Positions 1 to 64,000 of a stretch of 64,000 bases of DNA are shown piece by piece. The DNA is from Neoechinorhynchus agilis (lineage: Eukaryota; Animalia; Acanthocephala), in contig CM121342.1 in the NCBI GenBank assembly GCA_051530055.1, positions 5,889,489 through 5,953,488 of the forward strand, given 5' to 3'. The stretch's first letter is position 1, and every line of letters begins with the position of its first letter. The notes under the pieces were generated by a model. That model was not told where the DNA came from. It made no database searches and saw nothing but the letters and a program-made list of their open reading frames with translations. Both the position numbers and the translations under genes were made by a program.

Positions 1-3000
1 AACTATACGAAATAAACGAAATAAAGGAAGAAAACGTTCAAATGCGAAAACTGAACAAATCGCGGATATTGTAAATTTATCCTTTTTCGTATCTTTTTGT
101 ACAAGAAAGAAAGCATAAAATTAAATATTCCCGGATTATTTTAAGCTCCTATAAAGAAAACAACGACACTTCAAATTGTTTTAGTCGAATTTACGTTCAA
201 TGCGAGTGCGGCAACCAGAAAGAGAACTATACGAAATAAACGAAATAAACGAAGAAAACGTTCAAATACGAAAACTGAACAAATCGCGGATATTGTAAAT
301 TTATCCTTTTTCGTATCTTTTTGTACAAGAAAGAAAGCATAAAATTAAATATTCCCGGATTATTTTAAGCTCCTATAAAGAAAACAACGACACTTCAAAT
401 TGTTTTAGTCGAATTTACGTTCAATGCGAGTGCGGCAACCAGAAAGAGAACTATACGAAATAAACGAAGAAAACGTTCAAATGCGAAAACTGAACAAATC
501 GCGGATATTGTAAATTTATCCTTTTTCGTACCTTTTTGTACAAGAAAGAAAGCATAAAATTAAATATTCCCGGATTATTTTAAGCTCCTATAAAGAAAAC
601 AACGACACTTCAAATTGTTTTAGTCGAATTTACGTTCAATGCGAGTGCGGCAACCAGAAAGAGAACTATACGAAATAAAGGAAGAAAACGTTCAAATGCG
701 AAAACTGAACAAATCGCGGATATTGTAAATTTATCCTTTTTCGTACCTTTTTGTACAAGAAAGAAAGCATAAAATTAAATATTCCCGGATTATTTTAAGC
801 TCCTATAAAGAAAACAACGACACTTCAAATTGTTTTAGTCGAATTTACGTTCAATGCGAGTGCGGCAACCAGAAAGAGAACTATACGAAATAAACGAAAT
901 AAACGAAGAAAACGTTCAAATACGAAAACTGAACAAATCGCGGATATTGTAAATTTATCCTTTTTCGTACCTTTTTGTACAAGAAAGAAAGCATAAAATT
1001 AAATATTCCCGGATTATTTTAAGCTATAAAGAAAACAACGACACTTCAAATTGTTTTAGTCGAATTTACGTTCAATGCGAGTGCGGCAACCAGAAAGAGA
1101 AAACGAAATAAACGAAGAAAACGTTCAAATACGAAAACTGAACAAATCGCGGATATTGTAAATTTATCCTTTTTCGTACCTTTTTGTACAAGAAAGAAAG
1201 CATAAAATTAAATATTCCCGGATTATTTTAAGCTCCTATAAAGAAAACAACGACACTTCAAATTGTTTTAGTCGAATTTACGTTCAATGCGAGTGCGGCA
1301 ACCAGAAAGAGAACTATACGAAATAAACGAAATAAACGAAGAAAACGTTCAAATGCGAAAACTGAACAAATCGCGGATATTGTAAATTTATCCTTTTTCG
1401 TACCTTTTTGTACAAGAAAGAAAGCATAAAATTAAATATTCCCGGATTATTTTAAGCTCCTATAAAGAAAACAACGACACTTCAAATTGTTTTAGTCGAA
1501 TTTACGTTCAATGCGAGTGCGGCAACCAGAAAGAGAACTATACGAAATAAACGAAATAAACGAAGAAAACGTTCAAATACGAAAACTGAACAAATCGCGG
1601 ATATTGTAAATTTATCCCGTATCTTTTTGTACAAGAAAGAAAGCATAAAATTAAATATTCCCGGATTATTTTAAGCTCCTATAAAGAAAACAACGACACT
1701 TCAAATTGTTTTAGTCGAATTTACGTTCAATGCGAGTGCGGCAACCAGAAAGAGAACTATACGAAATAAACGAAATAAACGAAGAAAACGTTCAAATACG
1801 AAAACTGAACAAATCGCGGATATTGTAAATTTATCCTTTTTCGTATCTTTTTGTACAAGAAAGAAAGCATAAAATTAAATATTCCCGGATTATTTTAAGC
1901 TATAAAGAAAACAACGACACTTCAAATTGTTTTAGTCGAATTTACGTTCAATGCGAGTGCAGCAACCAGAAAGAGAAATAAACGAAATAAACGAAGAAAA
2001 CGTTCAAATACGAAAACTGAACAAATCGCGGATATTGTAAATTTATCCTTTTTCGTATCTTTTTGTACAAGAAAGAAAGCATAAAATTAAATATTCCAGG
2101 ATTATTTTAAGCTCCTATAAAGAAAACAACGACACTTCAAATTGTTTTAGTCGAATTTACGTTCAATGCGAGTGCGGCAACCAGAAAGAGAACTATACGA
2201 AATAAACGAAGAAAACGTTCAAATGCGAAAACTGAACAAATCGCGGATATTGTAAATTTATCCTTTTTCGTACCTTTTTGTACAAGAAAGAAAGCATAAA
2301 ATTAAATATTCCCGGATTATTTTAAGCTCCTATAAAGAAAACAACGACACTTCAAATTGTTTTAGTCGAATTTACGTTCAATGCGAGTGCGGCAACCAGA
2401 AAGAGAACTATACGAAATAAACGAAAAAAACGTTCAAATGCGAAAACTGAACAAATCGCGGATATTGTAAATTTATCCTTTTTCGTACCTTTTTGTACAA
2501 GAAAGAAAGCATAAAATTAAATATTCCCGGATTATTTTAAGCTCCTATAAAGAAAACAACGACACTTCAAATTGTTTTAATTTACGTTCAATGCGAGTGC
2601 GGCAACCAGAAAGAGAACTATACGAAATAAACGAAAAAAACGTTCAAATACGAAAACTGAACAAATCGCGGATATTGTAAATTTATCCTTTTTCGTACCT
2701 TTTTGTACAAGAAAGAAAGCATAAAATTAAATATTCCCGGATTATTTTGAGCTCTATAAAGAAAACAACGACACTTCAAATTGTTTTAGTCGAATTTACG
2801 TTCAATGCGAGTGCGGCAACCAGAAAGAGAAAACGAAATAAACGAAGAAAACGTTCAAATACGAAAACTGAACAAATCGCGGATATTGTAAATTTATCCT
2901 TTTTCGTATCTTTTTGTACAAGAAAGAAAGCATAAAATTAAATATTCCCGGATTATTTTGAGCTATGAAGAAAACAACGACGCTTTCAAATTGTTTTACT

Positions 3001-3135
3001 CGAATTTACGTTCAATGCGAGTGCGGCAACCAGAAAGAGAACTATACGAAATAAACGAAAAAAACGTTCAAATGCGAAAACTGAACAAATCGCGGATATT
3101 GCAAATTTATCCTTTTTCGTACCTTTTTGTACAAC
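1..3135. repeat. Tandem satellite, ~215-224 bp unit, ~14 copies, runs off the window start
   Basis: Unit aactatacgaaataaacg...gcaaccagaaagag recurs at 1, 225, 449, 664 and onward; units differ mainly by one or two copies of a 9-bp gaaataaac motif. ORFs here are repeat shadows. Confidence 0.97.
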
Positions 3136-3299
3136 AAGAAAACGAGAAATAAGTTTCATAGTTGAATTTGGACCAAAAAACAAATAACAGCCTTCCCTTT
3201 AATTTATCTCTTAATCTTTTGTGTGAAGATTCCGGTAGCGAGCAGGTACTCGTCAATGATTGCAAACAGACTCACCCATGGTAGCGAGAATTCATAACT

Positions 3300-3960
3300 C
3301 GTTAATTTCAGATTCTCGTGACTTCGTGAACCGAACTGGATTACAGGCAGTCTCTACAAGAGAATCGGGTGCTTGGCTCAACGCTATCCCAATCGCTTTT
3401 GTGGGTACCCTCCGAGGAGACAGTAAGGATTGCAGTGTCCCTGAGACTTGGGGCGACCGTGGAACCATCGGGACGCCATGGTCTCGTCTGTCGGCAATCA
3501 GGAGGAAGGTACACCCTCGACACGCCGAAGTGAACGCCTGTGAATGCGCCCAACATCCTAGAGCTGAGCAATCTTTGCCGACTCGATGGCTGTAAACCGG
3601 GCGGTGTCGCAGTATTCCCGTGGCGACAAGGCAAAGTCCTTCTCGGCGAAGCCACGTTCGCGGTCAGCAACATAAAATTCGCCACTATTAAATCAGGGGA
3701 GCAGCATCAGCCGCAGAGGAACGCAAATGGACAAAATACGGGGACCTGAGTCGAAATCATTATTTTGTTCCCTTTGGCGTCGAGACGCTCGGGTCGTTTG
3801 GTACCGCGGCGCAGGACCTGGTCAAGGAATTGTCCAAGAGATTGAGACCAATCACTGGCGATCCGAGATCAGGAGCATTCCTCCTACAGAACATAATTCT
3901 GGCTCAAACGCTGCTTCTGTTCTTTCGACCGTAACACCAGGACGACAGCTGAGTAATCCA
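3300..3960 (+). mobile_element. Decayed CRE-clade (RLE) non-LTR retrotransposon, 3' fragment
   Basis: Frameshifted motifs RESGAWLNAIP..GTL, RH..VN, DG.KP.G..VFPW..GK..L typical of the CCHC/RLE C-terminus of CRE elements. Confidence 0.7.
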
Positions 3961-4075
3961 GAAAGGCGGTGGTGTGAACGATTTCATGTAGAAAATAGGT
4001 GAAATAATTTTTTTTAAATTAGCAGCTATATTTTTAAGAAAGTTTTTTATTTGGTAATTTATGATTAAGGGTTGA

Positions 4076-4120
4076 ACGTCCAGTGCGAATCTAGCACTAT
4101 CAAAGATTCGCACTGGACGT
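4076..4120. repeat. Perfect 17-bp inverted repeat with 11-nt loop
   Basis: acgtccagtgcgaatct (4076-4092) is the exact reverse complement of agattcgcactggacgt (4104-4120). Confidence 0.9.
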
Positions 4121-4539
4121 GCCGAAAACAATCGATTTAATAAATTCATTTAAGAGTTTCCGCCATAAACAAACATCAACAATTCAATCTTCAAACGGAA
4201 TTATTACGATCGACACTGATCGATTGAATTATGCGCGTGTCTGCCATTTCATCCTAGAAACCAAAATTAGACTAAATCTACAAGTTCTATAGTTCAATTT
4301 AGACTAAAAAACAAATGGAAGCCTTCCATTTAATGGATTTTCTTCAATTGTAAGTTCAAATATGTAAAATGCCTTGAAGCAAGCGCTCTCTAGTCTTGTG
4401 CACTCGACCCTAGAGTAGAATTCCGCTTTGCCGGCAAAAACACTGGTCGTATGTACGAGTTTCATGAGCATTTAATGCGCTATGGGATGCGGTTGAGCAA
4501 ACCGATTTCGTCAGCTGAGTTTGTACATTCCGTAGTAGT

Positions 4540-4715
4540 GTCGAGGAGGTCCAGTGGACTCGTGCCTCGGATCCCTGTTTCAGGGTCAATGGGTTCGAAT
4601 CCACGATTGCCAATGACACACAACCAAAGGGAACGAAATACCTCGATGAAGGGAGGAAACTCACTGATGAGCCCCGCCTCCCCGGGAGGTATCTGAGGAT
4701 CCGGAGGAATGTACA
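4540..4715 (+). mobile_element. tRNA-derived SINE-like element, most complete copy, carrying a permuted hammerhead motif
   Basis: A-box-like aggtccagtgg at 4547-4557 and B-box gggttcgaatcc at 4591-4602 with tRNA-like spacing; body homologous to 12705-12812 (+), 52095-52203 (-) and 49043-49060 (-). Confidence 0.75.
4629..4697 (+). ncRNA. Candidate non-circularly permuted hammerhead ribozyme
   Basis: C-GAA-ATACCTC (4634-4644), CTCA-CTGATGA-G (4660-4671), GAGGTAT-C-TGAG (4686-4697): complete conserved core, stem III 7 bp, stem I 4 bp, AUC cleavage triplet; stem II weak in this copy. Confidence 0.7.
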
Positions 4716-6789
4716 AACTCTTAACGTTTCATCCGAGTTTAAATGGTAACATCACCTCTCTGATGTAAAACAAAGTTTCTCCGACCGCCGAAAGTGCTAA
4801 TTCACATCAATAGAAAAAAAGCATTATGGGGTCTTTAAAGTCTTTTCATTTTTACAAGGATGGATCATAGTCCGACTGCTGAAAAAAGATAGTAGTTGAT
4901 AAATTTTGACTAGTCTAAAACAGTAGAAATTTATAGAATGCCAAAGATGATCGCCTTTGTTGTGCTACAAAACTTCTTTGTGCAAATCATCGTCTTTTCT
5001 CGTAGATTTAAACAAGAGTTTGTGAATCACATTTTGCTCTTAATCGTGCTTTAGGAATGCGTAGTAACAAAAGTGAACGTAGTATCCTATTTTTCTTCAA
5101 TGGTGAATTCAACAATCCCCATTTTTATTATTGTCACAATGACAACGAAAAAACCGAATACTTTTATCATTGTGGTTTTTTAACCGACTAAAAAACCGAC
5201 GATCTAAAACAAAATCTACTTTTATTATCTCTAAATTTTTCGCTACGAATTTTATAGCTTCTTAAAATAATGATGGACACTTGAGGGTTTGCTGGACAAG
5301 GCTGTAGGATAAAATATAATTTTAAGAGAAGCGCTTGTATAAAACCTGCAATGATGAGAAATATTTTATTTTTAGGCGATTTCGAATCAAGAATCTTCCG
5401 CTAAACCATCGTTATCCAACTTTCCGAGTACATCCAAGAGACCTGCCTCTCGTAGGACGGCATGAATTTGTGCTTCCCCCAACTCGTCATCAGTCTAAAC
5501 GAGGATCGATATTATACGGGGCTCGACAATATTCCGGGAATTTAAAAAATAATCGCGGTGAGTCGTGGCAATTTAAAACGATTGCCCCTTGCAATTATAT
5601 TTATGATCGCGAACAACTCAATTAGGCCCGTTATTCGTTCAAGGACTCGGTCAGTAATATTTTGCGTGCGAATGGAGGTACCTGTTGGATTTCACGGATT
5701 TTTTCGCAATCTGTTAGAATTTTCGATAAGTGTGAATTTAAACTATACGTGGAAACGACTTGAAAACTGTGTCATCGTATCACAATTTAGCTAATGCTTC
5801 TAAATTATTTTATCATGTACCTACCTGAAATGTTGCGTTAGAATACAGATTTTTAGCCTCGAATCCACTTGCTTCTGTCTGCGTCGTTTGAGCATCGATG
5901 AACGTCTTGGCATCAACCTGTTCAAGATTATAATCTTCATGACGTTGAGCCTTGATTCCATTCGGTTTTCCGTTCGATGTCTGTGATCCGTTTGGGTGAA
6001 TTCCATATTGATCATCGAGAACAGAAAGCTCAACGAATTCTGGCTGAATATCTAACCGATAATCCTCACGTCCTTTACCAATGGGACGCACATTGATCCC
6101 AGGTGGATGATTAAAGAAGGAGCTTCCGTCTGCTTTGATATTATTCAACTGGAGAGCGGCCAAATCAATGTCCACCATTTCATCCGAAAAGGCTTGTTGT
6201 CCAACTAAAGACTGTAAATATTCTGAAGATCAGGACAAGTGAGGCTAGCAACAATTCTGGTCTTCAGTTCACTGATCAGACTCAAAGCGAGTCATCGGTT
6301 CTTCTATCTGTTGTTGTGCCGTAACACTGGAAAAATATCGTTTAAAATTTCTTAATACGAATGGTAAGCACACTCACTCGACCATTTGCTGACTGAATTT
6401 CGGCGCCTCGGGATATATTTGATTAAACATTAATTCCAATGGATCCTTGTGACCGTTCATTTTAGTTTCGTTGTATTTGGCTTGAGATTTCATACTTCGT
6501 GTAAGGAAATGCGTACCAGCTTCTGTGATATACGCAAAGATCTTCTTGTACGACAATGAGTCATAAAGTGGAACAAACAGTCTTGAAAAAAAAGAACTTG
6601 TGTAAGTATACATAAAGTAGTGAAATTAGGGACTTATGATTCATCTAAATAGTGCCCTTTCACCCAAGAAAACCTGAGATGTATAATGCCGGAGCACTTG
6701 CCGGCTCGAGTGGTTTTGAAAAATCGATGATTTTGCTTCGACTATGCCAATCCGAAGATAATCGTGGACCTCCCGAATAACGGAAATAA

Positions 6790-9700
6790 AAGTCAGCAAC
6801 GAATTATTTGACCAAATAAAAATTACAACATGCTGTCAATTAATGACGACGCTTTAAATAGCCTTCTAAATATCGAGCAATTCTTTGTGGGTTGATCTAG
6901 ATTTTATCGTCAATTTTTCATATCGTCATTGTATTCATTTCACTGCATTTACAAAACCAACACAGTAAAAGATAAAGATCAAAAAGCGATGATAAAATCA
7001 ATTTGAAATTTCATAAATTTAAAGAGCATGAGGTCGCATCGTCTGGTTCGTGGCGTTTACAAATCTAAGATCGAAACCAAGAATCGCCATAAATTTTCCG
7101 ATATTATCCATTGAATTTTAAGCAATAACAAAAATCTGTGATTTCTTGTTCATCGAGATATTCCACGCTCCTCAATCTTCATTATTACTCATTGAAGAAT
7201 AAAACCCGTTGAGAACCATGGAATCGTATATTCGTTGCAGGTGGATAAAAAGTTTGCATTTTGCAGGCGTGTCAATGAAGAGTTCTACCAATTATTCATA
7301 TTGCTCATTGAGTTATTTTGCGACGTTAACCTTCTATAAAAACTAGACATAAAAAACTCTTTCCTAAATTTTTACTTCACATCGAAAAAGGAATATCTAC
7401 AATGGCAAAACTTCTTTATCCTCTCCTATTTTGCCCGTTCAAAATGTGCGACTGGCTCTATAAACTCCTCATTTAACTTTTAGTATAATAAAAAGTTTAC
7501 AAATGGAGTTGGGGAGTTCAGGAGGTGTGCATAGGAGCAAGTCTTTTATATACAATCGAGAAATACTTCAGAGCAACGCCTGAGACGAACACTGACTTTT
7601 CTCCTAATAAATAGACGAATTTTTCATTGTATGTGGCGCATATTTTTTTTACGAATAGCAGAATAGATTCAGCAATGAATGATTTTACCAAACTAAAATT
7701 ATAATATGCGATCCAATTAATCATGACACAACGAATCGAAACCTAAAAAATATCAACCAATTTTTTCCTGTGAATGGCCTCAGACAGTCGATCTGGGACA
7801 GATCTCTCGTCGCGAGAGCTCACAGCTATCTACTTTCAGGTTCTCGCCATGGGGTCGTCCGAGCTATATTGTTGGCAGTTTCAACAGGAGAATCGGGGTT
7901 CCTCCGGCATCCGTGGGAACTCTTCTTACTGATGAGGTAACGAGGATCGCAGTATCCTTAAGACTTGGTCTTGGGGCGACACGGTCTCGTTTGCCGAAAG
8001 TCAGGATGAAAGTTCTCACGCCATTCTGAGATCAGCAGCGTAATTTCTCGGGCGTTGAGAACGGCGAACTTCCCCAACATCTTGGAACCCGCCCACCTCT
8101 GTAGACTAGACGGTCGTCGACCTGACGGAATTTCGGTCTTTCCGTGGCGGGAGGGCGAACGCTTTCTCTAGGACACAACGTCCATTGCAGTAAGCAACAT
8201 TTCCTACTTTCTCGAAATCGATGGAGGTGCAGCGGAATGGAGGAAGGTACGAAAATATAGAGAATTAGCAAGGACCCACTATTTTGTCCCCATTTGGAGT
8301 AGAGACGTATGGAGCGCTTGGCAGCTCGGCACTCTGCTCCATGATCTCTCGAAGAATTTGAGAGAAACGACCGGCGACGCACGAGCAGGTGTATTCCTTC
8401 GACAAAATATCTCGCTCGCAGTACAACGGGGCAATGCTGGCAGCCTGATGGCGACGGTCGGGAAAGGAGAAGCTCCAATTTTGCGGACGGTGGTGATTGC
8501 ATGTTTTGTTCTTTATTGTTAGATTGCAGTTGTGCAAAAAAATAATTGAAACTTTGCTTTCGTAAAAAAATTCTTCTTTGTTAATTTTAGACGGTGTTCA
8601 CAATAAATTATCCTCAGTTTTTCAATTCCTCATAGTATTCGTTTCAATGCATCTTAAAGGCTATACCGTTGTAAAGAAATTCAGATCTCAAAACTCAGAT
8701 AAAATCAATTTGAAATTTCATAAACTTAATGAGCATGAGCTGGCAATCTAGTCCTAAGTGTCTAATAACTTACGCCCGAAACTCAACATTTTTATCGCAA
8801 TAAATAAATTTCTGGTATTGACGGTTGACTATAACGCAAGCACAAAATTTTTTGTTCATGCAGACATTGAAACTAACGCAATCTTCATTATTTTTTGAAG
8901 AAAGTATCATTGAGAACTATTGAATCGAAAATTCATCGGAGGTTGATAAAAAAGCCTGCAGTTGGCGGCCGTGTCAATGAGATGTTTTACCAGTTATTCA
9001 TATTGCTCACTGCCTCCTTTTGCGATGTTAGCCTCTATAAAAGTAACATAAAAAGCCTTTCAAAAATTTGAAACTCACATCGAAAAATAAGAAAATCTCC
9101 AATGGAAAAACTTTTTTTGCCCCTCCTATATTGCCCATTCAGGATGTGTGATTGGCTTTATAAACTACTATTTAAAGTTATCTATTAATAAAGAGTTCAC
9201 AAATGGAGTTGCGGACCTCAGCAGTTATGCATAACAGCAAGACTTTTATTAACAACCAAGAAAAACTTCATAAATGGACCTGCAACGAACACTAACTTCG
9301 CTCTTAATAAATCGACGAATTTTCGATTGCATGTGGCGAAAATTTTTTTACGAATAACATAATAAATTTAGCAACGAATTATTTGACCAAATAAAAATTA
9401 CAACATGCTGTCAATTAATGACGACGCTTTAAATAGCCTTCTAAATATCGAGCAATTCTTTGTGGGTTGATCTAGATTTTATCGTCAATTTTTCATATCG
9501 TCATTGTATTCATTTCACTGCATTTACAAAACCAACACAGTAAAAGATAAAGATCAAAAAGCGATGATAAAATCAATTTGAAATTTCATAAATTTAAAGA
9601 GCATGAGGTCGCATCGTCTGGTTCGTGGCGTTTACAAATCTAAGATCGAAACCAAGAATCGCCATAAATCTTCCGATATTATCCATTGAATTTTAAGCAA

Positions 9701-10790
9701 TCACAAAAATCTGTGATTTCTTGTTCATCGAGATATTCCACGCTTCCCGTATAACGGAAAAAAGTCAGCAATAAATTATTTTAAAAAATTTTAATTTGCG
9801 ATTGCATTAATTACGATACTGCGAATCGCCGTCATAACATCAAGCAATTCTTTGTAGTAAATTTTTGAAAGTATTGATTAAAAATCTATCCTTAACTTTT
9901 CGTATCGTTGTTGAATTCATTTCACCGCATTTACAGAACCAATACCGTTCGAGTAAATTAAAGATATACAGGAAAATACAAAATTAATTTGAAATTTAAC
10001 AAATTTCACGAGAATCAGCTAGCTGGTCAGTGACGTTTATTTATTAACGCCCGGAACCAGGAATCTTCATCGCCATTAAAATTTTCTTCATGGTGACATT
10101 CCACGCTCCTCAATCTTAATTATTTCTCTTTGAAGGAAATGTCTCGTAGAGGACAATGGAATCGAATCATCTTCGGGGTGGATAAAAAGGTTTCTATTTC
10201 GCGGGCGTATCAATGAGTGGTTCTACCATTTATTCGTATTACTCATTGCTTCCTTTTGCGACGTTACTTCTCTATAAAAGGCAACCATCAATATCCTTCA
10301 CTTCACCTTCACATCGAAAAAGAACATCGGTAATGTTTAGTACACTTTTAGTAGCTCTGTGCCCGTTATATTTTCCGCCATGGATCGGCATTCGAGTCTA
10401 TAGACTCCTTTCTGCACTTCTCTTATAATGTAAAGTACACAAACGGAATTGCGGAGTTCAGGAATTAAGTCACAGGATCAAGTTTTTTCATTTACAACCA
10501 AGCAAAACCTAAGAGCAGGACTCTAAACAAACAGTGACTTTAATTCGAATAAATTTACGAATTTTTGATTGCATGTGGCGCATAATATTTCCGAATAACA
10601 AAATAAATTATTTTACAAAACAAAAATTACATTTGTGATTCAATTAATGACGAAACTGGGAATCGTCGTTTAAATATAAAGGAATTCTTCGTAGTGTTTT
10701 TGGCCGTATTGATTTGGATTTTATCCACAATTATTCATATCGTCATCGTATTCGTTTCACCGAATTTACACAGCCAATACGGTAATAGAG
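6790..10790. repeat. Tandem cluster of diverged ~0.9-kb paralogous units, possibly decayed coding repeats
   Basis: Blocks such as caaatggagtt and gcatgtggcg recur at 7.5, 9.2 and 10.4 kb with substantial divergence; 6790-7165 is nearly identical to 9370-9745; interrupted by insertions at ~7790-8530. Confidence 0.7.
7830..7985 (+). mobile_element. Short CRE-clade fragment
   Basis: Translates as RAILLAVSTGESG..ASVGTLLTDEVTRIAVSLRLG, matching the 3.3 and 18.3 kb fragments. Confidence 0.55.
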
Positions 10791-10809
10791 AAATTGGGAT
10801 CTAAATAAA

Positions 10810-12090
10810 ATATTAACACCTTTATTTGTTACTTAACAAGAATTTGACTCTTGTACTTTTGGGTCCCAATAAACACTCAAGTAAAGAGTTGTTCAAAGAA
10901 TGCGGTTGTTGATTGTTGAGTATATTACGGGTTCAGTCGGATAATAATAACCGGCCAGGGGATGTCCGTTCGGATCGGGATTGACCTTGTGACGTGAAGT
11001 CTTTCCTCAAGTTCATTTCGGGACATGAAATCCGAGAAGATCGGGCAGTATAGGAAAAAGGAGCAAAAGTAGAGGAGGATGAAATGAATTGGGACTGAGA
11101 GTGTTGTGCTCACGTGAAAAGTTGAAGATATGTTGTAAAAATTGTGGTGGTATGGTTGAGAGGCGTTTTGGTTAATTGTTAAAAATTTTATTCGTGCATT
11201 CGGTGCGAGGGGGAAAATCAGCTGTGCAAATTTTAGATGCTCTTTTATTAAACATTTCAAGGCAACGGATCAGCGATTTGGAAAGGTTGCAAAATACGGG
11301 GTAACCATAGGTGAGTGAGGGTAAAATAAAGCTGAAGTAAAATTTGGAGAGATCAGGTGAAAGGATTCTTAAATTGCCGTGGCGTTTAAGGAGGTTAATT
11401 TTTAAGGTATTGCGCTCGAGGGAGAGTGAAATGTGCGAGTCCCATTTCAGGTTTGATTGAAATTGGACACCAATAATTCTTAAGTAGGTGACTCGTTGGA
11501 TGTCATTTGGAACCTCGCAGTAGGATATAAGGTTTAGGGGATCATTTCGAAGCATTTGGAGAAATTCAGGTGGAGCTTGTGATTGGTGCAGAAATCCTTT
11601 ATGCGTTTGATTTCGTTAGAGGTTAAGGAAAAGGAGAGGTGGTGATTGAGTGATGAGGGTGAGATTTTCGGCGTACAAGAATAGTTTAGAGTTAGACGTG
11701 AGGTTGAAGTTCGTTAAGGTAAATATTAAAGAGAAGTGGTGACCGGGCAGCACCTTGAAGCACGCCTTTGGTGCGCGATAGACTGATCAATCAATCATTT
11801 ACATCGACAGGGAATGTATTGTTTGCGATTGTGAAGATAAGCGGCAGACCAAAATCGGAGCAGGCCCGGAGAAAGAGTGAATGGTCCACGGAGTCGAATG
11901 CTTTCGATAAATCAAGTTGAATGAGACAGGTGATGTGAGAGGGATTATTGTTGGGGTTGCGTAGAAGTGTGTCATAAATGCAAAGTAGGACATCGGTTGC
12001 AGAAAACGTGGGCCGGAAAGCGAATTGTAGGGGCGATAAATTGTTGTTGAGAAGTGAAAGAAGGCGAGTTTTAAAGCATTTTCAGATTGT
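10810..12090 (-). mobile_element. Decayed APE-type LINE (CR1/L2-like), RT and 3' end
   Basis: Minus-strand LQFAFRPTFS.TD.LL..YD..QLDLSKAFDSVDHSL at ~11870-12050; LRIIGVQFQSNLKWDSHI and FILPSLTYGYPVF in ORF 11172-11555; second copy at 28.6-31.8 kb. Confidence 0.8.
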
Positions 12091-12704
12091 CAATGTGGAA
12101 TTTGAAATTTCATAACCTTAACGAAAATAAGCTTGCGCGTTCTAGTTCGTAACTTGGAATATTTATCGATGTCAATTTTTACCTCATTATCGGTTGTCGT
12201 TGAAGCTAGAACAAAAGAATGCATTATTTTTTGTCCACGAATACGACTTGTAGCACCGAGATTATGTACCATACTTATTAGCGATTTACAGAGAAAATCA
12301 AAAGGCGAAAGTCTTAGAAATATCTAAAAAAAATCTAACGATAATATATTATTAAGGATTAATAAAAAAAATTTCAAAAGTAAAACAATTTTCTCCGCCA
12401 GTAAACCATTCAATGAAAACTTCGAAGCTGCTTATTAAATGATAGTCCTAGCAAAACTTTCAACATTTCTTCGTTTAGTTAAAAACTCGGTTATGCGGCA
12501 CAGATGTCTTTTATTTTGCTTTTAATTTTTAATTGGCACTGGGGAAAACACTCCTCGATAATAAAGTTGGAATGTTTTCTTAATTCTAAGATGAAATATT
12601 AAAATTTTTATGGGAAACAAATATTTTCCTTTTTCGTAGTGACATCACCCCTTGGATTTAAATTCACTGATTTCCTATATCACGTCGATAACCTCAGCAT
12701 TTCC

Positions 12705-12812
12705 TCAATGTTCGAATCCGTTACCGCCGATGATGCAAAACTAAAGGGGGGCGAAATACTGCCTCTCCTCGGGAGGTATCTGAGAATCCGGAGGGATTCT
12801 TACAAACTTACA
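12705..12812 (+). mobile_element. SINE-like copy 2, 5'-truncated and internally deleted
   Basis: B-box gttcgaatcc at 12710; ggggggc-GAA-ATAC joined directly to gcctctcctcgg-GAGGTAT-C-tgag; the CTGATGA strand is deleted. Confidence 0.7.
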
Positions 12813-12930
12813 ACCGTACGGTCTTGGGCATTGAGCGCAGACCAGCGCTTTCTCAGACTGAAATCGCTGGACTGTGTGTCCATTCGGCCGTGTATGGAAT
12901 AATAAAAGTGAAAAAAGAATAATCTTTTCG

Positions 12931-15232
12931 TGGCGAAGCGTACTAAAGATCAAGTCTTTCGTCCATCGGCGATGATCGAATATGTGATGTACGTCCTTAC
13001 TATTAACCAACACAAACTTCCTTCTATTGCACGTCAGGCATACGAAAGAAGTCGTAGCCACATACCTCCCCTCCAGTGTCGACGCATTAATCCGTTCCGT
13101 CAGCTTGAAAACGTGTTGGTATTTTGACTTGACGACCGATGCGAGTCGTCTGTTGCTTGGGAGAAGGTACTGAAGGCAGCGGCGGGTAGTGATTTGGGGT
13201 ACCGGGGCATGGTCATTGGTTATCGTGATCACGTGAGCCTTCTTTAATCGGTCCACCGAGACGTTATCTTCTTTACCATTGATTTCGATCTTCATCGCAT
13301 TGGCCCCGGTCTGTGGGACCTTGTACAGACCATCGTACTGACAGGAGAGCTGGGGTTTGATCGCGTCGATCTTGACAAACACAAACTTGGCGTTTTCGAG
13401 GGGAGCCGGCACTCTGGTCGGGGCGTTCCTGCTGGGATCCGTTGTCCACCTGGGAGGCATGGGCATCAAGTCCATCAGTTTGTCTCTCAGTCGGGTCAAA
13501 CAAAGGCTGAGTATCACCGATGCCGCGTCCTGGACGAACTCGCCAGGTAGTCGCAGTGATGATCTGTAGACCAGTTCGGCCGGGAACAACCCAGATCTTC
13601 CTTGAGCAAGGTCTGGAGCTCTCGGAGGACCCAAGGCAGGTCTTTGGCCATCTGAACTGCAGGTGAAAGCGCTCGATCATGCCGTTGTCCTGCGGGTAGT
13701 AGGCGGTCGCACGGTGGACGTATACTCCGAGGGCCTCCCCGAGGTAGTTCCAGATGCCAGAGGTGAACTCGTCGTAACTCCTAGATGTCCTGGAAGCCTG
13801 CGACGACTCGGGGTCCCACGGGACTGTGTTGTTCTTGGTCTTGGGGTCGACGTCAAGAACTCGGCGCAGGAGGACCATGATCTTGGCGGCGTCAAGAAGG
13901 AAGCGATGGTAGTAGTTGACTATCCCCAGAAAACGCTGTAGCTCGATCATCGTTGAGGGCTTGCAGCGACGAGGATGTCGTCGATGTAGACGAAGACGTA
14001 CGGTAGGTCGCCCAGGACGGAGTAAATGGACCTTTGGAAGGTCTGGGCGCTGTTGCGTAAACCGAAAGGCATCCGAGGGTACTCCGAAAGGCCGAATGGG
14101 GGGTGATGATCGCCGTTTTTGGGATGTCCTCCTGGGCGACTGGGATCTGGTGGTAGCCCTTGACCAGGTCGATATAGGAGAACACCGAGTATCCGTGCAA
14201 TGCTGGACCTGATGTCGAGCGGCCGAGTCGAACCTTGGTGTGAGGACGGCAGGGTACTTGAGGAGCAGAGCCTCGAACTGGCGCCTCCAAGGGAATAAGG
14301 GTAGTTGGTGAAGTGGCGACGAGTCTCTTGACCTGCAGGTCGATCATCAGTCCGACGTTTCGGAGGAAGTCGGAACCAGAGATGGCGTGTCTGACGTCGG
14401 CAATTATGAAGTTTCACGAGTATCGGGCCCGGCTTGCGAGGTTGAGCGATAGTCTTTTGGTGCCGTAAGTCTGGATAGGACGATGCTGATTTGCGCCCCT
14501 GTGTCGACGAGGGTAACCAACAGATGCCTGGTACTGTCCTCGGAGGTGCTTTGCCTTTGTGATGTTGTCGCATCACGGCCACTCGGGCTTGTTTGGTCGA
14601 TCGCGCAAGCGGTGGTGCCGCCCGTTATTTGAAAAAAGAATTTGTCTGCGACTTCGGCCAGGGAGGTCAGATTGAGAGTATCGATGGAGGCGACCAGTTC
14701 ACGGACTTTCGTCGGCAGCTTGTTGATAAGGTGGTGTCGAAACAGGGGATTAGTGGCTGGGTACGAGTTCTGAGCGTACAGCGCCAGCGTGCGCTCCAGG
14801 AGGCGCGAGGGGGTGTCGTCCTTGATTGTCAGTTCCACGATCATCTGCATCCGTCGGAATTCGGGAACGCTGGAACCGATCGCCGGGCGGTGGGAGGTTG
14901 ACGACGAAAATCCTTAGTCGGCCCAGGGTCTCGGCGTTCAGGGTTGTGTATACATAGTCTTACTTGGTTTAGTCCTGGAAGATCATTCGGAGGTTGAATG
15001 TGGCCTCGACTTGGGAGAACCGCATTGCGCGCTTCCGGGTGAGTTCGGGTCTGTTCTAATGTTGTCGTTCGATGGTTGCTTGTCTTGCGATTTCATCTTT
15101 CGTCGGGGTCGTCACTAATTTGGCGTCGATGCGTACTAAAGATCAAGTCTTTCTCCTTTCTGCGATGATCGAATATGTGATGTACCTCCTCTTCTGTTGC
15201 ACGTAGGGCATCCGAAAGAAGTCGTAGCCATA
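12931..15232 (-). mobile_element. Internally deleted Ty3/Gypsy LTR retrotransposon
   Basis: LTRs 15121-15232 and 12931-13062; degenerate Trp-type PBS next to 15120; PPT ggaggggaggta next to 13063; fragments of gag, protease (LVDTGAQIS), RT ([23 protein letters not shown]) and integrase (TAYYPQDNGMIERFH). Confidence 0.9.
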
Positions 15233-15902
15233 ATCTTACACATGTAGAAGGCATCGCCTCAAAACATGTTTTAATTCAACAAAACACGGAAGACTAACAA
15301 ACACCTTATGACATCACTCAAAAATTCGAACTAAACTATTCAATCTGATCGTTCTTTTCACTAACTTAGCAATAAAAACAACGAAATATTCCAATTAAAC
15401 GTTACAAAAAGACGATTTAAACATTCCAAATAAAACAATAGAATTAGCTTTACTCGATCGTTTATTTTTGTCACTAGTAACAAAATGCTTTACAGTGGCC
15501 ATTATCATGTACTGATTTCTCATTGATCACTGAATTTAGCACACTTATTTGTTTTTGGTACGCGCATTTGCATTTTTTTTCATTTGTATCGTTTTTCCAG
15601 TGATTTTTAACAATTCAAACAATCTGTTTGAAGCACCTCCCGCCATTGCATTTTTTGAGAAATTTATAACAATAAAGCAGTCAGCCCATGGCTTGAGAAC
15701 TATGTTCGGGTGAATAAAAAAAGTCAAATTCGAAATTGACAACAGTCGTAGTGAGTGGAGATGCTTAATTAACATAAAAATGGTATGACCGCCTCCGGGG
15801 GACGCAATTAGAAGTAACCGTCTTTTTGAATAAGAAAAATTAAACACCCATTCCTACCTCACACGAAATGAGCGAGTTTTCTATTATCGACTAAACGTTC
15901 AT

Positions 15903-16919
15903 TTACGAACGCTTGGACTCTTTTCCGCATTGAGATTTCTTCTTCTCAACTTCCTGTACGAAACGAGAGTTCAATCTTTCTATAAAAAATAGAGCAATAA
16001 TGCATACTTTCATCAAAAGGACATTTGCGATTTGTTCAAATAGACGGAAAAGATCAAGAAAGAGGTTAATGCTGTGCCTAAAAATGGGCAAAAAACACGT
16101 TTACACGACATTTACCGTCAAGATTATTACTAACTTAATAAAGTCATCATCTCCGTAACTGAACTTATCAAGAATCAATTGAGTGTCCATGACGGTATAG
16201 ACGCACATTAGACCAACGGCTAACAGTTCTCGTGCCTATAAAAAGGATGGTTAGAGTTCGGTACTTGTGGGTACTAACATCGCTGAAAGGTTTGCTGACC
16301 CACGAAGGGAGGATCCAAGCAGTTATACTGATCCATAAGATTGAATTGAAGAATGCAAGGACAAAACCTGAGAGTTTTTAGGAGAAGGGTAAAGGATTAG
16401 ATTGAGAAACCTTGGCAATATAAAAGCGTTCGGCTTGAAGGGGACTTTAGAACGCTTAAACTAAATGCAGTAAAAACGAGAGCGGTGGTAAGAAAAGCGG
16501 TTGGAATAATCCTCGGATCGAATTTCGTAACCACATTCATAAGTGGTTCACAGTTGACGCCCATGAGGAAGCTGCTCGCCATGAGCAAACATAGTCTCAA
16601 ATGCACTGTTTGTGGAGTATTAGGTGACAAGTAGATGTAGACGATAAGTCCGAGTGTTATAAGACCAGTGATGATTCCGGGCTAAAAATTTTTTTGGAAA
16701 AATAGACAATTTTAGAATTGATCTTACCTTAAGGAAAAGAAAACCGCCTGTAGAAAAGCCTGCAATCGAGAGTAGCGTACATGCAAGTATGCAAGAGTAA
16801 ACGCGCTTCAGATGGTTCAAACATTGAGGACTAAGATGACTAAAGTCAAACATTGATTTTGAACTTTGAGCGAAGACGTGAGAAGATGAACGTATATTGG
16901 TTGAAAAAGACTTGAACAT
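15903..16919 (-). CDS. TMBIM6: Bax inhibitor-1, 6 exons; start at 16919 or 16853
   Basis: HLKRVYS, IIPTAFLTTALVFTAFSLS, DTQLILDK..GDDDFIKHSINLFLD and a basic C-tail; GT-AG introns 16727-16682 (46 nt), 16410-16368 (43 nt) and three more short ones keep the frame. Confidence 0.92.
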
Positions 16920-17589
16920 CTAGTATTGAACGAAAAAGTTATGAGCTCTCTCATGTTTAAGTGAGTTTGTATCCGTGTTTAAAGCGCGTGGTCGCTGAGC
17001 CAAACTAAATTTCTCTCCAATCGATCGTTTTCAAATTTAAAACACCAAAGATCGCTTAAACAACCTTAAAAAATTGTTGAAATTTCTTAATTTCAAATGG
17101 TCAGGAAATCATATTTGAAAGATGAGAAACAATCGTTTTCAATTACTCTTTTTTTTGAAAAAAATTGAACCTGGAACGCAAATTAGTCGTTTGAGACTTG
17201 ACGGAACTATTAAAATCTACAACTTTAACACTTTGTTAAAAGCAAATTTAAAAACCCAAAGATCGCTTAGGCAACGTTAAAAAATCGTCGCAATTTCATA
17301 ATTTCAAGTTGCCAAGATTCTTAGGGTTAAGTTTCTCACCGAACAAAATTATGTAAGCCTCGTCAATGTAATAAAATTGAGTCAAAACGACTACAAAAAG
17401 GAAGTCGGAATTGAGGTACCGTGAAAATTGGGTTTTTTCATCAAATTTCCCAAATCCCCATTGAAATGCATCCACGATTAAACTTTTTAACCACAGATTG
17501 AGAGAAAAGACTCAAAGAACGCGAATTCGAACGATATCAGCCTTTAGCAATAAAGTATTTTAAAGTAAATACGGCGTGTTGTTGGCTAT

Positions 17590-18030
17590 AGACGAATTTT
17601 ATGATAATTAAAATGTTTTCATGGTTGTTTTATGGCGAAGAAATTGAAATGATTATCCATCAACTTTGACAAAAAAGGCGTACAAGATTGTGTGCCTTTC
17701 CGAAAACAATCGGCAGTTTAAAATCACTTCAATTTCTCTACGCCATATAAAACAACCACAAAATATGAGCAGTTCAATCTTCAAACAATTACGAAGCCGC
17801 AATAAAAAGAAAGAGCTTAGAACGGTCTTGGAAGCCGAGATGAACTCGATAATTTAGATTGATAAAATTACTAAAAAAACACGAAGGATTCCCAAATTTA
17901 TTGGTTCACTTTGCCGGAATAAACCTCGCGAGTGGCTCTCCGAAAACAATCGGCAGTTTAAAATCATTTCAATTTCTCTACGCCATATAAAACAACCACA
18001 AAATATGAGCAGTTCAATCTACAAAATAAA
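17590..18030. repeat. Dispersed ~130-bp repeat family (ccgaaaacaatcggcag...aaacaaccacaaaatatg), three local copies
   Basis: Copies at 17590-17655 (-), 17674-17820 (+), 17935-18030 (+); related sequence at ~4120, 38447, 44250-44320 and 62140-62195. Confidence 0.7.
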
Positions 18031-18049
18031 AGCGATTTCGGTTAAAAAT

Positions 18050-18800
18050 TCAAAACTTGACGAGGCCTGGCGACAAGCTTCATTGCCTGTATCGTCCGGT
18101 TGCTTGGGTATGCGAAAAACTGTAGATATGTCGTTGTCCGCGTTTTTAGGATCATTCGAAGAGAGTCGGGATCTGGTAAAACTTATATTGGGACCAATGT
18201 TCTGTTTAGCGGACGAATTTCTAGCAGCGGTCCAGGACGGATTAGAACCAAGTTCCCGTGAATGAAACAGTCTATCTCGGATTAACCTTCAGTCGCCTTT
18301 CAGGCTCTCGCGACGAGGTCGACCGGACTAGATTGCTGGCAGTCGCTACAAGAGAATCGGCAGCATGGTTAGAATCCTTACTCATTGCGTCCATGGGAAC
18401 ACTCCTCGTAGACGAAGCAGTTCGGATCGACGTGTCCCTCAGATTTGGTCTACCGATTTGTGTCGAATATCGTTGCCGGTGTGGAATGATCGTGGATCCA
18501 CTGGGAGAGATATGGTCTTGTTTGCAACAAATTAAGGGGGATCGTCCCAAAACATTTTAGAGTTAAGCAACCTGTGTAGGCTGGATGGTAGTCCGGATGA
18601 CGTCACCGTATTCCCTTGGCGAGAAGGCAAACGTCTTCTCTGGGACGCCACGGGTCTGCCGCGGAGGACCGAAAGGTTGCGAAATATAAAGAACTGAGAA
18701 GGTCTCACGTTTTTATACCTTTTGGAGAGGGTTGGTGCGATCGGCACTTGGATTTACGAAGGAGTTACCGAGTGGAGCTGGTGTCTTCCTACGCTAAAAC
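18050..18800 (+). mobile_element. Decayed CRE-clade non-LTR retrotransposon, 3' part
   Basis: LDEAWRQASLPV..G.LG.R; RLLAVATRESAAWL..GTLL.DEAVRI..LRFGLPIC..RCRCG; VTVFPWREGK.L.WDAT; KVAKYKEL..FIPFG. Confidence 0.8.
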
Positions 18801-19777
18801 ATTGGTCTCGCCACAGAAAAGAGGAAAAATCAGCGTCTGTGGTCGCGACCACTGAGGGAAGCTCTTCTTCGTGGACGGTAATGATTGTTTTCATCGTTTT
18901 GTTGTTGCGTGTGTAACCGGTGAAAATTTGACAATGAAAGTTTCCTCGTTTTCTGTACTCATTGACACAATCAATGAACTTATTTGAAAGTCCGTGGCAT
19001 TCCAACGATCTCCCTTGACCGGCGAATGTTAAAATAGCCTTGAAATTGGGTTAAAAAGGGAGAATACAAACAGAATTTTTAGGAATAGCCTTGAAATTGG
19101 GTTAAAAAGGGAGAATACAAAAAGAATTTTTAGGATAGAAAAATTGTTGATCCTCGAGGCAACCCAAGCGCTCAAAGATCGGAAACCAAAACTTAGACAT
19201 TGACAAAAGAGTCAAGAGAATGACACTTTCTGAGTCAAAAGCATAACACATTGAACACAACAGCTTTTAAAACCGACGAAAATAAATGCTCGTTGCTCGT
19301 CTAAAATTCTTCCGTGTCAATGACGTCATTAACAAATGGAAATGACGTGACCGAAATCCGTACGAAACTAAACTTAGAAATAATTGAGTTGCTCTTAAAA
19401 TGTTTCGTGGGCTTTAAATTTGGTTGGAAACTTTTGTTTTCGAAAAAGAGAAAATCTTTCCGAGAGAGGAATTGGTTCTCGATTTTTTATCCGTCTCAAG
19501 ACTTCGTCTTTCCTTGCTTAAAATATGCGAATTTTTCTTTTCCTCCGGATTTTAAAGATCAATTTTTCTTGGTATTTTTATATTGAATAACCGAACCTTT
19601 TTTTCTAATTCTTCAGAGGCACAATCTTGTACGCCTTTACCAAAATCCAATTTAACTGAAATTCCTTCAATTTTCATGGATATATATTTTTTGTTTAATG
19701 ATTGAGAAAATATTCCGTGGTTCTCGTCGGATTTCCGGAAGGTTTTTTTCGGTCCATCTAAAATGCACAAAACTCTC

Positions 19778-21840
19778 AAAAAGGGCGACGAAAGTGGAAA
19801 CGTTTTCCATAAACGGTTTTTCGGAGATTTTCTTACGATCTCAATTTTGTATTATTTTTTCTTTTTTTTGTTAGCGAATTATTAATTTTTATTTGATAAT
19901 TTTCGGCCTTCGCCATAGACCTTCTTCGGTCTATCTAAAATTCACCCAAGAAACACTATAATAAAATTCATTTTCTATCCAAAAAGGGCGACGAAAGTGG
20001 AAACGTTTTCCATAAACGGTTTTTCGGAGATTTTCTTACGATCTCAATTTTGTATTATTTTTTCTTTTTTTTGTTAGCGAATTATTAATTTTTATTTGAT
20101 AATTTTCGGCCTTCGCCATAGACCTTCTTCGGTCTATCTAAAATTCACCCAAGAAACACTATAATAAAATTCATTTTCTATCCAAAAAGGGCGACGAAAG
20201 TGGAAACGTTTTCCATAAACGGTTTTTCGGAGATTTTCTTACGATCTCAATTTTGTATAATTTTTTCTTTTTTTTGTTAGCGAATTATTAATTTTTATTT
20301 GATAATTTTCGGCCTTCGCCATAGACCTTCTTCGGTCTATCTAAAATTCACCCAAGAAACACTATAATAAAATTCATTTTCTATCCAAAAAGGGCGACGA
20401 AAGTGGAAACGTTTTCCATAAACGGTTTTTCGGAGATTTTCTTACGATCTCAATTTTGTATAATTTTTTCTTTTTTTTGTTAGCGAATTATTAATTTTTA
20501 TTTGATAATTTTCGGCCTTCGCCATAGACCTTCTTCGGTCTATCTAAAATTCACCCAAGAAACACTATAATAAAATTCATTTTCTATCCAAAAAGGGCGA
20601 CGAAAGTGGAAACGTTTTCCATAAACGGTTTTTCGGAGATTTTCTTACGATCTCAATTTTGTATTATTTTTTCTTTTTTTGTTAGCGAATTATTAATTTT
20701 TATTTGATAATTTTCGGCCTTCCCATAGACCTTCTTCGGTCTATCTAAAATTCACCCAAGAAACACTATAATAAAATTCATTTTCTATCCAAAAAGGGCG
20801 ACGAAAGTGGAAACGTTTTCCATAAACGGTTTTTCGGAGATTTTCTTACGATCTCAATTTTGTATTATTTTTTCTTTTTTTTGTTAGCGAATTATTAATT
20901 TTTATTTGATAATTTTCGGCCTTCGCCATAGACCTTCTTCGGTCTATCTAAAATTCACCCAAGAAACACTATAATAAAATTCATTTTCTATCCAAAAAGG
21001 GCGACGAAAGTGGAAACGTTTTCCATAAACGGTTTTTCGGAGATTTTCTTACGATCTCAATTTTGTATAATTTTTTCTTTTTTTGTTAGCGAATTATTAA
21101 TTTTTATTTGATAATTTTCGGCCTTCCCATAGACCTTCTTCGGTCTATCTAAAATTCACCCAAGAAACACTATAATAAAATTCATTTTCTATCCAAAAAG
21201 GGCGACGAAAGTGGAAACGTTTTCCATAAACGGTTTTTCGGAAATTTTGTATAATTTTTTCTTTTTTTTGTTAGCGAATTATTAATTTTTATTTGATAAT
21301 TTTCGGCCTTCGCCATAGACCTTCTTCGGTCTATCTAAAATTCACCCAAGAAACACTATAATAAAATTCATTTTCTATCCAAAAAGGGCGACGAAAGTGG
21401 AAACGTTTTCCATAAACGGTTTTTCGGAGATTTTCTTACGATCTCAATTTTGTATAATTTTTTCTTTTTTTGTTAGCGAATTATTAATTTTTATTTGATA
21501 ATTTTCGGCCTTCCCGTGGACCTTCTTCGGTCTATCTAAAATTCACCCAAAACACTATAATAAAATTCATTTTCTATCCAAAAACGACGAAAGTGGAAAC
21601 GTTTTCCATAAACGGTTTTTCGGAAATTTTAATAATTTTTCTTTTTTTTTAGCGAATTTAATTTTATTTGATAATTTTCGGCCTTCGCATAGACCTTCTT
21701 CGGTCTATCTAAAATTCACCCAAGAAACACTATAATAAAATTCATTTTCTATCCAAAAAGGGCGACGAAAGTGGAAACGTTTTCCATAAACGGTTTTTCG
21801 GAGATTTTCTTACGATCTCAATTTTGTATTATTTTTTCTT
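19778..21840. repeat. Tandem satellite, ~203 bp unit, ~10 copies, with a hammerhead-like motif on the minus strand
   Basis: gggcgacgaaagtggaaacg at 19783, 19986, 20189, 20392 and onward; minus strand of each unit reads ga-CCGAAGA-a-ggtct-atggcga-aggcc-GAA-AATT-A-tc. Confidence 0.95.
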
Positions 21841-22105
21841 TGATCCCGAGCGATGGTGTGAGTGATTTCATGACATTTCAAAAATAACACGTTAATTTGT
21901 TAATTAATTGATTTATTTGATGGCCTTCGCGTACGTCTTCTTCATCAGCTTGTTGTTTCGCAAGTTTTTAAATATTTGGGTTGGCAAAAATAAATGAATT
22001 ATTGATAATTCTCGCCGTCGAAAAAAAGTTAAAATGATGACCATCTTTACAATTGTATAATTACTTTATTGTTGTTGTTTTTTAGATTTTAATTTATTTA
22101 TACAT

Positions 22106-22158
22106 GGGTTGAATTTTAGATAGACCGAAGAAGGTCTATGGTGAAGTCCGAAAATTAT
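22106..22158 (+). repeat. Single inverted copy of the 203-bp satellite's hammerhead-like segment
   Basis: gggttgaattttagatagaccgaagaaggtctatggtgaagtccgaaaattat closely matches the reverse complement of the unit segment. Confidence 0.85.
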
Positions 22159-22281
22159 AATTCTAATTTTAGAAAGGAAACGGACGACATATCGATTTTC
22201 TTGAACACCAATTTTTTCGATCAAAATTACACAAATTCTCACACGATCAGCCTTTAAATTTTTTTTAAAAGATTCGAAGCC

Positions 22282-22770
22282 ATGAACGACGGATCGGACT
22301 TTGTACACCGTGGGCGCGTGGCTGTCCAATACACCACGAGTGTTCAATACAAAACGTACCTTCGAATGCTCGTCCTTCTGAACTCATCAGTCGTGGCACT
22401 TCTTCTCGTATTGTCCTACAAATGTCAATCTTTGACAGATCAACTTTTATGCGACACTGTTCCATATTCATCACTCCTGTGGTCGACGATGTGCCTGGTG
22501 GCTGCAATCAGTGGAATATTGGCTTGTCGATCAAACAATATAATTCTCGTATCGATATTCAAATGGATTCATACAATCATAGGTCCATTTATTGTGTTGT
22601 GTTCAATTGTATTGAGCGTAAAACGAGTATTTACGAACCTTCAAGAACTACCGATCACTTCTTGTATTCTGTTCATTTTTCATTTAATCGCTATTCAGAT
22701 CCATTTTGTTTGTTGGTACGTCGGACGAATACTCATGGAGTCTTGGCAAATAAAACGGAAGAGAAACTAG
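22282..22770 (+). CDS. JAGN1: Jagunal homolog (ER membrane protein), single exon
   Basis: N-terminal DGSDF.HR.RVA..Y..S motif, four hydrophobic segments, C-terminal SW..K. Confidence 0.9.
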   Translation: MNDGSDFVHRGRVAVQYTTSVQYKTYLRMLVLLNSSVVALLLVLSYKCQSLTDQLLCDTVPYSSLLWSTMCLVAAISGILACRSNNIILVSIFKWIHTIIGPFIVLCSIVLSVKRVFTNLQELPITSCILFIFHLIAIQIHFVCWYVGRILMESWQIKRKRN

Positions 22771-22845
22771 GCTGAGTGTTCTCCAAGCGTCAAATCGTTA
22801 AATGTCTTCAATGCTGAGAATTACTTTTCTAGATTGAAATCTAAA

Positions 22846-23836
22846 ATGAATGAGTCGGACAAGCGAAATATGAATGCCAAAACGGGAAATGCATTCAATA
22901 AGGAACGAATGGAAGCATGGATGAAACGAAGAATGGAAGCTAAGAAAAGAAACCGTCCACCGAAAGCGATTAAGTTGGACGCTGACCTGTAAGATCCAAC
23001 AAAATTCATCTATTGATCACGGCATTTTAGTTATTTTTTGTGATTTAATCGAACCACGAGGTTTCGTTGAAATGAACATTTTTAAAATCGAAATTAAGAA
23101 AAAAGGCATATATCGGTTACGAGTTTTCGGACAGAAGTACGATTTCCAATCTAAACAATCATCAACCGTAAAAAAAACATCTTCAGTTTTTCATTTGCAT
23201 TTTAATTCTGACTATATTCAAAAATTTTGTGTGATTATGATTTCAAATGTCTACAAAAATTAAATTTTTAAAAATATATCTTCAGTTTTTTCTATGCAAT
23301 GAAATTGCTCATCTTAAGTTCCGATCTTATTGTCTAGAAAGTTTATTTCTCGTTTCTTTGATTTTCTGAGAAAATACCGAGTTTCTCAGTTTGATTTCAG
23401 AAAGCAAAGGCATCAAAAATCTATACGAGCGTGGACTTGCTATAAATGCATTTAAAATTTCCGAGGACGGTGAAACAAGACATGGAAAAGAACTTGATGA
23501 TTTTGTTGAAATAATGAAGGTCTATGAGCATTGGGCTCGTTCATTGTGCTCAAGATATTCATTTGAGGAGGTTATAGAACGTGTTGAACGTTTGGGTGAA
23601 AAGAAGATTGTGAAGGTTTCATCACATTTCTGAAGATTAATATTTAAAAAACTCCATAATAGTCTTATATGAATAGATTCAGGAGTGGAACAAGTGTTGA
23701 AATAAATGATGGAGGCGACATCCAGGACTTGATCGAAGCGGAATTCGGTCCTCGTGAAGACACGGCCGATATTGAACAATATTTTGACATTCCTAATGAG
23801 GCCGATGATAACGACGACGACGCCAACATGGAATGA
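22846..23836 (+). CDS. TIPIN: TIMELESS-interacting protein (Swi3 domain), 3 exons: 22846-22988, 23390-23615, 23663-23836
   Basis: Spliced KLDADLLISESKG...YEHWARSL..RYSFEEVIERVERLG.KK.V..YMNRFR fits Swi3; both introns are GT-AG and phase-compatible. Confidence 0.88.
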
Positions 23837-24145
23837 ATTTTAAATAATAATGAAAACAAATTCGGCTACTAATGATTCTTTTTTAAGACGCGTGAATCGT
23901 GGTAAAATGAGACCTTGAAACTTCTACAACATGAAAAATGCCACATTCGAAGACGGCGTCCAAATTCTAATTTCTTTTTTATTTAGCATCATTAAACAAC
24001 TAGATTCTATTCTACTTTTTTCTTTGCTTAAATTATTCCCTAAATATTGAATCTACTAATTAATGGACGGCATCTTTGTCGCGTACTCGCATTGTTTAGT
24101 ATAGATTTTACCCAAAAACGTTCCCGAGTACAATGTTTTTGTTTT

Positions 24146-24182
24146 GTCCGAATTTTCGCCGCTCCACGGCTTCTTCAGGGAC
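24146..24182 (-). ncRNA. Minimal type I hammerhead ribozyme, intact core
   Basis: GTCC-CTGAAGA-A-GCCG-TGGAG-CGGC-GAA-AATT-C-GGAC. Confidence 0.85.
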
Positions 24183-24295
24183 TCTCCCTCGCTCTGAAAA
24201 GGTCAGAGAAGTGATAAACTGTCTGACAATTCATCTTTCCGATTGATTGACCCATCAGTTGGTCCTCCGCGACCCTGCTACTCCTCCACGACCTT

Positions 24296-24332
24296 GTCCG
24301 AATTTTCGCCGCTTCACGGCTTCTTCAGGGAC
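24296..24332 (-). ncRNA. Minimal type I hammerhead ribozyme, intact core
   Basis: GTCC-CTGAAGA-A-GCCG-TGAAG-CGGC-GAA-AATT-C-GGAC. Confidence 0.85.
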
Positions 24333-25361
24333 TCTCCCTCGCTCTGAAAAGGTCAGAAAAGTGATAAACTGTCTGACAAATCCTTCCGATTGATTGATGA
24401 CCCAACAGTTGGTCCTCCACGACCCTGCTACTCTTCCACGACCTTGTCCGAATTTTCGCCGTTTCACGGCTTCTTCGGGGACTCTCCCTCGCTCTGAAAA
24501 GGTCAGAAAAGTGATAAACTGTCTGACAAATCCTTCCGATTGATTGACCCAACAGTTGGTCCTCCACGACCCTGCTACTCTTCCACGACCTTGTCCGAAT
24601 TTTCGCCGTTTCACGGCTTCTTCGGGGACTCTCCCTCGCTCTGAAAAGGTCAGAAAAGTGATAAACTGTCTGACAAATCCTTCCGATTGATTGATTGACC
24701 CATCAGTTGGTCCTCCACGACCCTGCTACTCTTCCACGACCTTGTCCGAATTTTCGCCGCTTCACGGCATCTTCGGGGACTCTCCCTAGCTCTGAAAAGG
24801 TCAGAAAAGTGATAAACTGTCTGGCAATTCATCTTTCCGATTGAGTAACTCCTCCGTTGGTGCCTCCGACCCTGCTACTCCTCCGCGACCAATAATCAGA
24901 GCCTCGGCAATGGAAAGATCTACAGGATCAGATGCCCTGTAAAGGCTGGGCTAACATTATTGTGGTGGTTAGCAAAATTGGTGGCCAAGGGTAGGGAGAG
25001 TCCCCGAAGAAGCCGTGAAACGGCGAAAATTCGGACAAGGTCGTGGAAGAGTAGCAGGGTCGTGGAGGACCAACTGAGTCATCAATCGGAGGTTTGTCAG
25101 ACAGTTTATCACTTTCTGACCTTTTCAGAGCGAGGGACCAACTGATGGGTCACTCAATCGGAAGGATTTGTCAGACAGTTTATCACTTTTCTGACCTTTT
25201 CAGAGCGAGGGAGAGTCCCCGAAGAAGCCGTGAAACGGCGAAAATTCGGACAAGGTCGTGGAAGAGTAGCAGGGTCGTGGAGGACCAACTGTTGGGTCAA
25301 TCAATCGGAAGGATTTGTCAGACAGTTTATCACGTTTCTGACCTTTTCAGAGCGAGGGAGA

Positions 25362-25398
25362 GTCCCTGAAGAAGCCGTGGAGCGGCGAAAATTCGGAC
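25362..25398 (+). ncRNA. Minimal type I hammerhead ribozyme, intact core
   Basis: GTCC-CTGAAGA-A-GCCG-TGGAG-CGGC-GAA-AATT-C-GGAC. Confidence 0.85.
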
Positions 25399-26005
25399 AA
25401 GGTCGTGGAAGAGTAGCAGGGTCGTGGAGGACCAACTGATGGGTCACTCAATCGGAAGGATTTGTCAGACAGTTTATCACTTTTCTGACCTTTTCAGAGC
25501 GAGGGAGAGTCCCCGAAGAAGCCGTGAAACGGCGAAAATTCGGACAAGGTCGTGGAAGAGTAGCAGGGTCGTGGAGGACCAACTGTTGGGTCAATCAATC
25601 GGAAGGATTTGTCAGACAGTTTATCACTTTCTGACTTTTCGAGCGGGAGAGTCCCGAAGAAGGTGGTTGGGTGGGGGGGGGTGTGGTTAATCGGAAATTT
25701 GAGTTATCAGTTTCTGACCTTTTCAGAGCGAGGGAGAGTCCCGAAGAAGCCGTGGAGCGGCGAAAATTCGGACAAGGTCGTGGAAGAGTAGCAGGGTCGT
25801 GGAGGACCAACTGATGGGTCACTCAATCGGAAGGATTTGTCAGGGCAGTCGTGGTGTGAGAGTGGTCTGAAAAGCCGTGAGCGGCGAAAATTCGGACAAG
25901 GTCGTGGAAGAGTAGCAGGGTCGTGGAGGACCAACTGTGGGTCATCAATCGGAAGGATTTGTCAGACAGTTTATCACGTTTCTGACCTTTTCAGAGCGAG
26001 GGAGA

Positions 26006-26042
26006 GTCCCTGAAGAAGCCGTGAAGCGGCGAAAATTCGGAC
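26006..26042 (+). ncRNA. Minimal type I hammerhead ribozyme, intact core
   Basis: GTCC-CTGAAGA-A-GCCG-TGAAG-CGGC-GAA-AATT-C-GGAC. Confidence 0.85.
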
Positions 26043-26354
26043 AAAATAAAACATCGTACTCGGGAACGTTTTAGAAAAAAATCTATACTATCGAATCAAC
26101 TGTTAAAATTCAATATATTTGTCATTATTAATGAAGAAATTAATACGGGCGACCTCAACGGAAAGGCCAAGGTTCAAAATTCATGGTTTGAAGAGCGAAA
26201 ATACTCGGTAACGCAAAAAAGAGCGTTTCGATGATTTATCATTCCCGATTGATCAGTTGGTGGATTTCCTCATTAACTTTGTTCAACTCTATTTTTGTAA
26301 GTTGCGTATGTATTTTTCAGGACCCTGAAGAAGTAGTAAAACTCCGAAGGACTG

Positions 26355-26398
26355 CAAACATACTGATGATGAACCCGGCGAGTTTCGAAACGTTTTTA
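26355..26398 (+). ncRNA. Degenerate minimal hammerhead motif of another family
   Basis: CTGATGA-T-gaac-ccggcga-gtttc-GAA-ACGT-T; stem I poorly paired; homologous to 48721-48815. Confidence 0.5.
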
Positions 26399-26694
26399 AT
26401 CGAAAAAATTATTTGCCAGGTAAAGACGTCTAAACGTTCAAAATAAACAGTTGTTTTCAACCGCTTAAATTGCTAAAATGAGGACAATCGAAAAGATAGA
26501 GAAATCAGTCGATAATCCACCAATTGATCAATATTCGGTTGAGCAAACCGATTCTCGTCGATATGATAAAATACACTGCAAACCTAAAGAGACTAAATTG
26601 CGCGTGTGTATTTCAGGAATTGCAAAGTTTCCGATTGACGCTTTTCAAGAGTACACGACACCGGATTTATTCTTATTAAATCCACAGACAAAGG

Positions 26695-27992
26695 TTATAC
26701 AGGTCCCGGCAAATCGATTAGTAAACGACTCACTCTCAGTCTCAGTCTCCTTGACATCATCAACAATATTAATGGGTTCAGAGATGCTCCCAATGAGTTT
26801 ATAAGTCTGATTATCGCGAGCATCGAGAGAAAATTGCCAGTACGCATGCCATTGCTGTATCCTGGGACGAATACTGCAAACGCAAGACATATTTGGTATG
26901 GCAGATTTGTGAAGAAAAAACACGAGATCATTGCAATTGTAAGATGTACGATTTGTTTAACATTTTTATTTTTAAAATGTTGACGTTTGATTTGTCTATG
27001 GCACGGATGAGCGTTCTCATTGAGACAATGGTTCTTCGTTTCCGGTTCACCGATGGTTGGATTCTTCAAACTAATCCGTCTACTTGGCAAGAATATAGCT
27101 GGGGAAATGTTGGTAGTTGGTGATTTTAGAAAAAGATGGCAATACGACAATTCGTTCCCAACTGATTGAGTGTTTGATAAAGAGTGTTTTGAAAACGAGC
27201 GGATTTCTCTGATGATTGCCGAATAGATGATGAGCAAAGACATAGCGGGCATTATGAAGAAAACGACAATCATTGAGGTGAGGTAGATTTTGGACCATAA
27301 AGTGTCGACTCGGTGTAGACATTCCGTTGAGTTATAAATTGCACCAGTTGCAATTATTGGTAGACTTGTTAAGCTTGAGATTATCCATACGAGCACGAGG
27401 AGTTTGTTTACTTGATTGCAGAAAGTTTTCATTTGCTATTAAAAGAAAGCGATTATTCCAAGAAACAAATTATATAGAACATACCGTGAATGACTTGAAG
27501 GCAATTAGATATCGGACAAATGCAATCAACATAATTGATCCAGCCGATGCATGAACCACTGTGTACTCTATAAAAGGTGTCACTACGCCTAAATCGTACT
27601 TAAATGGCAGTTTTGTTAGCCGACAGAAAAAACTCACATATAAAGTGTCCGAATCGCCAGTTGAAAGGAGAAAAGAGGTCATGAAGTGCGATTGGGACGC
27701 AGTAGAGGAGTGAGAGAAGGTCGGCGACACAAAGGTTCTTTATGCACAGATCAATAGTGCTAAAGATGCTCATTGATTTTCGTTTGGATTCTGTGACGAT
27801 TATTAGTAGAATGTTTGAAGGGACACCTAGAATCAATATTAAGAGTGCCGAGTCGTCGTTTTAGAAGTCGCTGGACGACAAGGCACGCTGGAAAGCGTAT
27901 ACACATATGACAGTGTTCCGTACCGTCAACGGGACTGGGTCAAGGTCGGGGAAATTCGATATATTGAACAAAAACGGAGCTTCTGCTTGCAT
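26695..27992 (-). CDS. Rhodopsin-family peptide GPCR (ETH/TRH/neuromedin-U receptor-like); in-frame TAA inside a hairpin in TM1
   Basis: ATG at 27992 with an NIS glycosylation site; LG.PSN (TM1), NLCVADLL (TM2), W.FGHFIC, PFIEYTVVHAS..I..IAFVRY (TM3), FF.TNLPY (TM6), SLNPL (TM7); 49-nt GT-AG introns 27637-27589 and 27484-27436; 3' end may be spliced further. Confidence 0.8.
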
Positions 27993-28610
27993 TTAGTATT
28001 CCTTTTAGCTTTGATTCCGCTAAATACCCATGAGTGAATGTTGTAAATGGAAAAGGCAATGGGAGAACCCGATTTGCATTCTGTTTAATGGAATCGCGTC
28101 TCAAATCAACACTAACATTGTGGCTTGCTCTTGATTGATGGTTGAGATGTTGCGCCCGGATATCAAGTGTCTGTTCTTGTATATTCATTAGTTCAATTAT
28201 TCTCCATCTTTATGACTGGAAAAGGAGACGCTTGCTTAGGCTGCAATAACACGAAGAGGCTTTTAGGAAATCCATGATTTCAGCATTCTTGTACACTACG
28301 TTTTTGCATCCAAGACAAACGAGTCTCGATGAAGGCTAATTAATAAGCTACTTCATCTCCATAACTAACTTCCGCTTGACTCCTAAAACACAAACGAGAG
28401 CGAGGTTCCAGATTTGAATGATAAGTCTTATACGCAACACAACAAAAATGGTCGAACGAATTGGTTATTCAGCGTGTTTTAAGCTCTAATTCACCCGAGG
28501 AAAGATTTTGTCCTAGAACCTTTTAAAAGCAATTGCCGATAAATCGCCGTCGTCTAATATATTACTGCAAAGGACGCGGCAACATTTCGAAAAGAAATGA
28601 ACGGCCTACG

Positions 28611-31600
28611 GAAGTAAAATTTGGAGAGATCAGGTGAAAGGATTCTTAAATTGCGGTGGCGTTTAAGGAGGTTAATTTTTAAGGTATTGCGCTCGAGGGA
28701 GAGTGAAATGTGCGAGTCCCATTTCAGGTTTGATTGAAATTGGACACCAATAATTCTTAAGTAGGTGACTCGTTGGATGTCATTTGGAACCTCGCAGTGG
28801 GATATAGGGTTTAAGGGATCATTTCGAAGCATTTGGAGAAATTCAGGTGGAGCTTGTGATTGGTGCAGAAATCTTTTATGCGTTTGATTTCGTTAGAGGT
28901 TAAGGAAAAGGAGAGGTGGTGATTGAGTGATTTCTACATTGGTCACTTCTTCCGGCTGCCCGTCATTTACGTGGAAGAAGTCGCCGCCACATACCTCCCC
29001 TCCAGTGTCGCCGAACTAATCCGTTCCGTCCTGGAAACGTGCCGGTCTTTCGATTTGAACCTCGGTGTGATGACGGCGTGTTGCTAGCAGCTGGGCCTGG
29101 TCAGGACGCTGACCAGGCCGGTCTCGTCAGGGAGGATCGAACTACCAGGTGCCGTCTTTGGTCCGTTGTTTGTGGGCTACGCCGACTGCCAGTCCCGAGG
29201 CATCGGTGACATTGGCGAACGCTGCTTGGCTCGTTGGGTTGAGCAAGGAGGTCCGCGTGTCACGACGCTGGGCCTGATGTCGAGCAACCGAGTTGAACCT
29301 CGGTGTGATGACGGCGTGTTGCTAGCAGCTGGGCCTGGTCAGGACGCTGACCTGGCCGGTCTCGTCTGGGAGGATCGAACTACCAGGTGCCGTCTTTGGT
29401 CCGTTGTTTGTGGGCTACGCCGACTGCCAGTCCCGAGGCATCGGTGACATTGACGAACGCTGCTTGGCTCGTTGGTTGAGCAAGGAGGTCCGCGTGTCAC
29501 GACGCTGGGCCTGATGTCGAGCAACTGAGTTGAACCTCGGTGTGATGACGGCGTGTTGCTAGCAGCTGGGCCTGATCAGGACGCTGACCAGGCCAGTCTC
29601 GTCGGGGTCACCAATTTAGCGGCGTCACGTAAAGAGACGAAGTTTATTATTATTTCTACATTGGTCACTTCTTCCGGCTGCCCGTCATTTACGTGGAAGA
29701 AGTTGCCGCCACATACCTCCCCTCCAGTGTCGCCGAACTAATCCGTTCCGTCCTGGAAACGTGCCGGTCTTTCGATTTGAACCTCGGTGTGATGACGGCG
29801 TGTTGCTAGCAGCTGGGCCTGGTCAGGACGCTGACCTGGCCGGTCTCGTCGGGAGGATCGAACTACCAGGTGCCGTCTTTGGTCCGTTGTTGTGGGCTCG
29901 CCGACTGCCAGTCGAGGCATCGGTGACATTGGCGAACGCTGCTTGGCTCGTTGGGTTGAGCAAGGAGGTCCGCGTGTCACGACGCTGGGCCTGATGTCGA
30001 GCAACCGAGTTGAACCCGGTGTGATGACGGCGTGTTGCTGCAGCTGGGCCTGTCAGACGCTGACCGGCCGGTCTCGTCTGGGAGGATCGAACTACCAGGT
30101 GCCGCTTTGGTCCGTTGTTTGTGGGCTACGCCGACTGCCAGTCCCGAGGCATCGGTGCATTGACGAACGCTGCTTGGCTCGTTGGTTGAGCAAGGAGGTC
30201 CGCGTGTCACGACGCTGGGCCTGATGTCGAGCAACTGAGTTGAACCTCGGTGTGATGACGGCGTGTTGCTAGCAGCTGGGCCTGATCAGGACGCTGACCA
30301 GGCCAGTCTCGTCGGGGTCACCAATTTAGCGGCGTCACGTAAAGAGACGAAGTTTATTATTATTTCTACATTGGTCACTTCTTCCGGCTGCCCGTCATTT
30401 ACGTGGAAGAAGTCGCCGCCACAAGGGTGAGGTGACCGGGCAGCACCTTGAAGCACGCCTTTGGTGCGCGATAGACTGATCAATCAATCATTTACATCGA
30501 CAGGGAATGTATTGTTTGCGATTGTGAAGATAAGCGGCAGACCAAAATCGGAGCAGGCCCGGAGAAAGAGTGAATGGTCCACGGAGTCGAATGCTTTCGA
30601 TAAATCAAGTTGAATGAGACAGGTGATGTGAGAGGGATTATTGTTGGGGTTGCGTAGAAGTGTGTCATAAATGCAAAGTAGGACATCGGTTGCAGAAAAC
30701 GTGGGCCGGAAAGCGAATTGTAGGGGCGATAACTTTTCGCGAAGAAGTGAAAGAAGGCGAGTTTTAAAGCATTTTTCGATGATTTTTGAAAGAGCGGCGG
30801 GTAGAATGGAAATTGGACGGAATGATTCGGTGGGAGTATTGGAGAGTTGACAAAAGTTTCTGTGTGTTGTCTGATGTGGAGCAATGAATGTTATTTGAGT
30901 CAGAGCAGAGATTCTGATCGGCGGAGTCTAGAGCATGTTTTGGTTTAGAAGAGTACAAATTAGGGAAGTGATCAGGGTTGCGTAGACCAACGAATTGGAA
31001 GAAAGTGTTTGCTTGCGATACCCATTTTGTTAGTGTTTTTTGTAAACGGGGAGAGTCGGGGGAGTTATTGCGATGGGCCTTTGTAGCTTGCTTTTGAAGA
31101 AATTTCAAGATGGAGGGTTATCAACGATGGGTCACTGTTGGATATTCTAGTGAATTTCTTGGGTATTGTCGAAGTTAGGGAAGATGATCACGTTTATCCC
31201 AGACGAGTAAGCGAGGTGATTTTAAACGCTGAGGTGGGGGGGGATTAATAAGGGCAGAAGAGTGGTCAGAGTTCGCGAGGAAGTTTAGAGGCGGATGAGT
31301 GGACGTCGATATTTGTCAAACACTTTGTCGAGGTAAACATCAAGACGAGTTGGAAGGTCAATTAGTTGACGCAACTCGGAGAAGGGTAAGAGAGCAAATA
31401 GTTTATTAAGTCAGCTGCAATTAAGAAATGGTGCGAATTTGTGGAGTTCATGAGTTCCATCACGGAATCGAGTTGGCGTAAAGATGACTAAGGGCGAGAG
31501 GCAGGAAGGCAACAGAGAATTATCTAAGATTATTTCTTAGAGGAGCTGTGAAATGGACTGCAATTGATTTTAGAGCGGGGTTTTGTAGAGAGCCCTAGAC

Positions 31601-31800
31601 GGTCCTCGCGGTATGTATTGAAGCAAGAGTTGCCGGAAAGGATGACTGAATTTTTTTTGAGGGGATAAGCCACGTTTCCGTTAAGATGACTATGAGGATG
31701 AAGGCAAAAGATAAATGAGGGAATGGACGAGAGGAGAATAAGGCGTTTTTCGGGCGATCTGCCTCTAGAGTAAAAAAGGAGACCGGAGAGAGCCAATGGA
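28611..31800 (-). mobile_element. Second copy of the CR1/L2-like LINE with APE remnant, interrupted by the TRIM array
   Basis: 28611-28930 matches 11333-11652 and 30430-30770 matches 11738-12085; decayed YREDR and FLIAAD motifs at 31.4-31.7 kb. Confidence 0.8.
28931..30423 (-). mobile_element. Tandem TRIM-like non-autonomous LTR element (LTR-int-LTR-int-LTR)
   Basis: 97-bp LTRs at 30327-30423 and 29617-29713, truncated LTR 28931-28991; PBS TGGTGACCCCGACGA next to the LTR; PPT ggaggggaggta; ~620-bp non-coding internal part made of ~243-bp subrepeats. Confidence 0.85.
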
Positions 31801-32103
31801 TTCAGGAGCTTCTTTAATTTTTGTTTACATAATCGTATACAGTAAGATTCTCAGTGTATTAAATTTTAAACCCAATGGTGGAAGATAACTTGTTAATGGT
31901 AGCCACATAATTGGATTCTTTAATAACAGCGATGGGGGGTTGGTGATAAAATCGATAATATGCAAAAAAAGAACCCAGTTGAGAACGTCCTCCTTCTTTT
32001 ATTGTGATTTATCCAAAATTCGGTAAAAAATCTGTTTTTGTTCAATTGAGAGTTCTATCTTATCTCTCTTTATATATACAGTGTAATACAAATCGATCAA
32101 CCA

Positions 32104-35100
32104 TCACCGATACCTATCGGATGCATACTTGAACGGTTGATCAACATGGTCATCAATGTTAAAGGTTAGAGGGAATTGTCTCTCTAATCGAACGGGTGCT
32201 TTTCGATGTTCGGCCCAGCCAATAAAACACATTTTAAACTCCTCTGGTTCTCGGGTTTTTCCAGTAAACCGAATTTCTCTTTGTTCGCCAATAGAACGAA
32301 TGTACACTTGTGCGCTTTTGAACGCCAATCGAAGCTCGGTGTCGGTGCAGCACGGTCCAATCCATATGAACACTATTGAGCCATTGTCCAGAAGGTATAC
32401 ATCGTCGTCCAGTAAGCAATCCTGGCAGAAATTGGGATAGAATTCCGAAACCTGGTAGAATCCGCGACCGTTTGAACACCGGAACAACCGAACTGAAGAT
32501 GGCATGGGAGGCCCAATGGGCAGAGGGCCATTCAAAGCAAGCCAGAAGAACATTTCCGGCTCGTTTCCTTGAGCAATGTATTGGACAGTGTGTTCCGGTG
32601 CTTGGAAGATGAAATGAGCGATTTGTTGACACATAAACGAGTCCTCGTGTGGAACTGATTGTCCCGTCCAAACATAGACGATGTCGTTAGCCGAAGGGAA
32701 ACGAACCCGGACGACATAACAGCGGTCTTCGTGCAATTGGCTTACCGAAATGATGGTGGTCGAATAAAAGAAGAATGTACCAAATAAAAGGATAATTCGA
32801 AAAGAATTTTAAGAAAAAGTTCCATTTTCGCACCAGCACTTCTCGACATTATCAATTTGAATAAGTCGCATATGAAGACTCGAGAATTGGCTTTTCCTAA
32901 ACTCAAATAAGTCTGAATTCTGACCGGTGGTGGTGTACGTTGTGTTGTTCATCAAGACAAACTTCCGTTTGAATAGAGCCATAAAACAGTCACTTTCCAT
33001 TTGCTGAAATAATCTGACAACCTGCAAATTTTTAGATTTTCTTCCAAGAAGATCTTCGATCTTATGAAGTAATTGCGTTCTGAAATGGAACCAGATTTTA
33101 TTCGTCCGACATCTTCGTCCTTGCCAAAAATAGATAATAACCGAGCTCTCAGAGCAAGTGTCCTCGTAACGTTCATCGCTGACGACATGTCGCTCATAGG
33201 TGCTGAGAGTTCCATGGTCAAGACGGAACGAGCTATCAACATGGACCGGAATGTGATAAGTGATCATGTAAACATAGCAGAGATGGGATTGGAATATACC
33301 ATGAGATTCGGGAGGAACAGGAACCGATTTGCATTGTGAATCTATACAAATAGCACCGATGCTTTTGATCTGATCATGTTGGTCATTGATGAATTCGTCT
33401 GCTTGGTCAAATGGGATTACTTGTGGCCTCGGTGACCTCAGGACTCGAAGGTCCGATTTGAGTTTTCGATGTGGGTTACTGAGCACGGATCGTCTTTGAT
33501 GAAAAGAAAATGTGGTTTGTTGTCCTAACCGCAGTCTAAGAAAAGTGGATCTCAAGTTCTTCAATAAGAGATCCACTCTGACAATAAGCAGCGGATCTTC
33601 ACATCCTTCAACCACATTAACTACTCGGACACCCTCTGGACATCCACTGACGTGCTCAACGAGGTTCTGAGCGGCGATCTTTACGTATCGGGATGACTGT
33701 TTCCCGATCCACACATAAACTTCGGTCCATAAATCAATGAGATAAACGCTTTTGGATTGAAACGTAAAAGGAGCCTTGACTTGAGATATGAATATTTTTC
33801 CTAGGTCATTTTGGACCTCATAAATGGTCATGGATCCGGGCCTAACTAAATCAAGTCTCATCACGGGTATTTTCAGAGACATGAGAGTGTTTTTCAGTTC
33901 GGTTCTAGACCGAATTTCTCGGAATTTAGAACTGATTTCATTGGCTAATAGACGTGATTGAGATTTGAGAAGTGCACTGCAATTGTTTGAGTTATAGAGT
34001 ATAAGTTCTGACCCCGTGTTGATCAACAACGACGAGTTTTCCTTTGTCCTAAGTGTCATCTTTTGATCTACTTTATTTGATGTAAGAGGAATATATGCTG
34101 CCAAAAGTCTCTTATTATGCTGATAATTACCGTCCAAAGTAAGAAGGAATATCTGTAACGATTGTTCATTCATGTGCGATTGGGATACTTGCACCATTGC
34201 TGAATTCGTTTCATTTCCTTCGATCACAATCACGTGTTGTTCGTTAAAAATGGCCCAAAACTCTTCGGATTCTTCATTCTGTCTTTCTCGCTTACATTGG
34301 CATCGTTGTTTAAGAGATTGTCGGACTGTTTGGGCTAGATGAGTGGCGTGAATAGCCACGCAAGCTCTTTTGTCAATACTCGCATCGTTACCGATCCAAT
34401 AATGAACACTTTGTTGGTCCTGAGTTAGTACAATATAACACTCACCACTAAGAAGGTAGTTTCCAAAGTCGTTAACCAAAACGGGTTCAAAGTTCACTAT
34501 TCTCCAAATTGAGAACTTGCCTGAAATTGGGATTTGATCAAAAGTACTCGACGTACTTGAAGAAGCCTTTTTGTTATTATGATCGATTGGTTTATGGCGA
34601 TGAGATCGCCTTGACGGCTGCTGACCTCCTCCTATCTTAGACGACCCTCCAATTCTATCGTTCGCACAATTTTCTTCATCATTAAAGTCAATGTTTAAAT
34701 ATAACGATTGGTTCAACTTAGGACAGACCCGACGAGATCCCAGACGCGGAGCATCACGCTCGTAGCAAACATCCATCCGATAAATTCGTTTTCGGAACTT
34801 CTGAAGGAAATCAGGACTTCTTAGCAAATGATTTACTTTGATTTTCACAAGAGATTCACATCGTGCCAAACATAAAGGTAAAGTTTCGAGCATGTTTCCA
34901 GCAAGGAACAAATGTTCGAGGGAACGAAGTCGGTCGAGTGCAAGCGGAAGTCCGTCGAGTTTTATAAGGTTATGACTGAGGTATAGTCTTCGTAGACGAG
35001 GAAGATCGCATATTTCAATGGGAACACTTTGGATTTTGTTACCGGAAAGATTAATGGCTTCAAGACGAGTCCACCCACGACCTATTCTGAAAGTAGTGAT

Positions 35101-35999
35101 TCGATTACCACTTAGATCGATGATTTTGATTTCTTTAAAAAAGAGGACAAATTCTGGGATTTCGGGAAGACCGTTGCCGTTCAGATCTATTCGACGACAA
35201 TTAAGAAATCTTAATGAAGTTGGGAACGAAATGTTTGAAGGAAGACAATCGTTCAAACGTAGATCAGAGATGTGTTTGAAATGCGTTAGGGCGTCTACAC
35301 TCGAGAATTTCTCGAATTTCCACTTTCGAGAGATCCTCAACTTAGCTGGTTTTTATGAAGACTGTTTTTTCCGATGAACAAGCATCTCAGAGAAATCAAT
35401 TCTGGTTCAGGTAACGTTTCGATTTGATTTCCTTCGAGGTTCAAGGACACCAATGACATGAGTTTCATGAGTGCCTTTGGAATGAGCCTTATGTGATTGT
35501 GGGCGAGATTAAGAATAGTAAGTTTAGACGAAAGTGAGCAGATCTCGAGTGGAATGTAGAATAGGTCGTTGTGAGAGATATCGAGTATTTTGAGATTTGA
35601 CAAAGCGTTCGGGTTTATCAGATGGAGAAGGTCTTCACTTTTGAGTTGGTTGTGCCGGACCAATAGTTGAGTTAGCGAGCATGGAAGAGGAGATCCAGAA
35701 GGATGTCGTAAAGCGTTGTGGCTCAGATCAAGCTTTTGAAGGTGAACTAAAGCACTTAAGCATCGAGGGATGTGTGTTAATCGGTTATGGTGAAGACTGA
35801 GTTCCCGCAGTAAGTGGAATCGGTTGAGTTTATATAGATTTGTGGTTCGATTGGATAAATCGAGACTGTACACAAAATCGGTAATGTTTTGAAGCGAGGA
35901 ATCTGTCTGGTTCATCGTGTTTAGACAATGTCTCGCATAAGACTGGGTTTGAATGTCTGAGAGATCTGAAGAATTGGGAGAAATGTACTTGAGCATCAA
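32104..35999 (-). CDS. FLII: Flightless-I homolog (N-terminal LRRs plus gelsolin repeats); likely start M at 35915
   Basis: LRR series then gelsolin segments (IWRIVNFEP, YWIGNDASIDKRACVAIHA, YFWQGR, VYVWTG, RLFRCSNGRG, DDVYLLDNG..VFIWIG); GT-AG introns 35341-35295 (47 nt) and 32839-32741 (99 nt) join the three ORFs in frame. Confidence 0.9.
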
Positions 36000-36282
36000 G
36001 TGCCCCTTCCGACCTTTGCGTTTCTAAAACATCGGGGAAGGGAGAGAAAACAAAGAAGAAATAGGCATCCAATTTTAATGAAAGAGAGATAAATAGACGG
36101 ACAATTCGCATTCTCAGACGGACATTCCCAAGAAATAGAAATTCTAGGTTCCGAATTTATCACAAAAAAATAAAAGAAGATAAAAATTCAGTTTCAGCCG
36201 ATAATATGATCAATAAATTCATCTATTTGAGAAGACAAACGAAGGTGTCAGTATGTGTTGGAAAACTAAGAAAAATAATGAC

Positions 36283-38420
36283 GAAATCGACGAGAATCGA
36301 ATTGTCTCTAGTTCAAAAAAAACAAAAGTAATTTACCAATTAAAGACTTCAAAATACAACACTTAAAATATTGACAGAATGGTTTTTTATCGAGTTTTTC
36401 TTTAAAAAATACGGAAAACAAAATGAAAAAATGCCGATAAATTGCAAATAAACGTTCACAATGATTTTGCGGGAAAAAATCGCGAATCCTAAGAACGTTC
36501 ATCGTCAATTTTTTTTATTAAAAGACGCAAACTAATGATGAAATCGACGAGAATCGAAATTTCTTTAGTTCAAAAAAAACCAAAGTAATTTACCAATTAA
36601 AGACTTCAAAATACAACACTTTTAAAATATTGACAGAATGGTTTTTTATCGAGTTTTTCTTTAAAAAATACGGAAAACAAAATGAAAAAAAGTCGATAAA
36701 TTCCAAATAAACGTTCACAATGATTTTGTGGGAAAAATCGCGAATCCTAAGAACGTTCATCGTCAATTTTTTTATTAAAAGACGAAAACTAATGATGAAA
36801 ATATTGACAGAATGGTTTTTTATCGAGTTTTTCTTTAAAAAATACGGAAAACAAATATGAAAAAAAGTCGATAAATTGCAAATAAACGTTCACAATGATT
36901 TTGTGGGGAAAATTGCGATTCCTAAGAACGTCCATCATCGATTTTTTTATTAAAAGACGCAAATTAATCATGAAATCGACGAGAATCGAAATTTCTTTAG
37001 TTCAAAAAAAACAAAAGTAATTTACCAATTAAAGACTTCAAAATACAACACTTTTAAAATATTGACAGAATGGTTTTTTATCGAGTTTTTCTTTAAAAAA
37101 TACGGAAAACAAAATGAAAAAATGCCGATAAATTGCAAATAAACGTTCACAATGATTTTGTGGGAAAAATTGCGATTCCTAAGAACGTCCACCATCGATT
37201 TTTTTTATTAAAAGGCGCAAACTAATGATGAAAATATTGACAGAATGGTTTTTTATCGAGTTTTTCTTTAAAAAATACGGAAAACAAAATGAAAAAATGC
37301 CGATAAATTGCAAATAAACGTTCACAATGATTTTGTGGGGAAAATCGCGAATGTGCGGAACGTTCATCGTCGATTTTTTTATTAAAAGACGCAAATTAAT
37401 CATGAAATCGACGAGAATCGAAATTTCTTTAGTTCAAAAAACAAAAGTTATTTACCATTTAAAGACTTCAAAATAAAACACTTTTAAAATATTGACAGAA
37501 TGGTTTTTTATCGAGTTTTTCTTTAAAAAAATACGGAAAACAAAATGAAAAAAAGTCGATAAATTCAAAATAAACGTTCAAAATGATTTTGTGGGAAAAA
37601 ATCGCGAATCCTAAGAACGTTCATCGTCGATTTTTTTATTAAAAGACGCAAATTAATCATGAAATCGACGAGAATCGAAATTTCTTTAGTTCAAAAAAAA
37701 CAAAAGTTATTTACCATTTAAAGACTTCAAAATACAACACTTTTAAAATATTGACAGAATGGTTTTTTATCGAGTTTTTCTTTAAAAAAATACGGAAAAC
37801 AAAATGAAAAAAAGTCGATAAATTCAAAATAAACGTTCAAAATGATTTTGTGGGAAAAAATCGCGAATCCTAAGAACGTTCATCGTCGATTTTTTTATTA
37901 AAAGACGCAAATTAATCATGAAAATATTGACAGAATGGTTTTTTATCGAGTTTTTCTTTAAAAAATACGGAAAACAAAATGAAAAAAGTCGATAAATCAA
38001 AATAAACGTTCAAAATGATTTCGTGGGGAAAATTGCGATTCCTAAGAACGTCCATCATCGATTTTTTTATTAAAAGACGCAAATTAATCATGAAATCGAC
38101 GAGAATCGAAATTTCTTTAGTTCAAAAAAAACAAAAGTAATTTACCAATTAAAGACTTCAAAATACAACACTTTTAAAATATTGACAGAATGGTTATTTT
38201 ATCGAGTTTTTCTTTAAAAAATACGGAAAACAAAATGAAAAAATGCCGATAAATTCAAAATAAACGTTCACAATGATTTCGTGGGGAAAATTGCGATTCC
38301 TAAGAACGTTCATCGTCGATTTTTTTTATTAAAAGGCGCAAACTAATCATGAAATCGACGAGAATCGAAATGTCTTTATTTCAAAAAAACAAAAGTTATT
38401 TACCGACAAACAACTTCAAA
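36283..38420. repeat. Satellite with long (~258 bp) and short (~174 bp) monomers
   Basis: Unit starts at 36283 L, 36540 L, 36797 S, 36972 L, 37230 S, 37404 L, 37661 L, 37920 S, 38092 L, 38351 partial. Confidence 0.95.
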
Positions 38421-40532
38421 ATTGATTGTTTTCGCTAACGAAATTAAGGTACAAGATTGTGTGCCTCTCCGAAAACAATCGGATCACTAAAAATAAAAAA
38501 TCATCTTAATTTCTTCGCAATATAAAACAACCACAAAATATGAACAATTAAATCTTCAAACAATAATCGTAAAAAAAACAAATTATACCGATTATTTTTC
38601 ACGAAAAAAAAGAGAATGCAACAATTGCAAAAGCATCGTTCTCTAAGATTGGTACTAGTCTTTTTTTTCGGAGAATCGATATTTTCGAGAGTTCTAAGAA
38701 CGCCTATAAACAACAGCAAAAACACTTCAGCATCGGAAACCACGGATCGGTGCTCAATTGGACCAAAGGAAAACAGAGGTCATTTTTATAAGAATGAAAT
38801 TCTGACCTGGAAGAAATTCGCGTGACCTCGTCGAAGTTGTGACGTATTCAATGTTAGAGAAGTTTCAAAGCGATTTTCTCTTGACCGTTAAAGAAAAGTT
38901 CATCTATTTTTGTGGGTTTTTTACTTGGTGTTCAGTTTTTTGGATGCAATGGAGGATTTTTTTGTCTTTAAAATCGAATTCTTTATTAAAGAAGAGGAAC
39001 AAAGTTGGAGATGAAGCGTTTTTTTTGATTGAGCCAAGAAGCGTTTTCCTCTTACTCATTCCTCGGTTAGTCTTGGAAATTTGTCATCTTGATGAGTTTA
39101 AGATCGAAATAAATTTTAAAGATTTAATCTCCAAAAAAAAAGAGCATATCTTTCTTCATTTGTCAAAGACTCGAATTTTGTCTTCATTTTAGATTTTGAC
39201 CAATTGTTCAATATTGGTGCTGCTCTCGGCAACCATCAACATCACGATTTATTCATCATTTAAACATATAAAGATATTTTTAGACAGCAATCGAGACAAC
39301 CAGCGCGGAGCAGAAAGTCTTCAGCTCTCCGGCCCAGGGAAACGGTAGAGACTCCGAGTGTTTGAGTCTTGATGGGAGTAACCATCACGATTTTTTAACA
39401 TCCTTCAACAAATCGGAGGCTCAAATTCTTTGAGCTAAAAAGAATTTATTAAATTCGATTAATTTCGGCCAATCACAATCTTGTACGCGCTTATAAAGGT
39501 TTCTTGTATCTCTGAAATCAATCAACCACTTTAATGTAGAATAATAATGCAAAAACGGAGAATTCAATTTTTAGTAGAAAACTTACGACCAACTTTGTGA
39601 TAAACGTGTACAAGATTGTGCCGCCGAAACCAATTGGAATCAATACAACACTCGTAATCGCTCTTTTTTCCCATTGGCCAATCTTCTCGCTCTCGGATAT
39701 CATAAAAACTGAAATGAAAATGAGGTAATCGCCAACCACCATCTTTCCTTCATTCGACTGGACACAGCCGCTCTCTAATGGTTTTGTTGTTGCTTATATT
39801 AACGGAAAGCGAAGTACTAAGAATGAATCATCTTTTAAATTGATTAATTTTTCTACTATATAAAAATATTATATCATCCGTGGTTCCACTTTAGCTTAAA
39901 AGCGCCAACTTTCTACATCTTTTCTATGGGTTTCTAGAAGCGAAAAGCAATTATAGATCAGCGCTGCCGGACGATAATGCCATTTTCGCCATTGGGACAA
40001 AATCTCTACTGAAGATTTTTATAAGTGGTTTAGATCAAGATTGTTGTCGTTTATATAATGAGGCTTAGCCCTTATCTTTCGAATAATCAATAAAAGTTTC
40101 CTAGGTTTTTTTAAGACAAACGAGTTGATGTCCACCGACGCTTCGACCACAAAAAATTGCGATTTTATGTAAAAGAAATCGTTTTTCTCGATTTAATTGA
40201 ATATTGACCAATGGCGCTGCGTGCTCGGATCGTTGTTACTTTAGAATGTTTTATGAAATATTTTAGTGATTGCGCACGAATTAAGCTGACATTGAGGCGA
40301 TTCCTTTTTTTATTACGGCCCAAATCAATCCAGCAAATGAACGAATGTCTTTTCAAAAAGTGTAAATTTCAAAAACAAAATATTTTATCCGGATATTTCG
40401 AAAGAGAGAGAGGAAAACCGAAACTCCATTCGGGTCAGTTAAAAAGATTTTAGTTGTATGGCCGAGAAGCATTATGATCACTACCACACTTTCCCAACTC
40501 TCCTGAAAGATTTTATGTTGATGTTTACTTCT

Positions 40533-40885
40533 GTTTTACTCCAGATTTATTATCGAACGGAAAATGGGTGTTTTATTTCTTGCTTCAAATTTTCGACGCC
40601 TTGCGTCTTCGTCAGGAAGCTTTTCTTCGGTTGTCTGAAAAGGAATCAGAGGAGGGCAACAACGGACCGACTTTTCGAGCCTCTGCAAACTTCTTCGCGA
40701 CTCTGGAGAGGATAAAGATTTTGGAGCAACGGATCATTTTTCTACGGACAGCGTTGCCCTCCTCTGATTCCTTTTCAGACAACCAAAGAAAAGCTTCCCG
40801 ACGAAGACGCAAGGCGTCGAAAATTTGAAGCAATAAACAAATAAAACACCCATTTTCCGTTCGATAATAAATCTGGAATAAAACA
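40533..40885. repeat. ~130-bp inverted repeat arms with ~86-bp spacer, each arm carrying a hammerhead motif
   Basis: 40533-40665 is nearly the reverse complement of 40752-40885. Confidence 0.9.
40582..40620 (-). ncRNA. Minimal type I hammerhead ribozyme, intact core
   Basis: GCTTC-CTGACGA-A-GACGC-AAG-GCGTC-GAA-AATT-T-GAAGC; 5-bp stems I and II; partner at 40793-40831 (+) has CCGACGA. Confidence 0.85.
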
Positions 40886-41156
40886 TCAGGGTGTTGGGAA
40901 AAGAGGCTTTCCATAATATTACTTCTGTTTTACGTTTTTTATAACAGTTTCCTCTTTTGTACTTTAAACTTTCATGTTTTGAATTTAAACCACCCGTAAT
41001 TATTGTCACAGTTTGCTCTTCGATCTGTGAAAGTTAAAACTCGTCGTTGAAAACAACATAGAACGAGGATATATTATTTTGAAAGATGATAACAAAACTA
41101 TGAAAAATCTATTGTATGTCCTCGTTTTTGCTTTCCAATACCGACATTTTGATAAC

Positions 41157-41660
41157 TCATTCGAGCTGTCCACACCCCGAGATTTGAACTTCCCGTGTTA
41201 TTTCTCCAGTCTCCGTCCCAGACAGTTCGATATCTTTTACAACATGGAATCCTTGAATGACCTGCCCAAACACAACGTGTTTTCCATCAAGATGTGGACA
41301 TTCGGTCACAGTGATAAAGAATTGGGAACTATTGGTATTTGGACCACAGTTGGCCATTGATAGCAGAAATGGATGGTCGTGTTTTAAAACAAAGTTTTCG
41401 TCGTCAAACTCTGATCCGTAGATCGAATATCCTCCAGTGCCGTCTGATTTTTCAAAATCGCCTCCTTGAGCCATAAAACCGGGGATGATCCGATGAAAAT
41501 AACTCTGACGGTAACCGAATCGTTGATCGCCAGTACACAGCTGCCGGAAATTCTCGGCCGTTCTTGGAGTGAGATGGTTGAACAGTTCCATAATTATCCG
41601 TCCGCGTTTCTCTTTGTCGATTTCAATATCGAAGAATACGACCGGATTCTTGTCTGACAT
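41157..41660 (-). CDS. Single-domain cyclophilin (peptidyl-prolyl isomerase), intronless
   Basis: [61 protein letters not shown]. Confidence 0.95.
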
Positions 41661-42022
41661 TTTGGGCCGGCTAAATTGAAAGATGCCGTGAATAAAAAGC
41701 AAAAAAACCTTTTATTTGTCTAATGCTATTGGATTCGATGGTCAAATTTTTTCTACGGGCGCAAAAATCGGTTATTGAAATTTTTCACGCCCATTATTAA
41801 GTTAACGGGAGAAAAATCAGTTCTCTAACATATTGGCTTTCTCGGATTTCTAGAATTTATTCGATTTACCGGATTTCCTGCATTGTTTTTGAATTAATTG
41901 AGAGACGAAGCACACAAAAAGTGACGAGCAAAGTGCAAGTACAAAGCAGTTGAGGCATTACGAATTTAATGACTCAGTTTTTCTTTGTGTGAGTCGTTTA
42001 TAACCAAGCTGTCACTGATTAC

Positions 42023-42925
42023 TTACCATTGCTCCATATCTGTTTGGTTATCGCAATTATTGCTTTGATCATCTTTGACTTTGTGTTTGTTCCTACTCTT
42101 CTTTTTCTCTTTTCGTTCAATGATGGTTTCTTCAACTACGTCTGGAGTTCGTTCAATGGAATCAGATGCTGCGAAGAACTGTGCCGCTGAAGTCGGTTGA
42201 AGAGTTGGTTGTTGATATGGAGCGTTAAAAGAAGACATATCCGGTCCTAGTTGATTAAACTGAGGATATTCTTGATGAAACATGGGTTGTTGTTGTTGAT
42301 GATGGTTATACATTTGTTGGAAGTTGCTGTGATAATAGGATTGTTGTTGAGATTGTCGAGCACTGAGTTCTTTAACAAATTCGTTAAGGAACTTTTCTTC
42401 TTCTCCTGGTAAAATTTGTTTGACGACGACTGGTGCTTGTGGCGGTCTCAAAGCTTCAGCTTTTGATCGTACTTGAAAATCAATAAGATCGTTCCTGAAC
42501 GCACTGACGGATAAAGTATTACTTTCTTGCATTAGCTGATGGTAAAAGTCATCGATCGCGGAGTTATTGTGATTTCTGATCTCTCTGTACGTGGGATCGG
42601 TATCCAGTGGATTTTCGTCTAATTGACGATCGATTGTTCTGGTAAGCCTCGGTTTTCCGCCGTTAATATCATCGGTTAGAGAACCCATTGACCTAGACAA
42701 AGACGGGTTAGCTTGGAATTTTCGTGGATGAAAAGAAGAGAATTGGAAAGGTGTTGGCGCCACTCCAAGGCTATTCCTTCTCCATCCGGACATTTTTTTA
42801 ACAAAAAGAGCGGTTGAACGTTAGAACAAGTACTCGTAGAGGTCGGTAGATGGTGTGTGTAGTGTGGAACGAGCGTAAAAAGTACTCTGAGAAAGGCGTT
42901 TTTCTAACGAAGTTGAGTAGGACAT
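42023..42925 (-). CDS. Hypothetical Q-rich protein, at least 2 exons, 3' end unresolved
   Basis: 256-aa ORF ends at a GTAAGT donor; upstream exon 42925-42834 splices in frame through a 54-nt GT-AG intron; no family recognised. Confidence 0.55.
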
Positions 42926-43734
42926 GACCGCACACACACTATCGAAACGCTTTCTTCTATCTACCACCTCGAAGGAGAGAAAGTGACTAGAAAAAAAAGT
43001 GAAAGTGTTCAAAAACACACCATTGAACCGTTCAAAAACGACAAATGTTCCGCTCGTAGGTAAGCGGAACGAGTACGACCCACAGGGTGAGAAAGGAGAA
43101 TGTATTGGTGGCATTGGGAACTTATGTTTTCGGCACATTAATAACAACAGCTTTCAGGGGGCTTCCAAAACCTTGACGCCATCAAAATCATTTCGCTTAG
43201 AGAATAACATCGTGTTTTTTTGGTCCAATCAAAGCACAAGTGGCGTCTATATGTGTGCAGTAACAAGAAAAAAAATTGATGAGGACACTAATGAGCAAGT
43301 CTTTTGTTTTTGCAGTGAGTATCAAAGCATGAAATCAATGTTTTATTCTCAATTGAGGTCATATCGTAAGGCTCAGACTATATGAAAATCTACAAATTTG
43401 ACTACTCTAGTAACCGTGCAGATTTACGATTAAAAGAATTTCTCTCTTAAAAAGCTTTGGTTTTCGATTTTTCTTTCTAAAGAACAAATTCTAAAACATT
43501 TGGAGAGAGAGAGAATATTTTGAGTTAACACTTCAACAGAATTCGACAAAATCTACTTTCTGAATTCTCTTGACCTTTATAACATCCTTCAAGTCAGACG
43601 ACATAAACCAATCTTAATTAAAGATTTCAAGATTGAAACAACGAGCGAATATTTCGATAGTAATCGCAAGTTTGCAAAAATCCACTATCTGTTCAACAAC
43701 GATTTCAATTATAATTGCAATATAAGAATCAAAA

Positions 43735-43906
43735 TTACATTTTCCTTCCTTTCGGCGTGGAAACACAAGGGGCGCTGGGATCTTCGGCACGAAGCTTTTG
43801 TGCCGAACTCGGACGACGACAGCGAAGCGAGAGGATTTTCCTGATCCAAAGAATAAGCCTCGCAATCCAACGAGGAAATGCGGTCAGCGTCCGGGGGACG
43901 ATTTAA
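43735..43906 (+). mobile_element. CRE-clade RLE extreme C-terminal fragment
   Basis: FLPFGVETQGALG..A..F..EL.RR...FLIQRISLAIQRGNA.SV.GT. Confidence 0.8.
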
Positions 43907-44777
43907 TTAATTTCCAAATCTGATCCTTGATTTGAAGAATTGTAAAAACTAATACTGAAGTTAAATCTAAGCTTTTGCATATGAGAATCTCTTCGCTTTA
44001 GATATTTTTACAGTGAACTATAAAAAAAACTAACATCGTCACTACATTTTTTGCTTCTTTAATACGCGATCAAGAGTGTCGATTCTATAGTTTTTCTCGT
44101 GCACTTCAAAGAAATCGCTTCTATCTAAATTCAGTGAGTATTCTTTTTGTACTAATCAACATGATTTTAGACCGTAAACACGAATTGCAGCTGAAAATGC
44201 TTTTATTTTCCATTTACAAGCAAATGCTAAACTAATTTTTGAATTTCCAATCACACGACTATCTTTTCGCCATATAAATTAAACATTTTGGAAATCATAA
44301 AAAATCGCCGATTGTTCGGTTTCATAAAAAAATACTAAACATAAAAATTTTGATTTATTAATGATAATTTTACAAAAGAGGATTGTTTCCGAATTAACCA
44401 TCTGATTTAATTGAGATATGCCTGTACTTGAGAAAAACTTATGACTGAATGGGCCATATTTGTAAAAAGATTAAAGCTTACGAGTACATCAATAGAAGAT
44501 ATCGGTATAGATGAAAATATACGATTTGAGACTTAATCTCAAATTTTTAATTTCTGGAGCAATAAAATATATTGCGAATGAGCTCAATGAGCGGCATTGG
44601 TCTTTTAAGCTTTAAAGAAGAAATTCCCATCACTCAAATGGGTAATTGATACAATTGAAAGACGATAAAATCAATTTTGATCATGATATTGTTACAAGTG
44701 TGATTGGACTCCATTTTGCAGAAATCTAAAAAGAAAGTATTTACATTTAATTTAAAAAAAGGCGATATTGGACATGC

Positions 44778-45978
44778 TTAGAATCTTTGAAGCTTTTTTT
44801 CGTCGCACGGTTGAAAGTAAGCATCCATTTGTTGTTGTTGTTGTTCCATATGATGATCATACTGCCGTTTTCTCATTTGTTCTCGTTCAAAATCCTCATG
44901 TTTCTTTACATGCTTTCTAAGACTACTCGGATGAGTATATCGCTTTCCGCATTCTAATCTAGGACAAATAAATTGCTGACCGGATGTATCATGAACATGT
45001 TGGTGTTTTTTGCGGTCACTGCTATTAGCAAAGCAACGTCCACAATGTTTGCATTTAAAGGGTTTTTCTCCTATAATATCGAGAAATAAAAAACTTAGAA
45101 ATTAATACCAAAAAAACCTAACCTGTATGAACTCTCTGATGAATTTTTAGATTTTCCGATCGCGCAAACGTTTTCCCGCAGTTTTCGAAATGACATCGAA
45201 ATGGTTTGTGTCCAGTATGTACTCGTGAATGATTGACGACTTTGTATCGCTGTTCGCACTGTTTATCACAACTCAGCCAATGGCAAATATACGGCTTTTC
45301 TTTTGAAATATGTTCCGCGTCTAAATGTTCCTCTAACAACTTTGGACAAGAAAATACTCGTTGGCATTGAACCAGAGTTCGAGGTTCTACCCAACGGCAC
45401 CGCATTGAAGTCGAGTATTGTTCCGATGGAGCAACGTTTTGTTGCACAAGTACGTTCGTCTGATTAAATTGCTGTTGAATTATTTGAGTTGGATGAGCGG
45501 CAGCATTTATTACAGTTTGTTGCATTTGTGGATAGTAGTAAGCCTGTTGTTGATCGTCGTATTGGTTCGTAGACTGCTGATTTTGACCATAATCCCATTG
45601 TTGGTCGGTGCAATAAGGCACCATCGGCGCCTGCTGCTGATAATCATATTGGTGATTGGTCGTTGAAGATTTTTGTTCAAGATAGTAATTAGTGGATGAA
45701 GGTGTTGGCATCACTTTAGTAATCATAGTTTGATTCCCACAAATTGTTTGACCGTACATGTCATGATTTAGTGTTTGAAGATTTTGTGAAGGCGTTATAT
45801 ATGGCGATATTCCATCACTGGTGTAAGTGTGGTTCATGGGATTAAAAGCAGCGTGGCGAGGTGTCATTTGATAAAAATAAGCATTTGTTTGGTTCGTTTT
45901 ATATGCACGATTGGCAAGTTTATGACGTTGAATGTGAAATCTTTGTGGAGTTAAAGTTTGTCTTTGAAAATTGTTCAT
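44778..45978 (-). CDS. ZIC: Zic/odd-paired C2H2 zinc-finger transcription factor, exons 45978-45123 and 45070-44778
   Basis: [40 protein letters not shown]; 52-nt phase-1 GT-AG intron between ZF3 and ZF4. Confidence 0.93.
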
Positions 45979-46989
45979 TTTTTCGTTATAAGCTCTCCTA
46001 AATTCGATATAAAGACCTTTAGAACCAAATATTTCTACTGTACTTCAAGAATGTGAAAGAGCGGGCTAAGATGGATATTCCCGAACGCTGATTGGCCGAA
46101 GCAATCTATGCTGTAATTAAGCAAGAGGAATGAATGGGGCGTAAACGATGTATTTAAGATAGGTGAGAAAATTGAATTTGAAGCTGCGTGATAAAATGGG
46201 GGTTTTTCCGATTCTTTATGAAAAATTAAAAACAAAATTCAAACGACTTACAAAAAAAAGGGGCATGAGTAGCATATTGTCAAGATTTAATGTGAGAAAA
46301 AGAATAGCTAAACAATCTGTAGTCTAAAAATAGTCTGGAAATTAATAAAATCGTCTTCTTTAGTATACAATTGGTTTAATTAAAAATGCAATGAAGCCGT
46401 TTCTTTGATCTCATTCAGTGAATGCATGAGCAATCAAATTAAAATGAGTTGATTTTTTACTAAAAGTGAAAGCTCTGGTATCCCGCGTGGCATTCCCTCA
46501 TAGATTAAGCTTGAATAACGTCAAATTTTTAAAATAACCAAATCCGTGCATTGACTGTCGTCAACAATTTTCACAAAATACAAGTAGCCACTAATCAACC
46601 TTAATGATGTTTTCTTGACTGAATTGCTAAAATATTAAATTAATTGTTCACACCAAGCTACTAAGACATTCAAAAAGGTTTAAATCCACGAAAATGTATT
46701 TAATTATGCATTTCCTAATCTCAAAAAGAAAACATTAACGCCCATCTAAATTCTAAATTGAAAAGTTAAATGGACACAAGTGTATAAGAGCGTACTTGAG
46801 TGTTCATAGGAATGAATGATGATGAAAATTATAGATTCTTTATATGTCTCGAATACACCTGCTCAGTCTCCTGTTGTTAACAAGAGATTGTTCAGAACAT
46901 TTTGGGTTGATTAAAAATTATATCCTGTGGTCTCAAAGGAATTCTCAGTTGGGCGTGTTCGACACCAGAGACGGGTGCAAGCATTCGTT

Positions 46990-47400
46990 CTTAAATTTAA
47001 GGTTGTTGACACAGCCAAAACTATTGTCACCTATTGCGCGATAAAGACATTGTTTACTCTTAGTCGCTAAAGTCATTTATCTACGATTTTTTTTGATCGT
47101 CTCTAATGCTTTTCGACACCTACCCGTGAATCCAGCCTATCAAAGCACGCATCTCCGACCTTTGACATAATAGTACTTGGCTCATCAAATATTAGTTGAT
47201 CTAATCGAAAGAGATCTACTCATAAATTGTTATACACAAGATCTTTATGCCGACTGATACTTGACTCCTCATTTTTTTAATGGTGCGAACCTGATCAATT
47301 GACTAGTTTCGGCGTAGATGCACGTAGTTTATGTAGGTTATCCGATCGATCAGTGATCTTTCATCGGATTAGCTGCTTGATATTTTAGAATCGAATTTCA
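46990..47400 (-). pseudogene. Possible heavily decayed piggyBac-like transposase remnant
   Basis: Scattered fragments EMRALIGW, KFDSK and SIDQ...GIKILC resemble PGBD motifs, but with many stops and scrambled order. Confidence 0.25.
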
Positions 47401-48720
47401 TGGCATAAACAAAATGAAGATCGCTTTTGAAAATTCGAAATTTGCAAATTCTTTAATTATTAAAGATTTCAATTCATTAAATGGGTCGAAATTTCACGAG
47501 TAAACAATTTACCAAAAAAATTGTTCGAAAGGCCGCTTACTTCAAATGCTTTCATAGGTATCGCAAAAATCTATAAATTTTGTCTTTAGGAGAAATATAT
47601 TAATTTTTAACCAGTGAATCTTGTAAATTTTGGGTTGCTGTAAATTCTCTTATGAAAAAATCATATATATACCAATTTTGAGAGCGATTTAGTCGCAAAT
47701 AAAATAACATTTGACGATTTGTATTATTTAGTTCAGAGGATTTTCAAATGTAAATTGATATTTTGAAATGTTTTAATTGTTGGAAGACGCGTTTGCTTTG
47801 TGATTTATCCATAAACATGGTATCATTTTTATAAAAACAAACGGTGCAATAATTATGGCGATCCAGCACTTAAATGTTAATTGAGGCTAATTTGCGAGTC
47901 CATAGCAAATTACAGGGTTTTTGCAATCAGATTGCAAAAAAATTTCCCAAGGTTAAATGATAATCCCAAAGGGATTTTATATAGACATTTACGTATGCAA
48001 TGAATTTTCGAGAAGGTTTGAAATTACCATACGTGTCTCTTGACTGAATTTCTTATAAATTTATACGCTTTATCTTATTAAATTTTAATCATAATAAATT
48101 CGCAAGAATAGCAATGTAGTGAAAAGTTTTGAAAGCAAGGCCGCTTGGTTAATGATTTAATTTGTGTATATATTGCATTTAGGAAGGCATTCAGTTTGGA
48201 AATCTTCGACCAGAGGCTGATTTATTTAATTATTCTGTAGGATTTGGTAATTATTAACTTGATATAATTTACTAGTGACAATATTGAATTTTCAGTGTCG
48301 CTGTTCTAGAAAATTTTCAAATTTGTCAAGTTTACTAAAAGGACTTCGCGAACTGGCAAATCATGACGCCGTTGGTGGCAATTCTTAATTAGCACCTTCC
48401 GCAAGGAACGAGCGGCCGTATGATTCATTTAGCGCCACGTGTAGCTCAGTCCTTTCACTTCTCTTGTTTGCTTATAGGAATTCATTAAAGTTGAATTTTA
48501 ACGTTTTGTTGAACGATCCTTTAAGCACGCAGTACCATTTTTGTATCATTAGAAATTTGAAGGTCGTTTCTCAATCAAATCTCACCGTTATGCAGAAAAT
48601 GAAATTCTTCGCTTGTCATCGAAATTCGAATGAGGTTAAGAGACAAAGTCATCGTAATCTACACTTCAAATCGACTCTGATTTTAGAAGTATTAAAGACG
48701 TTTTCATCAGTTCTAAAATA

Positions 48721-48815
48721 AAAGTACCTCGCCGGATTCATCATCAGATTGCTTGTTATTAATAGACGCAAACTGGCGATGAACACGACGAGATTCGAAA
48801 CGTTTTTAATCGAAA
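48721..48815. repeat. Divergent inverted pair of degenerate hammerhead-family fragments
   Basis: Minus strand CTGATGA-T-gaatccggcgag (core 48741-48747); plus strand ctggcga-t-gaac..ttc-GAA-ACGT-T (48773-48804); same family as 26363. Confidence 0.55.
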
Positions 48816-49042
48816 AATTTAAATAATAAGTCGACTGTTTTTGTCTCGTTCTTTAAACACCATTGAGTTCAGAACTTACTTCTGTAATTATTCTTTGTTG
48901 ACTCTTCTATAAATTATTATCATTCGACTGGTTCCGAATTTTCAGCTAAAATAATTTATTCTAAGTTTTAAGTGTGACCTTTTTCGTGGCTGATTATTTT
49001 CCCTGGGCACACAGCTCACCGATATCTGGGTCGAGGATCCGT

Positions 49043-49060
49043 CCGGATTCTCAGATACCT
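49043..49060 (-). mobile_element. 3' fragment of the SINE-like family
   Basis: aggtatctgagaatccgg matches 12774-12791 exactly. Confidence 0.5.
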
Positions 49061-49645
49061 AACGAAGAGGTGGAAATGTAAAAAAATTCTGTATTGCGTT
49101 TGCAAAGTGTTATCGCAACTTTTATAAAAAAAAGATAATCGATAAACTGAAATTCGCGATAAAAAAACTCGAATTCGTATTACTGAACGGTTTTTCATTC
49201 ACAACGCGCTCTCAAATTTTATCAGCGCCCATTGCAATCAGTTTTTAAACGTTTAATATTAACTTTACTGTTTACGTCGGGAGATGGTTCTGATTGGATA
49301 TTCACCGTCGATGTGACATTTCGGGAAATCAAAGGCTAGAACTCTCAGATTAAATTGATTATGGATTTGGTTTATACATTTTCATTTTATTCAACGTCAA
49401 TTCACTACCTTTAATTGCCTTCAATGGTGAATATTTGCGATCTTTGAACATTGGCTGGTAAGAAAAGTGTCGCTCAAGACTTGGTAATAAAAGATTTTCT
49501 TGCTGCCAAAATGTGCAACTTTCCTTCATGCGATATTGTATTTCTCTAAATTGGGGCGTTTTTATTTCCAACAAAGACAATTTGGCTACCGAATTAAAAA
49601 TATCAGGTTAATTGTGGTAAATATGTTTCGTTTTCCGAAAGCATC

Positions 49646-49732
49646 GGCTCCGTAGCTCAGTCGGTTAGAGCGCCGTACTTATAGGCAGTGCGAGCGATGC
49701 GGATGTCGCGGGTTCGAGCCCCGCCGGAGCCA
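49646..49732 (+). tRNA. tRNA-Ile(UAU) with 13-nt intron (49684-49696)
   Basis: Acceptor stem GGCTCCG/CGGAGCC, D-arm AGCTCAGTCGGTTAGAGC, anticodon arm CCGTA-CTTATAA-TGCGG after intron removal, T-loop GGTTCGAGCCC. Confidence 0.95.
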
Positions 49733-49774
49733 AAGCTCTCGCGTTTTTTCCCTCAGATCCTGAAAACTGTTATT

Positions 49775-50100
49775 TTTTTCTAAAGAGAATTTCCCTTTTA
49801 AAATGTTTACACCTTCCATCGTCCAGACACAACTGAATCTCTTTTTCGACAAAGAATAGAATTTCCTTTCTTAAATGTTTACACCTTCCATCGTCTCGAC
49901 ACAGCTGAATCTTGCAAAGAATGGGATTTTCTTTTTAAATTTGAACGTTTTTAGCGTCCGGAAAACTGCTCTTTTTTAAATAGTAGAATATAATTTTTAA
50001 ATTTTACCCATTTCCATAGTCCAGACACAACTGAATCTCTTTTTTCTAAAGAATAGAATTTCCTTTTTATATTTTTGTCTCTTTCCATAGTCCGAGCCAG
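49775..50100. repeat. Short imperfect tandem repeats of a ~68-bp unit
   Basis: ccttccatcgtc(c/t)(a/c)gacaca(a/g)ctgaatct and relatives recur 3-4 times. Confidence 0.6.
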
Positions 50101-50182
50101 AATAGTTTTGTTCATTAACGATGTAAAGATATTGTACATAAGATAATTTTAAGATTGGTGAATTTATTAAAATTAAATTAAG

Positions 50183-50304
50183 ATTGTCAATTGAATTCGA
50201 ATTTTCGACCCTTTCGTAGGTCTTCATCAGGGCGAATAAAACACTTCAACAATATCCTGACGAAGACCCACGAAAGGGTCGAAAATTCGAATTCAATTGA
50301 CGAT
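50183..50304. repeat. ~49-bp inverted repeat with 24-nt spacer; each arm holds a hammerhead core
   Basis: Plus: CTGACGA-A-GACCC-ACGAAA-GGGTC-GAA-AATT-C (50257 onward); minus: CTGATGA-A-GACCT-ACGAAA-GGGTC-GAA-AATT-C; stem I imperfect. Confidence 0.75.
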
Positions 50305-50808
50305 TGTTTAAAACAAAATAAGCATTTAAGCGAGAGACTTAATATCCAAAACTAACGATTCATTTGAAAAATAGGCTCCACATTACGAATATTTGACTCT
50401 TTAAAGCTCGTATAATATCGACGGCTCTTTTTATTCAAATTAACAAATTTTTACAGTGGACCCTAAAAAACAAATCTACTTCAATTTTGTTTGGTTAGGA
50501 ATCTGTGTTTGTTTTCATTTAAATTGCATGGATCTCGTTTTTCCATTGAAGGAAAATGTGCAAAAATTCAACTCAGGTAAAAAAAGGACTTTAATAGATT
50601 CGCTTTTGAGCATTGCTAAAACAAATATGTTTGGCAAACTCCTTTTTTTAATGAGACTCAATTGTCTCCTTGTCACTCCATTGGTGGCATAAGTCACGGC
50701 ATGACACCACTCCGTAACAGCTTTTTTCGCCGCAATCCCTTTTATATTTATTGCTCAATTCGTGCAATCTCAAGAAAGTCGGAACTACATCTTTCTCTCA
50801 AAAAACAA

Positions 50809-51219
50809 ATGAAATCGTCGTTGTTGATCTCACTGCTCTCCATTCTGAGTGCCGCATTTTGCTATCAATGGCACGTTAGCAGCCTAACTGGACGGATTAT
50901 TGGTGAAGGAAGGATTCCGAAAAATTCAATAGTAAAGATCAGGATGGATGATGTAAGTATGGCGGATGCGAGTGCAAAAACCATAGCTAAAAGAATAATT
51001 TATAAACCAAGAAGGTTTCCAATCGATTTTGAAATGGAATACGATGATAACCGCATTGATCCAAGACGCACATACGCCTTAAGTGTAAGAATTGAACGAA
51101 TTGGAAAAGATCGGAAGCTTCTCTTTATTAATGACCAACAAACCCGCATCTTGACATTGGGAAATCCACGAAACAATATAAAAGTGCACGTTAGAAGAAC
51201 TGAGTATCAAATTAATTAA
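50809..51219 (+). CDS. Secreted YbaY/YscW-domain protein of bacterial type, intronless
   Basis: Signal peptide MKSSLLISLLSILSAAFC, then G.I..E.RIP.NS.V.I...DVS.ADA.AKTIA......FPI.F...YD...IDPR.TYALSVRI....KLLFIND, as in YbaY-family lipoproteins. Confidence 0.8.
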   Translation: MKSSLLISLLSILSAAFCYQWHVSSLTGRIIGEGRIPKNSIVKIRMDDVSMADASAKTIAKRIIYKPRRFPIDFEMEYDDNRIDPRRTYALSVRIERIGKDRKLLFINDQQTRILTLGNPRNNIKVHVRRTEYQIN

Positions 51220-51699
51220 AGTAGATTTTCGTTTGATTGACGACAATTTTACTCAATGCCATTCGACAGTGTGATCTGAAGCGTGACCATCGCCGAGATC
51301 GGTCACTTGCTGGACGCGTTTCTTTGAAGCTCGCAGACGGAGATGCGAGAGAAGCAGTTCGTCTTTTATCATCAATGGACAGTCTCGCCAAAAGATAACA
51401 AAGAAACTTTACGAATTCGTCGTTCCAAAGATCCGAGTGGCGACGGTCGGTAGTTTTTCGTTAAATCCTCCTCCTTCGATCCGATCCCTTATGTTTTATC
51501 ATCGAAATCAAAAGTGAAGATGGCAATCTACTCTTTTGCTAACGGACCAGTTAATGTTCTTGACGAGCTCCGGCCTCAAGGTTTTATTCCACACACAAAA
51601 CTGACACAACTATAACCGTACTATAACGCAGTTTATCGATCGACAAATCAGCCTTCTCCTGTTGTCGCTCTTCGGACTTCCTTATCTCGTGGTACTCCT

Positions 51700-52094
51700 C
51701 ATCGGTCACCTCTTTCTTGACCTTCTCTTCATCAAATTCGTGACCCGGCCAACATTAAGCGCCATACTTTGCTACAGGTCGGATAACTGTCTTGTAGACT
51801 TTCAACTTTAGGCCGTCTTTTATTCTGCGATCGCAAAGTACACCGGCTGTCGATCGCCATTTAGTCCAGTCAACGCTTATTCTTGATGACACTTCGTATT
51901 GTAAATCGCCTTCAACTGAGATGAATGATCCGAGGTATTTGAACCTGTCGGTGCTCCACTCCACGAAACGTCACTTTCAATGTAACGTCTTCTTCTTTAC
52001 GATTACTGCTCCATATCGCACTATTCGTTTGTTCTTTAATCTTTCGCTTCTCCTGGACTTCGATGCTTCTGCTTGAGATTTTGATTGATTCAAC
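51700..52094 (-). mobile_element. RTE-clade LINE 3' fragment
   Basis: DRFKYLGSFIS.EGD...EVSSRI...W.KWR...GVLCDRRI...LK.KVYKTVIRPV..YGA. Confidence 0.8.
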
Positions 52095-52203
52095 GTTCAG
52101 ATACCTCCCGAGGAGGCTGAACTCATCAGTGAGTTCCCTCTCTCCAACGAGATATTTCGTCCCCTTTGATTATGGGTCATCGGCGGTAACGGATTCGAAT
52201 CCT
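52095..52203 (-). mobile_element. SINE-like copy 3 with a complete permuted hammerhead
   Basis: ggattcgaatcc B-box; GGAC-GAA-ATATCTC ... CTCA-CTGATGA-GTTC ... GAGGTAT-C-TGA; head replaced by an LTR. Confidence 0.75.
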
Positions 52204-53123
52204 TGATCCAAACAAGTCAGGAATGTTTTTGTGGCTTAGCCGAATACATTTTTAAGTATATATTTGAGGTTGCTCAAATTCAGTTTATTTGGCTGATTTG
52301 GGCACACACTCAACTGATTTATTGGCCAGAAAAGCACTGGTCTGCGCTAAATACCCACAACCGTACAGTCAATCCTGCGGACCGACCAAAACAGGGGCTT
52401 TATTGCACAAAAACACACACCAAACACCACCAGGGACGCGTGCTAAATGGTAGCAAAAGCGCGGCGATGTTGCGGGGACGACGGCGCCAACAGTATCAAT
52501 TAATCAATATCACAATCTTCCCCCTTCGCTCTTAGTTTGCTAGGGATCCGACAGGACCTCCTAACTTCTAGTCCATGTTCTGTGACATATTTTGAGCCCA
52601 TCTCCGGATGTTGGACATTAATGTTGTCCTTCACCGGAACATCTCTCGAATTTAGTGCAGACGGCAAATCGTCTTCGCTGCTTTTTATGGCGGTCAGATC
52701 TTCCCCAGGAGGAGCTGGTCTTTCCTTCGAAACCAAATCTCGCCGGCCATCAGGGTGTTCGATCAGTGCAGTTTTCTCTTCTTGCCACTGACCAACACGA
52801 CTTCACTTACTCTATCGTCGAATTTGGTCCTTGCGATCATTGGAGGAGATTAGCTCACTTCTTCTTGGGAAGCTGGACATCCGTTAATGCGGTGTCTTTC
52901 CTGTGCTGGCACAGAGTAACATCCGTATTTTTCCCAGCGCTTCGTGAAGCACCTCGGACCATCTAAATAATGGAATATCTTTATCGAAAAGCACCAATTC
53001 TATCGCTTTCCAAATGACTCCATTTAGACGCTCACATTGTCCGTTACCTTGAGGGTGGTAGGCGGTTGTGTGTAATGTGATGGCGAATCGGACGACGACA
53101 GCGCGCATTTCACATGCGTCCAT
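52204..53123 (-). mobile_element. Gypsy-type integrase fragment, PPT and 3' LTR (~52204-52514)
   Basis: TTAYHPQGNGQCERLNG.IW...W..VL.EAL..IR.L...TG.TPH; PPT gaagggggaagat followed by TGTGATATTG. Confidence 0.75.
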
Positions 53124-53439
53124 TTGCTAGATTGTTAGTTCGCGGTTTTTGTTGTTGAATAAACGCCTAAATGCAGAACATTTTATTCAACAAAAAGGGG
53201 CTACCAAAAGACAATCCAGGAAGCAGACGGATCGAAATGAGCTCTACTCTCGATACAACGGTTCATAAAGTGAATGATGCTTTTAGGCTAACCACGACGG
53301 TCACTCAGCCGAAATCTTTGAGCACTGGCTCGCAACATTCGAAAATTACATACAGGATAAAAGGAAATTGGTCCGCCTTGTGTAGGTCCTAAGGTCTATG
53401 CTCAAATCAAAACATGTAGAACTTATGAAAATGTAAAGG

Positions 53440-54200
53440 AGTTTTAAAAAAAGTCATATTGCAAAGCAACTAATGTGATTGATGACCCGTCGACAAACGA
53501 ATACCGAGTCGGTGACGGATTATGTAACCGAATTAAGGCTGTTGGCGGATCAATTTCAATTCAAAGACGTTAAAGCTGGCGTAAGAGAATCACTTATCGC
53601 GGGAGTATACTCAGACAAACTTGAAGCTGCTTGAAAATTCGGACATTGCCGTAGATGAAGCGATTCAACTAGCTACTGTCATTGAGCAGGCTGAGAACGA
53701 TTGCCGTTACTACAACCAATCACAATGTAACAACATAAAGAAAGATCAACCATCGTCTGACGAATACCTAACACAGAGTTCTGATTGCCGCGCTGCCATT
53801 ACTCCTACTCCTGATTGTCGAGCTGCCAACACTCCTATCCCTCGAACGATAGTAAACGAAGGCTCCACTGCCATAAATCGACCATACGGCAAGCAAGAAT
53901 TCTATTTTTGCGGAGAAAGGCGTCATCCGAGATCAATGTGTCCGGCGAAGGATGCGAAGTGCAACATCTGCAAGAAAATAGGCCACTATGCCAAAGTTTG
54001 CAAGTCTGCGTCTAGAGTGGCCGCGATCTCATTACTGGCAATCCAAAATATACGCAAAAGTCCAAGTTCTGATTTCATCTTCTTGAACGATAAATCGAAA
54101 TTGTCAGTTTTGTTCGACACGGGCAGTTCTCAAAACTTCATTGACGATAAAATAGCGAAGAGACTACGACTCAAGGTTAGCCAGAGAGCCTCCAATGGTA
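53440..54200 (+). mobile_element. LTR retrotransposon gag (zinc knuckles) and protease fragment
   Basis: FCGERRHPRSMCPAKDAKCNICKKIGHYAKVC and VLFDTGSSQNFI. Confidence 0.8.
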
Positions 54201-54424
54201 GAATTTCTTAGGACGTCTATCACGATCGCAAACAAGAATGTGCTCAGAGCCGAACCCTATTGCCGACCGTAGCATTCTCGATACATCGCTCGGATCGCGG
54301 TGACATAGTGATCGGGACAATTCCTTTTCCTGAGCCATGCCCACACTGGATCACTAGATCCCGAGGGACCGTGCCGTACGCTTCTTCCAAATCGACAAAC
54401 ACACTACCTCTCATACAGCTGCCT

Positions 54425-55380
54425 TAGCACGAATATTGCGTCGATTGTGCCTGGGCACTTTCCCATCGTGTCTTAACGAAACCCGTGTCGTCCCCATACC
54501 CAAAAACAATAAACGGATTTCCTCCACATCCTTTCGTCCCATCTCTATCCTCTCTCCTTCCTCTAAAATCTTAGAAAAATGTTTTAAACCCCGCCTACTT
54601 CCCTTCTTCCTCAAAAACATCTCCCCTTCCCAATTCGCTTTCCGTCCCAATTACTCTTGTTCTGATGCCCTCCTCTGCTTCTACGATACCCTTGTGCGCA
54701 GCTTAGATTCCAATCCAGAATCAACCGTCCGTCTCGTGCAACTGGATATTTCCAGGGCGTTTGAGTCGGTTGATCACTCCCTTCTCCTCCAAACATGTGC
54801 TTGCTTTGGCCTCCCAACTTGACAACTCGCTTGGATTTCCTCTTTCCTCTCCAACCGCAAACAATATATTAAATGTGGAACTTCTTGCTCCTCTTCTCTG
54901 CCCATATTTAAAGGGGTCCCCAAAGGCGCCGTACTTTCCCCTCTCCTCTTTGACATTTTTCTAAATGACCTCCACCCCTCGCTCCCTCTACCAAATATTT
55001 TCTCTATGCAGATGACCTCACAGTCATTACTATCGCATCTCCCTCTCTCTCCACAACCATGGACGAGCTTATCTATCTCACTTCTTCGCTCTCCACCCTA
55101 AACCTCTCCCAAAATTTATCCAAATCTTTTGAGCTTGTCCCCCACATTATCCAACGCTCCTCTTCTCTCCGAATACTGGGCCTGATTTTACAAGAAACCC
55201 TTAGATGGGATGCCCACCTCGTCTTTACCTTCTCAAACTCCTCCAGCGTCTCGGCGTATCCCCTAAACACCTTGCCCACTTTTATCTTTCTGCCATCCTT
55301 CCTATCCTTACATACGCCCTCCCCACTTCGGCCTTCCTTTTCGCCTGTTTCTAAGCGTCTGCATTCGAGGCCGAAGCTTC
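54425..55380 (+). mobile_element. Decayed CR1/L2-like LINE RT, second subfamily
   Basis: VVPIPK..FRPISIL..SKILEK, QFAFRP, LDISRAFESVDH, GVPKGAVLSPLLF.IFLND, LYADD. Confidence 0.85.
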
Positions 55381-56230
55381 CACTTCAACCACATTCTTGC
55401 TCAATTTCCGGGTGAGCACGATTTTCATCTTTTCCCCGAGTATAGGATCCTTTAGCCTCCACCACTTGATTTTAGGCGCAATTCTCGTTGTCGGCTGTGT
55501 GGCTCTCCCTCGAATATTGAGGTCCATCTCGAGCACTCTATGTTGCGTGGTGTACTCCTCTCATAGTATTATCTCTACATTCTGAACTTCACCCCATCTC
55601 GCTATCGGATACAAAATGAAATCGATTTTGGCTTGATCTTCCACCGCTTAAGTATGTGTAAAGATGCCGTGGGTCTTTTTTGAAGTATTGGAAATGCGAA
55701 ACGCCAACACTGCTGCGTAATCCAATAGTCTAACATCCTCGGCGTTCGCTCGTATCCATCTATCGGCCCCACGTGTCCGTTGAAATCGCCGGTTATCACG
55801 CATCGACCCTCCCTAGGCCTTTTCACTTCCGATAAATCCAGCCAAAATTCCTCCTTATCCTCTTCACTACAACCGAATTGTGGGTTCGTACGTAGAAACT
55901 ATTGTTCGGGCTTCGCCGTTAACGCTTTCAGCGAAATTACCCGATCGCTTGTTCGTCAATAGATCCTTTGGTACTATGACGCCCACTCCGTTCCTACCAC
56001 TTGCTCCTCCACTACAGAACAGTTTAAATCCGTCGCCTAATTCTCTAACATTTCCTCCCTTCCATCTGATCTCCTGGACGTCCTCATCAAATCGGCCACT
56101 TCTCTGCTTCCCCTCCCCGGTCATTGAACCTACGTTCAAGGTGCCGATTCGTATTCGTTGATCCGGTAAACCTGAATAATTTTTCACAAACCCCGGCCGG
56201 CGGGTTTGCGCGTTGCATGAGGGGAATGCC
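55381..56230 (-). mobile_element. RTE-clade LINE 5' part (APE endonuclease)
   Basis: IRIGTLNVGSMTG, VQEIRWKG, GRNGVGVIV, ITGDFNGHVG, KIKWWRLKD. Confidence 0.85.
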
Positions 56231-56369
56231 CTAGCCCGATCGATCGGATGTATTAGACTTGACATTGCTGATGAAACACCACCACCCACAACATAAAATA
56301 TTTGTTCAATTGTCATGTAATCATTTTAAAAATTCTAAATCATTTCCTTTAATCTTTTAGTTTCTCGAC

Positions 56370-58926
56370 CTAATTTTCCTCGCTTCCTTTTTTGTTTTCC
56401 TTTCGCGCCGAATTCTGCGCTGATTCAGCAGTCAAATTGTTTTCTTCTTTTAATTCCTTATCTTCCTTTGATTCTAATTTCATATCGCCACCAGCAGAAC
56501 CAACTGGAGCGCCACTTTCCTTATTGGATTTATTATTTTTATCACGGCCAGCAGACTCTTGTGCAGAATATTCTTCTTTTGGCTTGTTTTTATCCTTCTT
56601 TGACTTTCTCTTCTTTTCCTCGCCAGCTGATTCGGGGGCAGAATCTCCCTCTTCCTTTGGCTTGTTTTTATCCTTCTTTGACTTTCTCTTCTTTCCCTCG
56701 CCGGAGGATTCGGGACCAGAATCTCCCTCTTCCTTCGACTTCTTTTTATCCTTCTTTGACTTTCTCTTCTTTTCCTCACCGGAGGATTCGGGGGCAGAAT
56801 CTCCCTCTTCCTTTGGCTTCTTTTTATCCTTCTTTGACTTTCTCGTCTTTTCCTCGCCAGCTGATTCGGGACCAGAATCTCCCTCTTCCTTTGGCTTCTT
56901 TTTATCCTTCTTTGACTTTCTCTTCTTTCCCTCGCCGGAGGATTCGGGAGCAGATTCTCCCTCTTCCTTTGGCTTCTTTTTATCCTTCTTTGACTTTCTC
57001 GTCTTTTCCTCGCCTGCTGATTCGGGAGCAGAATCTCCCTCTTCGTTTGGCTTCTTTTTATCCTTCTTTGACTTTCTCTTCTTTCCCTCGCCGGAGGATT
57101 CGGGAGCAGAATCTTCCTCTTCGTTTGGCTTCTTTTTATCCTTTTTTGACTTTCGCTTCTTTCCCTCGCCGGAGGATTCGGGAGCAGAATCTTCCTCTTC
57201 GTTTGGCTTCTTTTTATCCTTCTTTGACTTTCTCGTCTTTTCCTCGCCTGCTGATTCGGGAGCAGCATCTCCCTCTTCCTTCGACTTCTTTTTATCCTTC
57301 TTTGACTTTCTCGTCTTTTCCTCGCCTGCTGATTCGGGAGCAGAATCTCCCTCTTCCTTTTTCTTTTTCTTGTCCTTCTTTGACTTTCTCTTCTTGTCTT
57401 CGTCGGCAGATTCGGGAGCAGAATCTCCCTCTACCTTTGGCTTCTTTTTATCCTTCTTTGACTTTTTCTTCTTGTCTTCGTCGGCAGATTCTGGGGCAGA
57501 ATTTTCATCAATCTTTGCTTCCTTCTTTTCCTTCTTCGCTTTTCCCGTTTTGTCCGGCGGGACCGATTCGTCTTTCGCCTTGATTTTCTTTTTGTCCTTT
57601 TTCTTTCCTTTCTTTATTTTTTCGTCTCCAGACGATGCCTTATCAGAAGAACCTTTCTTTTTTCCTTTTGACTTCTTCGATTTCTTGTCTTTATCTTGGT
57701 CGGAATCAGTACTTTTAGAAGTTTGGCTTAAACTCTCATCGGCTTCGCTGGACTCAGCTTCGTCCGGTTTCGCGGTAATTTTGCCTTGAGTCCATTCGCC
57801 GGTTTCAAATGAGTAGGTAAATTTCGTTTCCGGTTCCGGGGATGGTGAATCCGGGTCCTCCGATGGTTTCGGTCTATCCGTCGAATAAATGTATTCGGTC
57901 TCGAAAATGAGATTCGTGTTTTTGATGTCATATTCTGGAATATTCGTCACAAGTTTCCATTCATCCTTTTCTTCGCTTCCACCCTTTCGCACGGTGCTGA
58001 TGTTTAAGGAATAGACACCCGGAACGGAAGCGCCCGGGCCGTCCGGACCGAACTCTCGTCCACCCATCGCATAAATGTTTTCGCCATCGCAAGCGACCAT
58101 GACATTACAAACGGCCTGAGGAAGATCCGATAAAACTTGCCATCGTTTTCCTTCAAACGGTAAAATTGAACACTTTGCTGAACCGTACGGTTTTCCCCCT
58201 CTCAGCGCGTACCCGCCGGCGACGATACATTCATTTCTGTCGGTCACTGTAACTCCGCACCAAGATTGAGACGAGGGCAAATCCGGAAGCTGGTGAAATT
58301 CGTCGGCGTAGATGTCGTAGCGAAAACAAGATTTTAGTGGAACGTTATTGAACGTCATCCCGCAGATTATAAAGATGTTTCCTCCATTGGCACCAATACC
58401 GAAATTGATGCGACCATCCGGAATGGGTTTTATGGGTACCAACTCCTTTTTGCGAACCAAATATTTCCAATCGCGTTTTGGTTTATGCCGCCGTTTCTTT
58501 ATTGGATCAAATAGATATCCACCTATTTTTCGAGGGAAAAAAATTAGATCAATCGTTTTTAATGTCAACTTACCGAGACAATAGACCGCCGATTGAGTAC
58601 TGACAAAAATCGTTTTTTTCCTAATCTCCTTTCGACGAACCAAATTATAACACTCGTTGCATTCAGCCTCGATGACAGCCGGATCTGGACGCAAAATATT
58701 GATTTCTTTTTCTCAGCAACAACAATCAATGCGTACTCACCTCTGTCATTGTCCGCCGATGCAATAAAAATCAGCGCACGAAGTTCGTTGATTGTTTCTT
58801 GTTCCTCCGGTTTTAAAATTCCTACCTAAAAAAGGATAAGTGTTTTTTTCTCCTTTTTTAGCAAATTTCTCTTACAAGCGTCTTTGGGCTCAAACGTTGA
58901 GCGAAATCTTCGGCTGCTTCAAACAT
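56370..58926 (-). CDS. Kelch-repeat protein with long K/E/S-rich repetitive C-terminus, exons 58926-58876, 58825-58741, 58684-56370
   Basis: Kelch blades (IFIICG..RYDIY.DEF..LPDLP; IVAGG..W..L.DLP; IYAMGG); 50- and 56-nt GT-AG introns keep the frame. Confidence 0.8.
56560..57500 (-). repeat. Coding minisatellite, 78 bp (26 aa), ~12 copies
   Basis: EEGDSAPESAGEEKTRKSKKDKKKPK repeated; the overlapping long plus-strand ORFs are its antisense shadows. Confidence 0.95.
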
Positions 58927-59581
58927 TTTTTTATACCTCTTCATTTGCTCCTGCATTTCGGGACTGCAGAACTTCTTTTCAAAATTCATTATGACGGTCA
59001 GCGAATGTCGTCGTCAAATGTTTAATTTTATAAGATTATATTTAAAACTCTTCATATTGCCATGGCGACGTAGGTGGATAATTCTTTATTTTTTGTATTA
59101 AAAGATTTGTTCGGCATAATTTTCGACAATGCCATAAATTCCTTTTTGCCCATGAAAGATTCACGGAGCGTAAATTTCTTTAAAAATAAGTTTAATTGTA
59201 AAAAATGCAAAAAAAAACACGAGATAACATTTGTTGATGTCGCTTACGAGGACGATTGATGGTATTTAGACCTTTGATACTCAATAATTTTATTTGAGGT
59301 TCATAATCGCTCGTTCATGCGCAATTCGGCAACACTACCAAATGAATAATAATCAATCCGTTTATTATTTAGAATTTGCCAAAAATTCATTTTAAGAAAG
59401 ATGGAGACAATGAACAAAATGGATATTTTAGAAAGAAAAATCGATCGCCTCTAGTAAACGCACAAGAATTTCTCTCGGTTCACTTAGCAAAAAAAGTCTT
59501 ACCAACTTTTATTCTCGTTCGGGTGCTTCTCAGATTCAAAGCAGCGGACTAATTGGAAAAAATTTAACAATTTAAAAGACT

Positions 59582-60484
59582 TTATAAAATTAAAAGAAAA
59601 CACAAACTAAGAATTTGTGATAAAATAGGAAACAATCTCAGAGCGCGATTCGATCGCCGTTCGAGATGAAATGGGCGAAAAAGTTCATTGTTCATTTCAC
59701 AATCCATTGAGCCAGTCGTGATGCATATCGATTTGATTGGAAATATAAGAATTGGAAAATCGTGTTTGGAAGGCTCGAAGATGCAATCGAATCCTAAAAG
59801 ATTATAGGCGTTTTTGTGTTTCTGAGTGCTGATAAAAACGCCTTCACAAATGTCATGAAGAAAAAGTAAAGAAGGATTGTACCAGTCAAATGTTTCCTTC
59901 GTTTCCTCTCTTTCAACCTGATCATTATTTTGAGTTTGACGAGAGACGATTGATTTTTTAGCTTTTGGACTTTGATCGCTGAAAAGATCGGAAACTGAAA
60001 TGACCGAATCTTCGATTGTAAGATTTGCAGAAATGTTGGTTATGTTTTTGTGATCAGTTGACTCCGTAGTGCTATTGAAACTTGGAAAAAGGTCCGAGAT
60101 GTCCAGAACTTGGTCCGCCAAATTATCAACGTTCGAATGATTTTCCAATTCAGGAATAATGTCTTCCTCAATCGAAGAATAGCCATTTATGTTCAAAACA
60201 AGTTCAGAAACATAAATTGGCTCTTCGTTTGCGATTACGGAGTCGCTTTTATTTCGTCCCGCAAAACTTCGGATCCATTCTGATGCCGCGTCCAAGTAAA
60301 CCAAAACGAGGGCTTCATCTACGGCAACTGTTTGATTTGTTAAAAATTGAACAGTTTTACCAAACGGCGTTTTAATGGTGAGATTATAAGCAGGTAAATC
60401 GGTTGATTTCGTACTATAATCGATATTCACAGAAAAACTTTTGATTGACGTTACCAAGATTGTTAAAAAGAAGACTGCGATCAT
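59582..60484 (-). CDS. Hypothetical secreted or surface protein
   Basis: 300-aa ORF with signal-like N-terminus MIAVFFLTILVTSIKS, several N-x-S/T sites, a Cys cluster and a hydrophobic C-terminus (possible GPI signal); family not recognised. Confidence 0.6.
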   Translation of the reverse strand: MIAVFFLTILVTSIKSFSVNIDYSTKSTDLPAYNLTIKTPFGKTVQFLTNQTVAVDEALVLVYLDAASEWIRSFAGRNKSDSVIANEEPIYVSELVLNINGYSSIEEDIIPELENHSNVDNLADQVLDISDLFPSFNSTTESTDHKNITNISANLTIEDSVISVSDLFSDQSPKAKKSIVSRQTQNNDQVEREETKETFDWYNPSLLFLHDICEGVFISTQKHKNAYNLLGFDCIFEPSKHDFPILIFPIKSICITTGSMDCEMNNELFRPFHLERRSNRALRLFPILSQILSLCFLLIL

Positions 60485-60785
60485 TTCGTCGTTCGTTAGA
60501 GATCGTTGCTTGATCACTCAAATAAGTATCGATAGATACGAACTGGCCCTTTTTCCATTACTTTTGTAATTTATCACCTGATTGAACATTGTTTTCTTTA
60601 GTTTGAGCATTTCTCTTTCAACAACACATGGCACTCATTTGTAAACTCAAGCTTCAGTGATTTCTTTGAACGTATCGGATTTCATCGTCTCCCAATACAC
60701 AAAAAAATTAACTAAATCTCTACGCGTTTTTTCTTCGTAAAAACCCCGATCACTTTTAGACAAAAACTTCGAAAAAAAGGTGCAT

Positions 60786-63481
60786 TTATTTGACTCTTTT
60801 GGAAAAACTTACATTTCCAGGGCTGATAATGACGGCTGCACCAGCAGCAGGAGGAGGTGGTGCCATTCTCGAAGACAAACTGATCCGCCATAGACCGTCT
60901 TTTGCTTCTGCAGTATTGGTTCGACGATTGTTTGGAGAAAAACAATCAGCTAACGGAAACAGATTCTGAAGCCTCGTATTGATTTTCACTTTCAATTGAT
61001 CAGTAAGTGCAGACGACGATGAAATCGAACCATTGATAAACTCTTTCACACGTCTCTAAACAGCGAATTCAAAGATCTTTTTTTCAAGGTATGCAAAGGG
61101 TGCTCTATAAATTCGAAACAAAAAAATCCTATCTAATCCGGGGAGTATGGAGTAAAAGAATTACTTCCCCATTAGAAGGAATGAAATATATCTACGAATT
61201 CGACTGTGTGCATAGTAAATTCGCTTTTTGATCGCGAGACCATAGAGTATCCTGATCCAATAAATCGATTAGACTTTCCTTGTTTTCGTCACTTTGACCA
61301 TTGTTTTGATTCAACAACCACTGTCTAGTAATAAGACAAGAAAAGAACGTCCTTTGAACGGAATCGGATTGTTTCAGATATTTCTCATTATAGGTTAATA
61401 GAGCGTCAACGGTACAATGATCTATACCTTCATCCACCATTAGATCGGACTTTATTTTAAGAAGAAAACTCGTTAGCTGGTCCGTTTGGCTTACATGGTC
61501 GTCACATGCCATCAAAAGGAATCTAACGATACAATCGTGAAGATGGTAAGAATCGGTAGAATAGTGTTTAAAACAATGTTTTAATCGATAGATACATTTA
61601 TAGGCCAAAAGGAACTTTTGTCTCGCTAAATGAAATCGGAACAAAAGCCAACAGAGTTCTGTGTCCATGGAACAACAGTTCAGTAGATCTTTTCCGACAA
61701 CAAAAACTTCAGCGTCCTTTAAAGGTTGTTTTGTTTGTTCGAGTTCGAATGGATTTTGAGTATTGGTGAACCGGCCATGTTCATCCATATCGTATGTGTC
61801 CGATGAACTCTTCGGAGGATTCGGAGGAATAAGTGATCCGGAATTCGACTGCTGTTGTTGCTTTAAAACAGCCTTTTTCTTTTTTCTCTCAAGTTTCCGT
61901 TGCTCAGCTGCACTCATGTTCTCATCGTTGACGAGTTCATCAGTAAACCGGGACTCGTTGTCCAACTTCTCCTTGAGGCTAAGATATATGGTCAATGCGA
62001 TTTTAACTACCTTCATGTAAGTGTCCGTGCCGTTAATGTGGTCTTCAAATCGCAAAAGCTTCACATACGAACATAGGTTCAAACGTCTTAGAGCAAACAT
62101 AATCCATTTGAAGTTGACTTTCACTAATTTATTTGAAGGCCGCAAAATAAATTTGAAATGATTTTAAACTGCCGATTGTTTTTTGAAAATGGCAATTTAA
62201 AAAATCTAATTTTTCTATACCACATAAAATAAACCACTAATTGGTTTTTCCGATATTTCATCTCTTGGCTCCCGAATTTTAGTGGGACTTTTCTATAAAA
62301 TTGACCCAAATGGATTGAATTTGCAATAGGCAATAAGAATGGAAATCGTATTGATTATCGAAGAATCGGTCGTGCATTAGACGAAGATCATGGCAATAAA
62401 ACAAAGCTCTACCATATTCTTGTAATTGTGAATACATTGTGGCACATTGTTCAAGATACCAAAGACAATGTAAATGTCGCATATAATCCTCAATAGTACC
62501 CGTTTCCCTACAAAATGGTCTAATCAATTCATCGGCTTCTGATCGCATTCCACACTTTAAGAGCAACTGAACGCACTTTGTGTTCAAATACCGATCGGCA
62601 GTATCGAGACTTTGTGCCGTCATAAGAACGTCCAATGCAGCTCTGTAAGCACCGATTGATTGCAGAACATCAGCTTTTGCCTCTAAAGACTCAATAAAAG
62701 TTGGAGTGTGCGATATGACTTCATTGAGTTCTTTAAGTGCTTCCTCAAAGTTATCCATGAGTTGTGCGTGAAGAAGACGGGTTCTTGCATGAACAGCAGG
62801 ATCCTGAACTTCACTTAACAACTCACGAACGATTTCAGCCGCTTGTTCACGAACCACCGAACCACAATCCGTGATTATCTCGCCAATTGCCGGTGATCCA
62901 CGTTCAAGGTAACTACGGATAAAATGACGAATACGGTTCTTGCGTGAGTCCGAGTCGGGATCATGTCTAATCATGAACACTTTAAGACTCAAGGAAGCTT
63001 TATCGTCTTGAGCGACGTTAAGAATGGATTTGTAGAGGTTTGAAGGTAATAGACCGCATGCCATGTCCGGATAACGAGACACGAGGCGAGAAATACACTC
63101 GCTATCTTCACCATCCGTTAAATCGAGCTTGATCCGAAGAAACTCACATTCGTTGCGAATTCGATGCTCGTTCTCTTTCAAGTGTTCCAATGCATCAACT
63201 TTCGGCATACTCTCACGAATTATCATGTTTTCGTAAAGAACGAGCTCACTGTCTTCGACGGCAGTCAGTTTAGGATCCAACTTTATTCCTTGGAATAGTC
63301 TCAGGATCTCAAGAGCTTCAAAATGCTCACCACAGAGATGACATGCAAGGGCGTATCCGATCCATGAAGCTCGCTGATTTGGTCGAAGCATGAGCATGTT
63401 GTGCCGAGTCCGTTTGAAAGACTCGAAATCACGGAGATGAACTTGAACGTTTGATAAATCACGAAGAATCGTAAAGTTCTC
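60786..63481 (-). CDS. NAA15: N-alpha-acetyltransferase 15, NatA auxiliary subunit; 3' exons only, 5' exons lie beyond the window
   Basis: ILRDLS.VQVHLRDFE...RPNQRASWIGYA, TPTFIE, SLDTADRYLNTKC, QYDFHSYC, SYVKLLRFED, terminal LFP.A.CF exon. Confidence 0.92.
62091..62326. mobile_element. 236-bp TIR element (MITE) with TA target duplication, forming an NAA15 intron
   Basis: TA at 62089-62090 and 62327-62328; ends gagcaaacataatccatttg and caaatggattgaatttgcaa are 15/20 inverted matches; precise removal restores YCLRRLN. Confidence 0.75.
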
Positions 63482-63583
63482 CTAAAAAATTTGAGAAGTA
63501 ACAAAAAATTTAAAGAATTTTGAAAAGGTTTCAACATATAAACCAGTGTTTAAATGTAGCCAATTAAAACCATGGAAAACCTG

Positions 63584-64000
63584 ATTTTCTTTTTTTAACA
63601 TCATTTGAGCTCTACAAATCCATATTCTAACTCGAGTCCTAAAAAGGAATTTCTTCACTCTTAAATAAGAGTTTGACATGAAAAACCAATTTTTTTTGGA
63701 TAAATTCAATGGAGAAACCCAATCTTCTCACGATTGCAAGATGCTTCAATCCAAAAAACACTTAAAACCCCAACTTTTTTAAAAGTAATTTGACGAGGTT
63801 TTCTTTTTTTAACATCATTTGAGCTCCACAAGTCCATAGAATGCTATCTCGAGTCGTAAAGAATTTCTTCATTCTTAAATAAGAGTTTGACATGAAAAAC
63901 CAAATTTTTTTGGATAAATTCAATGGAGAAACCCAATCTTCTCACGATTGCAAGTTGCTTCAATCTAAAAAAACTTAAAACCCCAACTTTTTTAAAAGTA
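63584..64000. repeat. Tandem ~217-bp repeat inside an NAA15 intron, runs off the window end
   Basis: ttttcttttttaacatcatttgagctc...aaaccccaactttttaaaagta present twice. Confidence 0.85.

Follow-up and report, generated by a model that had tools for sequence, protein, structure and literature searches.

Hammerhead repeats and Penelope-like elements

Short tandem or dispersed repeats with type I hammerheads are known from newt satellite 2, Schistosoma Sm-alpha and the cave-cricket repeat pDo500, in which a weak palindromic helix III favours cleavage of dimers. Their helix I and helix II loops interact, and their palindromic helix III is GC-rich. The locus described here, from the acanthocephalan Neoechinorhynchus agilis, is unlike these repeats in having an all-A/U helix III (AAUU) and a helix I of only 4 bp, and its helix II has 5 bp as opposed to 7–8 bp in Schistosoma. 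It lies in a stretch of 64,000 nucleotides of contig CM121342.1 (assembly GCA_051530055.1, positions 5,889,489 to 5,953,488), hereafter the window, and all coordinates are window positions.

Penelope-like elements (PLEs; Penelope/Poseidon, Neptune and the anole element PAc) carry a minimal type I hammerhead in their terminal repeat and form tandem or partial tandem copies; they also show an inverted 5'-truncated partner, an optional 30–40-bp tail at one end and a duplicated AT-rich target (PMC8557442, PMC11167929, PMC4209133), the partner and the tail being typical of their insertions (PMC8557442). Their minimal hammerheads combine a helix I of 4–5 bp, a helix II that starts with an unpaired base on its 5' side and a small palindromic helix III, occur in pairs on opposite strands 100–700 bp apart (PMC4209133), and cleave poorly or need protein (PMC11167929, PMC4209133). 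In purified form, the anole PLE cleaves the two DNA strands and extends each of them, with reverse transcription from two internal sites whose spacing equals the tail; it starts 85–92 nt after the hammerhead cut, and ribozyme cleavage is not required (PMC11167929). In another acanthocephalan, PLEs account for 8.9% of the genome (PMC8557442). The locus resembles PLEs in each of these features of layout, and resembles anole PAc in having two apparent reverse-transcription starts, the distal one ~85–92 nt after the ribozyme cut. It is unlike PLEs in that it has no reverse transcriptase (RT)/GIY-YIG open reading frame (ORF), in that its repeat unit is 147–151 bp rather than several kilobases, and in that its 42-nt tail is slightly longer than the quoted 30–40 bp.

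Animal non-LTR retrozymes (Cervera and de la Pena 2020; Li, Clavereau and Pollet 2026 preprint) share with the locus a non-coding, intergenic character, tandem units in the quoted 150–450-bp range (145–151 bp here) with a type I hammerhead in each, and a proposed dependence on PLEs. Published retrozymes mostly have canonical hammerheads with loop–loop contacts, low G+C content and highly paired circles of ~170–400 nt, whereas the locus has a minimal PLE-type motif, mostly with C at core position 4 (C4), a G+C content of 50–52% and a predicted fold like that of shuffled sequences. Inverted twin copies and tails are not mentioned in the 2026 preprint.

Anatomy of the opposed arrays

Two opposed arrays of 145–151-bp monomers, each with a hammerhead-like motif, occupy window positions 24058–26088 (element A). 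A scan for CYGAAGAAGCCG-N5-CGGCGAAAATTC/GGAC (slash, predicted cleavage site) matched 11 times, five on the minus strand (24146–24776) and six on the plus strand (25004–26042); none were expected by chance (100 shuffles). These counts bear out an earlier note made from the letters of the window, which had described a 2-kb palindrome of opposed ~150-bp arrays of minimal type I hammerheads with a 4-nt palindromic helix III, tandem and directed outward on both arms, with four perfect cores and CCGAAGA in most other copies. CTGAAGA is exact at 24146, 24296, 25366 and 26010 (4 of 11); the remaining seven motifs read CCGAAGA, one of them with a second change. The sense strands of the ribozymes face outward on both arms, which share the same 3' end. 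As also proposed there, the arms are not a simple mirror; they differ in 5' truncation points, copy number and variant order.

The left arm, read on the minus strand, ends in a 42-nt extension resembling a PLE-type tail (24058–24099), the outer limit of which lies 92 nt after the cleavage site. Next to it is a 50-nt 3' module (24100–24149), directly after the last cleavage site. Four full monomers follow (24150–24299, 24300–24449, 24450–24596 and 24597–24747), each ending in a hammerhead-like motif, and then an innermost, diverged monomer with the motif CCGAAGAUGCCG... (24748–24888), joined on its 5' side to a fragment of a 5' module. This fragment forms the centre of the locus (24889–24990), and the 5' truncation of the left-arm copy falls near 24988–24990. 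The arms meet head to head at ~24990/24991, so that the right arm is an inverted, 5'-truncated partner copy of the kind described for PLEs. It begins on the plus strand inside a monomer of which only the hammerhead part is left (24991–25032), without the element's own 5' part, and continues through ~6–7 monomers (25033–26038), which include an internal 75-bp duplication (25067–25212) and two garbled stretches. The right 50-nt 3' module (26039–26088) has no extension, and its outer limit is 50 nt after the cleavage site.

Split at the predicted cleavage site, the left arm yields four full monomers and one partial, and the right arm about seven, two of them malformed. TRF gives periods of 150 and 297 bp for the left arm and 147 bp for the right. 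Left-arm monomers are 91–99% alike, with a G+C content of 50–52%; the best monomer identity between the arms is 98.6%, and matches between the arms extend up to 297 nt at 98% complementarity. A position-by-position match of monomers, counted from the 3' end, as expected if one template had served for both cDNAs, was rejected: the outermost right monomer corresponds to the second on the left, which we count against a PLE origin. The tandem junction GGACAA/GGUCG (slash, junction) sits 6 nt past the cleavage site, which also counts against it; a circle-derived origin of the array and a simple end-to-start one are both conjectural. A blastn search of the locus against the 64,000-nt window returned no other copy. 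Element A has no ORF beyond short repeat-generated frames, and neither an RT nor a GIY-YIG frame is among them; it is therefore filed as non-autonomous.

The hammerhead motif

The intact motif is exemplified at 24146–24182 on the minus strand, GUCC-CUGAAGA-A-GCCGU-GGA-GCGGC-GAA-AAUU-C/GGAC, and is supported by a structure-aware scan and by covariation with the second element described below. Other canonical motifs lie at 24296–24332 (minus), 25362–25398 (plus) and 26006–26042 (plus). All conserved core positions (C3-U4-G5-A6-N7-G8-A9, G12-A13-A14, A15.1/U16.1 and H17) are present in 4 of the 11 copies, with C4 in the other seven. C4 is also the family majority in the reads, for example in 334 of 359 at 26011. 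The U4C change is reported to lower activity strongly in vitro, yet to be tolerated in a viroid in vivo (PMC3088659). As an explanation of the recurring difference between C4 and U4, CpG decay was rejected: the observed/expected CpG ratio is 1.29, with no depletion.

Helix III is AAUU in all 11 copies, and also in the second element and in a third pair of motifs near 50.2 kb; it is very short and palindromic, and could form only between two copies. The Rfam hammerhead covariance models gave no match at gathering score in the window, nor at E values up to 10 within 23900–26300; a motif that lacks a closed helix III would probably score poorly with these models. The putative cleavage of element A's motif is probably weak, confined to dimers or aided by protein, and probably not needed for insertion.

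A second element with the same plan

A structure-aware scan of the whole window found only the element A family and one further element (element B, 40540–40918), which repeats the plan of element A: an outward-facing pair of hammerheads with a 42-nt extension, here on the right only, and ends that again lie 50 and 92 nt past the cleavage sites. It lies within a perfect 15-bp duplication (40525–40539 and 40919–40933; 15 of 15). Element A helices are GUCC/GGAC and, after an unpaired A, GCCGU/GCGGC; those of element B are GCUUC/GAAGC and, again after an unpaired A, GACGC/GCGUC. MAFFT aligns the two elements through the hammerhead, tail and extension, with the 42-nt extensions aligning with each other.

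In this alignment 93% of cells are paired, compared with 21–45% when the partners are slid. Seven compensatory pairs are seen, two in helix I, one in helix II (which is 100% paired) and four in a stem that joins the tail and the extension; this covariation is between two lineages, elements A and B. Helix I, of 4–5 bp, and helix II, with its unpaired 5' base, are thus both kept by compensatory change. A covariance model of the module identified the third outward-facing pair, at 50198–50353.

Ends and target duplication

The earlier note had placed a shared inverted tail of ~50 bp at both ends, finishing in TA. The tail itself holds, as the two 50-nt modules are ~84% alike and inverted; as the left limit of the element it does not, given the 42 nt more at 24058–24099. 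Nor do the TA ends represent a TA target duplication. The limits at 24058 and 26088, set independently (the left by reads, the right by the end of the inverted tail), are immediately flanked by a 13-bp duplication, TATTGAATCTACT at 24045–24057 and TATCGAATCAACT at 26089–26101, which match at 11 of 13 positions. Such a match occurs in 0.00015 of random pairs 2031 bp apart, or in 0.0022 with ±4 nt of slack. That 2 of 13 positions differ is counted against the PLE reading. The target sites of both elements are AT-rich, with duplications of variable length, and the extension is one-sided in both, on the left in element A and on the right in element B, with ends at +50 and +92 in each.

These ends bear on a class II origin, in which a foldback or MITE-like transposon with GTATAGA...TCTATAC ends and a TA target duplication would have been moved by a transposase. 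The 50-bp terminal inverted repeat, the TA at both ends and the tandem-repeat arms, as in Drosophila FB and Galileo, would suit it, and element A does resemble these foldback transposons in its long inverted arms of tandem subrepeats with unequal copy number. FB and Galileo have true terminal inverted repeats and fixed short duplications, however, whereas the multi-copy element A continues 42 nt past the left TA at one end, and the duplications of elements A and B, 13 and 15 bp long, differ in sequence. The inner ends of element A, unlike those of FB and Galileo, look like staggered 5' truncations of cDNA, and the geometry of motif and tail matches that of PLEs; we consider a class II origin extremely improbable.

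A joint between 24057 and 26122 is seen in five reads and in one DNA contig at single-copy depth. It could be an allele without the insertion, although its shorter side spans only 22 nt and the joint falls 20 nt past the position expected for an empty site.

Read support and copy number

Reads indicate that element A belongs to a multi-copy family. Illumina depth over 24026–24146 is ~7x single copy, most Illumina reads have a different base at 24062, 24068 and 24080, and just before 24058 50 reads diverge into varied AT-rich flanks. Joints to the opposite strand (24096/26081 and 24106/26079) show that the extension adjoins the tail in other copies too. At the right end, depth over 26039–26088 is ~25x single copy, with 208 reads diverging after the module into varied flanks, and single-copy depth returns from 26083. 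The centre (24889–24990) is not unique filler but is itself multi-copy in the genome, at ~10x single-copy Illumina depth, with no second copy within the window. Beyond 24988 the contigs of other copies continue with different sequence, and a joint of 24246 to 24881 through GTGCTA (19 reads and an RNA-library contig) shows that in other copies the 5' module is linked to just one monomer. A further 84 reads leave the shared hammerhead and tail and agree on a single other sequence (0.99 at 24244), which may be a longer relative; the 30-nt sequence that they enter is absent from the window.

The same reads bear on a local origin, in which an ordinary hammerhead satellite would have undergone inverted duplication, for example by fork switching or during repair of a break, without any transposition. 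The 297-bp higher-order period and the high identity between the arms would fit concerted evolution of such a satellite, but the shared 3' module, which is not part of the monomer, the one-sided multi-copy extension and the flanking duplication would be left unexplained. So would the many copies elsewhere with other flanks and the recurrence of the plan in element B, a family of unrelated sequence. We regard a purely local duplication as very improbable.

The stretches that the earlier note had flagged as error-like proved to be real weak spots of the assembly. Illumina depth is 0 over 25599–25719 and ~3 over 25720–25961, compared with ~13 in the single-copy flanks. As the Illumina data do not support the sequence between 25599 and 25961, the number of monomers in the right arm is uncertain. 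The assembly was built with MaSuRCA from ONT R9.4 and Illumina reads combined (PMC12690905), with which unpolished long-read sequence at 25599–25961 would fit.

This garbled interval, together with the known difficulty of assembling tandem and inverted PLE structures, might be taken to mean that the inversion, or part of the arms, was created by a chimeric long read that folds back on itself or by a wrong join in the hybrid assembly. Against this, short-read contigs of other libraries exactly match the outer junctions with their different unique flanks (23909–24097, 23994–24147, 26052–26413 and 26043–26703), and an RNA-library contig bridges the junction of centre and right arm (24949–25050) with 0 mismatches. 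The inversion is supported by short-read contigs at its junctions, and no long read spanning the whole was seen. Moreover, the arms are not mirror images, the target duplication flanks the whole, and the same plan recurs in well-behaved sequence at 40540–40918. An artefact of this kind is quite improbable.

A model of Penelope-like integration

The interval 24058–26088 probably represents one insertion of a PLE derivative that is non-autonomous and lacks an ORF. The RNA of such an element, if transcribed, would comprise in order a 5' module, a body, a minimal hammerhead and a 3' module, with the body and hammerhead tandemly repeated in units of 147–151 nt, giving an array that is retrozyme-like by layout. 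A reverse transcriptase/GIY-YIG endonuclease provided in trans by a PLE would cut both strands of an AT-rich target and prime cDNA synthesis on both. Each cDNA would start inside the 3' module, the right copy at a proximal site (50 nt past the ribozyme cut) and the left copy at a distal one (92 nt past it), leaving a one-sided 42-nt tail. Both cDNAs would then have stopped early at different points (~24990 and ~24991), and the 5'-truncated copies would have been joined head to head; fill-in of the staggered cuts would have produced the 13-bp duplication.

In this model the palindrome would be a by-product of integration, and the hammerhead an inherited PLE-type module of the family. The functional design that the earlier note had read into the palindrome gives way here to a match with the ordinary integration footprint of PLEs (PMC8557442, PMC11167929), a plan that recurs at 40540–40918. 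As PLE insertions are known with a head-to-head layout, no special self-silencing design is needed. The 50-nt tails are ~84% alike, as opposed to up to 98.6% for monomers between the arms, and this is also counted against the PLE reading; the two cDNAs would therefore derive from distinct source RNAs, unless the arms have since been homogenised. A search of the window for an autonomous PLE rejected its sole RT remnant (12741–14582, minus strand), which looks to be of LTR/integrase type, with integrase-type Atlas neighbours and weak RVT_1/rve_3 matches.

Two separate insertions of one family in opposite orientations, the second landing at the 5' end of the first or within that end, would also give opposed arms, for instance if a PLE homed into its own copies. 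In vitro, the anole PLE cuts the junction of its own terminal repeats (PMC11167929), and the ~16% difference between the tails and the unlike variant order and copy number of the arms would agree with two events. Each event would be expected to leave a duplication of its own, with none around the pair; the 13-bp duplication, however, flanks the whole composite, and the pair in element B lies within a perfect 15-bp duplication. Two insertions are thus an unlikely account of the locus, and a single PLE-mediated event remains our preferred reading.

Proposed retrozyme activity and self-silencing

The earlier note had further proposed that the locus could be a source of circular retrozyme RNAs and a trigger of its own silencing. 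In its fullest form this would be an active retrozyme that carries its own brake: cleavage of dimers would set free RNAs of 147–151 nt that are circularised, and read-through from two convergent neighbouring genes would form an array hairpin, a duplex of several hundred base pairs, leading to small-RNA silencing of the whole family. We consider this form unlikely. The retrozyme, circular-RNA and self-silencing claims are somewhat weakened because only 4 of 11 cores are canonical, C4 is the family majority and the monomer folds no better than shuffled sequence, and because the right arm lacks the 5' part and the RNA data are low-depth, strandless poly-A contigs.

The 147-nt monomer RNA has a predicted minimum free energy of −39.8 kcal/mol, compared with −39.9 for shuffles (z 0.03), so that it shows no unusual structure, and a rod-like fold was rejected on the same value. 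Together with the G+C content, this departs from the highly self-paired, low-G+C monomers of retrozymes. The RNA evidence consists of library contigs without strand information, from poly-A-selected mRNA-Seq if the libraries are those of PMC12690905, and locus-specific contigs have a depth of 3–7, compared with ~80 for the neighbouring gene. The putative circles of 147–151 nt would be shorter than the ~170–400 nt reported for expressed animal retrozyme RNAs.

Implications for the proposed mobilisation of arrays by PLEs

The locus marks a weak spot in the assembly. It also bears on the proposed mobilisation of retrozymes by PLEs, for which the published support is co-occurrence and sequence likeness to terminal repeats. 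Elements A and B add integration footprints, namely head-to-head twins, a one-sided 42-nt tail, ends at +50 and +92 and duplications of 13–15 bp, and these match the behaviour of the purified anole enzyme in vitro. If a genome-wide census confirms this pattern, it would mean that in thorny-headed worms the PLE machinery, starting from a conserved 3' stem-loop module, copies multimeric hammerhead arrays in the form of linear RNAs, that palindromes built of these arrays arise as by-products of integration, and that the ribozyme core may drift (C4) without stopping the spread of the family.

Opposed hammerhead arrays in element A

Element A (24058-26088) consists of two opposed arrays of ~150-bp hammerhead monomers, as the earlier note had claimed. 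A ribozyme pattern search of the whole 64-kb window, allowing up to three mismatches, identified 11 matches: five lie between 24146 and 24776 on the minus strand, and six between 25004 and 26042 on the plus strand. None was found in 100 shuffled sequences. TRF periods are 150 and 297 bp in the left (minus-strand) arm and 147 bp in the right (plus-strand) arm, and the two arms are 94-99% complementary over stretches of up to 297 nt. The pattern search also agrees with the report of four perfect cores: the canonical CUGAAGA occurs in 4/11 copies, and the remainder have CCGAAGA. No Rfam hammerhead was matched at this locus, even with E values up to 10 included, and blastn found no monomer-like sequence elsewhere in the window.

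Both arms were split at the predicted cleavage site, between AAUUC and GGAC, and read in the ribozyme sense. In the left arm, the first ~100 nt (24990 to 24889) are not monomer sequence. A partial, diverged monomer comes next, then four monomers (147-151 nt each), the 50-nt tail at 24149-24100 and, outermost, a 42-nt extension (24099-24058). The right arm has no such 5' part. It starts mid-monomer, with the hammerhead part only (24991-25032), and comprises about seven monomers, two of them garbled, before ending in the same 50-nt module (26039-26088); the shared inverted tail described for both outer ends is thus borne out. Based on this anatomy, the arms share a 3' end and an outward direction, and differ in their 5' truncations at the meeting point.

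Immediately outside 24058 and 26088 are the sequences TATTGAATCTACT and TATCGAATCAACT, a target duplication identical at 11 of 13 positions. Random pairs at equal spacing match this well in 0.015% of cases when the limits are fixed exactly, and in 0.2% when ±4 nt of slack is allowed.

Genomic copies of the modules

Reads of a single Illumina WGS run, one set of DNA contigs and two sets of RNA-library contigs were mapped to 23300-26900. Illumina depth is ~13 in the single-copy flanks, 90-320 in the tails and ~130 in the centre (the 5' module fragment at 24889-24990), and we therefore conclude that the genome contains multiple copies of every module. Multi-copy sequence extends left to 24058, 42 nt past the inverted tail, and 50 reads split off into varied AT-rich flanks just before this position. 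Read joints show tail and extension directly adjoining in further genomic copies as well, and at 24062, 24068 and 24080 the majority of reads differ from the window sequence. Directly after 26088, depth returns to single-copy and 208 reads run into varied flanks. The centre is the truncated 5' part of the element rather than filler, because some other copies join it straight to one monomer (24246 + GTGCTA + 24881) and others run on past 24988 into unlike sequence.

Short-read contigs match exactly at both outer junctions and at the junction of the centre with the right arm. Illumina reads are absent over 25599-25719 and reach a depth of only ~3 onward to 25961, so the right arm is unreliable over 25599-25961. 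An earlier claim of error-like stretches holds for this weak spot of depth 0-3. The N. agilis assembly was built with MaSuRCA from ONT R9.4 and Illumina data combined (PMC12690905), a hybrid approach that would account for unpolished stretches. A joint between 24057 and 26122 is carried by five Illumina reads and by a DNA contig of single-copy depth. It may represent an insertion-free allele, but its shorter side is only 22 nt and its position is 20 nt past the expected empty site.

A second pair with the same end geometry

A structure-aware hammerhead scan of the window recovered only family A and one other pair, element B (40540-40918), a 379-bp head-to-head arrangement with outward-facing arms. 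Its hammerheads (40620-40582, minus; 40793-40831, plus) have the motif GCUUC-CUGACGA-A-GACGC..., with CCGACGA in the plus-strand copy. Element B is enclosed by a target duplication of 15 bp, TTACTTCTGTTTTAC, whose two copies (40525-40539 and 40919-40933) match perfectly. A 42-nt extension occurs only on its right, and the element ends 50 and 92 nt past the cleavage site, the identical two distances found in element A.

The MAFFT alignment of A and B spans hammerhead, tail and extension, and was scored for helix I, helix II and a tail stem (tail positions ~+34 to +41 paired with extension positions ~+65 to +72). Paired cells reach 93%, versus 21-45% when partners are slid, and seven pairs have double-sided changes (two in helix I, one in helix II and four in the tail stem). 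The observed covariation score was reached by 0/500 shuffles. Conservation of these helices by covariation is suggestive rather than strong, since the comparison covers just two lineages. A small hairpin, UCUGA - loop - UCAGA in the RNA sense, is also kept ~15-20 nt upstream of the hammerhead in both A (24202-24216) and B (40763-40779).

A covariance model from this alignment recovered, at 50198-50353, a third outward-facing pair of minimal hammerhead cores (region 50183-50353; helix II GACCC/GGGUC, helix III AAUU), located ~500 bp downstream of a tRNA gene (49646-49732). This pair adds little on the ends, because its two hammerheads, only 24 nt apart, both break off at the core and the similarity of the arms is lost ~17 nt past the cut. 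Separately, the minus strand of a 203-bp satellite (19778-21840) has a motif resembling a hammerhead, with the core CCGAAGA, one additional A, GGUC/GGCC as helix II, AAUU and an almost unpaired helix I. A diverged plus-strand partner to the right (22100-22165) makes the layout again outward-facing; the covariance-model score is only 12-15 bits.

Probable Penelope-like integration

Elements of this kind are already known as Penelope-like element (PLE) derivatives and retrozymes. PLE minimal hammerheads have a 4-5-bp helix I, an unpaired base at the helix II 5' end and a small palindromic helix III, work only as dimers with low in vitro activity, and occur as motif pairs on opposite strands 100-700 bp apart (PMC4209133, Cervera and de la Pena); the element A motifs fit all of these traits. 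PLE insertions are partial tandems; often, a 5'-truncated copy in inverted orientation sits at their 5' end and one end bears a tail of 30-40 bp (PMC8557442, Craig et al.). At AT-rich sites, purified anole PLE cleaves both strands of the DNA and extends them, and it has two internal reverse-transcription start sites whose spacing equals the tail; the main one is 85-92 nt past the hammerhead cut, and ribozyme cleavage is dispensable (PMC11167929, Frangieh et al.). PLEs are abundant in another acanthocephalan.

The best explanation of locus A is a single PLE-type integration of a non-autonomous element, for which we infer a trans-acting enzyme and the priming steps. cDNA would have been primed on both strands, with initiation at the proximal start site for the right-hand copy and at the distal site for its left-hand counterpart, and the two truncated cDNAs would then have been linked head to head. 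The pair could instead have arisen by two separate insertions, by plain inverted duplication of a satellite, as a class II foldback with TA duplication, or as an assembly artefact. Against all four stand the target duplication enclosing the whole pair, the multi-copy and one-sided extension, and the replicate provided by element B.

No PLE ORF was found in the 64-kb window. A frameshifted RT remnant (12741-14582, minus) was rejected as a PLE; its weak RVT_1 matches and a C-terminal part resembling integrase C-terminal domains indicate an LTR-type element.

Possible ribozyme activity

Most family A members have C at hammerhead core position 4 (334/359 reads at 26011), and CCGA variants also occur in element B and the 203-bp satellite (19.8-21.8 kb). 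CpG decay does not account for these C4 variants, because CpG is not depleted (ratio 1.29). U4C is reported to cause a strong loss of activity in vitro, yet to be tolerated by a viroid in vivo (PMC3088659). Helix III would consist of four A-U pairs formed between two copies. Animal retrozymes in the literature combine extensive pairing with a low G+C content (PMC7229834), whereas the fold of the 147-nt monomer is no better than that of shuffles (z 0.03) and G+C is 50-52%. Given the C4 majority, the U4C effect, the AU helix III, the shuffle-like fold and the G+C content, efficient self-cleavage and circle formation by family A are rated only as possible.

Genomic neighbourhood and novelty

Two convergent genes flank element A: on the left a plus-strand gene (stop at 23836), whose 47-nt GT..AG intron at 23614-23660 RNA-library contigs confirm, and on the right a minus-strand 7tm_1 receptor ORF (26695-27432, Pfam). 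Read-through from either would give a hairpin RNA, although the 5' part of the element is missing from the right arm. RNA-library contigs have a depth of 3-7 at element A, unstranded and with possible DNA carry-over, compared with ~80 at the plus-strand gene. Further Pfam-identified genes, all on the minus strand, encode an LRR and gelsolin protein (flightless-like; 32104-35999), a Kelch-repeat protein (56370-58694) and a NatA auxiliary subunit (61192-63397). A multi-copy repeat to the right of element A (26320-26450) has ~15 times single-copy depth, read break points at 26348, 26362 and 26400, and CUGAUGA...GAAAC-like strings; a related copy (87% over 53 nt) occurs at 48769-48821.

A 2026 preprint tying retrozymes to PLEs mentions neither tails nor inverted twins. 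To our knowledge, the host group is new for hammerhead arrays of this type, as are a 147-151-bp array of minimal, non-canonical hammerheads with a full PLE integration footprint, and the conserved placement of the ends at 50 and 92 nt, together with a covarying stem that surrounds the proximal end.
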